Part shown: positions 1 to 64,000 of the stretch, one piece after another
Position numbering within the stretch: the stretch's first letter is position 1
Layout: every line of letters begins with the position of its first letter
Source of the DNA: Orbicella franksi
Lineage: Eukaryota
Assembly: GCA_964199315.1 (NCBI GenBank)
Contig: OZ116700.1
Span: 4,092,001-4,156,000 of the forward strand
Direction of reading: 5' to 3'
DNA length: 64,000 nt
Translations under genes and position numbers: made by a program
Notes under the pieces: generated by a model
What the model was told of the DNA's origin: nothing
Database searches by the model: none
The model's input: only the letters and a program-made list of their open reading frames with translations

Positions 1-95
1 GGCGCAGTAACAATTTTTGCCTTGCACCATACATTTCCATCTATTTCCCTCGGTAAAGGTAATTCCAAATGTATTGTTTTGCCACAATTGTTCAC

Positions 96-229
96 NNNNN
101 NNNNNNNNNNNNNNNNNNNNNNNNNNNNNNNNNNNNNNNNNNNNNNNNNNNNNNNNNNNNNNNNNNNNNNNNNNNNNNNNNNNNNNNNNNNNNNNNNNNN
201 NNNNNNNNNNNNNNNNNNNNNNNNNNNNN
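96..229. other. Assembly gap (run of N)
   Basis: 134 consecutive N. Confidence 0.99.
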
Positions 230-254
230 TGAAGTGGCTCTTCATCCACTGCAC

Positions 255-438
255 TGGAATTTAGAAGTGTTGATTTTTGTGGAGGGAGGAAAACCGGAGA
301 ACCTGGAGAAAAACCCTCGGAGCAAGGACGAGAACCAACAACAAACTCAACCCACATATGATGCCGGGTCCAGGAATCGAACTCAGGCCACATTGGTGGG
401 AGGCGAGTGCTCTCACCACTGAGCCATCCCTGCTCCCC
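255..438 (-). mobile_element. tRNA-derived SINE
   Basis: Minus strand reads GGGAGCAGGGATGGCTCAGTGGTGAGAGCACTCGCCTCCCACCAATGTGGCCTGAGTTCGATTCCTGG: Pol III A box (TGGCTCAGTGG) and B box (GTTCGATTCC). This is followed by a non-tRNA body (GGGTTGAGTTTGTTGTTGGTTCTC...), so it is not a true tRNA. Confidence 0.8.
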
Positions 439-1809
439 TTGGCATAGAACTCATGTTGAATGATCAAGGATAAAACAGATTGACATCTGAAAGAAATTGG
501 GGACATTAAAGAGAAAGACTGGAGAAAAGAATGGTTTGTCACATGTATTTTACATCACTTTTTGGAGGGAAGAGGGTGGGGGGGGGGGGGGGTTCATGGG
601 AGTATTGACTCTACTCTCTGGTCACCATGTTTGCAAAAAGTACTCATGCACCAAGTCCAGAATCACTTTCAAATGGCCAGGGATAGTACTAAAGAGGGTT
701 AACACAAACATGATTTTTCACCTCAATTACCCAAGCTGAGACTAGTCTAGCCACCCCCTAAATTTTGGGCACTGGTGCCACATTACAACTGGACTGATAT
801 ATTTATTTGTTGATAACTGGGAGTGCTGTGCTTTAAAATCGTGAGCACGGTGCTAAAAATTTCATGCGGCAACATGCAAATATGGTTTTATCAGACATTC
901 TCAATTCATAGCCACTAAACTGAAGATGGAGGGCTAGCAACAGAATCATACAAGAAAGCAATTAAGCCTAGTAGTTCAAGGTATTGTCAAAGTTTTGACA
1001 AAGACATTAGTAAATTGACATGATTATATAAATGTCTTTGTAAAACTACTTGAGCTATACTTTGGAGTTGAAAAGTACATTTGGATTATCTTCTGTTTAG
1101 GAAAATGTAGAAAGTCCAAGCTAAAGAACTGTCAACTGTGCTTTTATTCTAGTTTTATCAGAATCACCTAAATTGAAAATGAACAATTTGGATCATGGTG
1201 GTTTTAATTAATAAATCGATGTAGAACAGGTTATTAAATAAAATAACCGGGAAAAAAGGTACAATGTACTAGTATTGCATTAAGATGAACCAACAACTAA
1301 ATGTAAAAAATTGTCATGAAAAAGTACAGACAATTTTGTTTTAACGATTTTTCAACAAGATAAAATCTCGGTGAGCCGTCATTTAAGAATTTTGGAAATA
1401 AACCGTAGTTTAATGATTAATCACTCGAAAAATGAGAACTCCCGATCATTCGCCTGGAAAATTGGCGCTAAAATTTTAGCGATCGCTAAAAAAAAGAGAT
1501 TTTATAACCAGGGAAATTACCCCAAGTTGATTTCTCAACCATAACTCACAAATATCGGAAGGAAATTTTCTTTGAAACGGCCTGACTCTCACTACAATAG
1601 AGCATTACTTCCGATACGAAAAAGAACCCTATTTTGCATGAAATAACCAGCTGTCTACAGAACATTTCAGGCTAGAATATCAATTAAGGCGTGCAATATC
1701 GGTTCGCTCCGAGGAACTGTTCATATATTTTTGCATTCAAAACCGAACTTTAACCAGCCTATAGTTCAATAAAAATACTTTATAGGCAATTCACTGGCCC
1801 CACACTTAC

Positions 1810-2834
1810 CAATGAGCGGCAAACGGCCGGCACAGATCTAAATGAAAAGGCAGATTTTTGAGCTCGCGAAGACGAACGGACGCTTCCACATAGACAAACA
1901 GTAACCATAGGCTAACCGTTGGTAGGCATAAACCACGGTCTGAAAATATCAAAACAGTCCATTATTAGACCAAAGGACGAAGAGATATTTAGCTGTAGTT
2001 TTTTTGTAACAAAGAGACGGAAATCTATCGCGAGTAAAATTTAGTTTCCTGGCAAATTCACCGAATTCGAAGTTTGTATCTGATCCACCAGTCGACCTGA
2101 CGAAATGTAAACATTGAAAATCTTCGTCGTGTGAATTCAACTTACAACTAAGATGCCCGCCTCTAACGGCTCTAATCTGCTAAAATTGATCTATATGGAA
2201 TTACCTGTATGCCAGACGAATTGAACCCAAACATACGTGCTAGCAGCAAAGAACAACCAGTGTACAGGTAAAAACATCAAACACACTAAGTCTGAACAGA
2301 AAGCCAGTGTGAGGAAGAGCAGAGAGAAGGCCTGGAAAAAAATAACGGCGAAAATAAACGGCTACAACAACATTGCGGATGCTTAGACAATTTTCAGGGC
2401 GAACCACATTTATGATAGCAACCTTGCGATCAGTCAAAGGGCCAATGAACGACAAGTAACGAGTGATTTACGGTAAATTCACTTACCAAACCTTGGTACT
2501 TGAATGAGTCGTAAGCGCTCCGCAACAGTAGCCAAAAAGGCCAAAGATATTCAAAGCGAAACTCCAAAAGGAAGTCCGCCGTCAACACCATAATCCATAC
2601 TAAGAAAAATCTGACGTACAGAAATACACTAGAAGGGATAAAAATTTAGAACAGGTTAGAAAACCGACTTTATATCCGAAGTTATATGAAATGTGAGTGG
2701 AACTGAAGTGGCCAGAGGCCAAACGACCCGACACAACAACACTTCGACTTTTACCTTCCATAAATCGATTCTGTGATGCGAGAACGTTTTAAAGGCCTTC
2801 TGAGCTTTGAAGGATCAATACTTCTTCTCTTCAT
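1810..2834 (-). CDS. MACO1: Macoilin (TMEM57), 5' exons 1-4; the rest of the gene lies in the gap or outside the window
   Basis: Exons 2834-2755, 2628-2487, 2331-2205 and 1939-1810 all have GT/AG boundaries and consistent phases. They translate to MKRRSIDPSKLRRPLKRSRITESIYGSVFLYVRFFLVWIMVLTADFLLEFRFEYLWPFWLLLRSAYDSFKYQGLAFSLLFLTLAFCSDLVCLMFLPVHWLFFAASTYVWVQFVWHTDRGLCLPTVSLWLLFVYVEASVRLRELKNLPFHLDLCRPFAAHC, which matches the macoilin N-terminus (LEFRFEYLWPFWL, DLCRPFAAHC). The ORF track misses it because the exons are short. No IGYP exon 5 was found in 230-1800. Confidence 0.95.
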
Positions 2835-2962
2835 TTCGACGTGTGGCTCATCGAATGTGGTTTTCCGAACGCGTGAATATGGAAAATATAAAATTAGTCA
2901 GTGGGGAAAACGGACAACTGAAACTGATTTCCCTAAGTAATCGCTCATTGCGCTTGCGTGGA

Positions 2963-2970
2963 TGACGTCA
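2963..2970. promoter_or_regulatory. Perfect CRE palindrome in the probable macoilin promoter
   Basis: TGACGTCA about 130 bp upstream of the macoilin ATG, in a locally GC/CpG-rich patch. Function is inferred. Confidence 0.4.
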
Positions 2971-5660
2971 CACGGCGGCCATGACATAGCGGCCATTCCC
3001 TCGCTCCCGCCCCTCTCGTTCAGGGTCAATAAATAACACACCTGGGATCTCTTCCAAAAATATATTTTCCTATCAAACCTGTGAAAATAAAGCTTGGTTA
3101 CAAGCTCTTTGCATTCTTAAGGGGAACTGAACTTCCTAGTCGCTAAAGAAAGAAAGAGAGCTTTGTATGAACTGAATTCCACCCTTCCGTGACCGGTCAT
3201 CGACTGACTGAACAGTGACAAGAAATCTTAGATCTATCTTTTCACCCCTTTACATTACATTGTTTTACAATTTAGATTCGTGCAATTATCATAGCAGCCA
3301 ATGACAAACTATTGAATTAAAAAAAATACAAAGATAAGGAAAAAATTTAAGATGATATCGAAAAAACATAATGGTGAGGGGGCGGACCAGCTCAATGGGG
3401 GAGGGGGTGTTTAATCACAACCTTATTCGTACAACGAACCTCTTTACGACCCTTTACGAGAGGAGATCCTTCAGATGAGGAAGGGTGTCTGTCAAGTGAA
3501 GAAGCTAGGTTTTCAGCAAAAATGAATTAAACCTTTAAAACCAATGGTGGAGTGTTTTAATAAGTAGTAAACGCAGAGCACGAGTTAACCTCGAGCGCGA
3601 ATTCAGACCATGTGAGCTTCAGTCACGCGTCAAGTTCAACTCGGCGGTCTGGTTTTGTTTGTTTTTTGTTTTTTTTTCTTTGGTTACATTGGGCTGCTAG
3701 TAAAATAAGGAACGTTGCAATGGGTAAAGGAACTCAGCGCACAGAGAGCCTTGTTTGGTTAGCTTGAGAAGCTCTCAGGTCAGCCTAAATTGCGCTCTGG
3801 TTACTACTAAAATAACTCTAACTTGACTTTTCTTCAACTCTCTATAACCGTAAGGGTTTCAGACGTTTCACATCGTGCAACCCTCACACTGGTAAGAGCT
3901 ACAACTGCTGTCGAGTCAGTGCTACCTAAGCTAACCGGAGAGCCATTTGGTAAACCAAAGCGTCGTTTACGCCAACAGGGGTGCTACTCAGGCGAAATCA
4001 AAATAAATAACAAAAAAATCTACGTGGACTCGCGTGACACCGTTTCCCGTAACGCTGTTACGCGTTTTACTTACAACTGCAACATTATGTACATATCTAA
4101 ACAAGACTGAGGCCTAGAGGCCTTAACGCGGATGGTTTTTAAGTTTGCAGTGATCATCATTGGTTTCTGTGCGAAGATACAGGCCCAGTAACGAAATTAA
4201 GTGAAAAAGGTGAATGTTTTTTTTCTAAAGGAAAGAGAAAACCTTAGTGTTATTATTCCCCCCCCCCACCCCCACCCCCCTTCTAAGGAGATGCGCTTAT
4301 CAATCATGGACTTACCTGCACAGCCTCGGGCCATTAAATTTTTGCGGCAAAACGTCTGGGCGTTTTTTTCTGTGCGAAGATTTGTTGGGCAAAATTTCCA
4401 AGCTCCACACAAACTGACAAAGATTTGGCTTTTGTGACAGTTCCCTTTTCCTTTATGCTACGTTTAAAACAGGGAAAGGGAAATCGAGGAATGGGGAATA
4501 GAGAATGGGGAATGGGGAATAGCGGCCCAATTACTGCAAGGCACGATTTCACAGGCTGTAATAAATATCTGTGTTCTAGTCGAGCTAGTCATTCGTTCAA
4601 GAGCTGCGGAACAAGGTGAAGAAACAAAACACTTAACGATGTAGTTTTTCACTCTACTCAAGTGATGATGTGTCCTTATTTGTGTTTATTGCAGAGTTAC
4701 AAGTTCTTATCCTTCGTTAAATTAGAGGCAGAAAGGTAAGAATTTATTCCCTCCACCAGACACAAACAGTGTTTTGATATTTTCCTGAATATAAGATAAA
4801 GGGAGTGGTTCTTGAGGATCGCTATTTGTTAATTTTAGTTAACAGGCTGTTCTGTGTTTTAGAAAGCGCAATCATGTTTCCCTCCCTGGCTTCTCAAAGA
4901 CGCTTGTGTTTTTACGCGCTCGACTTTTTGTTCCTCTTACTGACAGAAAGAGTTTCTTTTGAAAGTGGGTCCCTAGGTTAATCAATCGTATCCCTCTTTA
5001 CCGATTTAATTGCTTATGTTCCCCGTCAGTTTTATTTGTAACCGGTCAGTTCACTTGTTGCCAAAACCAATAGAGCCAATGCTTTCTCCTATGATATGGT
5101 TTTCCTCCAACACGATTTGTTAAGTTTCTTTCCAACGTCAACAGCTTCTTGGAAGAGCACAACGTTATTCGCAATATTTTTCACTCACGCGATTATTAGC
5201 AGTTTCAGAAGAACTCAGTTTTCTATTTTGTTCGCGCGAAAATTGAACACCAGATTGGACAGTAAGATCTCACCTTACCCACCCGTTTTATGCAGCCCTT
5301 TTTTTGTCGCATTTCGCTCGTCGATTCGGGTCACAAGCAATCCTCAGAAATGTCCTTTGCACAGTCGCTACCCAAGATGATCGACTATACCTTATTATAG
5401 GAAATTAATGCCTCATGAAGTGAATCCGAATTTTGGTTGACGATGATGATCAAGAGAAGCGAACACGGCCGCTGCGCGCTGTTCAATAAATTATGAGCCG
5501 GAGAAATTCTGTTACTAGAGTTTCATAATGTTATTTTTTTAAATCAACAGCGATTTTTTTCTGTGGTGTTTTTAAGGTTCGCTGCTTTCTTCTTAAGCAA
5601 AACGCAAATTTAAGACGGCAATTTTTTGAATGAGCGAACGACCATTGCTTATATAGCCTA

Positions 5661-5956
5661 CATCTCATTAATCCCCTACATATACCTACACAGCTTACAT
5701 CTCATTAATCCCCCACATATACCTACACAGCTTACATCTCATCAATCCCTCACATATACCTACACAGCCTACATCTCATTAATCCCCCACATATACCTAC
5801 ACAGCCTACATCTCATTAATCCCCCACATATACCTACACAGCCTACATCTCATTTATCCCCCACACATGCCAACAGAGCTTTCATCGTATTAATTCCCAA
5901 CACATACCTACACAGCCCACATCTCATGAATCCCTCACATTTACCTTCACAGTTTG
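5661..5956. repeat. 37-bp minisatellite, ~8 copies
   Basis: Unit CATCTCATTAATCCCCCACATATACCTACACAGCCTA starts at 5661, 5698, 5735, 5772, 5809, 5846, 5883 and 5920; the last three copies are diverged. Confidence 0.95.
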
Positions 5957-6521
5957 CATTTCATTAAATCGTTTCTGGAGTCATTACTCATTATATTCAG
6001 TGGTTATCGACTCATGTAGAACCAAGTAACCTTAAGATATCTTGGAACAAGTATCGTTCTTCAAATTATCCGTTCACTTGCCGTGCGTTCAGCCGTTCGA
6101 ACGGATACCGTAAGGAACGTTTTCGCGTGAGAGGTCACATATTTGCCGATGCATTTTTGTGGTTGAATCGGCAGAGTTCTTCTTTTAACGACGCTTTTAG
6201 GGTCGAGAAAGTAACATTGGCGATGTGCTTACTTCTTTTCACGTGGCGCCCGATTGGTGAAAAAATTCTCCGTGGTGCGTGATTTAATAGAAAAATTCAG
6301 TGTGATGCGTGATTGGTACCCCACCTTTACCACCCTCTCAATTCCCCAATGGCTTCTCTTTAAAAAAGGGAAAGAGAAGAAATTGTTAAGAATTCAGGTC
6401 TATGATGGTACATGCGTAGATGATAAGCCACGTCAGTTCTCTAAATCTGGATCATGAAATGGAAAAAAAAGTGACAGCATGTACAAGCTGCGGTCATGAT
6501 TTTATACAAGCCGTGAGAGCC

Positions 6522-6554
<33 letters not shown>

Positions 6555-6741
6555 TCCAAAATTTTCAGGAAAATATCTTAACTCGAACATGGTAAAAATA
6601 AAAATGGCACAATACATGTAATGCAATCGTTCTATTGACATAAAATCAAGGTGGCCACAATACTGTAAACTTCCTCCCGTCCCAGAAAAGAGCGTTTTCA
6701 CATGACATCATGGCGGCGGTTTGCTCTTCCCCAAGCAGTTA

Positions 6742-6878
6742 ACCCGCAGAACAGGCGGATCAGCTGGGCATGGGCAGAGCGAGAAATGCGGCACACGAGC
6801 GCTGAGGGCGAACACGCACTCCACGCTCGTGTATTGCGTTTCGTACTCTGCCCCGTTAATCCGCCTGTTCAACAGGCT
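6742..6878. mobile_element. Short MITE-like element
   Basis: Inverted termini GAACAGGCGGAT (6749-6760) and ATCCGCCTGTTC (6859-6870) with a non-coding interior. Confidence 0.55.
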
Positions 6879-7037
6879 TCCAACTGCAATGGTAAAATTT
6901 CTGTCCTTTGGTCCCAGAATTAGTTCTATTCCTAAGAAAAAATCTCTTTGGTAACATTCGGTAACGTTTATAGAGGTTATATATGACCACCAAGTAAACG
7001 ATCTATTAGTGGGCTAGCACTGCTTCTGGTGTAGATG

Positions 7038-7268
7038 TAGACCGTTCACAGCCCTATATTTTCACTTATTTTTTGTTTAATCGTAGAACTCGCGGTTAGA
7101 ATCGCGAGAGAACTGGACGCCAACGACAAACGGGAGACTTGACGGGGTACGGGGTGAGGACAATTCGTTTAGCTTGCTTCGGTCGCATGCCCGCCCCCAC
7201 CACCTCAAGCTTCACGCTCGCTTTTTCCTTCTCGTGCGTTGAAAAATAAAGAGGCTGTGAACGGTCAA
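7038..7268. mobile_element. MITE-like element
   Basis: Terminal inverted repeats TAGACCGTTCACAGCC and GGCTGTGAACGGTCAA; no ORF. Confidence 0.7.
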
Positions 7269-7478
7269 GTGTAGATGAGAATGAAGTTCGCTTTTATGCA
7301 TTATGGAGTGGAGCAAAGTGTAATCATACTCTAAAAATGACAGAAACTCAGTTTCTGGTTTAATGTTTTTGTTTCCTTAGGATTCCTGTGGCATTACTTA
7401 GGTGTACAGTACTAATCTTAATTTTACATGTAGGCTATACGATAAATAAAAATTGAGTAAATGTAGTCAGGAGATGAC

Positions 7479-7635
7479 ATAATCGATAAAAGTGCTTTTT
7501 TTGTCACTGACTTGTATATTTTAGCAAGACGTTTCGGCTAACTCTTAAACCTTCATCAGAAGGCTTAAGAGTTAGCCAAAACGTCGTGCTAAAATACATA
7601 AGTCAGTGACAAAAAACGGCACTTTTATCGATTAT
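7479..7635. repeat. ~157-bp near-perfect palindrome containing a minimal hammerhead-ribozyme core (Penelope-like remnant)
   Basis: Two ~76-bp arms (ATAATCGATAAAAGTGC...CCTTC and GAAGG...GCACTTTTATCGATTAT) flank an ATCA loop. Minus strand 7559-7528 reads CTGATGA-AGGTTTAAGAGTTAGCC-GAAACGTC. Confidence 0.7.
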
Positions 7636-8442
7636 ATACGATAAATATTCAACATACAAATACATGCCACGCTTCCTGGCTGTGTTGCCGCCTGGGCGTT
7701 GAAGGCAACCTATAAATACATTAATAGTTACCTCGCCTTTGGCGAATGATTGTTAAATATATCCCAACACCCTATAAATTTATAGAAATATATTGCTTTT
7801 TGTGTCAATCAAACAAAAAATAACCGAGGTAAACTACTCCGCATTTGCCTTCTGAGTTAAGCAAAATTTTCCTCCTTCCTGCATGCTCAGCCAAATTGGG
7901 TTCTCCGTCACGAAATCAATATTTTGAACTATCCTTACCCTGAGAACATGGCCAGGATCAGCAAAAATGCTTTGATTAGGGGCTCGTATGACCTCTCAAT
8001 TCGACTCTTTAATTAAGACCGCAATTTCGGAGCAGCCAATTATTGGCAAGGTATAATTATTTTTTTAATAAATAAAAATGAAGACATAAGAACAAAAAGT
8101 AAAGATATATGCATAATTGGACTCATTATTAACCTATTTACGAAATTGAATTAAAAAATAAGGATTTTTTGCGATAATTTTCGAAACAATATTAGGACAA
8201 ATCCAGCAAAGTGACAAAAACTGACAACAGCTCAAAGAAACTGATCAGTGTAAAAAGTACACAAGTGCCGGGTTTATATCGACTCTGTATCAATTTGATA
8301 GCATTACCTCGCGAAAAGAATAACCAATAGGCACGACAGAAAATTATAGCTGTTTTATGCCTACTAAAGTGACTTGAGGAGCTTTTTGCAAATGCACTCT
8401 GCGAGCCGGATGCTGTTCGTTTCTCTTATTGGCTACAGAGTC

Positions 8443-11400
8443 CTATTCCCCGTCTGTGTCCTTTGACGCATGTGCAGTGTCCTCATTGCTATTGGCTATT
8501 GGCGTGGATTGTTCAAGCTTGTTTACAGGCGCAGGAGTTAAAGTCTCGTCATTTTTATGGGTGTCTGTTTTCTCCGAGACGCCGTGAGCAAGCTCTTCAC
8601 CATTCTCTACTTTGTACTTGTTGAGCTCAGGATCACTGATTATCGTGTTGTCCTGTTTGTTCTCTCCAACGTCGTTTTCGTCATCAGTTGTTACCGCGTT
8701 ATTTTGAATTCCGACTTCACCATCTTTTCCGTCTTCGCCCTTTTGCGTGGTTTGCTCAGCGTTGTTTGGTTCCCGAGTCTCTTCCACACAGCCTCCAGAC
8801 AGTGGTGAACCCGTAAGATCGTTCGCGCCGACTTTCTCTTCACTTCCAATCGATTCCAAGTGTAAACCGTCGTTCACTTTCTCAGCACTGTCACTCACCG
8901 AAGGAGGTCTGTTAACAGCAGGTCTCCAGCACATTAAGGACAGATAAACGGGCATAATACACAGTCCGTGAAGGAGACCGAGCACGACAATGCCGAAGAA
9001 CATTCGGAAGAATATCCGGAAGATCTCCGAAGCGGCGAACGCCAGCACGATCATGCCGAGGAAGGTACTGAATCCTGCAGCCACAAACACAAACAACAGT
9101 TAAAACTCACATAAAAGACACAGTGCGCCTTTCACAAACTAACAAAAGCTACCTGAATGGAAATATAGGAAACGTCGTATGCATATGTTCAGGGCATAAT
9201 ACAACAGAATTAATGACAGTAAAAATAATAATAAGAATTTAAAAAATCACTTTATTTAAGTGTCACTGTATTTATTTAGTACAAGCTGTTCTAATTGGGG
9301 ACGCTATACATGAAGAAACAATTCAAATAAAGGATATGATTACAAGTTATCTCAGTGTGGTCATTGACAAATTTGTGAGCTCCCCATTCGTGAACTTATC
9401 CTAGAAATTAAGTTAACACCAAGAAGGGTTTACATTGATTAGTTTTACTCGGTCTGTTCTCATCTCTTTTGCGACTGTTTACAAGTTTTACAATAACTGA
9501 GAGAGTTCTCGCGTGCTCATCGGTCAAGAGCCATGGCCAATGAAAGCAAAGAAAATGGAACCATGGAAAAATCTGATCGATCTGTGAAACATTCGTTAAA
9601 CGTTAGTTCTGGAAATTTTGAGGTCTATCTTGAAAAGTGTACGTCGTATGTAGCGATTAATGTTTTGATCCCTTCACATGCACCTGTTCCCTGGTCAGTG
9701 AATTCAAACTATACTGAGAATGTATTTTACTGGTAACACTAGAGAAATTTGGAAAGTACGAACCCAAGGTTGAGTTTAAATTGAAAACATTTATCTAAGC
9801 TTTCTACAATGCTAAATAAAGCTTCTCTGATAGGATAAAAAAGCTGACGTACCTCCCATTAAGACACTCGCACCCACAGTGCTCAAAGCTTCCACTACTC
9901 GCTCACTGGCTGTTAACTTGGTTGACGCGACGTACGCATGCGCAATGTGCGCGCTGTAATCGACTGCGAATCCAATAGCCATTACGAGGTTGATCATGGA
10001 CACGGTGTTAAGGGACACATTCCAGATAACCATCAGCCCAAATAGCTCGCAAATTAAGGCTGCAAAGTTGAGCACCACCAGTAACGCCACAGTACAGTCC
10101 ACCAGAAAGGGGCTTGTGACAATAAACACCGCTAGGCCTGCGATTATCAGGTTCCTTATTGTCTCCGTTGATATTAAAACATACTGTTCAAAGAATATAA
10201 ACGGTCGAGTGATTGGAAAGGCATCGAGTTTGGACTTTTCTGCGATGTCATCTCGGAGTGTAAGCATGGCGTTTTTCTGGAAGGTGGAGCTGCCGTCACT
10301 CTTCATAAAACCGAGGACACGAGAAGCTTGCAGCTTTGTGCCGTCTTCGGAAAACTTCAAGTCTTGATTGAAATAGGAAAAGTTGGAGATGCGAAGAAAT
10401 GCCTTCAACTCGGACAAAAATCTAGGACCGGTTATGTCCTTCTTATACATCTTGGCATACTGAGAAAATGAGTTCATCCAAGACAGTGATAGTTCCTTTC
10501 TGAAATAAGTATTGCTTGTGACTATATTTGTCAGCTCTCTGATCTGTTCCTGGGTGGAGTCCAGCTCGTAATCAATATCGCTATTCTCCACGATGCTCAC
10601 CGGAATGGACACATCAAAATTGTCTTCTTGAGCAGTCAAGAATCGCTTCAAGTAGGTATCATCTTTTGCCAGGATTCGTCTATCAAACGCTTCTTCCACT
10701 TGGGTTACTCCGTATATTCCAGCACCAAGCAGCAATAGCGAGAAGCATATGACCACACATTTCGTTACAGGATGGGTCAAGAACTTACCCCACCGCTGCA
10801 TGGCCCGATTTGAGGTCTGTGGACGAGGTTCGTCCCAGGCTGGCGCGCCCTCCTTTGGTTGAGGTGCAAAGCAGAATGGTAAACAATCTCTGCGGCCCGA
10901 TTTGATTCTTTTCACTTCATATGACATAATGGCCACGAAGAATGTCACAATCATGAGAAATGAAAAAGTGACTGTCAGCGCAGCGTAGATACAGAAATAC
11001 CTGAAGAAAACAAAAAGTGGCGTTTTACTTCGGGTAGACATGTAGCAAAACTAAAAAAACACTGACTTGAAGTTGAATTCAATTAAACCTTGCCGACGTT
11101 TCCTATGTCATTTAAGTGGGTACAAATAATACAGCTGCCAATTTTGAATGATTTCTTTCAGTGAACTGCCAACCATTAGAAGTAAGAACACCAAAAGCCC
11201 AAGCAATCGTGGTTAGATTATTTAGGACCGTACAAATTAAAGGAATACACGAGGGAATGAAAATGAATGGAAATGTAGATTTTCAGGTGAACGAACTTCT
11301 AAAAGGTCCAACCCTGTTGCACGAAATTTTCAAGATGCGTTCAAGGGAATTGTTGCAACATGGAATTTCTCTAAAGAAAATTGCATCATCTAGTACAATT

Positions 11401-14400
11401 ACGCAACAACTCTTATATTGCCGCCAATATAATTAAAATTTAATCTCACAAAAGACGAAAGAGATATTTCATCTGTAAAGGCAGTGAATAAGCTATTGTA
11501 GGTTCCTCGTCCTGCATATTCCTGGCTTTGGAGTTGTAACTTTGAGTTGTCAGAACCGTTCTCTTAATGTAGGTATGGTGGCATAATTCACTCCAACTAT
11601 ACATTTCTGGTCTAAAAGTTGTATTGGCAATGAAGAACGAATCAGGGAGGCGCTTTATTATCCAAATTTCATCTATTTACCTGATCGCTGGAAACGAGGT
11701 GGAAGTGCTCACCGCGAACGCTACCAAGTCTGTCACTGTTGTCATGGTAACAGTTGCTCCCGAATGTTTCATAACAGCCTTAATTGTTTCGGTCTTTGAC
11801 AGTTCCCGTGGCTGTCGATCAAGCTCATCCACCATGATAAACATGTCATCGATACCGATTCCCAGAACCAAGAATGGCAAGACTCCCACGATACTGACGA
11901 ATGGTACCCGAAACCACATGGAGAGGCCAAGCCCAGCCAAAATCCCCAGGGCCACTGCAAACACTCCTGCATTAGCGAGCAAAGAGTGACCGGTCAGCGG
12001 ATTCAAGAACTTACCAAGTATGAAACAAGCGAAGGTGATCATGAGAGTGAAAGTGATTGAGACCCAGCTGACATCAGATCCGCTGCTCTCAGCGATGGCA
12101 TCGTCCAGGCTTCTCTCACTTGAGTAGTGGACTTCAAAACAACTGAGTTTGCCCACTAAAGAGGCCACTTTGTCGATGAAAGTCTTCTCCCAATCAATAA
12201 TCTTTTCGTTCGTTTCGTCGTCACTAGGGTCACGGATGAAGTACACCATTTGCAGTGCTTTCGCCTCGGTTATGCTTCCACCTTCTCGGTTGGCATCACC
12301 AAACATGCGGTTGAAGTTGTACCAGAATGGACGTCCATTTCGCATCAGCGCCGTGTTGTTGTACGCTTTGTCTAGCTCGTGTTGAACCTGCTGGAGGTCT
12401 TTACCGTCTAACTTACTCTCATTGAACTGCGCAAATTCCAGCGCGTTAATCATCATACATTCGTCTGGTGACTTGGATTTGTTTCCTGCCAGCGTGACAC
12501 AGAAGTCGGAATAAGATTCCAATCCAATAACCGCGTTGTGCGCTTCAAAGGCCTGCTTGAGACACTCAGGGGCAAGAACATTGGGATGATCAGAAGACGC
12601 CACCAAAAGGACGATTTCCTCTCGAATCTTAACTCTGAAGTATTTCTCAGCGGTGTCTAAATCTTCAATGGACTTGCTGCTTTGAGGGATGAAAAGTTTT
12701 ACAGTTCTGGTTTCTGATTGGAACCAAACAAATCCAACGGAGCACACACTGACGAACACAAGACATACTTGGATTGTTATGAGAGGATGTTTGGCGATTC
12801 CTTCACCATAACAAGCGAAGAATCGCTCCAAAAGACGCAAATACCAGCTGCAGAAAGACGACCACACAAGACATGGATTGAATCGGCGTGGGCAGCAACA
12901 GCTGAAATCACAAACATTCTAGATAAGAAAGGTATTCTTGACATTAAAATGAAACACACCAAACTCCAAACTTGTACATGGATTAACTCTGAGAAAGAGA
13001 GGGATTTGAAGACAACAGAATCCTCCAGAGTGTACTCCAATAGGGCGTTAAATACCTGTCCGTTAATAGAAAGGCACTGGTTAGGTGAGACCCATGGTGT
13101 TCAGAAATAAAGGATCAAGCATTTTGCAATCAATTTTGTCTTCCCTTCTCTCGCAGATTTCGGAAAACAGTTTGCCAAGTTTCATGCAGGAGTTTTTCAT
13201 AAATTGTATTAAATGAGTTTATGCTGATTACGTAACGGTGAATTTTGTTTGCAATACTGTACTTATAGAAACGTTGCCAGTTCCTAACTACTTTTAGTAG
13301 TGTTCCTTTACACCAACAGTTTGGGTAATATTGAACAGCGTAGCCCCCCTCTCTTCTTTTTGCTATTGCCGTTTCTCAAGCTACACCCAACTAACTGAAC
13401 GCCTGGAGGAGGCTATGACTGGCAGAGCTTTGGGTATTGTTGACTGGCAGAGCTTCCAGCTGTTCACCTGAAAAATTGTTTGCAATCTTCGATTCATGTA
13501 AGGCATAAAACCCTTAGGGTATTTTTTCTTTTGGGTTACATTAGTTGGTAGTTAAACCATTCCAAGAATTTTCATCATTGAGGCTTTTTTTTAGCTCAGC
13601 TTATCAACAATTTCTGTGCTTACGTTCTTTTGTAATCGAATTCTCAAATGTAAACTTCAACAACAATCACGTGGCAATTATGCTTTTCACGGTTTATCGG
13701 TTCATTAAGTTCGAAACACTCAGAAATACAGCTTGTGACAGATCCGGAGGCGATCTGCCGTGTCTCATTAGTTTATAGCAATTGCCAGTCTTTCCAAGAC
13801 TTAACCGGAAAGGTTCGGAAAGTGTAATATGTAAGCAAATGATTCAAAAATTCACGTTGTTCTGTCAAAGGTGAAAACGATACTGGGGATATTTTAGTAC
13901 AGTAAAAGACGGAAATCCTGAGTATGATCTATACAATGGGCGACCACAAGTTGATTTTGCTTTCACTAGACAAATTTGAAATCAAATATGAGCCCTTGAA
14001 ATATTTACGTAACGGATCCTGTTGAATAGGCATAATTCGCCCCATAAAATGATGAAAATTTGGGTGAAATTCTTATTAAAAAGCAAAGTGAACGTTGCAC
14101 TCATCAAGAGCATCACTGGAACGACAAACACTGCATAACTTTGGTTTATCTTAGGCTTGAATAAAGATTACGCTGGTTAGACCAATTCCCATAGAAAACT
14201 GGATGGGTTGCAGGTGTTACCCAACATTCACTTCAATTTGTGATTCTTGTTTTCATCATTCTTCATTTCGTCTTGTTAAAGCATTTGTAACTAACCGAAC
14301 AGATAAAGGACTCTAGGTTACTTGTTCTCATGGAAATTTTTAGCTCGATAAATGCATGCATGGATGAAACGACCAGAAGCGATTTACATCGCACGCTTCC

Positions 14401-15241
14401 ATCGCGCGCGCGCTTCCATCCAGAATTTTAGTTTAGCTCTCGTTTTCAGTTTTCTCTCCAGAACAAAGAGGAACAACTATTGCAATCCATCCCGTTCGCT
14501 ATGGGATTGGCGTTACGTAACCTTCATTCACGTCTACATATAAGATCGCCCCAGTTCTGCTGCAGTTCTTTTACACTATGGCAATGACGGAAAAGTTACA
14601 GGGTATAATATTAATACAATTTTGCCCTAAATCATGTATAATTTCCTGCAATGTGGACAATTCTAAGTGAACTTTTAATTGTCTTCTTTGATACAAGAAT
14701 TAAGATTTTATCCAGGGAAAAATTAAATATGATTCGATTTTTTTTTCAGTTTTCCCGTGAAGCGCTGTGTCAGCTGTAGCCTCATTGGTATATTTGCAGG
14801 TAAAGGACTCAGTTTTGGCATTTATACACGATTATAAAATGAAAGTTGAAGATGACTGATTATGCAATCGATCGGTTAGTTGTTTCGGTAAAACACGCCG
14901 CAGTTAACATTATTAAATACTTCAGTACGCGCAGTACTTCGCAATCATTTTCATTTTTGGAGGGGGGAGGTATTGAGTAGATTACAGGCGACTTCGAGGA
15001 ATTTTTGAGGGCTTGAATTACATCTGACAGGGCTGAAATGTGACGTACAAATTGAACCTTACTCATCGGTCAACCGGTGATTGCCTGTTCGCCAACACTC
15101 AGCTCTGGCCACACGTGGGAATTAAAATCAAACGTTAAATCTCCTAAAATGACATATTAGCAGATACCTCTTTAAGTCGCTGGTCGTTTCCACGACCTCT
15201 TCGGCCGGATTGGAAAATGTTTCCTTGCTCCTTGTAGTCAT
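8443..15241 (-). CDS. Patched domain-containing protein (PTCHD3/PTR/NPC1-like, 12-TM RND family with sterol-sensing domain), ~1,024 aa
   Basis: Firm exons are 12901-11681, 11000-9853 and 9074-8443, with GT/AG sites and continuous frame (PAIR|YFC, LMG|GFSTF). The tentative first exon 15241-15168 (MTTRSKETFS...DLK, phase 2) matches the acceptor at 12901; total 3,075 nt. It has the intact TM4 motif LGIGIDDMF, the TM10 motif IGFAVDYSAH, two luminal domains and an acidic low-complexity tail. Confidence 0.92.
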
Positions 15242-17833
15242 TGACAAAGCGTCGACAAAACTGTTTTATGGCCCAATGAATAAAACAGCTGAACGGTTTT
15301 CACTCGAAAAAACAGTCAGGAAGAACCATTAGAAATCTTGGCTTAAGAGCTTGTTTTACCGGTTTGTCACCGAAGAAGCGAATAAAGTCACCATCTATCG
15401 CTTTGGTCGAACAGACCGTGACAGCGAACTGAATAAGAAATCGCTTTACTTCGAATGTTGTCATTAAAAACGGAAACAAAAACACTTGTTCCAAGAGTGT
15501 GTTGTGATTGGACGAGATGGCACGCTAATGACATTCATGAATCCAGCCCAGCTTGACGTAAGCCCGTATTATTGAAATTGTGATGCACGAGTAGTCTGTT
15601 CACGTTGTAAGGCGTTCTCACGGCAGCCATTTTGAGTTTATTAGTCCTAAAGGATTAGAATTTCAATATGTTGAAGAACCAAATACAGCAGCTATGACAT
15701 CATGTGAAAACTGAAATTCTAGTATGGCTCTGAGGCTGGGACGAACAAAAAAGTTCTTTTGTTTTAGCCCTAAGCCTCAGCGCCAGGTCAGATATCAACT
15801 GCAGCACTTTCCAAATCCATGGCTTTGAATTAAACTAGTTGCTTTGATCGGCCAATAAAAGACCTAAAACTAACAAAGTTCTCTCTGATTGTCAGGGACA
15901 CCCAAAGCTTTTAATCCCCTTCCGATTTTCTTGGGGGGATTGTCACCTCGAGCTTTCGTGACGTGAGACATTTAAAAGAGCTTTTCCGCGTAAAGAACGT
16001 TACAAATGCAAATATACATTTCACGACTTTAGGCGTGTAAATGAGATCGCTGCTGCGTCTCTTTTAAGAAAGAGTCGCGCGCTCAGAAGTAAACTGGCGT
16101 GATTTTGCTGTACATTTCATTCAGCTCGGTGCGTTTGCAAATGCCTTATGAAACCAGACTAGATAACTTTTAAAAGCAAATTGTTGCTTCTCAGATAAAA
16201 AGAATCTTTACAAAATCGTTGTTATAGACTAACGATTCGATCCAACGTTCTTTATTTACATGATAGCTTTAACTTTGTCGAGGCTGTTTCTTCTTCGCTA
16301 CACGTCTTGGAATAAAGAAATATGGCGTTCAGGTAAAAATGTGCACAATTCTTGGTCAGCTCTTTGAAGATTTTGACGTGAAGTAACAGGCCCTTATAAT
16401 CGAACGGGCGGGGAATTTACATGTCTAATGTCATAATGTATGCTTTTGCAGCTATAAGGGTTGTTGTGCGGAAAAACTCTAATGCCTGTTGTAACGGTCG
16501 TTTTGTGTCTCCAAAATTCGGAATGGCAATAGGATCTAAAGTTTAAGGGAAATGGAAAAAAAGCGCTAATTAATTCGAGAGGACTCAAGTTTCCCTAGAA
16601 ATGAATGACCGAACAGATAAACATGTTTTAGCGGAACCTAAAATTAATCTCCAGAGCTTAAATCCGTCATTGGGTGCTCCTGTGTTTGTGCATAAAGTGA
16701 ACTGGCTTGAGACGCGTGCAGTGGTTCTTGTAAAACTCGCCGGTGCTGTGCCGGTACATATTATCTGATTTTGTTTCGGCGTGTGGAGCTCCTCCACTGA
16801 ATGATATGTTTCTGGGATGGTATTTTGGTACGTGCAGTTATTTCATCTACCGGCTTTCAGTGGCTTTTTTCAAGCAACCTTTACAGTCGGTAGACATAGC
16901 TCCGATAATGCAGCTCTCATTACAGCTTGTTTAGAAGATACGTTGATTTTTACATGTTTTACTTGCAAATGATTAAACAACACTGCAGTACGTCAAGTTT
17001 CACAAAAATGCTTTTATTAAAAAAATCTACTCTATAAATTAAAGTCTCACAAAAATTTTATAGCCGCTCTAAAAAATGGCAAGGTTTTTTCATCGATAAA
17101 GAAAATTTACAAAGAAGGCACACGGACGGATCAATCTCTTAAACTAATTGTTAACTTCGTGACTGTATAGTTTAGGAATGGATTAGCCGAACACGAGACA
17201 AACTAGTACAACTGATGTTAACAATTGTAAAATACTGATCTGTGATATCAGATACCGGTCCATCTTCCCCTTAAGGCTCAGTCGGACAAGGCATTCTTAA
17301 GTCAAGTTAGTCATGATATCAGATAGCTACTTGAAAAGCTACAATTGTGCCTACATTTTTGGTTTCTTTATTCCTGAGTAGAAGAGCTTTGTTTATAGAA
17401 ATCTAACCTTACTTAGTTACCATCGGTTTCTTGTTAATGCTTTAGTGCTTAAAAAAATCAAATTATTCAGCTCACCATGAACTTTTCTTAAAGCAGGCAA
17501 TTACAATGTCAAACAATAAAAAGTATTTATCGTCACACGAGTTATTTATAATAAAAAAGATAAATACAAAAAGCTATAATATGTTTCTTCTTCTTACATT
17601 AATGAAATGGCCAACGGTCACTTGCAGAAAGAGTTGGAAAAATTCAGCTCATTTAGTTCTCTCTAAATCTTTTTTCTAAGACAATAAAGATTTTAAGCAA
17701 TAAAAAACGATTCTTATCACACGAATTATTCTTGACAAAAAAATTAAATATAAAAGGCCAAGCTACTTCCCAACTTCTTGCAATACTGAAATGGTCAACG
17801 GTCACGTACGGAAAGAGTGGGAAAAATGACTTA

Positions 17834-18079
17834 GGTTGTGTTCACACTTGGTGCCTTGACACCGTCCCAAAATAGTGTTGCATCCAGACCCTGGGTACTC
17901 TAAAGACCCAAGTACTATCTAGTGCCCGAGCACAAGGTCGAAACTTTGTACCCGGGTACATGCATTGTGCACGAATTGTGGTATAAACATGCACTTAAAA
18001 AAAAAAGGTGTGTTCACATCAGCGTTCAGCGAGAATTGTACTCGGGCACCCTTCTTAGACACCAAGTGTGAACATAGCC
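17834..18079. mobile_element. PIF/Harbinger-type (Tourist-like) MITE downstream of the PKS stop codon
   Basis: TIRs GGTTGTGTTCACACTTGGTG and CACCAAGTGTGAACATAGCC, flanked by TTA on both sides (17831-33 and 18080-82). Confidence 0.8.
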
Positions 18080-18451
18080 TTACTTTTTGATTTAACAACG
18101 AGAACATGCAAGTTGCTACTACGTCCTTCACTTGTGTTGTAAATAAATTGGATACTCGTTAAAACATTCTTCTTGCTGATCTCAGCTGTAGAATTGCTAA
18201 ATATTTGAGAAGCAAGGGGACAATAGCTCCATTTTTAATTGACCAACAAGGACCGCCAAAATTGCGGCTAATCAAGGAAAAAAAGAACAAAAATTGCGGC
18301 ACTAATAGCTAATTTTTGAAGAAAATTCTGATGTTAAATAAAAATTTGTAAAGAGAGGCAATTTTTGTTTGACAGCAAGGACCTGCAAGCTGCAAATAGC
18401 CACTTTTGTTGAAAATTACCTTATGGAATGTGTGTTTATGCTACTATAGTT

Positions 18452-21400
18452 CTAACTGGTTAACAAAGTCACTGCAAATACAGCTTCTATCATGTTGTAA
18501 AATGCTTTTAGATCGGAATAATCAGTGAATTCCAAGTTGTAAACTCGTCGGCCTGTTATGACGGACGCAACTTGTCCCAGGTTCCCACTTTGATGAGCTC
18601 CAACTCTTCGCTTGCGCCAGGCATGCTTCTGGGCACTGGAGACCAGTCGCCCTGGCTGCACCATGCGGAGGCCTGAAAGAAAAGATTCTTGTGAGAAATG
18701 CTTTCTAAAATGAGTAACTTATTAATATAAAAGAAATCTAAGGGTAATCTGTTTGAGAACAGCACACGCATAGAAAAGGCGGTTTTGCACATTGTTATGT
18801 GAACACGATTTGGTGGTATGTTTAGATTTTGTGAGGTCTATTTTACTAACGAATAACAACATCTGGAAGTTATTGTCTGGAAAGCCTAGAGAATTGAAAG
18901 TTTCGATTCCCAGCGATTATTCGTGTTTGCATCAAGCTATGTGAACATGCGCTGGTTTCTATTTCTTCAAATAAAGTTCGAGCGAAGCGAAAGGTACTGA
19001 GAGAAACGAATCCTGAAAAATTCGAAATTCTGCAGTCAACAAAATTTCGTCAAATTTTATAATAAAGCATTACTACGAGTACATAACAGCTTTAGTCGTT
19101 TTGTTACCTTCCAGGTCAATTATCTTTTTGGTTTTCTCGCTTTCGTCCGTTGCTCCTTCCTCGATTCTTGACCTCAACTCAAGTTTGTGAGCATCCTCGG
19201 TGAAGAAAAGTTCTCCAAAGTGTGGATATTTGTTGCCTAAAATGGAAAAAGGTCGAAGATTATGAGAAATAACCGTAGACCAATAAATTATCAAAGACGG
19301 GTCGGGTCTTCTCGGGTCTTCTGGAATAATCGTACGTAAAGACTATTCTCTCGATTCAAGAATTCCTTTTTGAAAAACGGCATTGAAATATAAAGAGGGC
19401 ATTTCTTTAAACAAAGGCGCTCCTAGCTTGGGTTGTCGTGCAAAGAGCATCGCCTGACGATCCAAATTATGCCTGTGAAGTATACTAAATGTTGCAAAAA
19501 AAAAAATGATGGACACATTGAAAGAAATACAAGTCACAGTTGTAAACGTGACCTCCGCGTTTCCAAATTTGTCGATCATGCAATCCACCCCTACTTGTAG
19601 TGCTCGTCACTTCTTAATGGGTTCTGGTCATTTGCCGAGCACCGCGCTACAAAATCCATCGCTACTGTTGGATTTCCTTTGCTCTAGGTATATAGAAATT
19701 CACTGCGTCTGTAAGCTACCCTAAAATGATACAAAGGACTTTTGACAGTGGAATAAAAATCATCAGCTGAACTTTTAACATTATCGAAACGCAATCACAA
19801 CAAATTACCTTTCTTTGAGTGAAGGAACACTTTTACTCCGCTGCAAAACTTTTCCACGGCTCGTCTTTGATGGAATGTTCTTGTAGGTCTGGAGAATTCG
19901 GGGAACAACATCCGGTAGTTGAATGCGAGGGCTGTTGCTAGGATACCACCTGTCACTCGCGCATTGGGTAACTCGCTCAAAGAGAAATGATCACCAGGAC
20001 AAACGAGCTTGGTTGTGCCTCCATCTACCAGCTGGCCCCATAATTCCTCAACGCGATATACTGCAGAAACTCCACCCGAGAAGCGGTCGCATTGGGCTTT
20101 GACATAGGTGAGATGTCCACGATAGCGGACCTAATGATAGAAAAAAGAGGTTGCGGAACTTTGGCATAATTCTCTGATGGTCAGTGGCCACGTTTAATGA
20201 TTTGGCATTCTCTTCATCCAAGAAATACTGGCAAATACTGTTGCAAGTTTTGCCTCAAAGCATTGATTGAATTATCGCATTATTTAATTCTTACATGACT
20301 CCGTTATATTGGGTGGAACAGTAATTGAAAATCAATAACACATGTCCCATACCTCAGCAGGCTGCCATTCTTTGAATGTTCTAAAAGAAACTTTGTGGTT
20401 TGTTAGAAGAGCGTTCTTGAGTGCCCTCAAGTTGTAGTTAGCGAGACCCTTCTCAAAGCTCCTTCTCTGCAGTTCATCTATGACCCAGTCTTGAGTGTGC
20501 TTCTTCCTCAAGGTTTCGAATTCTTCAGCTTCCATCTTTAGAGAATCTACAGCCAGTTTTGCCAGAAAGTTTTCAAAAGCAAGCTGTAACGGAGAAAAAC
20601 GAATCAATTAATTTTTATTTGTTAATCGATTATTGGCATGCATGAAGACGCTTTTATTAACCTTTACCGCTAGGAAATAGCTTACTGGATGGCGTAGCGA
20701 ATATACGAAACACACATGTGAACTGCGGTTGAAACATCAAACGAAATTGTTTGGGCGATACCGGTGCGTCGCTCTACCGAAAGGAGATAAAAAGCGTTGA
20801 TACTGTAACCAAAGTAGCAAGCATTGCTTGCACTCGTGATCTGCGAGGAACATTCCATTCATTTGAGTACCAGTGAAAACTGAGCTACACTGCAGTTGCT
20901 CCACCAAGAAAAAATGCGTGGTCAACGGAACTTGAAACAGTCATTCAAACAAAAACTGAAATTAAACCTCATAAAGATCTAGGCATATATAAAACAAATA
21001 CTTCATTCCGTAGCCTTCAGCTGGTACCCGTTAACTTTCTTACCATTCATTTATATATAACTATTTTTCTCTTTCTTATTTAAACGCTTTATTGCCAACA
21101 ACCAAAGAGGAAGTATTCGATTTTGTTACTCAGCGCTAGCTAGATTTGTTCTTTAATAAGTTAGTTTTTATAACAAGATGGTATTGAATTAGCCAGGTAA
21201 TCACTATCTTATCGTTGCAATGACCACTTTTCCCACGAACCTGAACCTGTCCAAGTTGAAACTGTTCATCGGCAACCATGGAAACAAGTCTATTGCTGAC
21301 AGTCCGCGAGCGCGGATACCAAGGAAATGTGTCAATCATAGCCACAAACTCCACCCTCTGGTTCTGCTCTCTCAACAAGGACGCCATTTCGTAGGCAACA

Positions 21401-24400
21401 AGCCCTCCGTAGGAATATCCGCCAAGAAAGTACGGTCCATGGCGCTGCTCCGCGCTGATCAGTTGTACGTAATGTGCGGCAAGCTCACGCACTCCACTCC
21501 AGTCCTTACTCACTTCTGTTGGGTCAGTATAGCCCAGGGCATAGAAGGATATTAAATCCTAAGAATGGTAAAGAAAAGATATCAATACAACACTGAACAG
21601 TGGTGCTGCGTTAATAATGGCTTAATCTGCACAAAGCAAACACACGCATACACACACACGCACCAACAAATACTGGGAGATGGGAAGAAGAATTTATGGA
21701 TAGCAATCAGCTGAACGATACTTCTGTCGGATCCACCGAAATCACTCTTTGGCCAATTTCTATGAAAATGTGGCCCATGATGCTCTAAACCATTTTTGTT
21801 CGCTAATTTCAGGTAGCTAGAACGTGTACCACATGTAATCCACTGTTTAAGGAAGCAATGAGTGCCGTGTTGGTCTTGCAAGTTACGGTGGTATAAAATT
21901 GACCTTCACTGCCAGTCAACTTACAACACTTAGAATTTGTTATCAGAGTTAATAACCTGTTAAAAATGTGAGAATTGATAAAATATGCGTGTGTATCGTG
22001 TAAATTATTCGAGCATTTAGGTGAACTTTTTATTGGTAGCCCTAGTATTTAGTGGAATAATGGAACAGTAAGCTAGAACTTCTCTTGTGCAGTAGCAAAG
22101 TACAATATACCAAAGCCTAGTACGTAGGGGGGATTGTTGCTTTCGGTATATGCGAGGCAAGGAGAATTTGACTGATGAATATGAGACTTGACCGTCTATA
22201 TACACTAGTTGGGAATCACCTGGCCTTGAAATCCCGTAGAAATCGCTGCCAGATTTAACGCATAATGGTGTGACGGATGTACACAGAAGAACTTGATGGC
22301 TGCGCCCGTAGGAGTGTACAGCGGTACAACTTGAATCTGACTCTCTGACGTGACATTAGATAGGGCTGCGTCGGTCAGTCCGGGCTGTATTTGTGCAGGT
22401 GCATTTTCTAGGGTGACGTTATTTTGAAGTTGTTCACCAGGTACTCCTCCGCTAAGCCTGGCCGTGACGTCATTTGCAATTTTAAGCGCAGTTGTATCAG
22501 GCTGCATAAAGTAGAAAACCTGAAAGAAGAGCAGCGTTTGTATCTCGTCAATTTGTACAAAAATATTACTACGATAATGCCGAAGATGACTTGCAAGCGG
22601 TTACAGTCAGCGGGCAGCGATTATTTTTGCAACCCACCTCAAAAGAAACTTGCAAATTGGCTTCAAACTGCATTTTCAAGGTCAGTGCCCCAGCTGAGTC
22701 GAGACCATAGTTGTACAAGCTCTTGTTGAGATCTACCTCAGACCCCGAAGAGAATCCTGCCCATTCAACCAATACCAGGAGTACGTATTCCTTGACGAGT
22801 TCGCGTCTTGTTTCTTCATCTTTCTCCAGCGTAATGTTTTGCGCCAGGGATTCTGACGTGTACGTCTGGTTTTCAGAATCATTAATTTCATCTCTGATCA
22901 GCGTCATTCTGGGCGTCTTCTTTAACCCGACAAGACTTCTCATGTAGCGAGGCCAGTCCACACCAAACAGGGTAATTTGGAAGCGGCTCGGTTGCTCACT
23001 TAGAACTTTGGCCATGTGTTTGACTCCTGTGTAAACATTTTAAAAAGGATTTAGAAGGTACAACTGTAACTTAAAGTATATGGTTTGAAGACAGAAGAAC
23101 TGGAAGTTCATGAAATGGGGTCGAGTGAAAGGGAGACGTACGCTTCGAAAACCTGAGCGGGATAGCCATCTTGAAAGTAGGAAAAAGAATGATGGTGACT
23201 TACTGTGAGTACGACTGCCTCTCTTACCATCGTTCATGTCATGACAATGCCCGACTTAAATCATAGCCTTTTGCATGAATACGCTAATCTGAGAGTCTCT
23301 GTGGGGCAAAAACGTGTGGTACTATAGGTAACAACGAGGCTTTGCTACAAAACTGTTCTTCTCTAACCACAGAGCATCAAAACGCAAATGATCTTGCATA
23401 TTCTTAAAAATAATTCATGGCACGTTTGTCGTCCTTTACGTCCTTTCGCAACAGGTCTCTGTTATAAGACGGCCCTTCTAACTACAAGCTCGACTATTAA
23501 CTCTTGTACACGAAATTTTAATCCGAAAACAATTAAACATATTACTTCCATTAGCCATGTCAATACCCACATTTTTAGTATCACCTTACTGGACGTTTAA
23601 CCCTTTTTACCGTTTGAGAATATTGAGATATCGGGAAAATGTTTATTAGGTCTTAGCAAAGAAATAGCATACCATCTTTGGCTTGTATAAAGCCAAGTCC
23701 GCCCAAATTCATCAATTTAGCAACATTAGACTCTCGTTCCATCAAACCAGCTCCACTGATTGGTCCCCAGTTTATCGCCAATCCGGGTAGACCGAGCACA
23801 TGTCTTCGGTACTGGGCAAGAGAATCTTGAAAAGCATTGCAAGCTGAGTAAGAGCATTGCTTCAGGTTACCGAAGACCGAGGCCATGGAAGAAAACATGA
23901 CGAAGAAATCCAAATCCATTTCCAAGCTCATTTGGTGAAGTAAGACGGAACCTTGCAAACAAATTGAAAACTGTTACCATAATGATTCTAGTTAGTCTCC
24001 GTTGCATAACTTTACTTTTAGGAGCTTAAGGAAAGGTGGTCACTAAGAATGTGGCGCTTTTTGAAAAACATATGTCGAGGCTCTAAAAGGACTCGTTGGG
24101 GACATCCACTAGGCATACCTCAATGAATTGTTTTTCTATATTTTTAAAAGCCACGCACAATAATTTGAAAAATGACTTGTTGTGCGGTGAGCCTAACCAA
24201 CCATTAACGGACCTAATTAGTCCTTATTGGTATGGAAAGGTGGACGCTGATGGAGGAATTCATACAGAGGCTTTAACTACCAACTGCTAGGCATCACCCT
24301 CGTCAGCCGTTGACCAGGAACTATGGTAGTTTCGGCGAGAACAAAGTACCTCATTATGGAATCTTACCTTTTATCTTAGGGCCCATGGACTCGGCGAAGG

Positions 24401-27400
24401 CCTCAAACGTGAAATCTTTGACATACTCATCTCTAAGAATCATGGCAGTGATCACGATGCCAGCCACACTTGGAAGAGATTGAAGCTGCTCTTTAAAGGT
24501 CGCCATTTGCTCTTGTTTGGAAATGTCAATCTGTTAGGGTCAAAAATATAAAACGCTGTTTGGAATTTTATCACCTTGCTTAAAGGTTCCACATTTACTG
24601 TGATTCAACAAAGCAACTTGCCCTTTATCTAACACTGAACCTTGTTAACCTCATTCTGTGTGTGGCGAACGTCTATCTAATAAAGCTTTTTTGGTATGAT
24701 AATGGCACACTGGTTACCTGGAACATATGTATCTTCGCGCCTGTCCTTCCCTCTAGCTTTCGCACTTCTTGACATTTGGCATCTGAGGGCTTTGAACGGC
24801 CAAGAAGTCCAATAGACTTTGCTCCATTCTCCGCCATCCAGCGAGCCACTTCAAATCCATATCCTCGAATACCTCCTGCCACTAAGTACGTTCTGTTTTC
24901 TTTCAGGCCACATTCATCTAAACCAGTTGGAAGTACAGGAATCTTGTCGAGATCACTTCTTTTTCCAGATAATGGAAACGCGAGAATTTGAAAAGAAATG
25001 CTCGAGGAGGCGTTTGTTTGATGTTGTGGTAATGACGTTTTGTCGAAGGAAGTGGCTACGGCTTCAATTGCTGTTGACAAGTCTTCAGAAACCAGCTGCA
25101 TTGCTAGAAGCTTTTCCAGGACTTCTTTGCCTTTCAGCAAATCAAGACTCGCTAAACTGAGCTTTTCGTAAACCTGCGGAGACCTGAGTATGTCTGCCAT
25201 ATCCTCTCTCTCATATCTGACATTTGTAGTTGCTGTAAATACGAGATCGCCAGTAAACTCGGAACTCAAGATTACAACTTTTCCTCCTCGTTTGAGCGAA
25301 CGACAACTTTCTTGAAGTGCATTTGGAGCAGGTGGGTAAAAAAACAAAACGGCGTCGAAGCTCTGAAAAGAATCATCATTGAGGCAAAAGGAACCTTGAT
25401 GGACCACACTTTCCGCACCCAACTCAAGAAGAAGGGCTTTTGTAGACGTTTGGCAAGTGTCAGGAATGGTGCAAAATACTCTGTGTCCGAGTGTTTTTGC
25501 AAGGGCAACTGCTGCTGGCCCAGGGCCACGGTTGGCTTCGTGTATCAGTAGTGACTGATTTTCTCCTGCTGATGCTACTCTTTGAAGAGCATAGGAAGCT
25601 ATGGCTAGGCACGCTGGGATGTAAGCCGCTTGTTCCTTTGTCAGGCTGCTTGGTTTTACAAACATGTTATTGGCTTGAATGGCAAGGGAAGGGGAAACCC
25701 GTCCAGAGGCGACCACAGCACACACTTCGTCTCCAATTTGTAAACGAGTCTTCTCGTTTTCACCATGTACGTCTGTCACCTTTCCAACAACGAAGACGCA
25801 TCCTTTTGGTTTGGCTAAATCAATCAGTGATTCTGAGGGTGTCCAGCAATATAGAAGATCTATTGAGAGCTCAGTGTGGGATGGCTTCGACAGGCTCTTC
25901 TCACGCAGGCAGAGAGTTGTTGACGAAGGGATACATGATAAGTACAATGAGCCCTTCTTCTTGCTTTCCATTTTCTGGTTTGTCGGTTGCTCTGGGGAAA
26001 GTTTTGTCCTGACCATACGACTAACAAAACGTTTGCCATTTCGAAAGGCAACCTCTTCTTCAAGGCTCTCACTCAGAATCTCCTCAGCCAATAAATCTGC
26101 TTCATGCATATCCTCTTTATTACTGAGGTCAACAGATATCATCATGATCTCAAGCTCTTCGAGGCGTGCTGTTCGTCGAAATCCCCAGACTGAAGAACTC
26201 CACGGGATAGTACAGGCAGACTTCGGACAGGCGTTTAACAGCTGTGTACGTTCGGTGACAAAGAAAAGTCGAGGACTCAGCAACTCCTTCTCTATCAGCA
26301 GTTTGAGCAAGAAGGCAGAACTGTCGAGGGCGAGGCGTTGACCTTGATCGATCACATCGAATGTGTCCGGCAGGATGTTCGTTTCCACAGGCCACGTGTT
26401 CACGAGCCTAAGATTGGATAATTGGTCAGGTGGTATGCCCGAAAAGGCTGCTCTGATTGCTTCCTCTGCCTCGATGTTGAAACATCTAGCATTTGGCAGA
26501 TCAACTGTGACAAAATTGACTTTGGCTGCCTGAAGTCGCGCGATTAAGGCATCTGAAAAGACGGAGGAATCTTTCAGCACAATGCAAGTAGGATTTCGGG
26601 TGGTTTCCTTCTGCCTTTGTAAAACATCCTCCATCCACTCCTCTTCAAAGGTTAGGTCATCAAAGGTAAATCGACGTTCTGTGCTAGTCAGCTCTGCAGT
26701 ACGAAAGTCATTTATTGTGAGTAACACTTTACCGGATGGACTCATGACGGTAATGTCAAATTTTCCAACTAGGGTCATATCCGCGGTCACGTGGCAGTAC
26801 AGCTGTTGGGTAGACGGCACGTCCCTTAACGTAATGCTCTTGAAACCCACTGGCACAAAGGAGGTATCTTCAGTTACAAAGTCCCCAATGGGAATAAAAC
26901 AGGATTGAAGGCAGGCGTCTAAAATGCAGGGATGGACAACATAACTTTCAGCTTCTGCTTGAATAGCCGGTAGTCCACTGATGTCAATCAAGCAGAGTCC
27001 CTCGTTATCGCGCTGCCATATTTCTTTAATGAGGGAGAACGTGGGTCCATAGTTAAACCCAAGCTTTTCGGATATTTCTCTGAAGCGCTCTGTTGTCATT
27101 TTCGTCATATTTGTCATCCGCTCCTCTAAAGCTGGACCAATTTGGTCAAAGGCTACGTACATTAAAAATGAAGAAAAGATTTAATATATGACTAAACTAT
27201 TTAGAAATATCTTGAACGCTTTGAGCAGAATTTCAATGTATGATGATTATCCTGTCAAGTGGTGTAAATAGTTATATGGGTTTTAACAGGTTTTCATTTT
27301 CCAACAGTATAATTAACGAGAAAATTAAATTTGATGTTATCGTGTTGTAGTCTTTTTAAAATGGTTTGTGGCCAACAACAAGTAAAAGATAAGAACAACA

Positions 27401-30400
27401 ACAACAACAACAACAACAGCAACAACAACAACAACAACAACAACAGCAACAGCAATAGCAATAATCAGAATTTTAAGACTGGTTTATCAACGTATTCGAA
27501 AACGTTTCAGCTATAGTAATACCTTTAGCTTCAAAATTCTCGCGTCTACGCAGCAGATCCAATGAAATGTTCCCACTGCTCAGAGCAATCTCTGACTGGT
27601 CATCCTGTAAGCTTGTAATGTAGAACTGAGCCTTGTCAATTTTGTCCTTCTTTTGGAAGCGTAATCGTAAGTAACGAACCTGAAAGTTCATAGAGAAAAT
27701 TTAGGCAATTATTGTACATCATATGTAGTATTTAAATCTTGCGAGAAAAAATTTGAAATTCGACACACTCTTTCAAGTTTACGCACATAATGTTACCTAC
27801 CTGTGTTTCGGGAAGGGTAAGAAGATTCAAGAGCTTCACATCAGTAAGTTCCAAGCAAGCAACATCTACGAATTTGTCCTTCACCATAGCAAAGGCCATT
27901 TCCACGTAGCCAGTTCCAGGCATCACAGCGCCTCCCTGAATAAAAGCATGATCCTTTAGAAGAGGGAAACGATGGAGGTCAATCTCAGTTTCCCAGCAGT
28001 GAAGGCCTGAATACGGCTCGGTCATCTTCACTTGTGCTAGAAAGGGATGGGCAAGCTTCTTTGTGGTTTCCTCAGCACCAATTGGAGGAATTATGGTTTG
28101 AAGCGGATTGTCCCTGAACCAAAAATTCCTTTCAAGCCATGGGTAGTGAACTGAACGGACAAACCTGGCTGATGGATTCTTCTGTACTAAAGACCAATCT
28201 ATGGGCAATCCCATTGTATACAGTCTACAAACTGTGTTCTGAAGAAAGCATCGGTGTTGGTCTTTAACAGGTACTCTCTTGCGAGGAAGAGTTGCGATGA
28301 CAACTGGAGTTTCTTGCTTACTAAGATCCTCTTGACTAGCAATCTGTTTCACATAGTGGGCTAAAATGGGCTGCGTGCTGATCTCAATAATCTGCTTGTA
28401 ACCATCGTGTATCAGGTGCTTCATCGCGGGATAAAACTGGACTGGACAGCGAATATTGCGCCACCAATAATCGCCGTTAAACTTCTGACCTGGGAGAACG
28501 TCACCCTCAACGGTAGAGTAAACAGGAATTTTCGACAATTGGGGGTTTAGCTTGATGCGTTTCATAGTTGCTTGAAAAGGCTTTCTGATGGGTTCCATAT
28601 GCGTGCTGTGAAATGCACGTTTTGTTCCAAGAACGCGCCAGAAGGTGTCTTTAGCGTGCATTTTTAGGTGTTGACCCAAAGCTTCGATTGACTGGGCTTC
28701 CCCAGAAACTGTGACACTTTTTGCATCATTAACTGCAGCAATGTCAAGTGTACTACTTAACTTCAGGTCCATCAGTAATGCTGTGGCGTCTTCCGCAGAC
28801 ATGCCTAGAGCCGCCATACCACCATTATTAGGGGATTTTTCTTGCAGAGTTGAGCGAGCCAGCACCAGCTGAACAGCTTCTTTGACTGTTATGATCCCAG
28901 CAACACAGGCAGCTGCAAATTCTCCTAAACTGTGACCAATGACGGCGGATGGATGGATTTTCCAGGACATAAGCAGACTTGCTGTTGCGTACTGGATAGC
29001 AAAAGTGGCTGGTTGTGCAATGTAATTCTCTGAAATTCTTGAAATGTCCTCTGGCGCCATCAGCTCGTCCATGAGCGACCACTTCATACCTTGCTCATTG
29101 AGTAAATTGCTCACCGTCAAAACAGCTTCTCTGAAGACAGCTTCACATTCAATTAACTGTCTTCCCATCGCATACCACTGAGAGCCCTGACCACCAAACA
29201 TGAAAACGAGCTTTCCATCATTGGATTTCACTTCTGCGTAGGAAACCAACTTATCCCATCCCATGGAGTCATCAGCGTAGTCTGCTAGAGAATTGGATGC
29301 TTCGGCTGTGGAACCAAAAGCAAGGGCCAACCGATGTGGGAATTGACTGCGCCGTTCATTCAAAGAATAGCATAGGTTTTCCACAAAACGCTCATCCATG
29401 TCTTCTACATTATTCTTGATCCATTCTGAGTAACGTCTTGCCATCTTCTGTAGAGCTTCTTTTGAGCGTGCTGACAAGGTGAGGACGTTATTTAGGCGAT
29501 TAACGCTCATTTCATATGAGCATTGCTTTGAGGGAACTTCACGAAGGATAAGATGCACGTTTGATCCTCCAAAACCAAACGAGTTTAATGCTGCAATCCG
29601 GGGTTTTCCCTTTTCTGTTACCCATGGTTCAGTTGTTCGTTGCACAACAAATTCGTTTTCTTCCAGCTTAAGCTTGGGATTCAGCGCATTTATATCAACA
29701 GTTGGCACATATTTCTTCTCTTTGATCATCAGAGCGACCTTGATTAGCCCAGCAAGACCGGAGGTAGATTCTGTATGATTGAGGTTTGACTTAACAGAAC
29801 CAATCCTTAACTTACGTTTGGACGTTGCCGTTCGCCTGCTGTAGGTATCAGCTATCGAGTCAATCTCTACCACATCTCCAATTGCGGTACCAGTGCCATG
29901 CGCCTCGAAAAAATCCACATCTTGTGGATCCACTCCTGACTGCTCTAGCACCCTTCTGGATAGTTCAGCTTGCATCTTTGAACTCGGAGCGGTCATTGGC
30001 ACAGCATTTTGCCCATCGCTATTCATTCCACAGGCAACGATCTCGCAGTATTCGTCATCTTTGTCGTTCAAAGCTGCATGTGACATCTTCAAAATAACTG
30101 CTGCAAAACCTTCTCCTCGTCCATAGCCATCTCCGGAAGCATCAAAACTTTTACTACGTCCGTCAGGTGCAAGGAGTCCACCTAAACTGGATGCTATCTG
30201 AACCATCTCACTAAGGATAATGTTAGGTGCGCAAACGATGGCTATTTCGCACTCGTCATTGTGCAGGTTGTCATAGGCGATTTTGAGTGCAGTTAAGGAT
30301 GAAGAGCATGCCGTGTCAACGACCAAGCTTGGACCTGTCAGATTTAGACAGAAGGACACCCTGTTGGCGATAATAGACAATGTGCTTCCTGTCGCGGCAA

Positions 30401-33400
30401 ATTGGTCCATAATGCTGTAATTTGATGGATCTGATGCGAGTTTTGAGTGATCAAGGTTCATCACGCCGACAAACACCCCTGTTCTGCACTTTTGAAGATC
30501 CTCCAGTCGCATTCCAGCATCTTCAATGGCCTCATATACAACTTGTAGTAGAATTCGTTGCTGAGGATCCATTCCACGGGCTTCCTGATCGGATATACCA
30601 AAGAACTTGTTGTCAAAGTATTTTATTTCTTCTAAATAGGAACCTTTGACAACAGAATGGCGTCCTGTAACAAACCGCTTAGGATTGTAGTACTCAAAGA
30701 AGACCTTATGTTGCTCGGGTCTGTTCTCGGGGTACGCAGTAATCGAACTCTTTCCTTGCTCAAGTAAATGCCAAAACTCGTCCTTGCTCTTTGCTCTGGG
30801 AAATCTGCAGCTGATGCCAACGACTGAAATTCCAGGGCGTTTAGACCTGAGCTGATGTATATCGCCATTTCGTACTTGCAACGATACTTCGTCGGTTTGT
30901 TCCTTGGGAGTTGGTTGTATATGTATGTCACTTTGAGAATCAAAACTGTGCACCAACTGGAGGAACAGAGCGATTATTGCCGGGAAAATAACAAGGGCGT
31001 GAGTCACCCCCAGAATAAGGACCAGCGGGACAAGACGATGGAAAACTTCAGATAGACTTGGGTAAATAAACCCCAGTGAAACTGATCCAGATGTTGTTAT
31101 CAATGCTTCAGTTATCACAGACCACCCAACAGAGCAGAGGGCCTCGGCCATCCGACCTCGTATTTTTAACTTTGCTGAAAATACCAATGAATTAGCCACC
31201 AGATTGCTGAAATTCAGGGCTTGCACCATTGTCATGAAAAGAGATAGAAAGTAGATGTGGTTTAGATGAATTCCCCACGCTTGCATTATAGCTGCTGCCT
31301 CTAACACGAGAAAATCAAATGTTGCTGCCAGGAAGAGACTAATTCCGAGACTTGCGTTTGAGAATAGAGAAAACATAAACACTACTACCGTGGCAGTTAT
31401 AAAAACTATGATGACTACTTCTCGTTCCAACAGAAAGAGGTCGTCAAGATCAAAAAATTTCTCGGAGACTGGTACTGCTTCCAGGGAAGACTGTTCCAGC
31501 AAATATTTTCTAAGTTTCTCTAGTGATCGTCTGTCTTCTCGAAATCGGTTATGTAGTTCTATCTTGAGATGGATTCGAGATGCCAGAATTCTAGGCTGAG
31601 ACTCCGTATCCTCGAGACGTAAGTCTTGTCGAAAGGGGCCGTTGTGGATTTGATCGAGGAAAAGTTCTAAGCACCGGTAGAATTCTGAGTTTGAGCAGGT
31701 CATGTTTTGACGTTGTTTCCACTGCCGAAAGGCGGCCATCCAACAGAATGATTGCCCCTCGTAGAAGGAAGCTTCTTGCAGTTCCACGCAAAGGTTTATT
31801 ATTTTATTCTGTACAGTGTTCTGTGAATAGTCAATATCCTCCGAGAATACGATGCTTGTATCGGTTTCTTTACCAAAGTACTTTAGTTGTGCCTCATTAA
31901 ACTGTTTGAAATGATCAAGTTGGTTAAGTGATTCGGTGGTGCCCATTCGCTCATCAGGCTTTGAAGCAGACAACACACACAAACCTAGGATACAGGCAAG
32001 AATGAAAAGTGACAAAATTTTTCCACCAAGGGACGTTGTTATCCGTGTAAGGCCTTTCACGACGCGTCGAATTTTCGATTTTGGGCATTGCACGAGTCCT
32101 TGTTCTAAGCCTCCAAGGCTTGTTATTGAAGATCTTCTTCTACTTGAGCGCAGACAAGGAATGTTCAATTTCTCCAACCTGCTTTCAAAATACATCAACA
32201 CTATGACTGTTACCGCAAAGGATGCTAATGAAACTAATACATAGGCTACTAGTGTTGCCACGAAAAATTCTGAAATCACATCAAAGGAAGATTTGATCGC
32301 AATCCCAAAAAGAATAGCTCCACATAGCCCCGAAAATGCAGTGAGGAGTCCCGCTCTAGTAAAGCAGGAGCTGACTCGATGTTCAAGTGATGGCACTTTC
32401 TTTTGCCGCTCCCATTCCACAAGAAATAGTATTGTGTCTGAGACTGCTTTTCCCACAAGAAAAAAGGGAATAAACAGTGTCGTTGGGAAAAGGGATGTGT
32501 TGGTCATTGAGATGATACCCGCAGAACAGGTCATGGGGAATACAATAGATGAAATCATCAGTAACACTGTTGCTAGGCAACTGAGATTATCAAAGGAAAG
32601 GAATATGAGAGTAAAGATAAGAACAGCCATTGCCACTGCTGTAACGTAAAGTGGCAATAGCTCCACTGTCAAGACGCTTTCCAATGCATCGTTTCTTGTT
32701 TTTCCAGTCTTGAAGACGAGTTCTGCACATTTTAAGTGACGTCCCAACGACGAGAGGAGACTCTCAAAAGATGTTTCAAAGTTCACAACTGATTCGTCGT
32801 CTTCTTTAGTGGTTGTCTTTTTAAGGAAGTAAATAAGTCGAAGAGCGTCGGCCCGAGCAGTCGGTGGATCTGTTTTCCGTTGAACTTTAAAATTACTCAA
32901 CAATCGCTTAAAGGAAGAATTGAAAGTTTGGCCAGAGGAGAGAACGACAGTGGAATTCGCCAACTCACCAACCAGAATAGAAGAAAGGTTCCCCAGATTT
33001 TCAAACTTTGTGCCAGCTAATTCGAGAGGACTGCTGATGATACAGTTACGTTCCTCTGGTTTGTCTGGAAGCAATTGCCTGGAGCATATTTCACTATAGC
33101 CAGTAATGTTCTCTATGGTCTGGTGGACGAGAACGGCGTCTTTCAAACAATCTTCACTAAGGATATCTTGGCCATGTTTAGGGACCATGATGATCTGTTC
33201 TTGGCGCGCTTCAAGAAGAGGAAAGAACTGCGCTGCATGATGCAAGTCTTTCCTGGACTGGCTGTCAGTCGCAGTGAAGCGTTCAACAGAGGGAAGTTCG
33301 ACGCGAAGGCGAATGAATCCTAGACAGCTTACAGTAACAACCATGAGCGACAGAAGAAGGACAACCCATGGTTTACGAGCTAGAAGGAATCCCAACTTCT

Positions 33401-34312
33401 CGAACGTTTTTTCGTAGAAAAGGCGGGTGCCATAAGATAGGTATCTTCGTCCTCTGTTGATGTTCCCACACCCAAGGCGACGCTTTTTACGGGTCGGGTG
33501 AATATGGTACGATCTAGACGCAAATATGCGATTTTTTTAACTACTGGTTTTGTTTTTATTGAAAACTTATAGTTAAGGTAAAGAACGAGAGACCGAAGTT
33601 CGTGTGGTTGCTAAGGTATAGAGATACTGAAAATTGCGAACAAACGACGAGAATGCCATTTTTTTTAAGGAGTATGTTATTTATTGAAAAATTGTGGTTT
33701 AGCTAACATGAGCCCGAAATGAAATGAAACGATCGACATAAATTTGCTATAAACTAAATCAGTTGCATCCCTTTTGGGTTACAACAAAAACTAGGAGATG
33801 TGTATTTTCATCTTAAGTCCTCGTATCCATTTTAAAATATTTTCACTAATTCAAGATCATTTCCTAGGTACTTGTTCCGAAGAGCTTATGTTCTCAAACT
33901 AGTTTACACAGAAAAACGACATGTTTGCGTTTAAAAGTTTAGGAAAGCGATGAAGAATTTGTCAGTCGTAAAATGTTAACTTAGCTGAGTATCGTAATCA
34001 GTGTTGGTACTATTAACACTTCTTGACTGGGGTCATTCCTGACTAGGACAGCACAACCTACCGGTTGCTTATGAGAGGGATTTTGACGGAAAAAAGTGAA
34101 GACACTGAAAAATTGAGTCTGAATTAATAATAAGGGGAGAGACAGTTTCCTTCCTACAAATTTACTACAGTGGACCGAGGTCCGTATCGCCGCAAGACTG
34201 ACTGAGAATGGAAATTCTGGAAATTGAGAAAACATGAACACGATGGAAATGACACATACACAAGGATTTCTTACTCGAAACGCTGGGTGGCTGAGGTAAC
34301 TGCGAAGGGCAT
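18452..34312 (-). CDS. Patched/RND-like 12-TM domain fused to FAS-like iterative type I polyketide synthase (KS-AT-DH-pseudoKR-ER*-KR-ACP-TE) with C-terminal PH-like domain, ~3,564 aa
   Basis: Exons: [34312-34275 tentative], 33513-27801, 27679-27523, 27152-24718, 24530-24368, 23951-23673, 23026-22638, 22519-22220, 21558-21241, 20583-20353, 20130-19809, 19236-19108, 18672-18452. All have GT/AG sites with matching phases; total 10,695 nt. Motifs: KS DTACSSS/EAHGTGT/KSNLNHTE; AT GHSLGE/AFHS; DH DHAFIQGGAVMPG/HPCILDACLQ; KR AGGIRGYG/LRD/SYSACN; ACP YGLDSA; TE GYSYG/MIDT/PGDHFS. Confidence 0.93.
27394..27465. repeat. (AAC)n microsatellite in a PKS intron
   Basis: Interrupted AAC/AGC/AAT run inside intron 27153-27522. 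Confidence 0.9.
28300..30830 (-). other. KS (about 30830-29540) and AT (about 29210-28300) domains
   Basis: ISVVGISCRFP start, MDPQQR, active Cys codon at 30308-30306, HGTGT, NSFGFGGSNVH; FMFGGQGSQW, GHSLGE, RAFHS. Confidence 0.95.
30960..33513 (-). other. N-terminal Patched/RND-like membrane module of the megasynthase
   Basis: TM1 (KPWVVLLLSLMVVTVSCLGF), a Cys-containing luminal domain, a five-helix SSD-like bundle, TM7, a second luminal domain (ILASRIHL) and five more TM helices. It is collinear with the neighbouring PTCHD protein. Confidence 0.88.
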
Positions 34313-37300
34313 TTCATATGTCGACACACAACCAGGCCTGACCATCAATCTGTTCTAGGATAATATTAAAACCGTGTGTTCGCGATATAAGTAATTTATC
34401 TTGAAGTGAGTTTTGTGTTCACTTAGAAATCAAGTTTTTTCACTGAAGTCTTGTTTTCTCTACAAGGTTAAAGAACAAGCGACACCTATGAACATCTATT
34501 CAGTTTTCTTGTGAGATGTAGCCCTTTTGGCTCATTTTCAGGCCTTTTGCGATCAACTGTACCGTGTGACGGAATGGTGCAATTGAATTTGTTTACCCAA
34601 CACTCTGACTTAGTCTTAAGCGTCCTTTTGAAGTAGAAGTACGAAAAGACACCATACAGGGCCTATGTCGACTGGCATAAGAGAAGAATAAGATAATAAT
34701 TTCAGGAAAGTTCAATTAACGTGATAACACATTCTGTATTCTGAGTGCTTTCAACCCTCAATCAAATTAAATGGGTGAAGTTCTTTAAGTTTTTATTGTA
34801 AACTATTTATATCGTTATTATTAGTGGTCTGGAACCTAGACTGTGAAAAACTATTTGCAGTGATTTAATAACATTAAGTTTCACGAGTCTCTATTGAGAA
34901 GCCATAGCTAACAAAGCGTCAGCCCTCACTGCTGACATCGAAATTTAGAGTTCGCTGTAGTTCTTGAATGAACAAAGTCAGCTCTTGAATTTTGCAACGA
35001 AAGTCAGTTTTTGCTATACTCCGGTGCTAGATTCATGCTCTATTCGGCAGGGAGTACATTTTCTCATTTTTTCCCCCTTTTATTGTACTGAAGTGGATGT
35101 TGTTATATCGGTTGTGGTCGTGCACTGTATTTGGCTCGCTGTAAAAGACACATTTTGATCATTCATGCTTTTATTTTTCTGTAGTTGCATGACACTGCAC
35201 ATTTGTTATTGCAAGACGATACACTCCACGCGTGCCGAGTTTGTTACTCATTTTGTGAAGTCACGGCAGCACAAGCTGATATCTTAACCTTCAATTGGCT
35301 TTAGAAGTCTAGCCGTTTTATGTAATTTGTTGAATTTTTTACGTTGCTGGAGGTTGCAGATTTTGTCTACATTGTATGTGCGTGAATTGATTGAGTTTAA
35401 TATGTGTTTCCTTTCTAATCCTGGTTAGGGACACTGGAATGTCTTGCTGACCCTTGGTACCACATGCTATTGCGTAAGGACATAATTTATGCATTGTATT
35501 CTTCTCGGCATTTTACACACCACTTGAAAACGCCAAACAAGATCCTCGCGACATTCACTAAACTAACATGTCTGAAATGTGACGGATAACACCATTGGGA
35601 AAGGACACATGATGAGACTCCAGGCGAAAGGACGAACCTAGTGTTAGACGGGACTCGCGATAAACAAAAAGTAAAAAACACTATGGAGGTGAGGAAAAAA
35701 ACAAACAAAACAAAGCAAAAAAATACTTGTTTACTATCGGTTAGTGATTCGGCATAGGTGTTTTACAACAACAGAAACAATTACTTCCAATTCAGTATCA
35801 AAGGTAACATAACAAAGACTGCTAAAATTTGACACGGATTACATGTAAGAACGATGGAGTTAAAAAAGGATAAAAACTTCAAGACGAAACCCCTCAAAGA
35901 CGACCATTTTGATCGACAAGACCACTCAATTTGTTTTCTGAAATAGTTTTACTATGTAAACTTAAGACTGTCTCGTCGAATATTTTGCAAGTCAAATTCA
36001 ACAAACCTACACGGTCTACATGGTAAACGTATAGTTAGAAGTGTGCCTGTGTGCACCAGTCTGTTGTTCATGACATTATTTTGGCTGAGAGTCGGGACTG
36101 ACTGACCCGTGTACGATTTCCTGGTTTAATATAAATAGTTTAGAACAGGAACGGTAACAGATTTACAACAGCTGTAAAGAGGATAGCGGTTAATGTGCGG
36201 CACGTGACCAGGGCATCAGTAAGTAAACGTGATATGCACGTAAATTTTGGCACAATTCGTACGTGTAACGGGCTCTTGGGCCCTTCTTTGTTACAACACG
36301 TGGACGCAATTTGGTTCGGACACTTGGCTAAGGTTTCTGGCGTCTCAGTCAGAGATTGTGTGCTTTCTTTGAAAACTCATTGGGAAGAATTCAGCAGGAG
36401 GAATGAAAAATTCAAAGTTGAAATTATTAAAAAAACGTAAAGAGCTTTGATTAAAAGATAAAGAACTCTTCTCTGAGTTATTGTATTTTCCAACTTTTCA
36501 TAGATAGCTAGTTAGTCGGCCAAGCGAGGTTTCCTTTCAGACCTTGCATGCATGAATGCGTATGCATACTACGGAAATATATACCGAACCTTTCAACCGT
36601 TACTTTGTCCGATGTTGCTGAAGCGTGACAGTCTATAGCACACTCTCAATATTCCGCTAGGTCAAGCGCGAAAACAATGCCAAATAATCCCAGCATGTGG
36701 TTTTGTCACCCATAAGGGTTTTGTTTTTAGCAAGAAAACTATGAAAAACAAAGTGAAAACAAAAGCTATAAACACAAGACACATGCAAACGAAAGGTTTT
36801 GAAAGATGATGTAATCAGATGCCGTATTTTGTGACTCTATGTTGAAGGAGCGCTCAGTCACGGTTTGCGCATATTGAAAAGTTTAACCTGAATTTTCAAA
36901 TTCGCCGTTTGCAATCCGTGTTAATCTTCTCCGTCCTTAGCCATCCTTGTTCCTTGATGGTTTATTATTATCTCTTTGGTGTTTTTCTATCTTATTAAAC
37001 TGTTATTTTCAGGTTTCCTACCATTTAAAGGTAATTTTGTATGTGGCCAAAATGAACTCAAAATACCGTGAATGAGCTCCTTTAACCCATTGACCGCTAA
37101 ACCCGACAAAATCGGGGCTGAGAGACTTGCTAAGCCTTCACTTTCTATGATAAGAGATCGAGTAAAGTTAGTTTCCCAACGCTGTAGTAGATATAAATAC
37201 GGAAGCAGAGTCAATGTTTCAGCGATCAAAAACTTTCGACGCTGTCACAGCGTCTCAAGAGAAAATGGCGGGAATCCATTTGTCCCGTGAACTTGGGTGA

Positions 37301-40300
37301 ACAAAGTCGCGTGCTAAAACATCCCCGTACGATAAGAGATGTTTTTCATGAACGTATACAGCTGATAAAGCGAGTAAGAAATATCACAAAGTATGCCTTG
37401 ATGAGCACGATTTGATGTTCTGGGCGAGAGATACACACGTAAAACCTACGAACTTGTATTCTGAAAATCGAAGAAAACCTTGTCCTTTTCCAGTCACTAT
37501 CGACTATTAACACTTTTAGTGCAAAATTTTCAGTTTTCTTGATATTCTGGTGAAAACGTTTCTAAAGCACACAAACGCCGCTAAATGACCATCGTGACCA
37601 CCAAAGAACGTAAAAGACAAAGAAATGGAAAAACGCCGATAAGACAAAAAATTCGAAAAATCTCAAAATTTTGCTTTCTGCCCTAGCCGAAATATTAGAG
37701 TGCTGCCTCAAAATGGAAGAGAATGTACAAAAATTAAGGACGGAAATGACGGAAGTGGGAAAGTTCTATTTCTGCAATCTACGCTTTTACTTAATTTTCA
37801 CTCTGTTACTCTGTTTAGTTTGCAAACACTCGATGTCTCACTCAACTTGTCAATTTACCGTCAACGATTTCTCGTTCAGTTTTCAATGGCGATTTCCATG
37901 ATGAGTTAACAAGGGACAGGATTATCGAGGTTTCGACAGTAGATAGCACCGTTGAGGTCTAAAATGCGTCCCATGGCGCAGCGAGGGCGGATGTTGATAT
38001 TTTTATTCATGATAATGATGATGATAGCAAAGCACCGATACTTGAACAACTTCATGGAAGTTGTACTGGACATTGCATCGAAAACAAATCACTACTTCAA
38101 TATTTTAATATAACATAGACCTTGGCAAGGAGAATTGTTAGAGGAAAAAAAAACATTAACCGGCGTCTTACCTGGCTTTAATCGTGATTCAAACTTGGCA
38201 GCGGCCTGTAACTTAGCTGTGATAAGACTCGAGTTATTGCAATATTCCTTATAGGACTACGTAACTGGTAAATTGTGTCTCGCCAATGATTTTGCAAGTC
38301 GAACGCAACAGAAGCGCAGGTTAGTACTGGGAAGACGTACAGCAGTCTATTCGCCTGTAGGCACTGATTCAAGGCAATCTGTTTGTGCTCATGCCATAAT
38401 TTGACCATGAGTTTAAAAAGGAAGTTTAAAAAAGAAGAAAAAGAACTCGGTCAACTTTTCACAAAACTGGTACACTCGCAATTAGCTGGCCTTGAAACCT
38501 AAAATTAAAAAGCACTTCTTGAAAACTTCTTAAGGATATTCATTGGAATCTCTTTTCCAAAGAAAATCAAATGATAAGGAATAAACATTGAACGCAATGT
38601 TTTCGTTTCTGCGATTAGACGTCAAAGACTCGAGTAAGTGACTCAAGGCAGTAAAAATCTTCTTCACATCGTGACATGAATCAGTACCCTCCGAATCTAC
38701 CTGCTTACTTAAATTACACTTAAAGCTATCTGCAACAGGCTTTTAGATCGCTTATGTTCATCAAACTTTATTATCTTTGTAACAACGTCTAATTTTCGAA
38801 CTGAGCCTGAAAGTTCTTAGTGTTTTTCCATTTGACCCTGAAATGTTCTTGGCAGTCAATTCAGCCGTGATAAAACGTGATAAAATGTTCTTAAGTTCCT
38901 TTTTACGCACACCGGGCAACGAATCAACTCCGCTCGTGCACGTGCCTAGCTAGGATCAGGAAGTTATCAAAACAGATACAACGGAGGATGTGTATACTAA
39001 TCGCTTATCTTCGAGCAATCTCTCTAAAAATAAAAGCATTTGGCTACTGGACTGCATAACTCACATTTTACCAAAGTTCATATTGTTCAGTTCTTTGAAA
39101 AAGTTATCAAAACGAACTTCCTTTTGTGACTCTCTGAAGCACAATTGTCCTCGAATGAAACTCATTTCATTTCACGGGATTTGCTGAAGAAAGCCAAGAG
39201 CGTTTGTTTACTTAGTTATTAAAATATCTAGCTGACTTGAATGACAGCCCTGTATTTCTCTGTAAAGAACCTTAACCTTAAAAGCAACACAGTAAACTGC
39301 ATGTGAGCAAAATGTTTGAAAAGATGATTTAATTTGATACTGTTTCAAATTCACGAAAGTGGGAAAGTTCCATTTTTTACAATGTATTTTTTCACGTAAT
39401 TTTCACTCAGTTATTATGTTTAGTTATTTTTTACCACCGAATGATTTCTCGTCCAGTCTTCAATGACGATTTTCATCACGAGCTAAGAAGGGACAGGGAA
39501 GAAGGGAAGGGACGTTGAGGCCTTGTGCGTCCCATGGCGCAACGAGGACTGATGTTGATCATTACTTTTGTCATGATGATGATGATAGCAAAGCACCGTT
39601 GCTTGAACAACTCCACAATAGTTGTACTAGAATTTGCATCGAAAACAAATCAGTACTTCAATATTTCAATATGAAGATAGACTTTGGTATGGAGAATTGT
39701 TAGAGAAAAAAAAAAAACATTAACCGGCTTTTTGCCTGGCTTGAATCGTGATTCAAACTTGGCAGTCACCTGTAATTCAACCGTGATAAAACGTGATAAA
39801 ATGTTCTTAAGTTCCTTGTTGCATACACGTGGCAACGAATCAACTCCGCACGTGTACGTGCCTAGCTAGGATCAGGATGTTATCAAAACAGATACAGCGG
39901 AAGATGTGTGAAGTAATCGCTTATGTTTGAACAGTCTCTCTAAAACTAAAAGCATTCGGCTACCGCATAGACTCGCGTTTTACCAAAGTGCATAGTATTC
40001 TTTATAAGAGTTATCAAAACAAACTTCCTCTAGTGACTCTCAGAAGCGCACGGACTTTGGTGAACAAAGCCAAGAACGTTCATTAATAACTAGTTTCTTG
40101 CATGACAACCCTACACTTCTCTGTAAAAACAAGAAATCATCTCTAAAAGCAATGCAGTAAACTTGCACGAGAGGAAAACGTTTGAAAATCTGCTTTAATT
40201 TGATGCCACGTTTCGTGACAGGAAGTTCAAAATGACGAAAGTGGGAAAGTTCTATTTCTGCAATGTACTTTTTCACGCAATTTTCGCTCAGTTATTCTAT

Positions 40301-43300
40301 TTAGTTCTCTTACAGCCAAAGATTACTCGTCCAGTTTTCAATGACGATTTCCATCACGAGCTAATCCTTGAAGCTTCGAAACTCGCGACTGCAGATATCT
40401 CTGCTGAGGTGCAACGAGGACGGATGTTAATCTTATTTTTCATGAGTGTGATTATGATGGTAAAGAACCGGTACTTGAACTACCCTACAGCAGCTGTACT
40501 GGACTTTGTATCGAACGACAAATCACTACTTCAATATTTTAATATATTTACTGGGCCTTTGCAAGGAGAATTGCAAGAGAAAAATCGCATTAACCAGCCT
40601 CTTGCCCGACTTGAATCGTGACTCAAACTTGGCAGTCACCTGTAATTCAGCCGTGGTAAGACTCGAGTTATTCCAATATTCCTTGTAGGATTACTATCGT
40701 TTAGTGATTACTATCGGTTAGTGATTTGGCACAAGTGGTTTACAACAATAGAAACAAATACTTCCAATTCAGTGTCAAAGGTAACATAGCAAAGACTGCT
40801 AAAATTTGAGACGGATTACATGTAGGAACGACGGAGTCAAAAAAGGATAAAACATCAAGACGAAACTCCTTAAGGCGACCATTTTGATCGACAAGACCAC
40901 TTAATTTGTTTTCTGAAATAGTTTTACTATGTAAACTTATGACTGTCACGCCCAATATTTTGCAAGTCAAATTCAACAAACGTAGACGGTCTACATGATA
41001 AACGTAGAGTTAGAGGTGAGCCTGTGTGCACCAGTCTGTTGTTCATGACATTATTTTGGCTGAGAGCCGGTACTGACTGACCTGTGTTCGATTTCCTGGT
41101 TCAAAACCAGAACGTTAATAGATTTACAACAGCCGTAAAGAGGATAGCGGTTAATGCGTGACACGTGACCAAGGCATTAGTAAATAAACGTGATACGAAT
41201 GTGAATTTTGGAACAATTCGTACGTGAAACGGGCTCTTGGGCCCTTCTTTGTTACAATACGTGGACACAATTTGATTCGGACCCTTCGCTAAGGTTTCTG
41301 GCGTCTCAGTCAGAGATTGTGTGCTTTCTTTGAAAACTAATTGGGAAGAATTCAGCAGGAGGAATGAAAAATTCAAAGTTGAAATTATTAAAAAGATAGA
41401 GCTTTGATTAAAAGATAAAGAACTCTTCTCTGAGTTATTGTACTTTCCAACTTTTCATAGGTTGCGATTTTTTTTCGCTAGTTGGCCAAGCGAGTTTTCC
41501 TTTCAGACCTTGCATGCATAAACGCGTATGCATACCACGCAAATAAAATACTGAACCTTTCAACCTTAACTCTGTCCGGTGTTGCTGAAGCGTGGCAGTC
41601 TGTAACACACTGTCGCAATATTCCGCTAGGTCAAGCGCGAAAACAATGCCAAACAATCCCAGCATGTGGTTTTGTCACCCATAAGGGTTTTGTTTTTAGC
41701 AAGAAAACTATGAAAAACAAAGTGAAAACAAAAGCTATAAACACAAGACACATGCAAACGAAAGGTTTTGAAAGATGATGTAATCAGATGCCGTATTTTG
41801 TGACTCTATGTTGAAGGAGCGCTCAGTCACGGTTTGCGCATATTGGAAAGTTTAGCTTTAATTTTTCAAATTCGCCGTTTGCAATCCGTGTCAATCTTCT
41901 CCATCCTCAGCCATCCTTGTCCCTTGATGGTTTATCATATCTCTTTGGTGTTTTTCTATCTTATTAAACTGTTATTTTCAGGTTTCCTACCATTTAAAGG
42001 TAATTTTGTATGTGGCCAAAATGAACTCAAAATACCGTGACTGAGCTCCTTCAACCCATTGACCGCTAAACGCGACATAATCGGGGCTGAGAGACTTGCT
42101 AAGCCTTCACTTTCTATGATAAGAGATCGAGTAAAGTTAGTTTCCCAACGCTGTAGTAGATATAAATACGGAAGCAGAGTCAATGTTTCAGCGATCAAAA
42201 ACTTTTGACGCTGTCACAGCGTCTCAAGAGAAAATGGCGGTAATCTATTTGTCACGTGAGCTTGGGTGAACAAAGTCGGGTGCTAAAACATCCCCGTACG
42301 ATAAGAGATGTTTTTCATGAACGTGTACAGCTGATAAAGCGAGTAAGAAATATCACAAAGTATGCCTTAATGAGCACGATTTGATGTTCTGGGCGAGAGA
42401 TACACACGTAAAACCTACGAACTTGTATTCTGAAAATCGAAGAAAACCTTGTCCTTTTCACTATCGACTATAAACACTTTTAGTGCAAAATTTTCAGTTT
42501 TCTTGATATTCTGGTGAAAACGTTTCTAAAGCACACAAACGCCGCTAAATGACCATCGTGACCACCAAAGAACGTAAAAGACAAAGAAATGGAAAAACGC
42601 CGATAAGAAAAAGAATTCGAAAAATCTCAAAATTTTGCTTTCTGCCCTAGCCGAAACATTAGAGTGCTGCCTCAAAATGGAAGAGAATGTACAAAAATTA
42701 AGGGTTAAAATTCACGGAAGTCCGAAAGTTCAATTTACTTTTCATGCTTGCAACCTGCTCTTCTTATACGAGTTTCACTCAGTTGCACTGTTCAACTTTT
42801 AGAAACACATTGCGACTTTTGATCTTATACCAGCGATGTCCCACTTTTAATGACAATTCCAAACCCGAAGAGACAGGATTATCGAAGCTTCGATATTTGT
42901 ATAAATTATACAGTCGTTTCTTAAACAACTCTAACGGTTTTATTATCTTCCCCAGGCCAGGAGTTGAAGGGTCATTTAAAGGAAACATTTGTTTTTTAAA
43001 CAAATTCGTAATCCTTATTGGCCGAGAAGAGCAGTCGGACTGACCTTGGCATTCCATGAACACGAAAAAAAAAAAAAAAAAAAACTATTACAACGTACAG
43101 TAACATTAAACTATGACAAGGGACCGAATGATTACGAGGAAGAGAAAAGGCACTAACCGGCCACTTGCTTTGCTTGAATCTTGATTCAACTTGGCAGCCG
43201 CCTCAAACTCGGCCATGATAAGACTCGAGTTATCCCAGCGAGTACTACCACTGAACTTTGTCGACTGGAAGATATCAATTCGAGAAGTACTCTGTAGGCA

Positions 43301-46300
43301 AAACTCCACTCTAATGAGCAGAAACATCGTGCAGAGATATTTATACCCCAGTTATAGCTGCAAAGTTTGTCACAAACGTTGTCAGTGCATGAGGAACAAA
43401 ACCAATTTCCTCTTCAGCACTCCAAGAACATACATCTGCTTTACCCCAATACGCAACAAGTATAGCTTTGAAGTTTCCGCATTCGCAAAAAATTGTCAAT
43501 ATTTACAATATTCCTATTAGGATTATGTAACAGTCGACTTTTCACAAAACGTGTACTCACTTTGCTGGCCTCGAAACATAAAATTAAAAAGCACTCCTTG
43601 AAAGCTTGTTACTGAAACCTTTTTTCCAAAGAACTTCGAACAATAAGAATAAGCATTGAACACAATGTTTTCGTTTCTGCGATAAGACGTCAAAGACTCG
43701 GCCTTATAGTGACTCAAGGAAGTTTACAAATCTTCTTTCTTTTACTTCACTTCATAAGATGAATCAGTTACCCGGCTCGAATCTATGTGCCAACTTAAAT
43801 TACACTTTAATTAAGCTATCTGCCAAAGGCCTTTAGATCGCCTTCGTTCGTCTCACTCTTTTTATTTTGTAACAACATCTAATTTTTCAACTGAGCCTGA
43901 AAGTTCCTAGTTTTCCTCCATTTGACCCTGAAATGTTTTTAGGTTCCATATCACCTGCACCTGTCTAATGAATCAATCCGCACGTGCACGTGCCTAGCTA
44001 GGATCAGGAAGTTCATCAAAACAGCTACAACGGAAAATGTTTAAGCGTGGAAGCTGTTCAAGCCGCGCGTGCGCGTGTCTAGCCATTTCACTCTGAAATG
44101 TTCTTTAGATGTTTTAAGTTCCTTGTCATGTACACGTGACAATTAATGGAGTGTGCCTAACTAGGATCAGGATGTTATCAAAGCAGATACAACAGAGGAT
44201 GTGTAAACTAATCGCTTATGTTCGCATATCTCCCTAAAATTAAAAGCGTTCGGCTACTGGACCGCATAGACTCACATTTTACCAAAGTTCAAAGTGTTCG
44301 AATTCTTTGAAAAGGTTATCAAAACTAACTTCCTTAGTGACTCTCAGAAGCACAACTGCCTTCGAACTCCGTCATTTTATGGCCTTTGGTGAACAAATTC
44401 AAGAACGTTTATCATAAATACCTAGCTACTCGTATGGCGACTCGGTATTTCTCTGTTAAGATGGCCAATAATCTCTAATAGCAAAGCAATTAACTTGCAC
44501 GTGAGCAAAACGATTGAAAAGCTGCGTTAATTTGATACCGTATTTCGTGACTGGGAGTTCAAAATGACGGAAGTGGGAAAGTTCTATTTCTGCTATCTAC
44601 TCTTTGACTTAATTTTCACTCTGTTACTCTGTTTAGTTTGCATACACTCGATGTCTCACTCAACTTTTCACTTTACCGCCAACGATTTCTCGTCCAGTTT
44701 TCAATGGCGATTTCCATCACAAGTTAACAAGGGTCAGGATTATCGAGGTTTCGACAGTATATATAGCACCGTTGAGGTCTAAAATGCGTCCCATGGCGCA
44801 ACGAGGACGGATGTTGATATTTTTATTCATGATAATGATGATGATAGCAAAGCACCGATACTTGAACAACTTCACGGAAGTTGTACTGGACATTGCATCG
44901 AAAAGAAATCACTACTTCAATATTTTAATATAATATAGACCTTGGCAAGGAGAATTGTTAGAAGGAAAAAGAACATTAACCGGCGTCTTGCCTGGCTTGA
45001 ATCGTGATTCAAACTTGGCAGCCGCCTGTAACTCAGTCATAATAAGACTCGAGTTACTCCAATATTCCTTGTAGGATTACCTAACTGGTAAATTGTGCCT
45101 CGTCAATGAATTTGCTGGTCGAACGCGACAGAAGCGCAGGTTAGCACTGGGAAGACGTACAGCAGTCTATTCGCCTGTAGGCACTGATTCAAGGCAAACT
45201 GTTTGTGCTCAGGCCATAATTTGACCATAAGTTTAAGAAGGAAGTTTAAAAAAGATGAAAAACAACTCGGTCGACTTTTCACAAAACCGGTACACTCGCA
45301 GTTAGCTGGCCTTGAAACCTAAAATTAAAAAGCACTTCTTGAAAACTTCTTAAGGATATTTATGGGAATCTCTTTTTCAAAGAAATTCAAATAATAAGAA
45401 ATAAACATTGAACACAATGTTTTCGTTTCTGTGATTAGACGTCAAAGACTCGAGTAAGTGACTCAAGGCAGTAAAAATCTTCTTCACTTCATGACATGAA
45501 TTTACCCTCCGAATCTACCTGCTTACTTAAATTAAACTTAAAGCTATCTGCAACAGGCTTTTAGATCGCTTTCGTTCATCAAACTCTATTATCTTTGTAA
45601 CAACGTCTAATTTTCGAACTGAGCCTGAAAGTTCTTAGTGTTTTTCCATTTGACCCTGGTATGTTCTTAAGATGTTTTGAAATTTCTTGTTACGCACACG
45701 TGGCTATGAATCAACTCCGCTCGTGCACGTGCCTAACTAGGATCAGGAAGTTACCAAAACAAATACAACGGAAGATGTGTATACTAATCGCTTATCTTCG
45801 AGCAATCTCTCTAAAAATAAAAGCATTTGGCTACTGGACTGCATAACTCACATTTTACCAAAGTTCGTATTGTTCGGTTCTTTGAAAAAGTTATCAAAAC
45901 GAACTTCCTTTGGTGACTCTCTGAAGCACAATTGTCCTCGAATGAAACTCATTTCATTTCACGGGATTTACTGAAGAAAGCCAAGAGCGTTTGTTTACTT
46001 AGTTATTAAAACAACTAGCTGACTTGCATGACAACCCTGTATTTCTCTGTAAAGAACAAACCAACCGTAAAAGCAACACAGTAAACTGCATGTGAGCAAA
46101 ATGTTTGAAAAGATGCTTTAATTTGATATTGTATTTCAAATTCCCGAAAGAGGGAAAGTTCCATTTCTGCAATGTATTGTTTTCACGCAATTTTCACTCA
46201 GTTATTATGTTTAGTTATTTTTACCGCCAAATGATTTCTCGTCCAGTCTTCAATGACGATTTTCATCACGTGCTTAGAAGGGACAGGGAAGAGGGAAGGG

Positions 46301-47303
46301 ACGTTGAGGCCTTGTGCGTCCCATGACGCAATGAGGACAGATGTTGATCGTTATTTTTTTCATGATCATGATGATAGCAAAGCACCTTCGCTTGAACAAC
46401 TCTACGATAGTTGTACTAGAATTTGCACCGAAAACAAATCAGTATTTCAATATTTCAATATAGAGGTAGACTTTGGCAAGGAGAATTGTTAGAGAAAAAA
46501 CAACAACAACAACAAAAACATTAACCGGCTTCTTGCCTGGCTTGAATCGTGATTCAAACTTGGCAGCCACCTTTAATTCAGCGATGATAATACTTGAGTT
46601 TTTCCAATATTCATTGTAGGATTACGTAACTGGCAAATTGTGTCTCGCCAACGATTTGCAAGTCGAACGCAACAGAAGGGCAGGTTAGCACTTGGACGAT
46701 GCACAACAGTGTTTACCACATTCACCTGTGCGCACAGAATTAATGTAAAATGCTTGCGATCTTGATACCATAATTTGACCATTAGTTAAAAAAGGAAGAA
46801 AAAGAAGCTGATCGACTTTTCACAAAACGTACTCTCGCTTAGCTGGTCCCGGAACTTGTTCACAACATTATTCCCCCCCCCCCCCCCAACAAATTATCTG
46901 CTAATTTAAATTATACTTTAATTAAGCCATCTACAACAGGCTTTTAGATCGCTTTCGTTCCATTTAACTCTTTTTTTTTTGTAACAACGTCTGATTGCCG
47001 AACTAAGCCTGAAGGTTTTTTTCTATTTGACCTGTACGTGCTCGTGCCTAGCTAGAATCAGGAAGTAATCAATTAATAAGTTTAGATTTCGGCTATTATA
47101 TAGTTATTCCAGCAAATGCCAGAACTTTCTCCACAGTGGGTTTTCAATGTAAAAAGTACAATGTAACGCAACAGCCCGCTCAATTGGGCGTAATGTTTTA
47201 TTCCTCGGATCCATGAAAAAGATCACTGTTTCAGCACTCAAAGGAACGACACTTAACTTTGGTAATCTCAAGAACACCTTCGACTCCGCATTCCAAATGG
47301 TAT

Positions 47304-47630
47304 TAGGGAGTTTAAGGAAACCACGACGACGCCGGACGACAACGAGAACGCCACCAAACAAAACGAAAAGGTTTGATGAGTAGAACAATGACTGTGCAAG
47401 TGCGTTATAAATCTTTGCACATTTCTTTGCTGTCCTCTGCACTACAAAAACGTGAAATTAATGTCTACGTTCTGCGTAGTCCGAGGAACGCGACGACAAC
47501 GGCTAATTTTTTTGTATTTCTGTTTGGAACCGAACGCTTTCGTTGCATAATTAGCCTTAGCATGTTTTTAGAGCCATTGGCGGTCTGAAGAGATCTAGAC
47601 AACTGCGAATTTTACTGGTAACAAGAAATC
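47304..47630. mobile_element. Truncated copy of the MITE at 50318
   Basis: Same left end (TAGGGAGTTTAAG...GACAACGAGAACGCCACCAAAC) at the same insertion site (CCAAATGGTAT) as the 50318 copy; right end missing. Confidence 0.65.
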
Positions 47631-50317
47631 GAGGCAAATCACTGACTCGGTTACAGACAACTCATTTCTTGAAATGAAAACGTTTAAATCAGAACCTATT
47701 TCAATTTCAAATACAATGTCCGCATTCCTCAGGAACAAAAAACGAAGAAATTTGAGCAAATATCAGAATGCCTTTGTTTGTCTTCCTAGCTACGTCATTT
47801 AGGGTCTTTTAAAGGAATGTTCAGTTGTGTAAATTAATTTTTCAAGTGTAAAGAGGAAGAAATTATTGGGGAGCGATATCTTAAAATCTTATTACGAATT
47901 ACGTAACCTTATGACCCGAATTTGCGAACAGTCTTTATGAAAAAGGTAGCTGGCCTTTTTTGTATTTATCCCTCACAAAACAAATGGAAAACAAATCACT
48001 ACTCCAATACTTTAACATAATAGAGACCTCGACAAGGAGAATTGTTAGAAAAAGAAAAAAAAAAAAGTTAACAGGCCTCTTGCCTGGCTTGAATCGTGAT
48101 TCAAACTTGGCAGTCGCTGTAACTCAGCCATAATAAGACTCGAGTTATTCCAATATTCCTTGTAGGATTACGTCACTGGTAAATTGTGTCTCGCCGACAA
48201 CAGAAGTGCAGGTTAGCACTGGGAAGACGTACAGCATTCTATATTCGCCTGTACGCACTGAGTCAAGGTTAAGTGTTCGCGATCATACCATATGTTTACA
48301 AAAGAAGAAAAAGAAGTCGGTCGACGTTTCACAAAAACCGGTGCACTGGCTTAGCTGGCCTCGAAACCTAAAATTAAAAAGAAAACACCTCTTGCAAGCT
48401 TCTCAGGGACATTTAATGGAATCTCATTTTCCGAAGGAATTCAAGTAAGAAGAACAAAAGTTGCACAAAATGTTTTCGTTTCTGCGATAAGACGTCAAAG
48501 ACTCGAGTTAGTGACTCAAGACAGTAAAAATCTTCTTTCTCTTTATTCACTTCATAACATTAATTTACCCACCAATCTATATGGCTAATATAAATTACAC
48601 TTTAAGCTATCTGCAACTGGCTTTTAGATCGCTTTCGTTCATCTCACTCTTTTTGGTGACAACGTCTAATTTTCGGACTGAGCCTAAACGTTCTTTGTGT
48701 TTTACCAGTTGACCCTGAAATGTTCTTAAGATGTTTTTAAGTTCCTTGTTACATACACGTGGCAACGAATCAACTCCGCACGTGCACGTGCCTAGCTAGG
48801 ATCAGGATGTTATCAAAACAGATACAACGAAAGATGTGTGAAGTAATCGCTTATGTTTGAACAGTCTCTCTAAAACTAAAAGCATTCGGCTACTGGACCG
48901 CATAGACTCGCATTTTACCAAAGTGCAAATTGTTCTGTATAAGTCAGTTATCAAAACAAACTTCCTCTAGTGACTCGCAGAAGCGCAACTGCCTTCGAAC
49001 ACCGTCATTTCACGGACTTTGGTGAAAACAGCGAAGAACGTTTATTAATAACAGTTACTTGCATGACAACCCTGTACTTCTCTGTACAAAAATAAATCAT
49101 TTCTAAAAGCAATGCAGTAAACTTGCAAGAGAGGAAAAACGTTTGAAAACCTACCTTAATTTGATGCCACGTTTCGTGACATTGAGTTCAAAATCAAGGA
49201 AGTGGGAAAGTTCTATTTCTGCAATGTACTTTTTCACGCAATTTTCGCTCAGTTATCCTATTTAGTTCTCTTACGGCCAAAGATTTCTCGTCCAGTTTTC
49301 AATGACGATTATCATCACGAGCTAATCATTGAAGCTTCGAAACTCGCAACTGCAGATAGCTCTGTTGAGGTGCAACGAGGACGGATGTTAATCTTGTTTT
49401 TCATGATGATGATAATGATGATGATAAAGCACCGTTACCTGAACTACCCTGCGGCAGCTGTTCTGGACTTTGCATCGAACGACAAATCACTACTTCAATA
49501 TTTTAATATATTAATGTAGGCCGTTGCAAGGAGAATTGTTAGAGAAAAATCGCATTAACCAGCCTCTTGCCTGACTTGAATTGTGATTCAAACTTGGCAG
49601 TCACCTGTAATTCAACCATGATAAGACTCTAGTTATTCCAATATTCCTTGTAGGATTACGTAACTGGTAAATTGTGTCTCGCCAACGATTTTGCAAGTCG
49701 AACGCAACAGAAGTGCAGGTTAGTACTTGGAAATTACACAGCAGTCTTTTCCACATTCACCTGTGCGCACTGAATCAATGTAAAATGTTTGCGATCTTGA
49801 TACCATAATTTGACCATAAGTTTAAAAAAGAAGAAAAAGAAGTCGGTCGACTTTTCACAAAGCGTAGTCGCTTAGCTGTTCCCGGAACTTGTTCACAACA
49901 TTATTTTATCCCCCCAATCTACCTGCTAATTTAAATTACACTTTAATTAAGCTATCTGCAACAGGCTTTTCGATCGCTTTTTTGTAACAACGTCTAATTT
50001 TCGAACTAAGCCTGAAAATTCTTAATGTTTTCCTATTTAACATGTACTTGCTCGTCCCTAGGTAGAATCAGGAAGTAATCATTAAAAAGTTTAGATTTCG
50101 GCTATTATATAGTTACTCCAGCAAATGCCAGAACTTTCTCGACAGTGGTTTATCAATGCAAAAAGTACAATGTAATGCAACAGCCCGCTCAATTGGGCGT
50201 AATGTTTTATTCCTCGGATCCATAAAAGAGATTACTGTTTCAGCACTCAATGAAATGGAACGACACTTAATTTTGGTAATATCAACAACACTTTCGAATC
50301 CGCATTCCAAATGGTAT

Positions 50318-50696
50318 TAGGGACCTTAAGTGAACCAGGACGACGCCAGCCGGCAACGAGAACGCCACCAAACAAAACGAAAAGGTTTAATGAGTAGAAC
50401 AATGGCTGTGCACGTGCGCTATAAATCTTTGTACATTTCGTTGCTGTCCTCTGCACAACAACAACGTGAAATGACCAAGTTCTGCTTAGTCTGAGGAACG
50501 CGAACGACAACAGCTAATTTTGTGTATTGCTATTTGCAACTGAACGCTTTCGTTGCGTATTTAGCCTTAGCATGTTTTTAGAGCCACTGGCGTTCTGAAC
50601 AGATCTAGACAATTGCGAATTTCACTGATAAAATATAAATTCATTGTTGACTGGGTGTCGTCTTCGGCGTCGCCGTTGTGGTTGCTTAAGCGCTCT
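50318..50696. mobile_element. MITE inserted in the repeat array
   Basis: Imperfect inverted ends (AGGGACCTTAAG...CGACGCC and GGCGTCG...CTTAAGCGCTCT) around a non-coding interior. Confidence 0.7.
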
Positions 50697-52422
50697 TTTA
50701 AAATTATATTTGTTGACACGATCGACAAGAAACGATGAAGTTGGAAAAGTGGGTTAATTATGTAGCATTTACATGAATAGTATATAAATAAACGAAGAAG
50801 TAACCGTCACCATGGATGGCCGAAATAAGAAGAAATGGAGACAAATCACTGACTCGGTTACAGACAACTCATCCCTTGAAATGAGAACATTTACATCAGA
50901 AGCATACATCAGAAGCAAACGTCCGCATTCCGCCGAAGAGACAACGAAGAAATTTAAGCAAACATCAGAATGCCTTTGTTTGTCTTCCTAGCTACGTCAT
51001 TTAGGGTCTTTTAAAGGGATGTTCAGTTGTGTAAATTAATTTTTCACGTGTGGAAGAAATTGTTGGGGAGCGATATCTTAAAATCTCATTACGAATTACG
51101 TAACCTTATGACCCGAATTTGTGAACAGTCTTTATGAAAAAGGTAGCTGGCCTTTTTTGTATTTCTCCCTCACAAACCAAATCGAAAACAAATCACTACT
51201 TCAATATTTTAACATAGTAGAGACCTCGGCAATCGTGATTCAAACTTGCAGCCGCCTGTAACTCAGCCATAATAAGACTCGAGTTATTCCAATATTCCTT
51301 GTAGGATTACGTCACTGGCTTATATTTATATATATTACACTTTAAGCTATCTGCAACTGGCTTTTAGATCGCTTTCGTTCATCTCACTCTTTTTGGTGAC
51401 AACGTCTAATTTTCGGACTGAGCCTAAACGTTCTTTGTGTTTTACCAGTTGACCCTGAAATGTTCTTAAGATGTTTTTAAGTTCCTTGTTACATACACGT
51501 GGCAACGAATCAACTCCGCACGTGCACGTACCTAGCTAGGATCAGGATGTTATCAAAACAGATGCAACGGAAGATGTGTATACTAATCGCTTAAGTTCGA
51601 ACTAAAAGCATTCGGCTACTGGACCGCATAGACTCACATTTTACCAAAGTGCATAGTGTTCTTCATAAGAGTTATCAAAACAAACTTCCCCTAGTGACTC
51701 TCAGAAGCACAGCTGCCTTCGAACACCGACATTTCACGGACTTTGGTGAACAAAGCCAAGAACGTTTATTAATAACTAGTTGCTTGTATGCCCTGTATTT
51801 CTCTGTAAAGGAAACAAATCTCTAAAAGCAATGCAGTAGACTTGCACGAGAGGAAAACGTTTGAAAACCTGCTTTAATTTGATGCCACGTTTCGTGACAT
51901 TGAGTTCAAAATGACGGAAGTGGGAAAGTTCTATCTCTGCAATGTACTTTTTCACGCACTTTTCGCTCAGTTATTCTATTCCATCACAAGCTAATCATTG
52001 AAGCTTCGATACTCGTGACTGCATATAGCTCTGTTGAGGAGCAACGAGGGACGATGATGATTACCATCACAAGCTGACCGTTGAAGCTTCGTTACTTGCG
52101 ATTGCATATAGCTCTACTGAGCTGCAACGAGGACGGATGTTAATCTTGTTTTTTTCATGATGATGACGTTTTCACGTATAAAGTGGAAGAAATTATTGGG
52201 GAGCGATATCTTAAAACCGTATTACAAACCGAAAATTTTAACAGAGATGATAGTAAAACAGTATTTAATCATTGGTTATTACATGTAATAAGTTTGAGAG
52301 GACTGGGTGTAAAAACGAATGCAAAAACAGCATTCAAAACATAACACCTGCGCGCGCAACGCCATAAATGATTACCCTATGGAGCCACCTTAACTTAGCG
52401 CTAATTCCGACGTGCAATGCCT

Positions 52423-52610
52423 CAAGCCTGGTTTTCACTAGCGACGCAAGAACAAGCGCAAGCAAAAGCACAAACAATAATTCTTCTTCCACCGCGAAGA
52501 CGGTCTTGACGCAGGCATAAGGACAAGCGCAAGCACAAGGATCAAAATTGTTCCTTTTTCTTGTGATTGCGCTTTTGCTTGCGTTCCGCTGTAACAAGTG
52601 AAAACGAAAT
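52423..52610. mobile_element. Short interspersed repeat (MITE-like) with GCAAGCACAAG-type internal repeats
   Basis: Starts AAGCCTGGTTTTCACTAG and ends ...GTGAAAAC; internal CAAGCGCAAGCA arms pair with TTGCTTGCG. Confidence 0.5.
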
Positions 52611-54769
52611 ACCGCTCAGGCAGGCAGACCTTATTACCCGAAAGAATTTACACAATGCCCGAAAGCGTGAGTGTTGTTCAAACGCACTCAAATCGGATTG
52701 AAAACAACGACGTTCACAATTCTCACGTAATCTCTGTAATCATTCCAAAAATAGTTATTTTGAAACCTCACATACTCTATGACCTCGATCGACAGCCTAG
52801 TGAAAATCAAAAACTTAGAAAAGAAACGTTAATTCTTCCTCGTACGAAAAGTTCAAGAAAACTTTACAACGGCTTTTTGTGGAGCCATTCAAAACGGCTT
52901 TTTTCAGAGTAACAACAAAGACAAAAGTCTTGGCCTTCGTTTGCTTTGATTCTTTTGTCATTGTTTTGTTGATGGAAAGAATATCCATCCATCATCATTC
53001 GACCTTAACTCCGTTTTGGCAATTAAGAAAGTAGCCTACAAACCTGATCTTGACAACGTTTTGAAATGTTTTTTCCTGAGTATTTTTGCCCGAATCATCA
53101 GCGTTTTGCTCAAAAAATTACAAAAAAATCTGGAACTGGGAGGGGGGGGGGGGGGTTGCTGCCCCCTCCCCGGCCCGTACGCCTATGCTTTTGTTATGGG
53201 ATTTTCTGAGAATACTATGTTCCTTCTCGACTGCACTGATCCCTCAACGAAGCTCTGGCTCACTTAGATGGAGGAATACTTTCCCTAAAGAGATCCACTT
53301 TTGTGATCATATTGCCGCCAATTGCAACAGATTTAAACCAATTCAGAAGTCAATTTACTCCGTCCTAGAATAACCACTTCTTCAACTTCCTTTCCGCCGT
53401 ACTGACTTTCTTCAGAAAAGAAAAGAAAATTAGTTGTTTAGGTCGTTTCCGTCACGGAAGAGGAAGAGGCATTCGCAAAATCGGCTTTCGTTATGTTCAG
53501 TATACAATCGAACAATCTAATAGCCCGCGACAATCAGTTTATTCAACTTGGATGTACTGATATACGATGTACGTTTACATTTGTTCATAGCGAAAATACA
53601 GATTGAATTGTTTGAATTTCACCATGAAGCAGTTTAGGAATACTTTATCGCCGGTGAAGATCAGTTGAGCGTTATTTGGCAAACGTGACGTTTTATATCG
53701 TTCCTGCACCATACAGTGGCGAAACTCAAACAAAATTAATGAATTTAACAAGACACGCAGTGAAATTGTTTCCCTAAACGGCGTTTATGTTCTATTTAGC
53801 TACGCAACGCCTTCTGAAATTTAAAGAAATCGATTGACTTACCCAAATAAGCGGAGGCCATCTTCTCACTCGTAAAATACGTTCGTTGAAGCTTCAACAT
53901 CCTTGCAATTACAGTAGAAAACATATAGAATGATGTGTAGATCAGAAATATTGGTAAATATAGTTGTTTTCCGCGTGTTTTCTTGGATGGAGCTTATGGA
54001 ACTACTTCAACCTTGTGTATGTTGCGTGACATGACCAGCTTTGCGTTTCCCGATCGCTGGTCAAGAGGGGCGCGGGCTCTGAGTACGGAGGTGTTAAATA
54101 TGTTCGACCCCTTGGTCAGTTATCAAAGTCCCGAAATCATTTTATCTAACAAGGATGCTTTTATTAAAAACTTTACTCTTCTAAGCGTCATAAAACAAAA
54201 CAAGTTGTAACCCTATTGAGATGATCAATTTTACAAAGATACAGAAAATTTCAACAGATGCTAAACACACAGTCAATCTGAACAAATCAATATAAGCTGA
54301 TATCATAACTTGATCATTGCGTAATTTACAAATGGGTTAAGCGTTTTTTTTGGTCCCAAGGGCCTCAGTTTCTAATTAATGTTAGAAATTCTAACTCTTA
54401 TTCACATTTCATTTCATGTCTGTTTCGAGAACCTGGTAATATGCCAAGACAATAATGTTTCTCGGAACGAACAAATTGAGTTTTCTCTTTCAAATAATTG
54501 ATAGGAAAAGCCGAGGGAAGCATCGATATCATAAGGAGGTGAAAAATTAAGCTATTCTCCCAACCCGAGGGACCAGGCACTAAATGCTCTCAAAATAACC
54601 AATTTTGAATTCAGCGTTATCAAAAACTAAAACTAAAAAAGCAGTATTATGCCAATGTGTAAGACTACATAAAACTTCAGGGAAAACGTTCAACAAGCAA
54701 GAACCACAGACAGAAAAAAAGCACTAGAAAAGTTAAAGAGTCTTTAACCAAAGAAAATGTGGCCTTTGT

Positions 54770-54891
54770 CAGTGGCGGATCTAGACCTTGAGCTAAGGGG
54801 GGGGGGGAGGGAGGGGGGTGCTGTCCCCGCCGGCTTTTCTTCCTTCCTTCTTTTTTCTTGGGGGGGGGGGCTTCCCCTAGATTCACCACTG
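54770..54891. mobile_element. hAT-like MITE remnant
   Basis: TIRs CAGTGGCGGATCTAG and CTAGATTCACCACTG with G-rich interior; no 8-bp TSD recognisable. Confidence 0.6.
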
Positions 54892-55607
54892 CTTGCGAAC
54901 GTTTACACTATTTCATAGCTCTCCTTAGAGAGCTTCAAAACGCCTAAAAAATAAAGCTCATTTGAAAATCATGATAAATTCTACAGTTGAAAAGCATAAA
55001 CGTTACGCAACAAAGAGAGTTGTCTAAGAAACTTATCTAGCGAAACATGAGCTAAAAACTTATAGAATTGAAGTAAAACAATCAATTCTGATCAATAATC
55101 TTAGAGAGCGTCTTCATAGCAACAAAATTATTCCTAAATGAAAATGATAAAAACAACGGCCTAAATACTAGACAACTTCTTGCACTAAATGATCAAATGT
55201 CAGAGAAATAGTGGAATAGTATACTTTTTAATCTGACAACGAGAACTTACAAATCACGAACGTTTGCTGCAAATAAATTTACATATACTTGGGTAAAAGG
55301 CTACTAGCTAAACTGTTGCAGCAAAAGGTTAAATGTTTCAGAAGCAATGGCTAAAATGGCTCCGTTTCTGCTGTTCCTAACAAGGACCACCAAAGTTGTG
55401 ACTAATCAAGATTGCCGTCAACAAATTTATCACAATCGTGTAAAAACTCACTAGATAGCTCTTAGGTGAGCCAATGGTAAAAGTTAGAAGAGAAATTTGG
55501 AAAAATGGCTCGATTTTTATTTAAACAAGGAGGACCTTCAAGTTGCAAATGACGTAGCCTTTTAAAACTAAAGTTGTTGTGTCATGAGTGTGTATGCCGC
55601 TACAGTT

Positions 55608-58600
55608 CTAACTAGTCAACAATGTCACTCCAAATACAGCTTCTATCATGTTAAAGAACGCTTTTAGATCGGAATAATCAGTGAATTCCAAGTTGTAAAC
55701 TCGTCGACCTGTTATGACGGACGCAACTTGTCCCAGGTTCCCACTTTGATGAGCTCCGACTCTTCGCTTGCGCCAGGCATACTTCTGGGCACTGGAGACG
55801 AGTCGCCCTGGCTGCACCATGCGGAGGCCTGAAAGAAAGGTTTTTAGTGACAAATTTACTTTAAGGTGTAACTTATCAATATAAAAATAGTTTTAAGGAT
55901 GCACTGTTCGAGTACAGCACATACACAAAGAAGACGTAATTACCAGGTGTTTTGTACAAGACAATGCACAATGTGGTGGAATCATTAATTTTGTTCGAAT
56001 TTTGCTTTGAAAGGGATAATAAAAAACCGGGTCCCTTCTTGTATACATGGCCTGATCAATTCGAAATTTCCAAAACGTTCGTTCGGATTTTCTTAGCTCT
56101 TGGTAATATGCGCCGTTTTTTACTCTTGAAATACAGTTCATAGGACAAAAGCTAAGGGGAAAAAACATTCTAAATTATTCGAAATTTTGCGAATTCTGCA
56201 GGCAACAAAATCACATCAAATTCAACAAACCATGCAAACCTAGGCGAAGATAATAACTTAATTAACTCATGAGTTTTGTTACCTTTCAGGTCAATTATTT
56301 TTTTGGTTTTCTCGTTCTCGTCCGTTCCTCCTTCCTCGATTCTTGACCTCAACTCAAGTTTGTGAGCATCCTCGGTGAAAAATATTTCTCCAAAGTGTGG
56401 CCATTTGTTTCCTAAAAAGGAAGATGGTTAGAAAACGTTAGAAATAACCCAAGACCAAAGATGCAAACTGTCGGGTCAACTGAAAGTCATAGGAAATATT
56501 TCCTCAATAGACCATTTTACAGTTGTCTGCTAGGTGACCTGGCCTTTAAATAACAGCGAGGCTGGAGGTGACCTTGCTTTGATACAGACCTCTACTTTTG
56601 TCAGGTAAATCCACCTAGTTAGCATTAAAACAACTTGATTTACACAACAAAAGCAGTGAGGTCTGTGTCAAAACAAAGTCACCTCCAGCTTCGCTGCCAT
56701 TCAAAGGCCAGGTCATTGAGCAGACAACTGTAAAATGGTCTATTCAAGGAATCAGTTAAAAACTGACAGCATTTAAAGAGAGAAAGCATTTACGTCATCT
56801 CCAGTCTTCTTCGCAGTTTGGGTCGTAATCCAAAGAGCATTGCATGGCGGCTCAAATTATGGTGGGAAAGTACGCTATACGTTTCAACAAACTGGTGAAA
56901 ACATTTAAAAGAATACGATTTACAGGCGTGGACAAGCGTGGACTTAAGCGTTTTAAATGTGTCCATATTGCAATCCATCTTTTTAGCGCTCGTCACACTC
57001 TAGAGGTTTTTGTTATTTGCCGAGCGCTGTCCTACAAGATCATTCTGCTACTGCTCTACTTCCTTCGCCAGAGAATAAACATTCAGCGCGTCTTTAAACC
57101 ATTCTCTAATAACGACGTAACGATACTCGGAAGTGAAATAAAAGCTATCAGCCGACTTTTCATCATTGAAACGCTGTCAGAGCAAATTACCTTTCTTTGA
57201 GTGGAGAAATACTTTTACTCCGCTGCAAAGTTTTTCCACGGCTCGTCTTTGACGGAATGTTCTTGAGGGTCTGGGGAATTCCGGGAACAACAAGCGGTAG
57301 TTGAATGCAAGGGCTGTCGCTAGGATACTACCTGTTACGTGAGCATTGGGTAACTCACTCAATGAGTAATGGTCACCAGGACAAACGAGCACCGTTGTAC
57401 CTCCATCGACCAACTGGCCCCATACTTCCTCGACACTGTCCGATGAGCGAAGCGTGGGCGAGAAGCGGGCGTTTTGGCTTTTGAGAAAGGTGAGGGGACC
57501 GCGATAACGAACCTAATAATAGAAAAAGAGTCAAGAAAAGAGCTATTATGTCAAAGTTTAATAATTTTACTCTACTCGTGTTGCAGTCAACGCATCGAGT
57601 ACCGTTTTCCCCAAAATTGCAATAGGTTCCAAAGGACCTTCGTTATACAAGAGTCCGTTATATGGATTGGTTTTGTAATTTCCATTTAATTAAAGCGCCT
57701 ATACCTGAGGGGGCTGCCATTCTTGATGTGTCCTATTGGCAATACGTTGGTTCCTCAGAAGAGCCTCTCTGAGGGCCCTCAAATTGTACGTGGCGATGCC
57801 TTTCTCCAAGCTCCTCTTCTGTAGTTCCTCTATGATCCAGTCTTGAGTGTGCGCCTCTTTCAACTGTTTATATTCGTCTGCATCCATCTTCAAGGAATCT
57901 ACTGCAAGCTTTTTCAGAAAGTTTTCAAACTGAAGCTGAAAACACGAAGAAATGAATAACTTTATGTGAATCCCTCCGTCACAATAAAAGTAACATAGTA
58001 CTACTGTCGATGATGGGGCTGACCCGCCCTTTAGCTGTGGTGTTTCAAATTATGGACAAACTCATCAGCGCGTTACATGTCTGGAGATTTTGTTAATGGT
58101 AAAGGGGCCCATCCGCACTCGGTGAATTTCGTCTGTTTTGCAGTTTAGAGGTGCAGACAGTGATTGTACCTGCACCATGTTTTGTTAACCTTTAACAATC
58201 TTCCAAAGCGGCGTCGTGTTACCTCAGAGCAAGACAAGTTCTTGTCAAAGGTCAACACCGAATTTTAAAGAGAAAAACAGTTAAGATGTTTCTCCGCCAA
58301 CAGAGAGTCAAATTTTGTGGTTAGAAAATTAGTCGTTAATTTTTAAGGCCCCGTCCACACTATACGTCGGAGAAATTCGAAAGCGCAGCCTTATTTCAAC
58401 GGTTAGGCCTACCGTCCACACTAAACCGTCACAAAAACGGCTTTGAGTTTTGGTGTTGCCGGAGAACATTTTGAAAATGGAGCTTTGTTGCCTTTTCAGA
58501 GTGAAAAAGGCCGTTTTCAAATTTCTTCGGCGCAGTGTGAACGGGGCTTAAGTGTAGACGCGTTGATCAAAGTGAAAATTTGATGGGGACAATTGTGGTC

Positions 58601-61600
58601 AGCATAGTGCGTATGGGCCACCAAGATAACCGCTATGTCACAATTGAGATAAGTGTCCATGCTATGACCACCTCTCACGAACCTGAATATGTCGATGTGG
58701 CGAATTAGCATTCTCCTGCATGGAAGCCAGCCTAGTGCTGACAGTCTGTGAACGGGAATACCACGGAAATGTGTCAACCATGGCTACAAATTCTACCCTC
58801 TGGTTCTGCTCTGTCAACAAAGACGCCATTTCGTACGCAAGAAGCCCTCCGTAGGAATATCCGCCAAGAAAGTACGGTCCATGGCGCTGCTCCTCACTGA
58901 TCAGTTGAACGTAATGTGCAGCAAGTTCACGTACTCCACCCCAGTCCTCACTCACCACTGTTGGGTCAGTAAAGCCCAGTGCATAGAAGGATACCAATTC
59001 CTAGAGAGAAGAAAGAGAACATGTCAATTACGCAGTAATCACTATTTTAGCTTGTAAGATAACGGTTTAAACCTTTGGAAGACAAATAAGAAAGAAACAT
59101 AAAAAAAAAAAATTTATACAGAATGGAGTCAGCGTTGCTGGCTAAAAGTGAATAAAAGTGAAAGGGACTGTATCAACCTCAACTTTGAAGAACCATGTGA
59201 CTTTAGACAGATTCTCCCAGCTATAAGTATATGAAAAGTATAGAGATCGATGAGGAGAATTTGTCACTAGCAACGGGGTCTAGAGCTCTTGGAAATGTTT
59301 TTTCCACGGACTGATATTTACCTGGCCTTGAAATCCCGTAGAAATTGGCACCAAATTCAACGCATAGCGGTGTGATGGATGTACACAGAAGAACTTGATA
59401 GCTGCGCCAGCAGGAGTGTGCAGCGGTACAACTTGTACTTGACTGTCTGACGTACTGGGTGACGAAGATGTGTCCGCCATTGATTGTGCCTGAGCAGGTC
59501 CATCGTTTCGGTTCTCGGTACTCTGAGTTTGATTACTCGATGCTTGTCCGATAAGTTTGGCTGTGATATCTCTTCCTAGTTTTAGTGGAGTGGTATCAGG
59601 CTGCATGAAGTAGAAAGTCTGAAAAAAGTAAAAGATTAATTACTGGTTTCAATTCGGAAATGTGTAAAACAATTTTATACACTGACTACAGCACTACAAC
59701 TCAGTATCTGTTACCAAGAAATGTCACGTACATGCTAATGATAACCAAGAGAGATGAATATGGGAACTGAATTTCACTGAAACTTAACTTTAGAGGAATC
59801 AATCTTTAGTAAAATGATGAATGAAGCCAAAAAATGGACACTTTAAGGGGAGGTAGATCTTAGTCATCCTTTGAATTCAAATGTGATTAAGCAACCCACC
59901 TCAAAGGAAACCTGCAAATTGGCTTCAAGTTGCATTTTAATGGTCAAAGCCGCGGTTGAGTCGATACCGTAGCTGTACAAGCTCTTGTTGAGATCAGTCT
60001 CAGAGCGCGAGGACATTCCTGTCCATTCTCTCACGCACAAAGTAATGTACTCCTTGACAAGCTCGCTTTTCCTTTCTGGGTTCTTCTCCATCATAATTCT
60101 TTGCACCAGAGACTCTGAGGAAGTCTGGGTCTCAGAAGTGCTAATTTCAGCAGTGATTATCGAGAGTCGAGACGTCTTCCTCAGCCCGGTGTTACTTTTT
60201 ATGAATCGAGGCCAATCCACACCACAAAGACCGATTTGGAAGCGGCTCGGTTCTTCAGTTAACACTTTGATCATGTGTTGGACTCCTGCAATAATAGTTA
60301 GCAGTAATACTCAAAGTGTGATGGTTGACTCCATGAATTTAAATTGACGACTACGCCGTTTTTTAATGGACTCTCGAGCCTTCGAAAAAACGATCTTGTG
60401 AGAATGTTAGGCACATAGTAACCTATGAGTTTTAATTTACTAATAGCTTTACAGCTTACCCTCTCTGGCATCAATAAAGCCCAGTCCTGCTATGGTCAGC
60501 AGTTTAGCTACAGCACTTTCCCTTTCCATTACGCCAGCTCCACTGATTGGTCCCCAGTTAATCGAAAGTCCAGGAAGACCGAGCACGTCTCGTCGGTACT
60601 GGGCAAGAGAATCTTGAAAAGCGTTGCAGCCTGAGTATGACGATTGTCCCATGTTACCAAATATTGAAGCCATGGACGAAAACATGACGAAGAAATCAAG
60701 ATCCATTTCCAAGCTCATTTGGTGCAGCAAGAAGGAACCTAACAATGAATTGAATGATTGGATTTAGCTCTTAGGCCACTAATTTTATAACCGGAGCTTA
60801 AGAGAGGATTTTCACTGGGAATGGCGAACTTATTGTAACATTCTCATAACATGTTAAAGTTCTTGAGAAGCTCGTTGGGAATATCACAGCGAAAGCGTGC
60901 AACGAAAGAATAAAGTGACAAATATGGGAGCTCACTGGCATTGGAGCGCTTATTTTACAGACCAGATTCAGAGTATGCCTTAATTCAATAACAGCAGCTT
61001 ATTGCAAGAAGGGCGCTAAATGGTTTCTTGGTACCGTTGTTTCGGATAATAATAGATACGCGCGAATAGGCATATTACCTTTTATTTTAGGACCCATGAC
61101 ATCTGTGAAGCTCTCAAATGTCCACTCTTTGACAAACTCATCTCTTAAGACCATGGCAGAGTGTACGATACCAGCAACACTTGGAAGAGGTCGAAGCTGC
61201 TCTTTAAAGGAGGACATTTGTTCGTCGCTGGAGATGTCAGTCTATGAGAGACAAAAATATGAAATTTACTTATGAGTACTTTTAAGATTTTTGACATGCT
61301 TTTCTTCGTCAAAAACTTTCTTTAAGGTCTCGTACCTACCAAAGCTTTTAGCTATGGAAACGACATACCTGGAACGTATAGATCTTTGCGCCTGTCCTTT
61401 CTTCTATCTCTCGTATTTCTCGACTTTTGCCATCTGAGGGCTTTGATCGACTAATAAGCCCTATTGACGTTGCACCATTCTCTGCCATCCAGCAGGCCAC
61501 TTCAAATCCAAAACCTCGAAGCCCTCCTGCTACCAAGTATGTTCTGTCCTTTTTCAAGCCACATTCATCTAGGCCACATGGAAGGACAGGAATCTTGTTA

Positions 61601-63812
61601 AGGTCACTCTCTTTTTCAGGCGGTGGAAACGAGTGAATTAGATACGAAATGCTTGAGGTTCCCTTCGTTTGGTGGTTTGGAGATGTAAGTTTGTCAATGG
61701 ACTCGTTGGCAGCCTGTATTGACGTTGCCAAGTCTGAGGACACCAGCTGTATTCCTAGAAGCTTTTCCAGGACTTCTTTGCCTTCCAACAATGTCAGACT
61801 TTCTAAACTGAGCTTCTCAAAAGCCAGAGGTGACCGGAGAATGTCTGTTATGTCCTCTCTCTCATATCTCACATTTGCATTTGCGGGAATAACAACGTCA
61901 CCTTCAAACTCGGAACTCAAGATGACAACTCGTCCTCCTGGTTTAAGACACCGATTACTTTTTTGGAGGACATTCGGAGGAGGTGAGTAAAAAAATACGA
62001 CGGCATCAAAACTGTGTAGAGAATTATCCTTCAGACCATAGGAACTCTGACGCACAACTCTTTCCGCACCCAACTCAAGGAGAAGAGCTTTCGCGGACGT
62101 TTGGCAAGTGTCGGAGATGGTGCAAAATACTCTGTGTCCTAGTGTTCTTGCAAGGACAACTGCTGCTGGCCCAGGGCCACGATTGGCTTCATGTATCAGT
62201 AATTTCAGGCTTTCGTGTTTTCCTGATTCAACTCTTTGAAGAGCATGAGAAGCTATAGCTAGGCACGCAGGGATGTAAGCTGCTTGTTCCTCCGTCACGC
62301 TGGTTGGTTTTACAAAAACGTTGTTGGTTTGGATGGAAAGAGAGGGAGAGACCCGTCCAGAAGCGATGACACCACACACCTCATCTCCAATCTGTAGCTG
62401 AGTGTTTTCGCTGTTTTCTGGTAGACCAGTCACCTTTCCAACGACGAAGACACATCCTCTTGGTCTGGATACATCTATCAGTGATTGAGAGGGTGTCCAG
62501 CAATATAGCAGGTCTATCTTGAGCTCAGAATCGGATGTCTTTGAATGACTGTTTTCGCGCAGGCAGAGTGTTCTTGATGATGGAATAGATGATAAGTACA
62601 TGGACCTCTTCTTCTTCAGTTCACTTCTAATTGCTTTTGGTTGCTCTGGGGAAATTGTTGTTCTCACTACACGATTTATGAAACGTTTGCCATCCCGAAA
62701 GGCCACTTCTTCTTCAATGCTGTCGCCCAGAATCTCATCAATCAAGGACCCGGCTTCACGTATATCTCTTTTGTTGTTCAGGTCAACAGCTGTTACCCTG
62801 AAATTGAATTCTTCGAGGTTTGCTGTTCGTCGAAGACCCCAGACTGTAGAAGCCCACGGGATTGTATCAGTCCTAGGAGACTTGTCACAGGCGTCTAACA
62901 GCTGTGTACGTTCGGTGATGAGGAACAGTCGAGTATCGAACCACTCCTTCTCAATCACCAGCTTAAGCAAGAAGACAGAGCTGCTTAAGGCGAGACGTTG
63001 GGCTTGATCAATCACATCGAAGCTATTCGGTAGGAGAGTCGTTTCTACCGGCCACATGTTGATGACCTTTAGGTTGGATGAATGGCTAGGTGGTACATTG
63101 GAAAAAGCTGCGCTGATTGCTTCTTCTGCCTTGGAGTTGAAGCATCCGGCATTTGGCGGCTCAACTGTGATGACATTGACTTGAGCTTCCTGAAGTCTTG
63201 TGACTAACAAATCGGAGAAATCGGTGGATTCTCTCAGCACTAGGCAAGTCACGTTTGGTGAGGCTTTGCTCTGTTCGTGTAACTCATCCTCCATCCACTG
63301 AATTTCATAGCCAAGGCCATCAAGGAGAAATCGTCGTGGTGTGCTAGTCAATTCTGTGATGCGAAACTCACTCATGGTAAGTAAGACATTTCCGGACGGA
63401 CTCATGAGGGAAACATCAAATTTTCCAAACTCAGTCGCATCCGCCGTGACGTGGCAGTACAGCTGTTTGGTACAGGGCATGTTGCACAGAGAAATTCTCT
63501 TGAAACCCACTGGCACAACGGAGGTGTCTTCAGTTTCTGAGTTCCCAAGTGGAACAAAGCAAGATTGAAGACAGGTGTCTAAAATGGAAGGATGGATCAC
63601 ATAATCAGCAGCTTCTTTTTGAATGACCGGCGATCCACTGATGTCAACTAAGCAAAGTCCCTCGTTATCACCCCGCCATATTTGCTTGATGATCCAGAAA
63701 TTAGGCCCATAGTTGAAGCCATACCTCTCCGTTATTTCTTTGAAATGTTCCATCGGCATAGTCGTCATATTTGTGATGAGTTCCTTTACGGCTGGTCCAA
63801 CGTCATTGGAAG
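55608..63812 (-). CDS. Paralogous FAS-like type I PKS, 3' portion (DH C-terminal half-pseudoKR-ER*-KR-ACP-TE-PH-like); 5' exons lie beyond the window
   Basis: Exons 63812-61369, 61241-61079, 60738-60460, 60285-59900, 59618-59322, 59000-58683, 57935-57705, 57512-57191, 56411-56283, 55828-55608. Phases are identical and lengths are equal to or within 9 nt of the first PKS. No stops or frameshifts. Motifs: HPSILDTCLQ, AGGLRGFG, GIVHSAMVLRD, SYSGCN, YGIDST, GYSYG, PGDHYS. Confidence 0.93.
56506..56744. mobile_element. Palindromic MITE in an intron of the second PKS
   Basis: Long TIRs AATAGACCATTTTACAGTTGTCTGCT and AGCAGACAACTGTAAAATGGTCTATT, with imperfect pairing continuing inward. Confidence 0.85.
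58347..58548. mobile_element. PIF/Harbinger-type MITE in an intron of the second PKS
   Basis: TIRs GGCCCCGTCCACAC and GTGTGAACGGGGCT, flanked by TAA on both sides. Confidence 0.85.
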
Positions 63813-64000
63813 CTGCGAGAAAACAAAAAAGAAACAATTGAACGTTTACCTTCCATATTATGGATTGTTGACCAAGCTTGGTAGATAATCAATATTAGTA
63901 CAATTTCCAGAGGTGAATATAAGAATTGGACATTCTGATTCGTCGAAAAACTCGGCTTATGACGCTTTATAGTGAATATAACATTTCCGAGCTTGGTTAC

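What the first reader, a model, noticed from the sequence alone, without database searches (positions are those of the whole stretch)
18452..19870. PH-like domain appended after the thioesterase in both PKS paralogs
Seen: ~130 aa follow the TE catalytic His: ...GVKVFLHSKKGNKYPHFGELFFTEDAHKLELR...KKIIDLEGLRMVQPGR...AWRKRRVG...ASVITGRRVYNLEFTDYSDLKAFYNMIEAVF. Established: animal FAS ends at the TE. The pattern G-x-x-x-K...L/F-x-x-D-x-x-x-L, then I-x-L-x-x-L/I-x-x-V-x-x-G, then S-V/I-I...R-x-L/Y-x-L-E plus a terminal amphipathic helix is that of PLC-type/Num1-type PH domains. Inference, by eye only: a lipid- or phosphoinositide-binding module with a basic WRKRR insert. The enzyme would then be membrane-tethered at both ends, placing the TE release site near the bilayer or the fused transporter.
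Basis: partly seen in the sequence, partly recalled or inferred. Interest (0 to 1): 0.72.

Follow-up and report, generated by a model that had tools for sequence, protein, structure and literature searches.

The report
PH-fold tail on coral polyketide synthase
Both neighbouring coral polyketide-synthase genes end, after the thioesterase that releases the product, in a small conserved pleckstrin-homology-type domain that is spliced into the mRNA; no paper I found describes this add-on for such enzymes, and it probably holds the release end against a membrane or a partner.

Summary
On the minus strand, three exons (19809-20130, 19108-19236, 18452-18672) continue the reading frame past the thioesterase (TE) histidine for 175 residues. 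About 28 of these finish the TE and about 131 form a separate domain. The second paralog (55608-57512) has the same three exons.

- **Splicing:** RNA contigs join the exons exactly at the predicted GT..AG sites.
- **Fold:** An AlphaFold2 model of the 86%-identical Oculina orthologue (pLDDT 83, pTM 0.81) is a seven-strand sandwich with a C-terminal helix. Every top Foldseek and VIA hit is a PH domain. The best are PLC-gamma1 (Z 12.7) and PLC-delta1 (Z 12.4).
- **Why it was missed:** Pfam's PH model reaches only 14-15 bits, so annotations do not show the domain.
- **Conservation:** The tail ends all five Patched-PKS genes of this genome and occurs in deeply diverged clades, with the same intron phases. 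Between the two window copies dN/dS is 0.18.
- **Lipid reading:** This is weaker. WRKRR is clade-specific and the hallmark beta2 arginine is an invariant glycine. However, net charge is always positive and nine basic positions never change.
- **Docking:** A control-backed complex prediction places the PH domain on the TE's last strand and helix.

The scan found the same tail earlier on a paralog 23 kb beyond this window. Function is untested.

The parts
19809..20130 (-). Copy A, exon e1. It encodes the last TE strand, the GDH catalytic-His loop, the last TE helix, a linker of about 10 aa, the PH N-terminal helix and strand beta1. The PH part is about 19809-19880. It ends with 1 base of a split Gly codon.
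   Evidence: Open frame and splice sites. RNA joint 19236/19809. Loose end at 20132 matches the upstream exon.
19237..19808 (-). Copy A, intron between e1 and e2 (572 nt, GT..AG, phase 1).
   Evidence: RNA contigs of X1 and X3 skip exactly 572 nt. Contig depth here is 15-96, against 2,000-60,000 in the flanking exons.
19108..19236 (-). Copy A, exon e2. It encodes PH strands beta2 and beta3, the acidic disordered beta3-beta4 loop and beta4.
   Evidence: Secondary structure of the orthologue model. RNA joints on both sides.
18673..19107 (-). Copy A, intron between e2 and e3 (435 nt, GT..AG, phase 1).
   Evidence: RNA contigs of X1 skip 435 nt at depth 6781. Intron depth is 9-35.
18455..18672 (-). 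Copy A, exon e3 coding part. It encodes PH beta5, the beta5-beta6 insert with a short helix and WRKRR, beta6, beta7, the C-terminal helix and a hydrophobic end (..AVTLLTS).
18452..18454 (-). Copy A stop codon (TAG).
17800..18451 (-). Copy A 3' untranslated region, at least this long.
   Evidence: RNA contig depth stays at 10^3-10^4 down to the end of the stretch that was laid.
57191..57512 (-). Copy B, exon e1 (TE end plus PH start).
   Evidence: tblastn and translation.
56283..56411 (-). Copy B, exon e2.
   Evidence: split codon GGA.
55608..55828 (-). Copy B, exon e3 with the stop TAG at 55608-55610.
   Evidence: (L003).

Best explanation
Shown:
- Each Patched-fused polyketide synthase in the window carries, directly after its thioesterase, an expressed and selectively maintained domain of about 131 residues.
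- The domain has a PLC-like pleckstrin-homology fold: N-terminal helix, seven strands, a short helix in the beta5-beta6 insert, and a C-terminal helix.

Predicted:
- The domain does not hang free. It packs through beta5, the insert helix, the beta6-beta7 hairpin and its hydrophobic C-terminal end onto the TE's last strand (just before the catalytic His) and last helix. This gives a rigid TE-PH unit.

Inferred:
- The side left free is strongly basic in every clade (pI about 9.6-9.8). It includes invariant K/R in the N-terminal helix, the beta1-beta2 loop and the end of beta3.
- The N-terminal 12-helix Patched module already holds the enzyme in a membrane, with the synthase on the cytosolic side.
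- This basic face most likely lays the release end of the synthase against the anionic cytosolic leaflet beside that module. The hydrophobic product would then leave the TE next to the bilayer.
- The binding would be low-affinity and electrostatic, not through a canonical phosphoinositide pocket.

My odds: PH fold about 0.93; TE docking about 0.55; membrane-facing role about 0.4.
For: Real gene part:
- Splice joints 18672/19108 and 19236/19809 are seen in RNA contigs of two runs from different studies. Exon depth exceeds intron depth by 100-1000 fold, and depth continues into a 3' UTR.
- The same splicing is used in annotated proteins of Desmophyllum, Oculina and Stylophora.
- Omega is 0.18 between copies A and B, while the introns are only about 63% alike.
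- All five Patched-KS junctions in the genome lie 12-14 kb upstream of a tail copy.
- The divergent C12 paralog and loci L010 and L011 (29-46% identity) keep the domain, the three-exon structure and both phase-1 introns.

Fold:
- AF2 gives pLDDT 83.2 and pTM 0.81.
- Foldseek against the PDB returns only PH domains at the top, E 3e-5 to 1e-3.
- The VIA search of all representatives gives PLC-gamma1 Z 12.7 (121 aa, 2.9 A) and PLC-delta1 1mai Z 12.4 (116 of 119 aa). All 50 rows are PH-like.
- AFDB clusters and ESM features also point to PH.
- Pfam PH is the top, sub-threshold hit.

Docking:
- ipSAE is 0.71 against a best control of 0.00. That mark was reached by 51 of 78 solved complexes and 2 of 108 mismatched pairs. 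On eukaryotes it was reached by 39 of 65 solved pairs with no like complex among older structures (71 of 105 in all) and 2 of 126 unrelated pairs.
- The three runs share 90-95% of contacts, and the partner's pLDDT is 80-82.

Basic face:
- Net charge is +6 to +18 in all clades.
- Nine invariant K/R columns exist, and eight lie outside the predicted TE interface.
- PH pI is 9.6-9.8.
Against: - No lipid-binding test is possible with these tools.
- The beta2 arginine of the K-Xn-(K/R)-X-R phosphoinositide signature is replaced by an invariant Gly. The classical Trp of the C-terminal helix is F, Y or L. Both are read on the model's secondary structure, not by superposition.
- The beta3-beta4 loop is acidic in the coral clade.
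- WRKRR is not conserved.
- From general knowledge, most PH domains do not bind lipids specifically.
- The docking rests on one predictor. An AF2 run of the TE-PH didomain was uninformative (pLDDT 54.7, pTM 0.42).
- The predicted interface residues are not more conserved than the rest of the domain (mean BLOSUM 1.38 against 2.03, permutation p 0.92).
- The folded protein was the Oculina orthologue (148 of 173 residues identical), not the window's own spliced product.
Confidence: 0.45

Rival explanations
1. Docking platform for the synthase's own acidic carrier protein, or another protein partner. The basic face of the TE-bound PH domain would guide the ACP-tethered chain into the TE, or recruit a downstream enzyme, with no membrane contact.
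For: - The PH domain is predicted to sit beside the strand that leads into the catalytic His loop.
- ACP has pI 4.5 (net -5) and PH has pI 9.6 (net +6), so their charges are complementary.
- The invariant basic positions are outside the TE interface.
- The nearest structures include PLC-beta, PLC-gamma and ELMO1 PH domains. From general knowledge, these act mainly through protein contacts.
Against:
- Animal FAS and other PKS thioesterases work without such a platform.
- Basic patches fit membranes equally well.
Confidence: 0.25
2. A canonical, specific phosphoinositide-binding PH domain, with WRKRR as an added lipid-binding insert, tethers the C-terminus to a defined PIP-marked membrane.
For: - The nearest solved fold is the IP3-binding PLC-delta1 PH domain (Z 12.4).
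- The K/R pair in the beta1-beta2 loop and the basic residue at the end of beta3 are conserved in all clades.
- Net charge is positive.
Against: - The beta2 Arg of the signature is an invariant Gly.
- The beta3-beta4 loop is acidic, disordered and variable in length.
- WRKRR is absent from the C12, L010 and L011 clades.
- Sequence identity to PLC PH domains is only 12-16%, with no profile hit.
Confidence: 0.15
3. A purely structural cap. The PH-fold domain only stabilises or shields the TE, for example by covering a hydrophobic surface that faces a dimer partner in other synthases. It binds nothing else.
For: - The TE-PH interface is predicted with about 60 confident contacts and includes the hydrophobic C-terminal end.
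- The domain starts inside the TE exon, with no intron at the boundary.
Against: - Nine invariant basic surface positions, eight of them outside the interface, would need no conservation under this reading.
- The interface itself is not the best-conserved part.
Confidence: 0.1
4. Annotation artefact. The last exons are untranslated, or belong to another transcript.
For: Reading through the e1 donor would stop after three codons, so an unspliced form would end at the TE. Low-depth intron contigs exist.
Against: - Spliced joints have depths 100-1000 times the intron depth.
- Omega is 0.18.
- Phase is conserved across clades.
- Independent gene models use the same splicing.
Confidence: 0.02

Closest known systems
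PLC-delta1 PH domain (PDB 1mai) and the N-terminal PH domain of PLC-gamma1 (9qb7, 7z3j)
   Same: - Same fold, element by element: N-terminal helix, seven strands, a short helix in the beta5-beta6 loop and a C-terminal helix.
- Z is 12.4-12.7, covering 116-121 residues.
- There are basic residues in the beta1-beta2 loop.
- In both cases the domain is attached to a lipid-handling enzyme.
   Different: - Identity is 12-14%, with no sequence or profile match.
- It sits at the C-terminus after a thioesterase, not at the N-terminus of a phospholipase.
- The beta2 Arg and the helix Trp are missing.
- The beta3-beta4 loop is long and acidic.
Toxoplasma ISP1/ISP3 PH-like domains (4chm, 4chj)
   Same: They are top Foldseek hits (E 3e-5), VIA Z is 11.4, and they are the nearest ESM feature cluster. 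They are PH folds that escape the classical Pfam PH model.
   Different: They are unrelated in organism and context. They are free-standing small proteins of the inner membrane complex, and they share no sequence similarity with this tail.
Cnidarian PKS clade with a Patched domain (Palythoa preprint, doi 10.64898/2026.04.08.717340)
   Same: This is the same gene family. The paper lists Patched plus KS, AT, DH, KR and TE for most cnidarian PKS proteins. The window genes show those domains.
   Different: The paper's text never mentions 'pleckstrin' and lists no PH domain (text search). InterPro/Pfam-based annotation would miss it, because PF00169 reaches only 14-15 bits against a cut-off of 25.1.
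Animal fatty acid synthase and AFPK-type animal PKSs
   Same: Type I KS-AT-DH-(ER)-KR-ACP-TE order, with release by a C-terminal alpha/beta-hydrolase TE carrying GxSxG and a GDH His.
   Different: From general knowledge and PMC10764717, those enzymes end at the TE or lack one. This one continues into a PH domain and begins with a 12-helix membrane module.
PH domains of lipid-transfer proteins (CERT 4hhv, Osh3 4iap, ORP11 2d9x)
   Same: PH fold with Z 8.9-9.1. The general logic is the same: a PH domain places a lipid-handling protein at a membrane.
   Different: They are weaker structural matches than the PLC type. Those domains are N-terminal and flexibly linked, whereas this one is predicted to be packed on the catalytic domain.

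Membership tests
PH-like fold superfamily (Pfam clan PH) | Seven-stranded antiparallel beta-sandwich closed at one end by a C-terminal alpha-helix | tested here: met
   The AF2 model has pLDDT 83.2 and pTM 0.81, with E23-28, 37-44, 49-54, 69-72, 76-81, 109-114, 118-123 and H126-140. All top Foldseek, VIA and AFDB hits are PH domains. An independent ESMFold2 fold of the same segment has pLDDT 80-82.
PH-like fold superfamily (Pfam clan PH) | Significant match to a curated PH sequence profile (PF00169 gathering score 25.1) | tested here: not met
   It is the best Pfam hit, but at only 14.4-15.4 bits and E 0.03-0.06, and in only 2 of 5 orthologues. Single exons give nothing.
PH-like fold superfamily (Pfam clan PH) | Near-invariant Trp in the C-terminal helix (from general knowledge of classical PH domains) | tested here: not met
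   The helix reads ..DLKAFYNMIEAV.. The corresponding aromatic position is F, Y or L in all clades, and no Trp is present. This was read from the alignment, not from a superposition.
Canonical phosphoinositide-binding PH domains | K-Xn-(K/R)-X-R signature across beta1, the beta1-beta2 loop and the start of beta2 | tested here: not met
   The beta1-end and loop K/R pair (S-K/R-K-G) is invariant. However, beta2 starts F/Y-G-x-L, with an invariant Gly where the Arg is expected. This is motif reading on the predicted secondary structure.
Canonical phosphoinositide-binding PH domains | Positively charged binding face | tested here: met
   Net charge is +6 to +18 in eight tails from four deep clades. 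There are nine invariant K/R columns. pI is 9.6-9.8.
Canonical phosphoinositide-binding PH domains | Measured binding to phosphoinositide headgroups or membranes | not testable with these tools
   This needs liposome, PIP-strip or SPR assays.
PLC-type PH domains | Extra N-terminal helix and a helical beta5-beta6 insert on the PH core, with a PLC PH domain as the best structural match | tested here: met
   H10-21 and H86-91 are in the model. 9qb7 gives Z 12.7 and 1mai gives Z 12.4, spanning model residues 8/9 to 141/142. PLC-epsilon and PLC-beta2 give Z 10.7. This is a resemblance of shape only.
PLC-type PH domains | Detectable sequence homology to PLC PH domains | tested here: not met
   Identity in the structural alignments is 12-16%. 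A profile search of PDB sequences finds no PH chain. The search of 1.84 billion representatives finds only PKS tail exons.
Cnidarian Patched-fused type I PKS | N-terminal Patched/sterol-sensing module fused in frame to KS-AT-DH-...-KR-ACP-TE | tested here: met
   Pfam on the exons finds SSD, KS, AT, DH, KR, PP-binding and Thioesterase. There are five Patched-KS junctions in the genome, each 12-14 kb upstream of a PH tail.

The most novel reading that the evidence does not exclude
The TE-PH unit is a lipid-gated release device. The PH domain reads a particular membrane lipid, or the state of the enzyme's own Patched module. Through its packing against the strand that carries the catalytic His loop, it would switch chain release on only at that membrane. 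One polypeptide would then couple synthesis, release and membrane hand-over or export of a polyketide lipid. That organisation is not known for any PKS or FAS.
Probability: 0.12. Interest if true: 0.85.

Novelty: new variant of a known kind. Interest (0 to 1): 0.6.

Why it matters
Type I fatty-acid and polyketide synthases are regarded as soluble machines that end at the thioesterase or another release domain. This is an animal PKS family that starts with a 12-helix Patched-type membrane module and ends with a PH-fold domain on the thioesterase.

That arrangement suggests a synthase built to make and release a hydrophobic product at a membrane. The genes are strongly represented in coral RNA libraries and occur in tandem arrays, so the product is likely to matter for coral lipid biology.

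The PH domain is invisible to standard Pfam/InterPro annotation. The only paper found that lists this family's architecture does not mention it.

It gives concrete handles for experiments: TE-PH constructs, charge-reversal mutants and lipid-binding assays. It also offers PKS engineers a natural example of a release domain with a built-in targeting or docking module.

Tried and rejected
- **Pfam on single tail exons:** no hit even at E 10. The fragments are too short.
- **phmmer of exon 3 against 1.84 billion representatives:** only 19 exon-sized ORFs, and no full-length or non-PKS protein. There is therefore no sequence-detectable donor of the domain.
- **Own-genome search at E 10:** only PKS tails.
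- **Profile against PDB sequences:** nothing relevant.
- **The window's own spliced tail:** it has no single reference, so it was neither typed nor folded. The Oculina orthologue P0141 (148 of 173 identical) was used instead.
- **MAFFT with exon-2 fragments and divergent exon-1 fragments:** it misaligned repeatedly. Exon-2 rows were dropped from A2 and A3, so the N-terminal half of the model rests on five close sequences.
- **AF2 of the TE-PH didomain:** poor (pLDDT 54.7, pTM 0.42). It says nothing about domain packing.
- **Raw-read RNA runs X23 and X24:** no read was laid, so they are no test. Only copy A was laid, and contigs at 95% likeness may come from near-identical paralogs.
- **Third homologue search (P0141 KS-AT region):** swamped by multimodular bacterial PKSs. 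It added no cnidarian full-length proteins, so the taxonomic range beyond Scleractinia is open.
- **P0012 contig:** no DNA could be obtained.
- **Conservation test of the predicted TE-PH interface:** negative. This is reported as evidence against.
- **Num1-type resemblance:** not seen among the top hits.
- **Literature searches for PKS with a PH domain, or Patched with PKS:** only the Palythoa preprint was found.
Full report
**What is there**

The window is from a stony coral and has eukaryotic gene structure. On the minus strand lie two tandem copies of a very large gene.

- The exons of copy A carry, in order: a sterol-sensing/Patched module, KS, AT, DH, an ER-like region, KR, ACP and a thioesterase (Pfam).
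- After the TE's GDH histidine the frame continues through three exons:
  - e1, 19809-20130, is the last TE exon and runs on to ..GVKVFLHSKK.
  - e2 is 19108-19236.
  - e3 is 18455-18672, followed by TAG at 18452-18454.
- Splice sites are canonical. Both introns are phase 1 and split a glycine codon.
- Copy B repeats this at 57191-57512, 56283-56411 and 55608-55828. Its tail is 92% identical to copy A.
First, 175 residues follow the histidine: about 28 complete the TE and about 131 form the extra domain. Second, the domain starts inside the TE exon.

**Is it expressed and maintained?**

RNA evidence:
- RNA-library contigs from two runs of different studies were laid on 17800-23100.
- They show joints that skip exactly 435 nt (18672 to 19108) and 572 nt (19236 to 19809), with GT..AG on the minus strand.
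- Contig depth is 10^3 to 6x10^4 on exons and 9-96 on introns. Depth continues past the stop codon to at least 17800.
- Contig depth is a poor measure of expression, and near-identical paralogs may contribute. The splicing itself is clear.
- Two raw-read runs laid nothing and are no test.

Independent gene models:
- Annotated proteins of Desmophyllum pertusum (P0120), Oculina patagonica (P0140-P0142) and Stylophora pistillata (P0143) splice the same tail onto the TE.

Selection:
- Between copies A and B the tail has dN 0.040, dS 0.226 and omega 0.18. The two introns are only about 63% alike.
- The DH-ER-KR exon of the same pair has omega 0.33.

Copies in this genome:
- The genome holds six copies of exon 3 and five Patched-KS junctions. 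Each junction lies 12-14 kb upstream of a tail copy.
- One of the five is a paralog on another contig (C12) that is only about 40% identical over KS-AT and 31% over the tail.

Deep clades:
- Two further deep clades come from other assemblies (L010 and L011, the latter with ACP and TE upstream). They are 29-46% identical to the rest.
- They keep the three-exon layout and both phase-1 introns.
- The tail is thus an old, constant part of this PKS family.

**What fold is it?**

Sequence-level evidence is weak:
- Single exons give no Pfam hit.
- On spliced orthologues the best Pfam hit is PH (PF00169), spanning almost the whole profile. It reaches only 14-15 bits (E 0.03-0.06) against a cut-off of 25.1, and only in two of five proteins. 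This explains why annotation pipelines show nothing after the TE.

Structure prediction:
- The window's own spliced tail has no single reference. I therefore folded P0141:3428-3574, which matches the window's tail at 148 of 173 positions.
- The input was a 27-row alignment of orthologues and exon fragments (A2).
- AlphaFold2 gave pLDDT 83.2 and pTM 0.81.
- The model has helix 10-21, strands 23-28, 37-44 and 49-54, a disordered acidic loop at 56-66, strands 69-72 and 76-81, a short helix 86-91 in a long insert, strands 109-114 and 118-123, and helix 126-140.

Fold searches:
- Foldseek against the PDB returned PH domains throughout the top of the list: ISP3/ISP1, PLC-gamma1/2, Sbf1, ASAP1 and PLC-delta1, at E 3e-5 to 1e-3.
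- An exhaustive VIA search of 48,161 representatives gave PLC-gamma1 Z 12.7 (121 residues, 2.9 A), PLC-delta1 1mai Z 12.4 (116 of its 119 residues), ISP1 11.4, and PLC-epsilon and PLC-beta2 10.7. All 50 listed rows are PH-like folds.
- AlphaFold DB clusters returned PH-domain proteins of many eukaryotes and no synthase.
- ESM features point to PH-clan clusters at 0.89, which is a lead only.
- The PH fold is well supported.
- It is a resemblance of shape. Identity is 12-16% and no profile search links the tail to any PH family.

**Does it look like a lipid binder?**

I assembled full tails from four deep clades in a script and aligned them.

Against a canonical phosphoinositide pocket:
- The position where the beta2 arginine of the K-Xn-(K/R)-X-R signature is expected holds an invariant glycine (F/Y-G-x-L).
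- The classical tryptophan of the C-terminal helix is F, Y or L.
- The beta3-beta4 loop is disordered, variable in length, and acidic in the coral clade.
- WRKRR, which sits after the short helix in the beta5-beta6 insert, exists only in the close coral clade.

For some anionic partner:
- Every tail is net positive (+6 to +18), with pI 9.6-9.8.
- Nine K/R columns are invariant across the four clades:
  - three are in the N-terminal helix;
  - two are the pair in the beta1-beta2 loop;
  - one is at the end of beta3;
  - one follows beta5;
  - one is in the insert helix;
  - one is in the C-terminal helix.
- The beta1-beta2 and beta3-end positions are where PH domains usually touch headgroups. 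This is my reading from general knowledge, not a superposition.

**How does it sit on the enzyme?**

- AF2 on the 450-residue TE-PH didomain was uninformative. pLDDT was 54.7 and pTM 0.42, because the TE alignment was too shallow. The PH part kept its topology.
- The complex test, with TE as chain 1 and PH as partner, passed. ipSAE was 0.71 against a best control of 0.00.
- That mark was reached by 51 of 78 solved complexes and 2 of 108 mismatched pairs. On eukaryotes it was reached by 39 of 65 solved pairs with no like complex among older structures (71 of 105 in all) and 2 of 126 unrelated pairs.
- The three runs share 90-95% of contacts, and the partner's pLDDT is 80-82.
- On the PH side the contacts are the beta4-beta5 turn and beta5, the insert helix, the beta6-beta7 hairpin and the hydrophobic C-terminal end.
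- On the TE side the contacts are the last strand (immediately before the GDH loop) and the last helix.
- Eight of the nine invariant basic positions lie outside this interface.
- Caveats:
  - The score is the model's own confidence.
  - The two chains are covalently joined in nature.
  - The interface residues are not more conserved than the rest of the domain (permutation p 0.92).

**Most likely working**

- The tail is a PH-fold domain fixed to the TE, and it presents a conserved basic face.
- The N-terminal Patched module anchors the protein in a membrane, with the synthase in the cytosol. This follows from the usual topology of this transporter family (general knowledge).
- A weak electrostatic contact of that face with the anionic leaflet would then be enough to bring the TE to the bilayer.
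- I rate this at about 0.4.
- A protein-docking role comes next. The synthase's own acidic ACP is a candidate partner (pI 4.5).
- A specific phosphoinositide pocket is less likely.

**Known or new**

- The only paper found that describes this family is a 2026 Palythoa preprint. It lists Patched, KS, AT, DH, KR and TE, and its text contains no 'pleckstrin'.
- Searches for PKS together with PH domains gave nothing relevant.
- An earlier follow-up in this scan reached the same PH-fold reading on the paralog 23 kb beyond this window.
- My tests agree with that reading. They add the deep-clade conservation, the motif analysis and the predicted TE docking.
- I class this as a new variant of known kinds: a known fold in a new place on a known enzyme type.

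Noticed in passing
G000:C3:4222556-4222765 (L005; outside the window, about 66 kb beyond its end): A sixth copy of the tail has only exons e2 and e3 (82-87% identity, with the conserved P of ..VQPG.. changed to L). No TE, ACP, KR or KS exon was found within 20 kb upstream. It is either an orphan remnant of a partial duplication or exons captured by another gene.
   Followed up: partly
window 18455-19902 against 55611-57284, and 24676-27162 against 61351-63837: Synonymous divergence between copies A and B is much lower in the tail exons (dS 0.23, 97 synonymous sites) than in the DH-ER-KR exon (dS 0.63). The tail introns are only about 63% alike. This suggests exon-limited gene conversion or constraint on synonymous sites in these short exons.
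   Followed up: partly
window about 20040-20110 (-), inside exon e1 of copy A: A TE loop in copy A (..RFSGGVSAVYRVEEL..) differs at most positions from copy B and all orthologues (..RFSP.LRSSDSVEEV..) without a length change. Part of this loop is in the predicted TE-PH contact. It could be a compensated double frameshift or a fast-evolving loop.
   Followed up: no
window 8443-12867 (-): A separate, unfused Patched/NPC1-like gene lies just downstream of copy A. Its exons hit Patched SSD, the sterol-sensing domain and the NPC1 middle luminal domain.
   Followed up: no
window 17800-23100: Exon contigs of this gene have very high word depth (10^3 to 6x10^4) in poly(A) metatranscriptome runs X1 and X3. 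Two raw-read poly(A) runs with the same species label laid no read at all. Expression may be strongly condition- or tissue-dependent, or the label may differ from the organism.
   Followed up: no
window 27735-33395 (-); P0141 residues 900-1900: Outside Cnidaria, the best KS-AT matches are bacterial modular type I PKSs (Sorangium and actinomycetes, 30-37% identity), not animal FAS. This fits a separate 'cnidarian PKS' clade.
   Followed up: no
G000:C12:22572000-22594241 (L007, L009, L006): A third, deeply diverged Patched-PKS-PH gene lies on another contig of the same genome. It is about 40% identical over the big exon and 31% over the PH tail, and it lacks WRKRR.
   Followed up: partly
window 96-229: A run of 134 N (assembly gap or masked stretch). 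It was left untouched.
   Followed up: no
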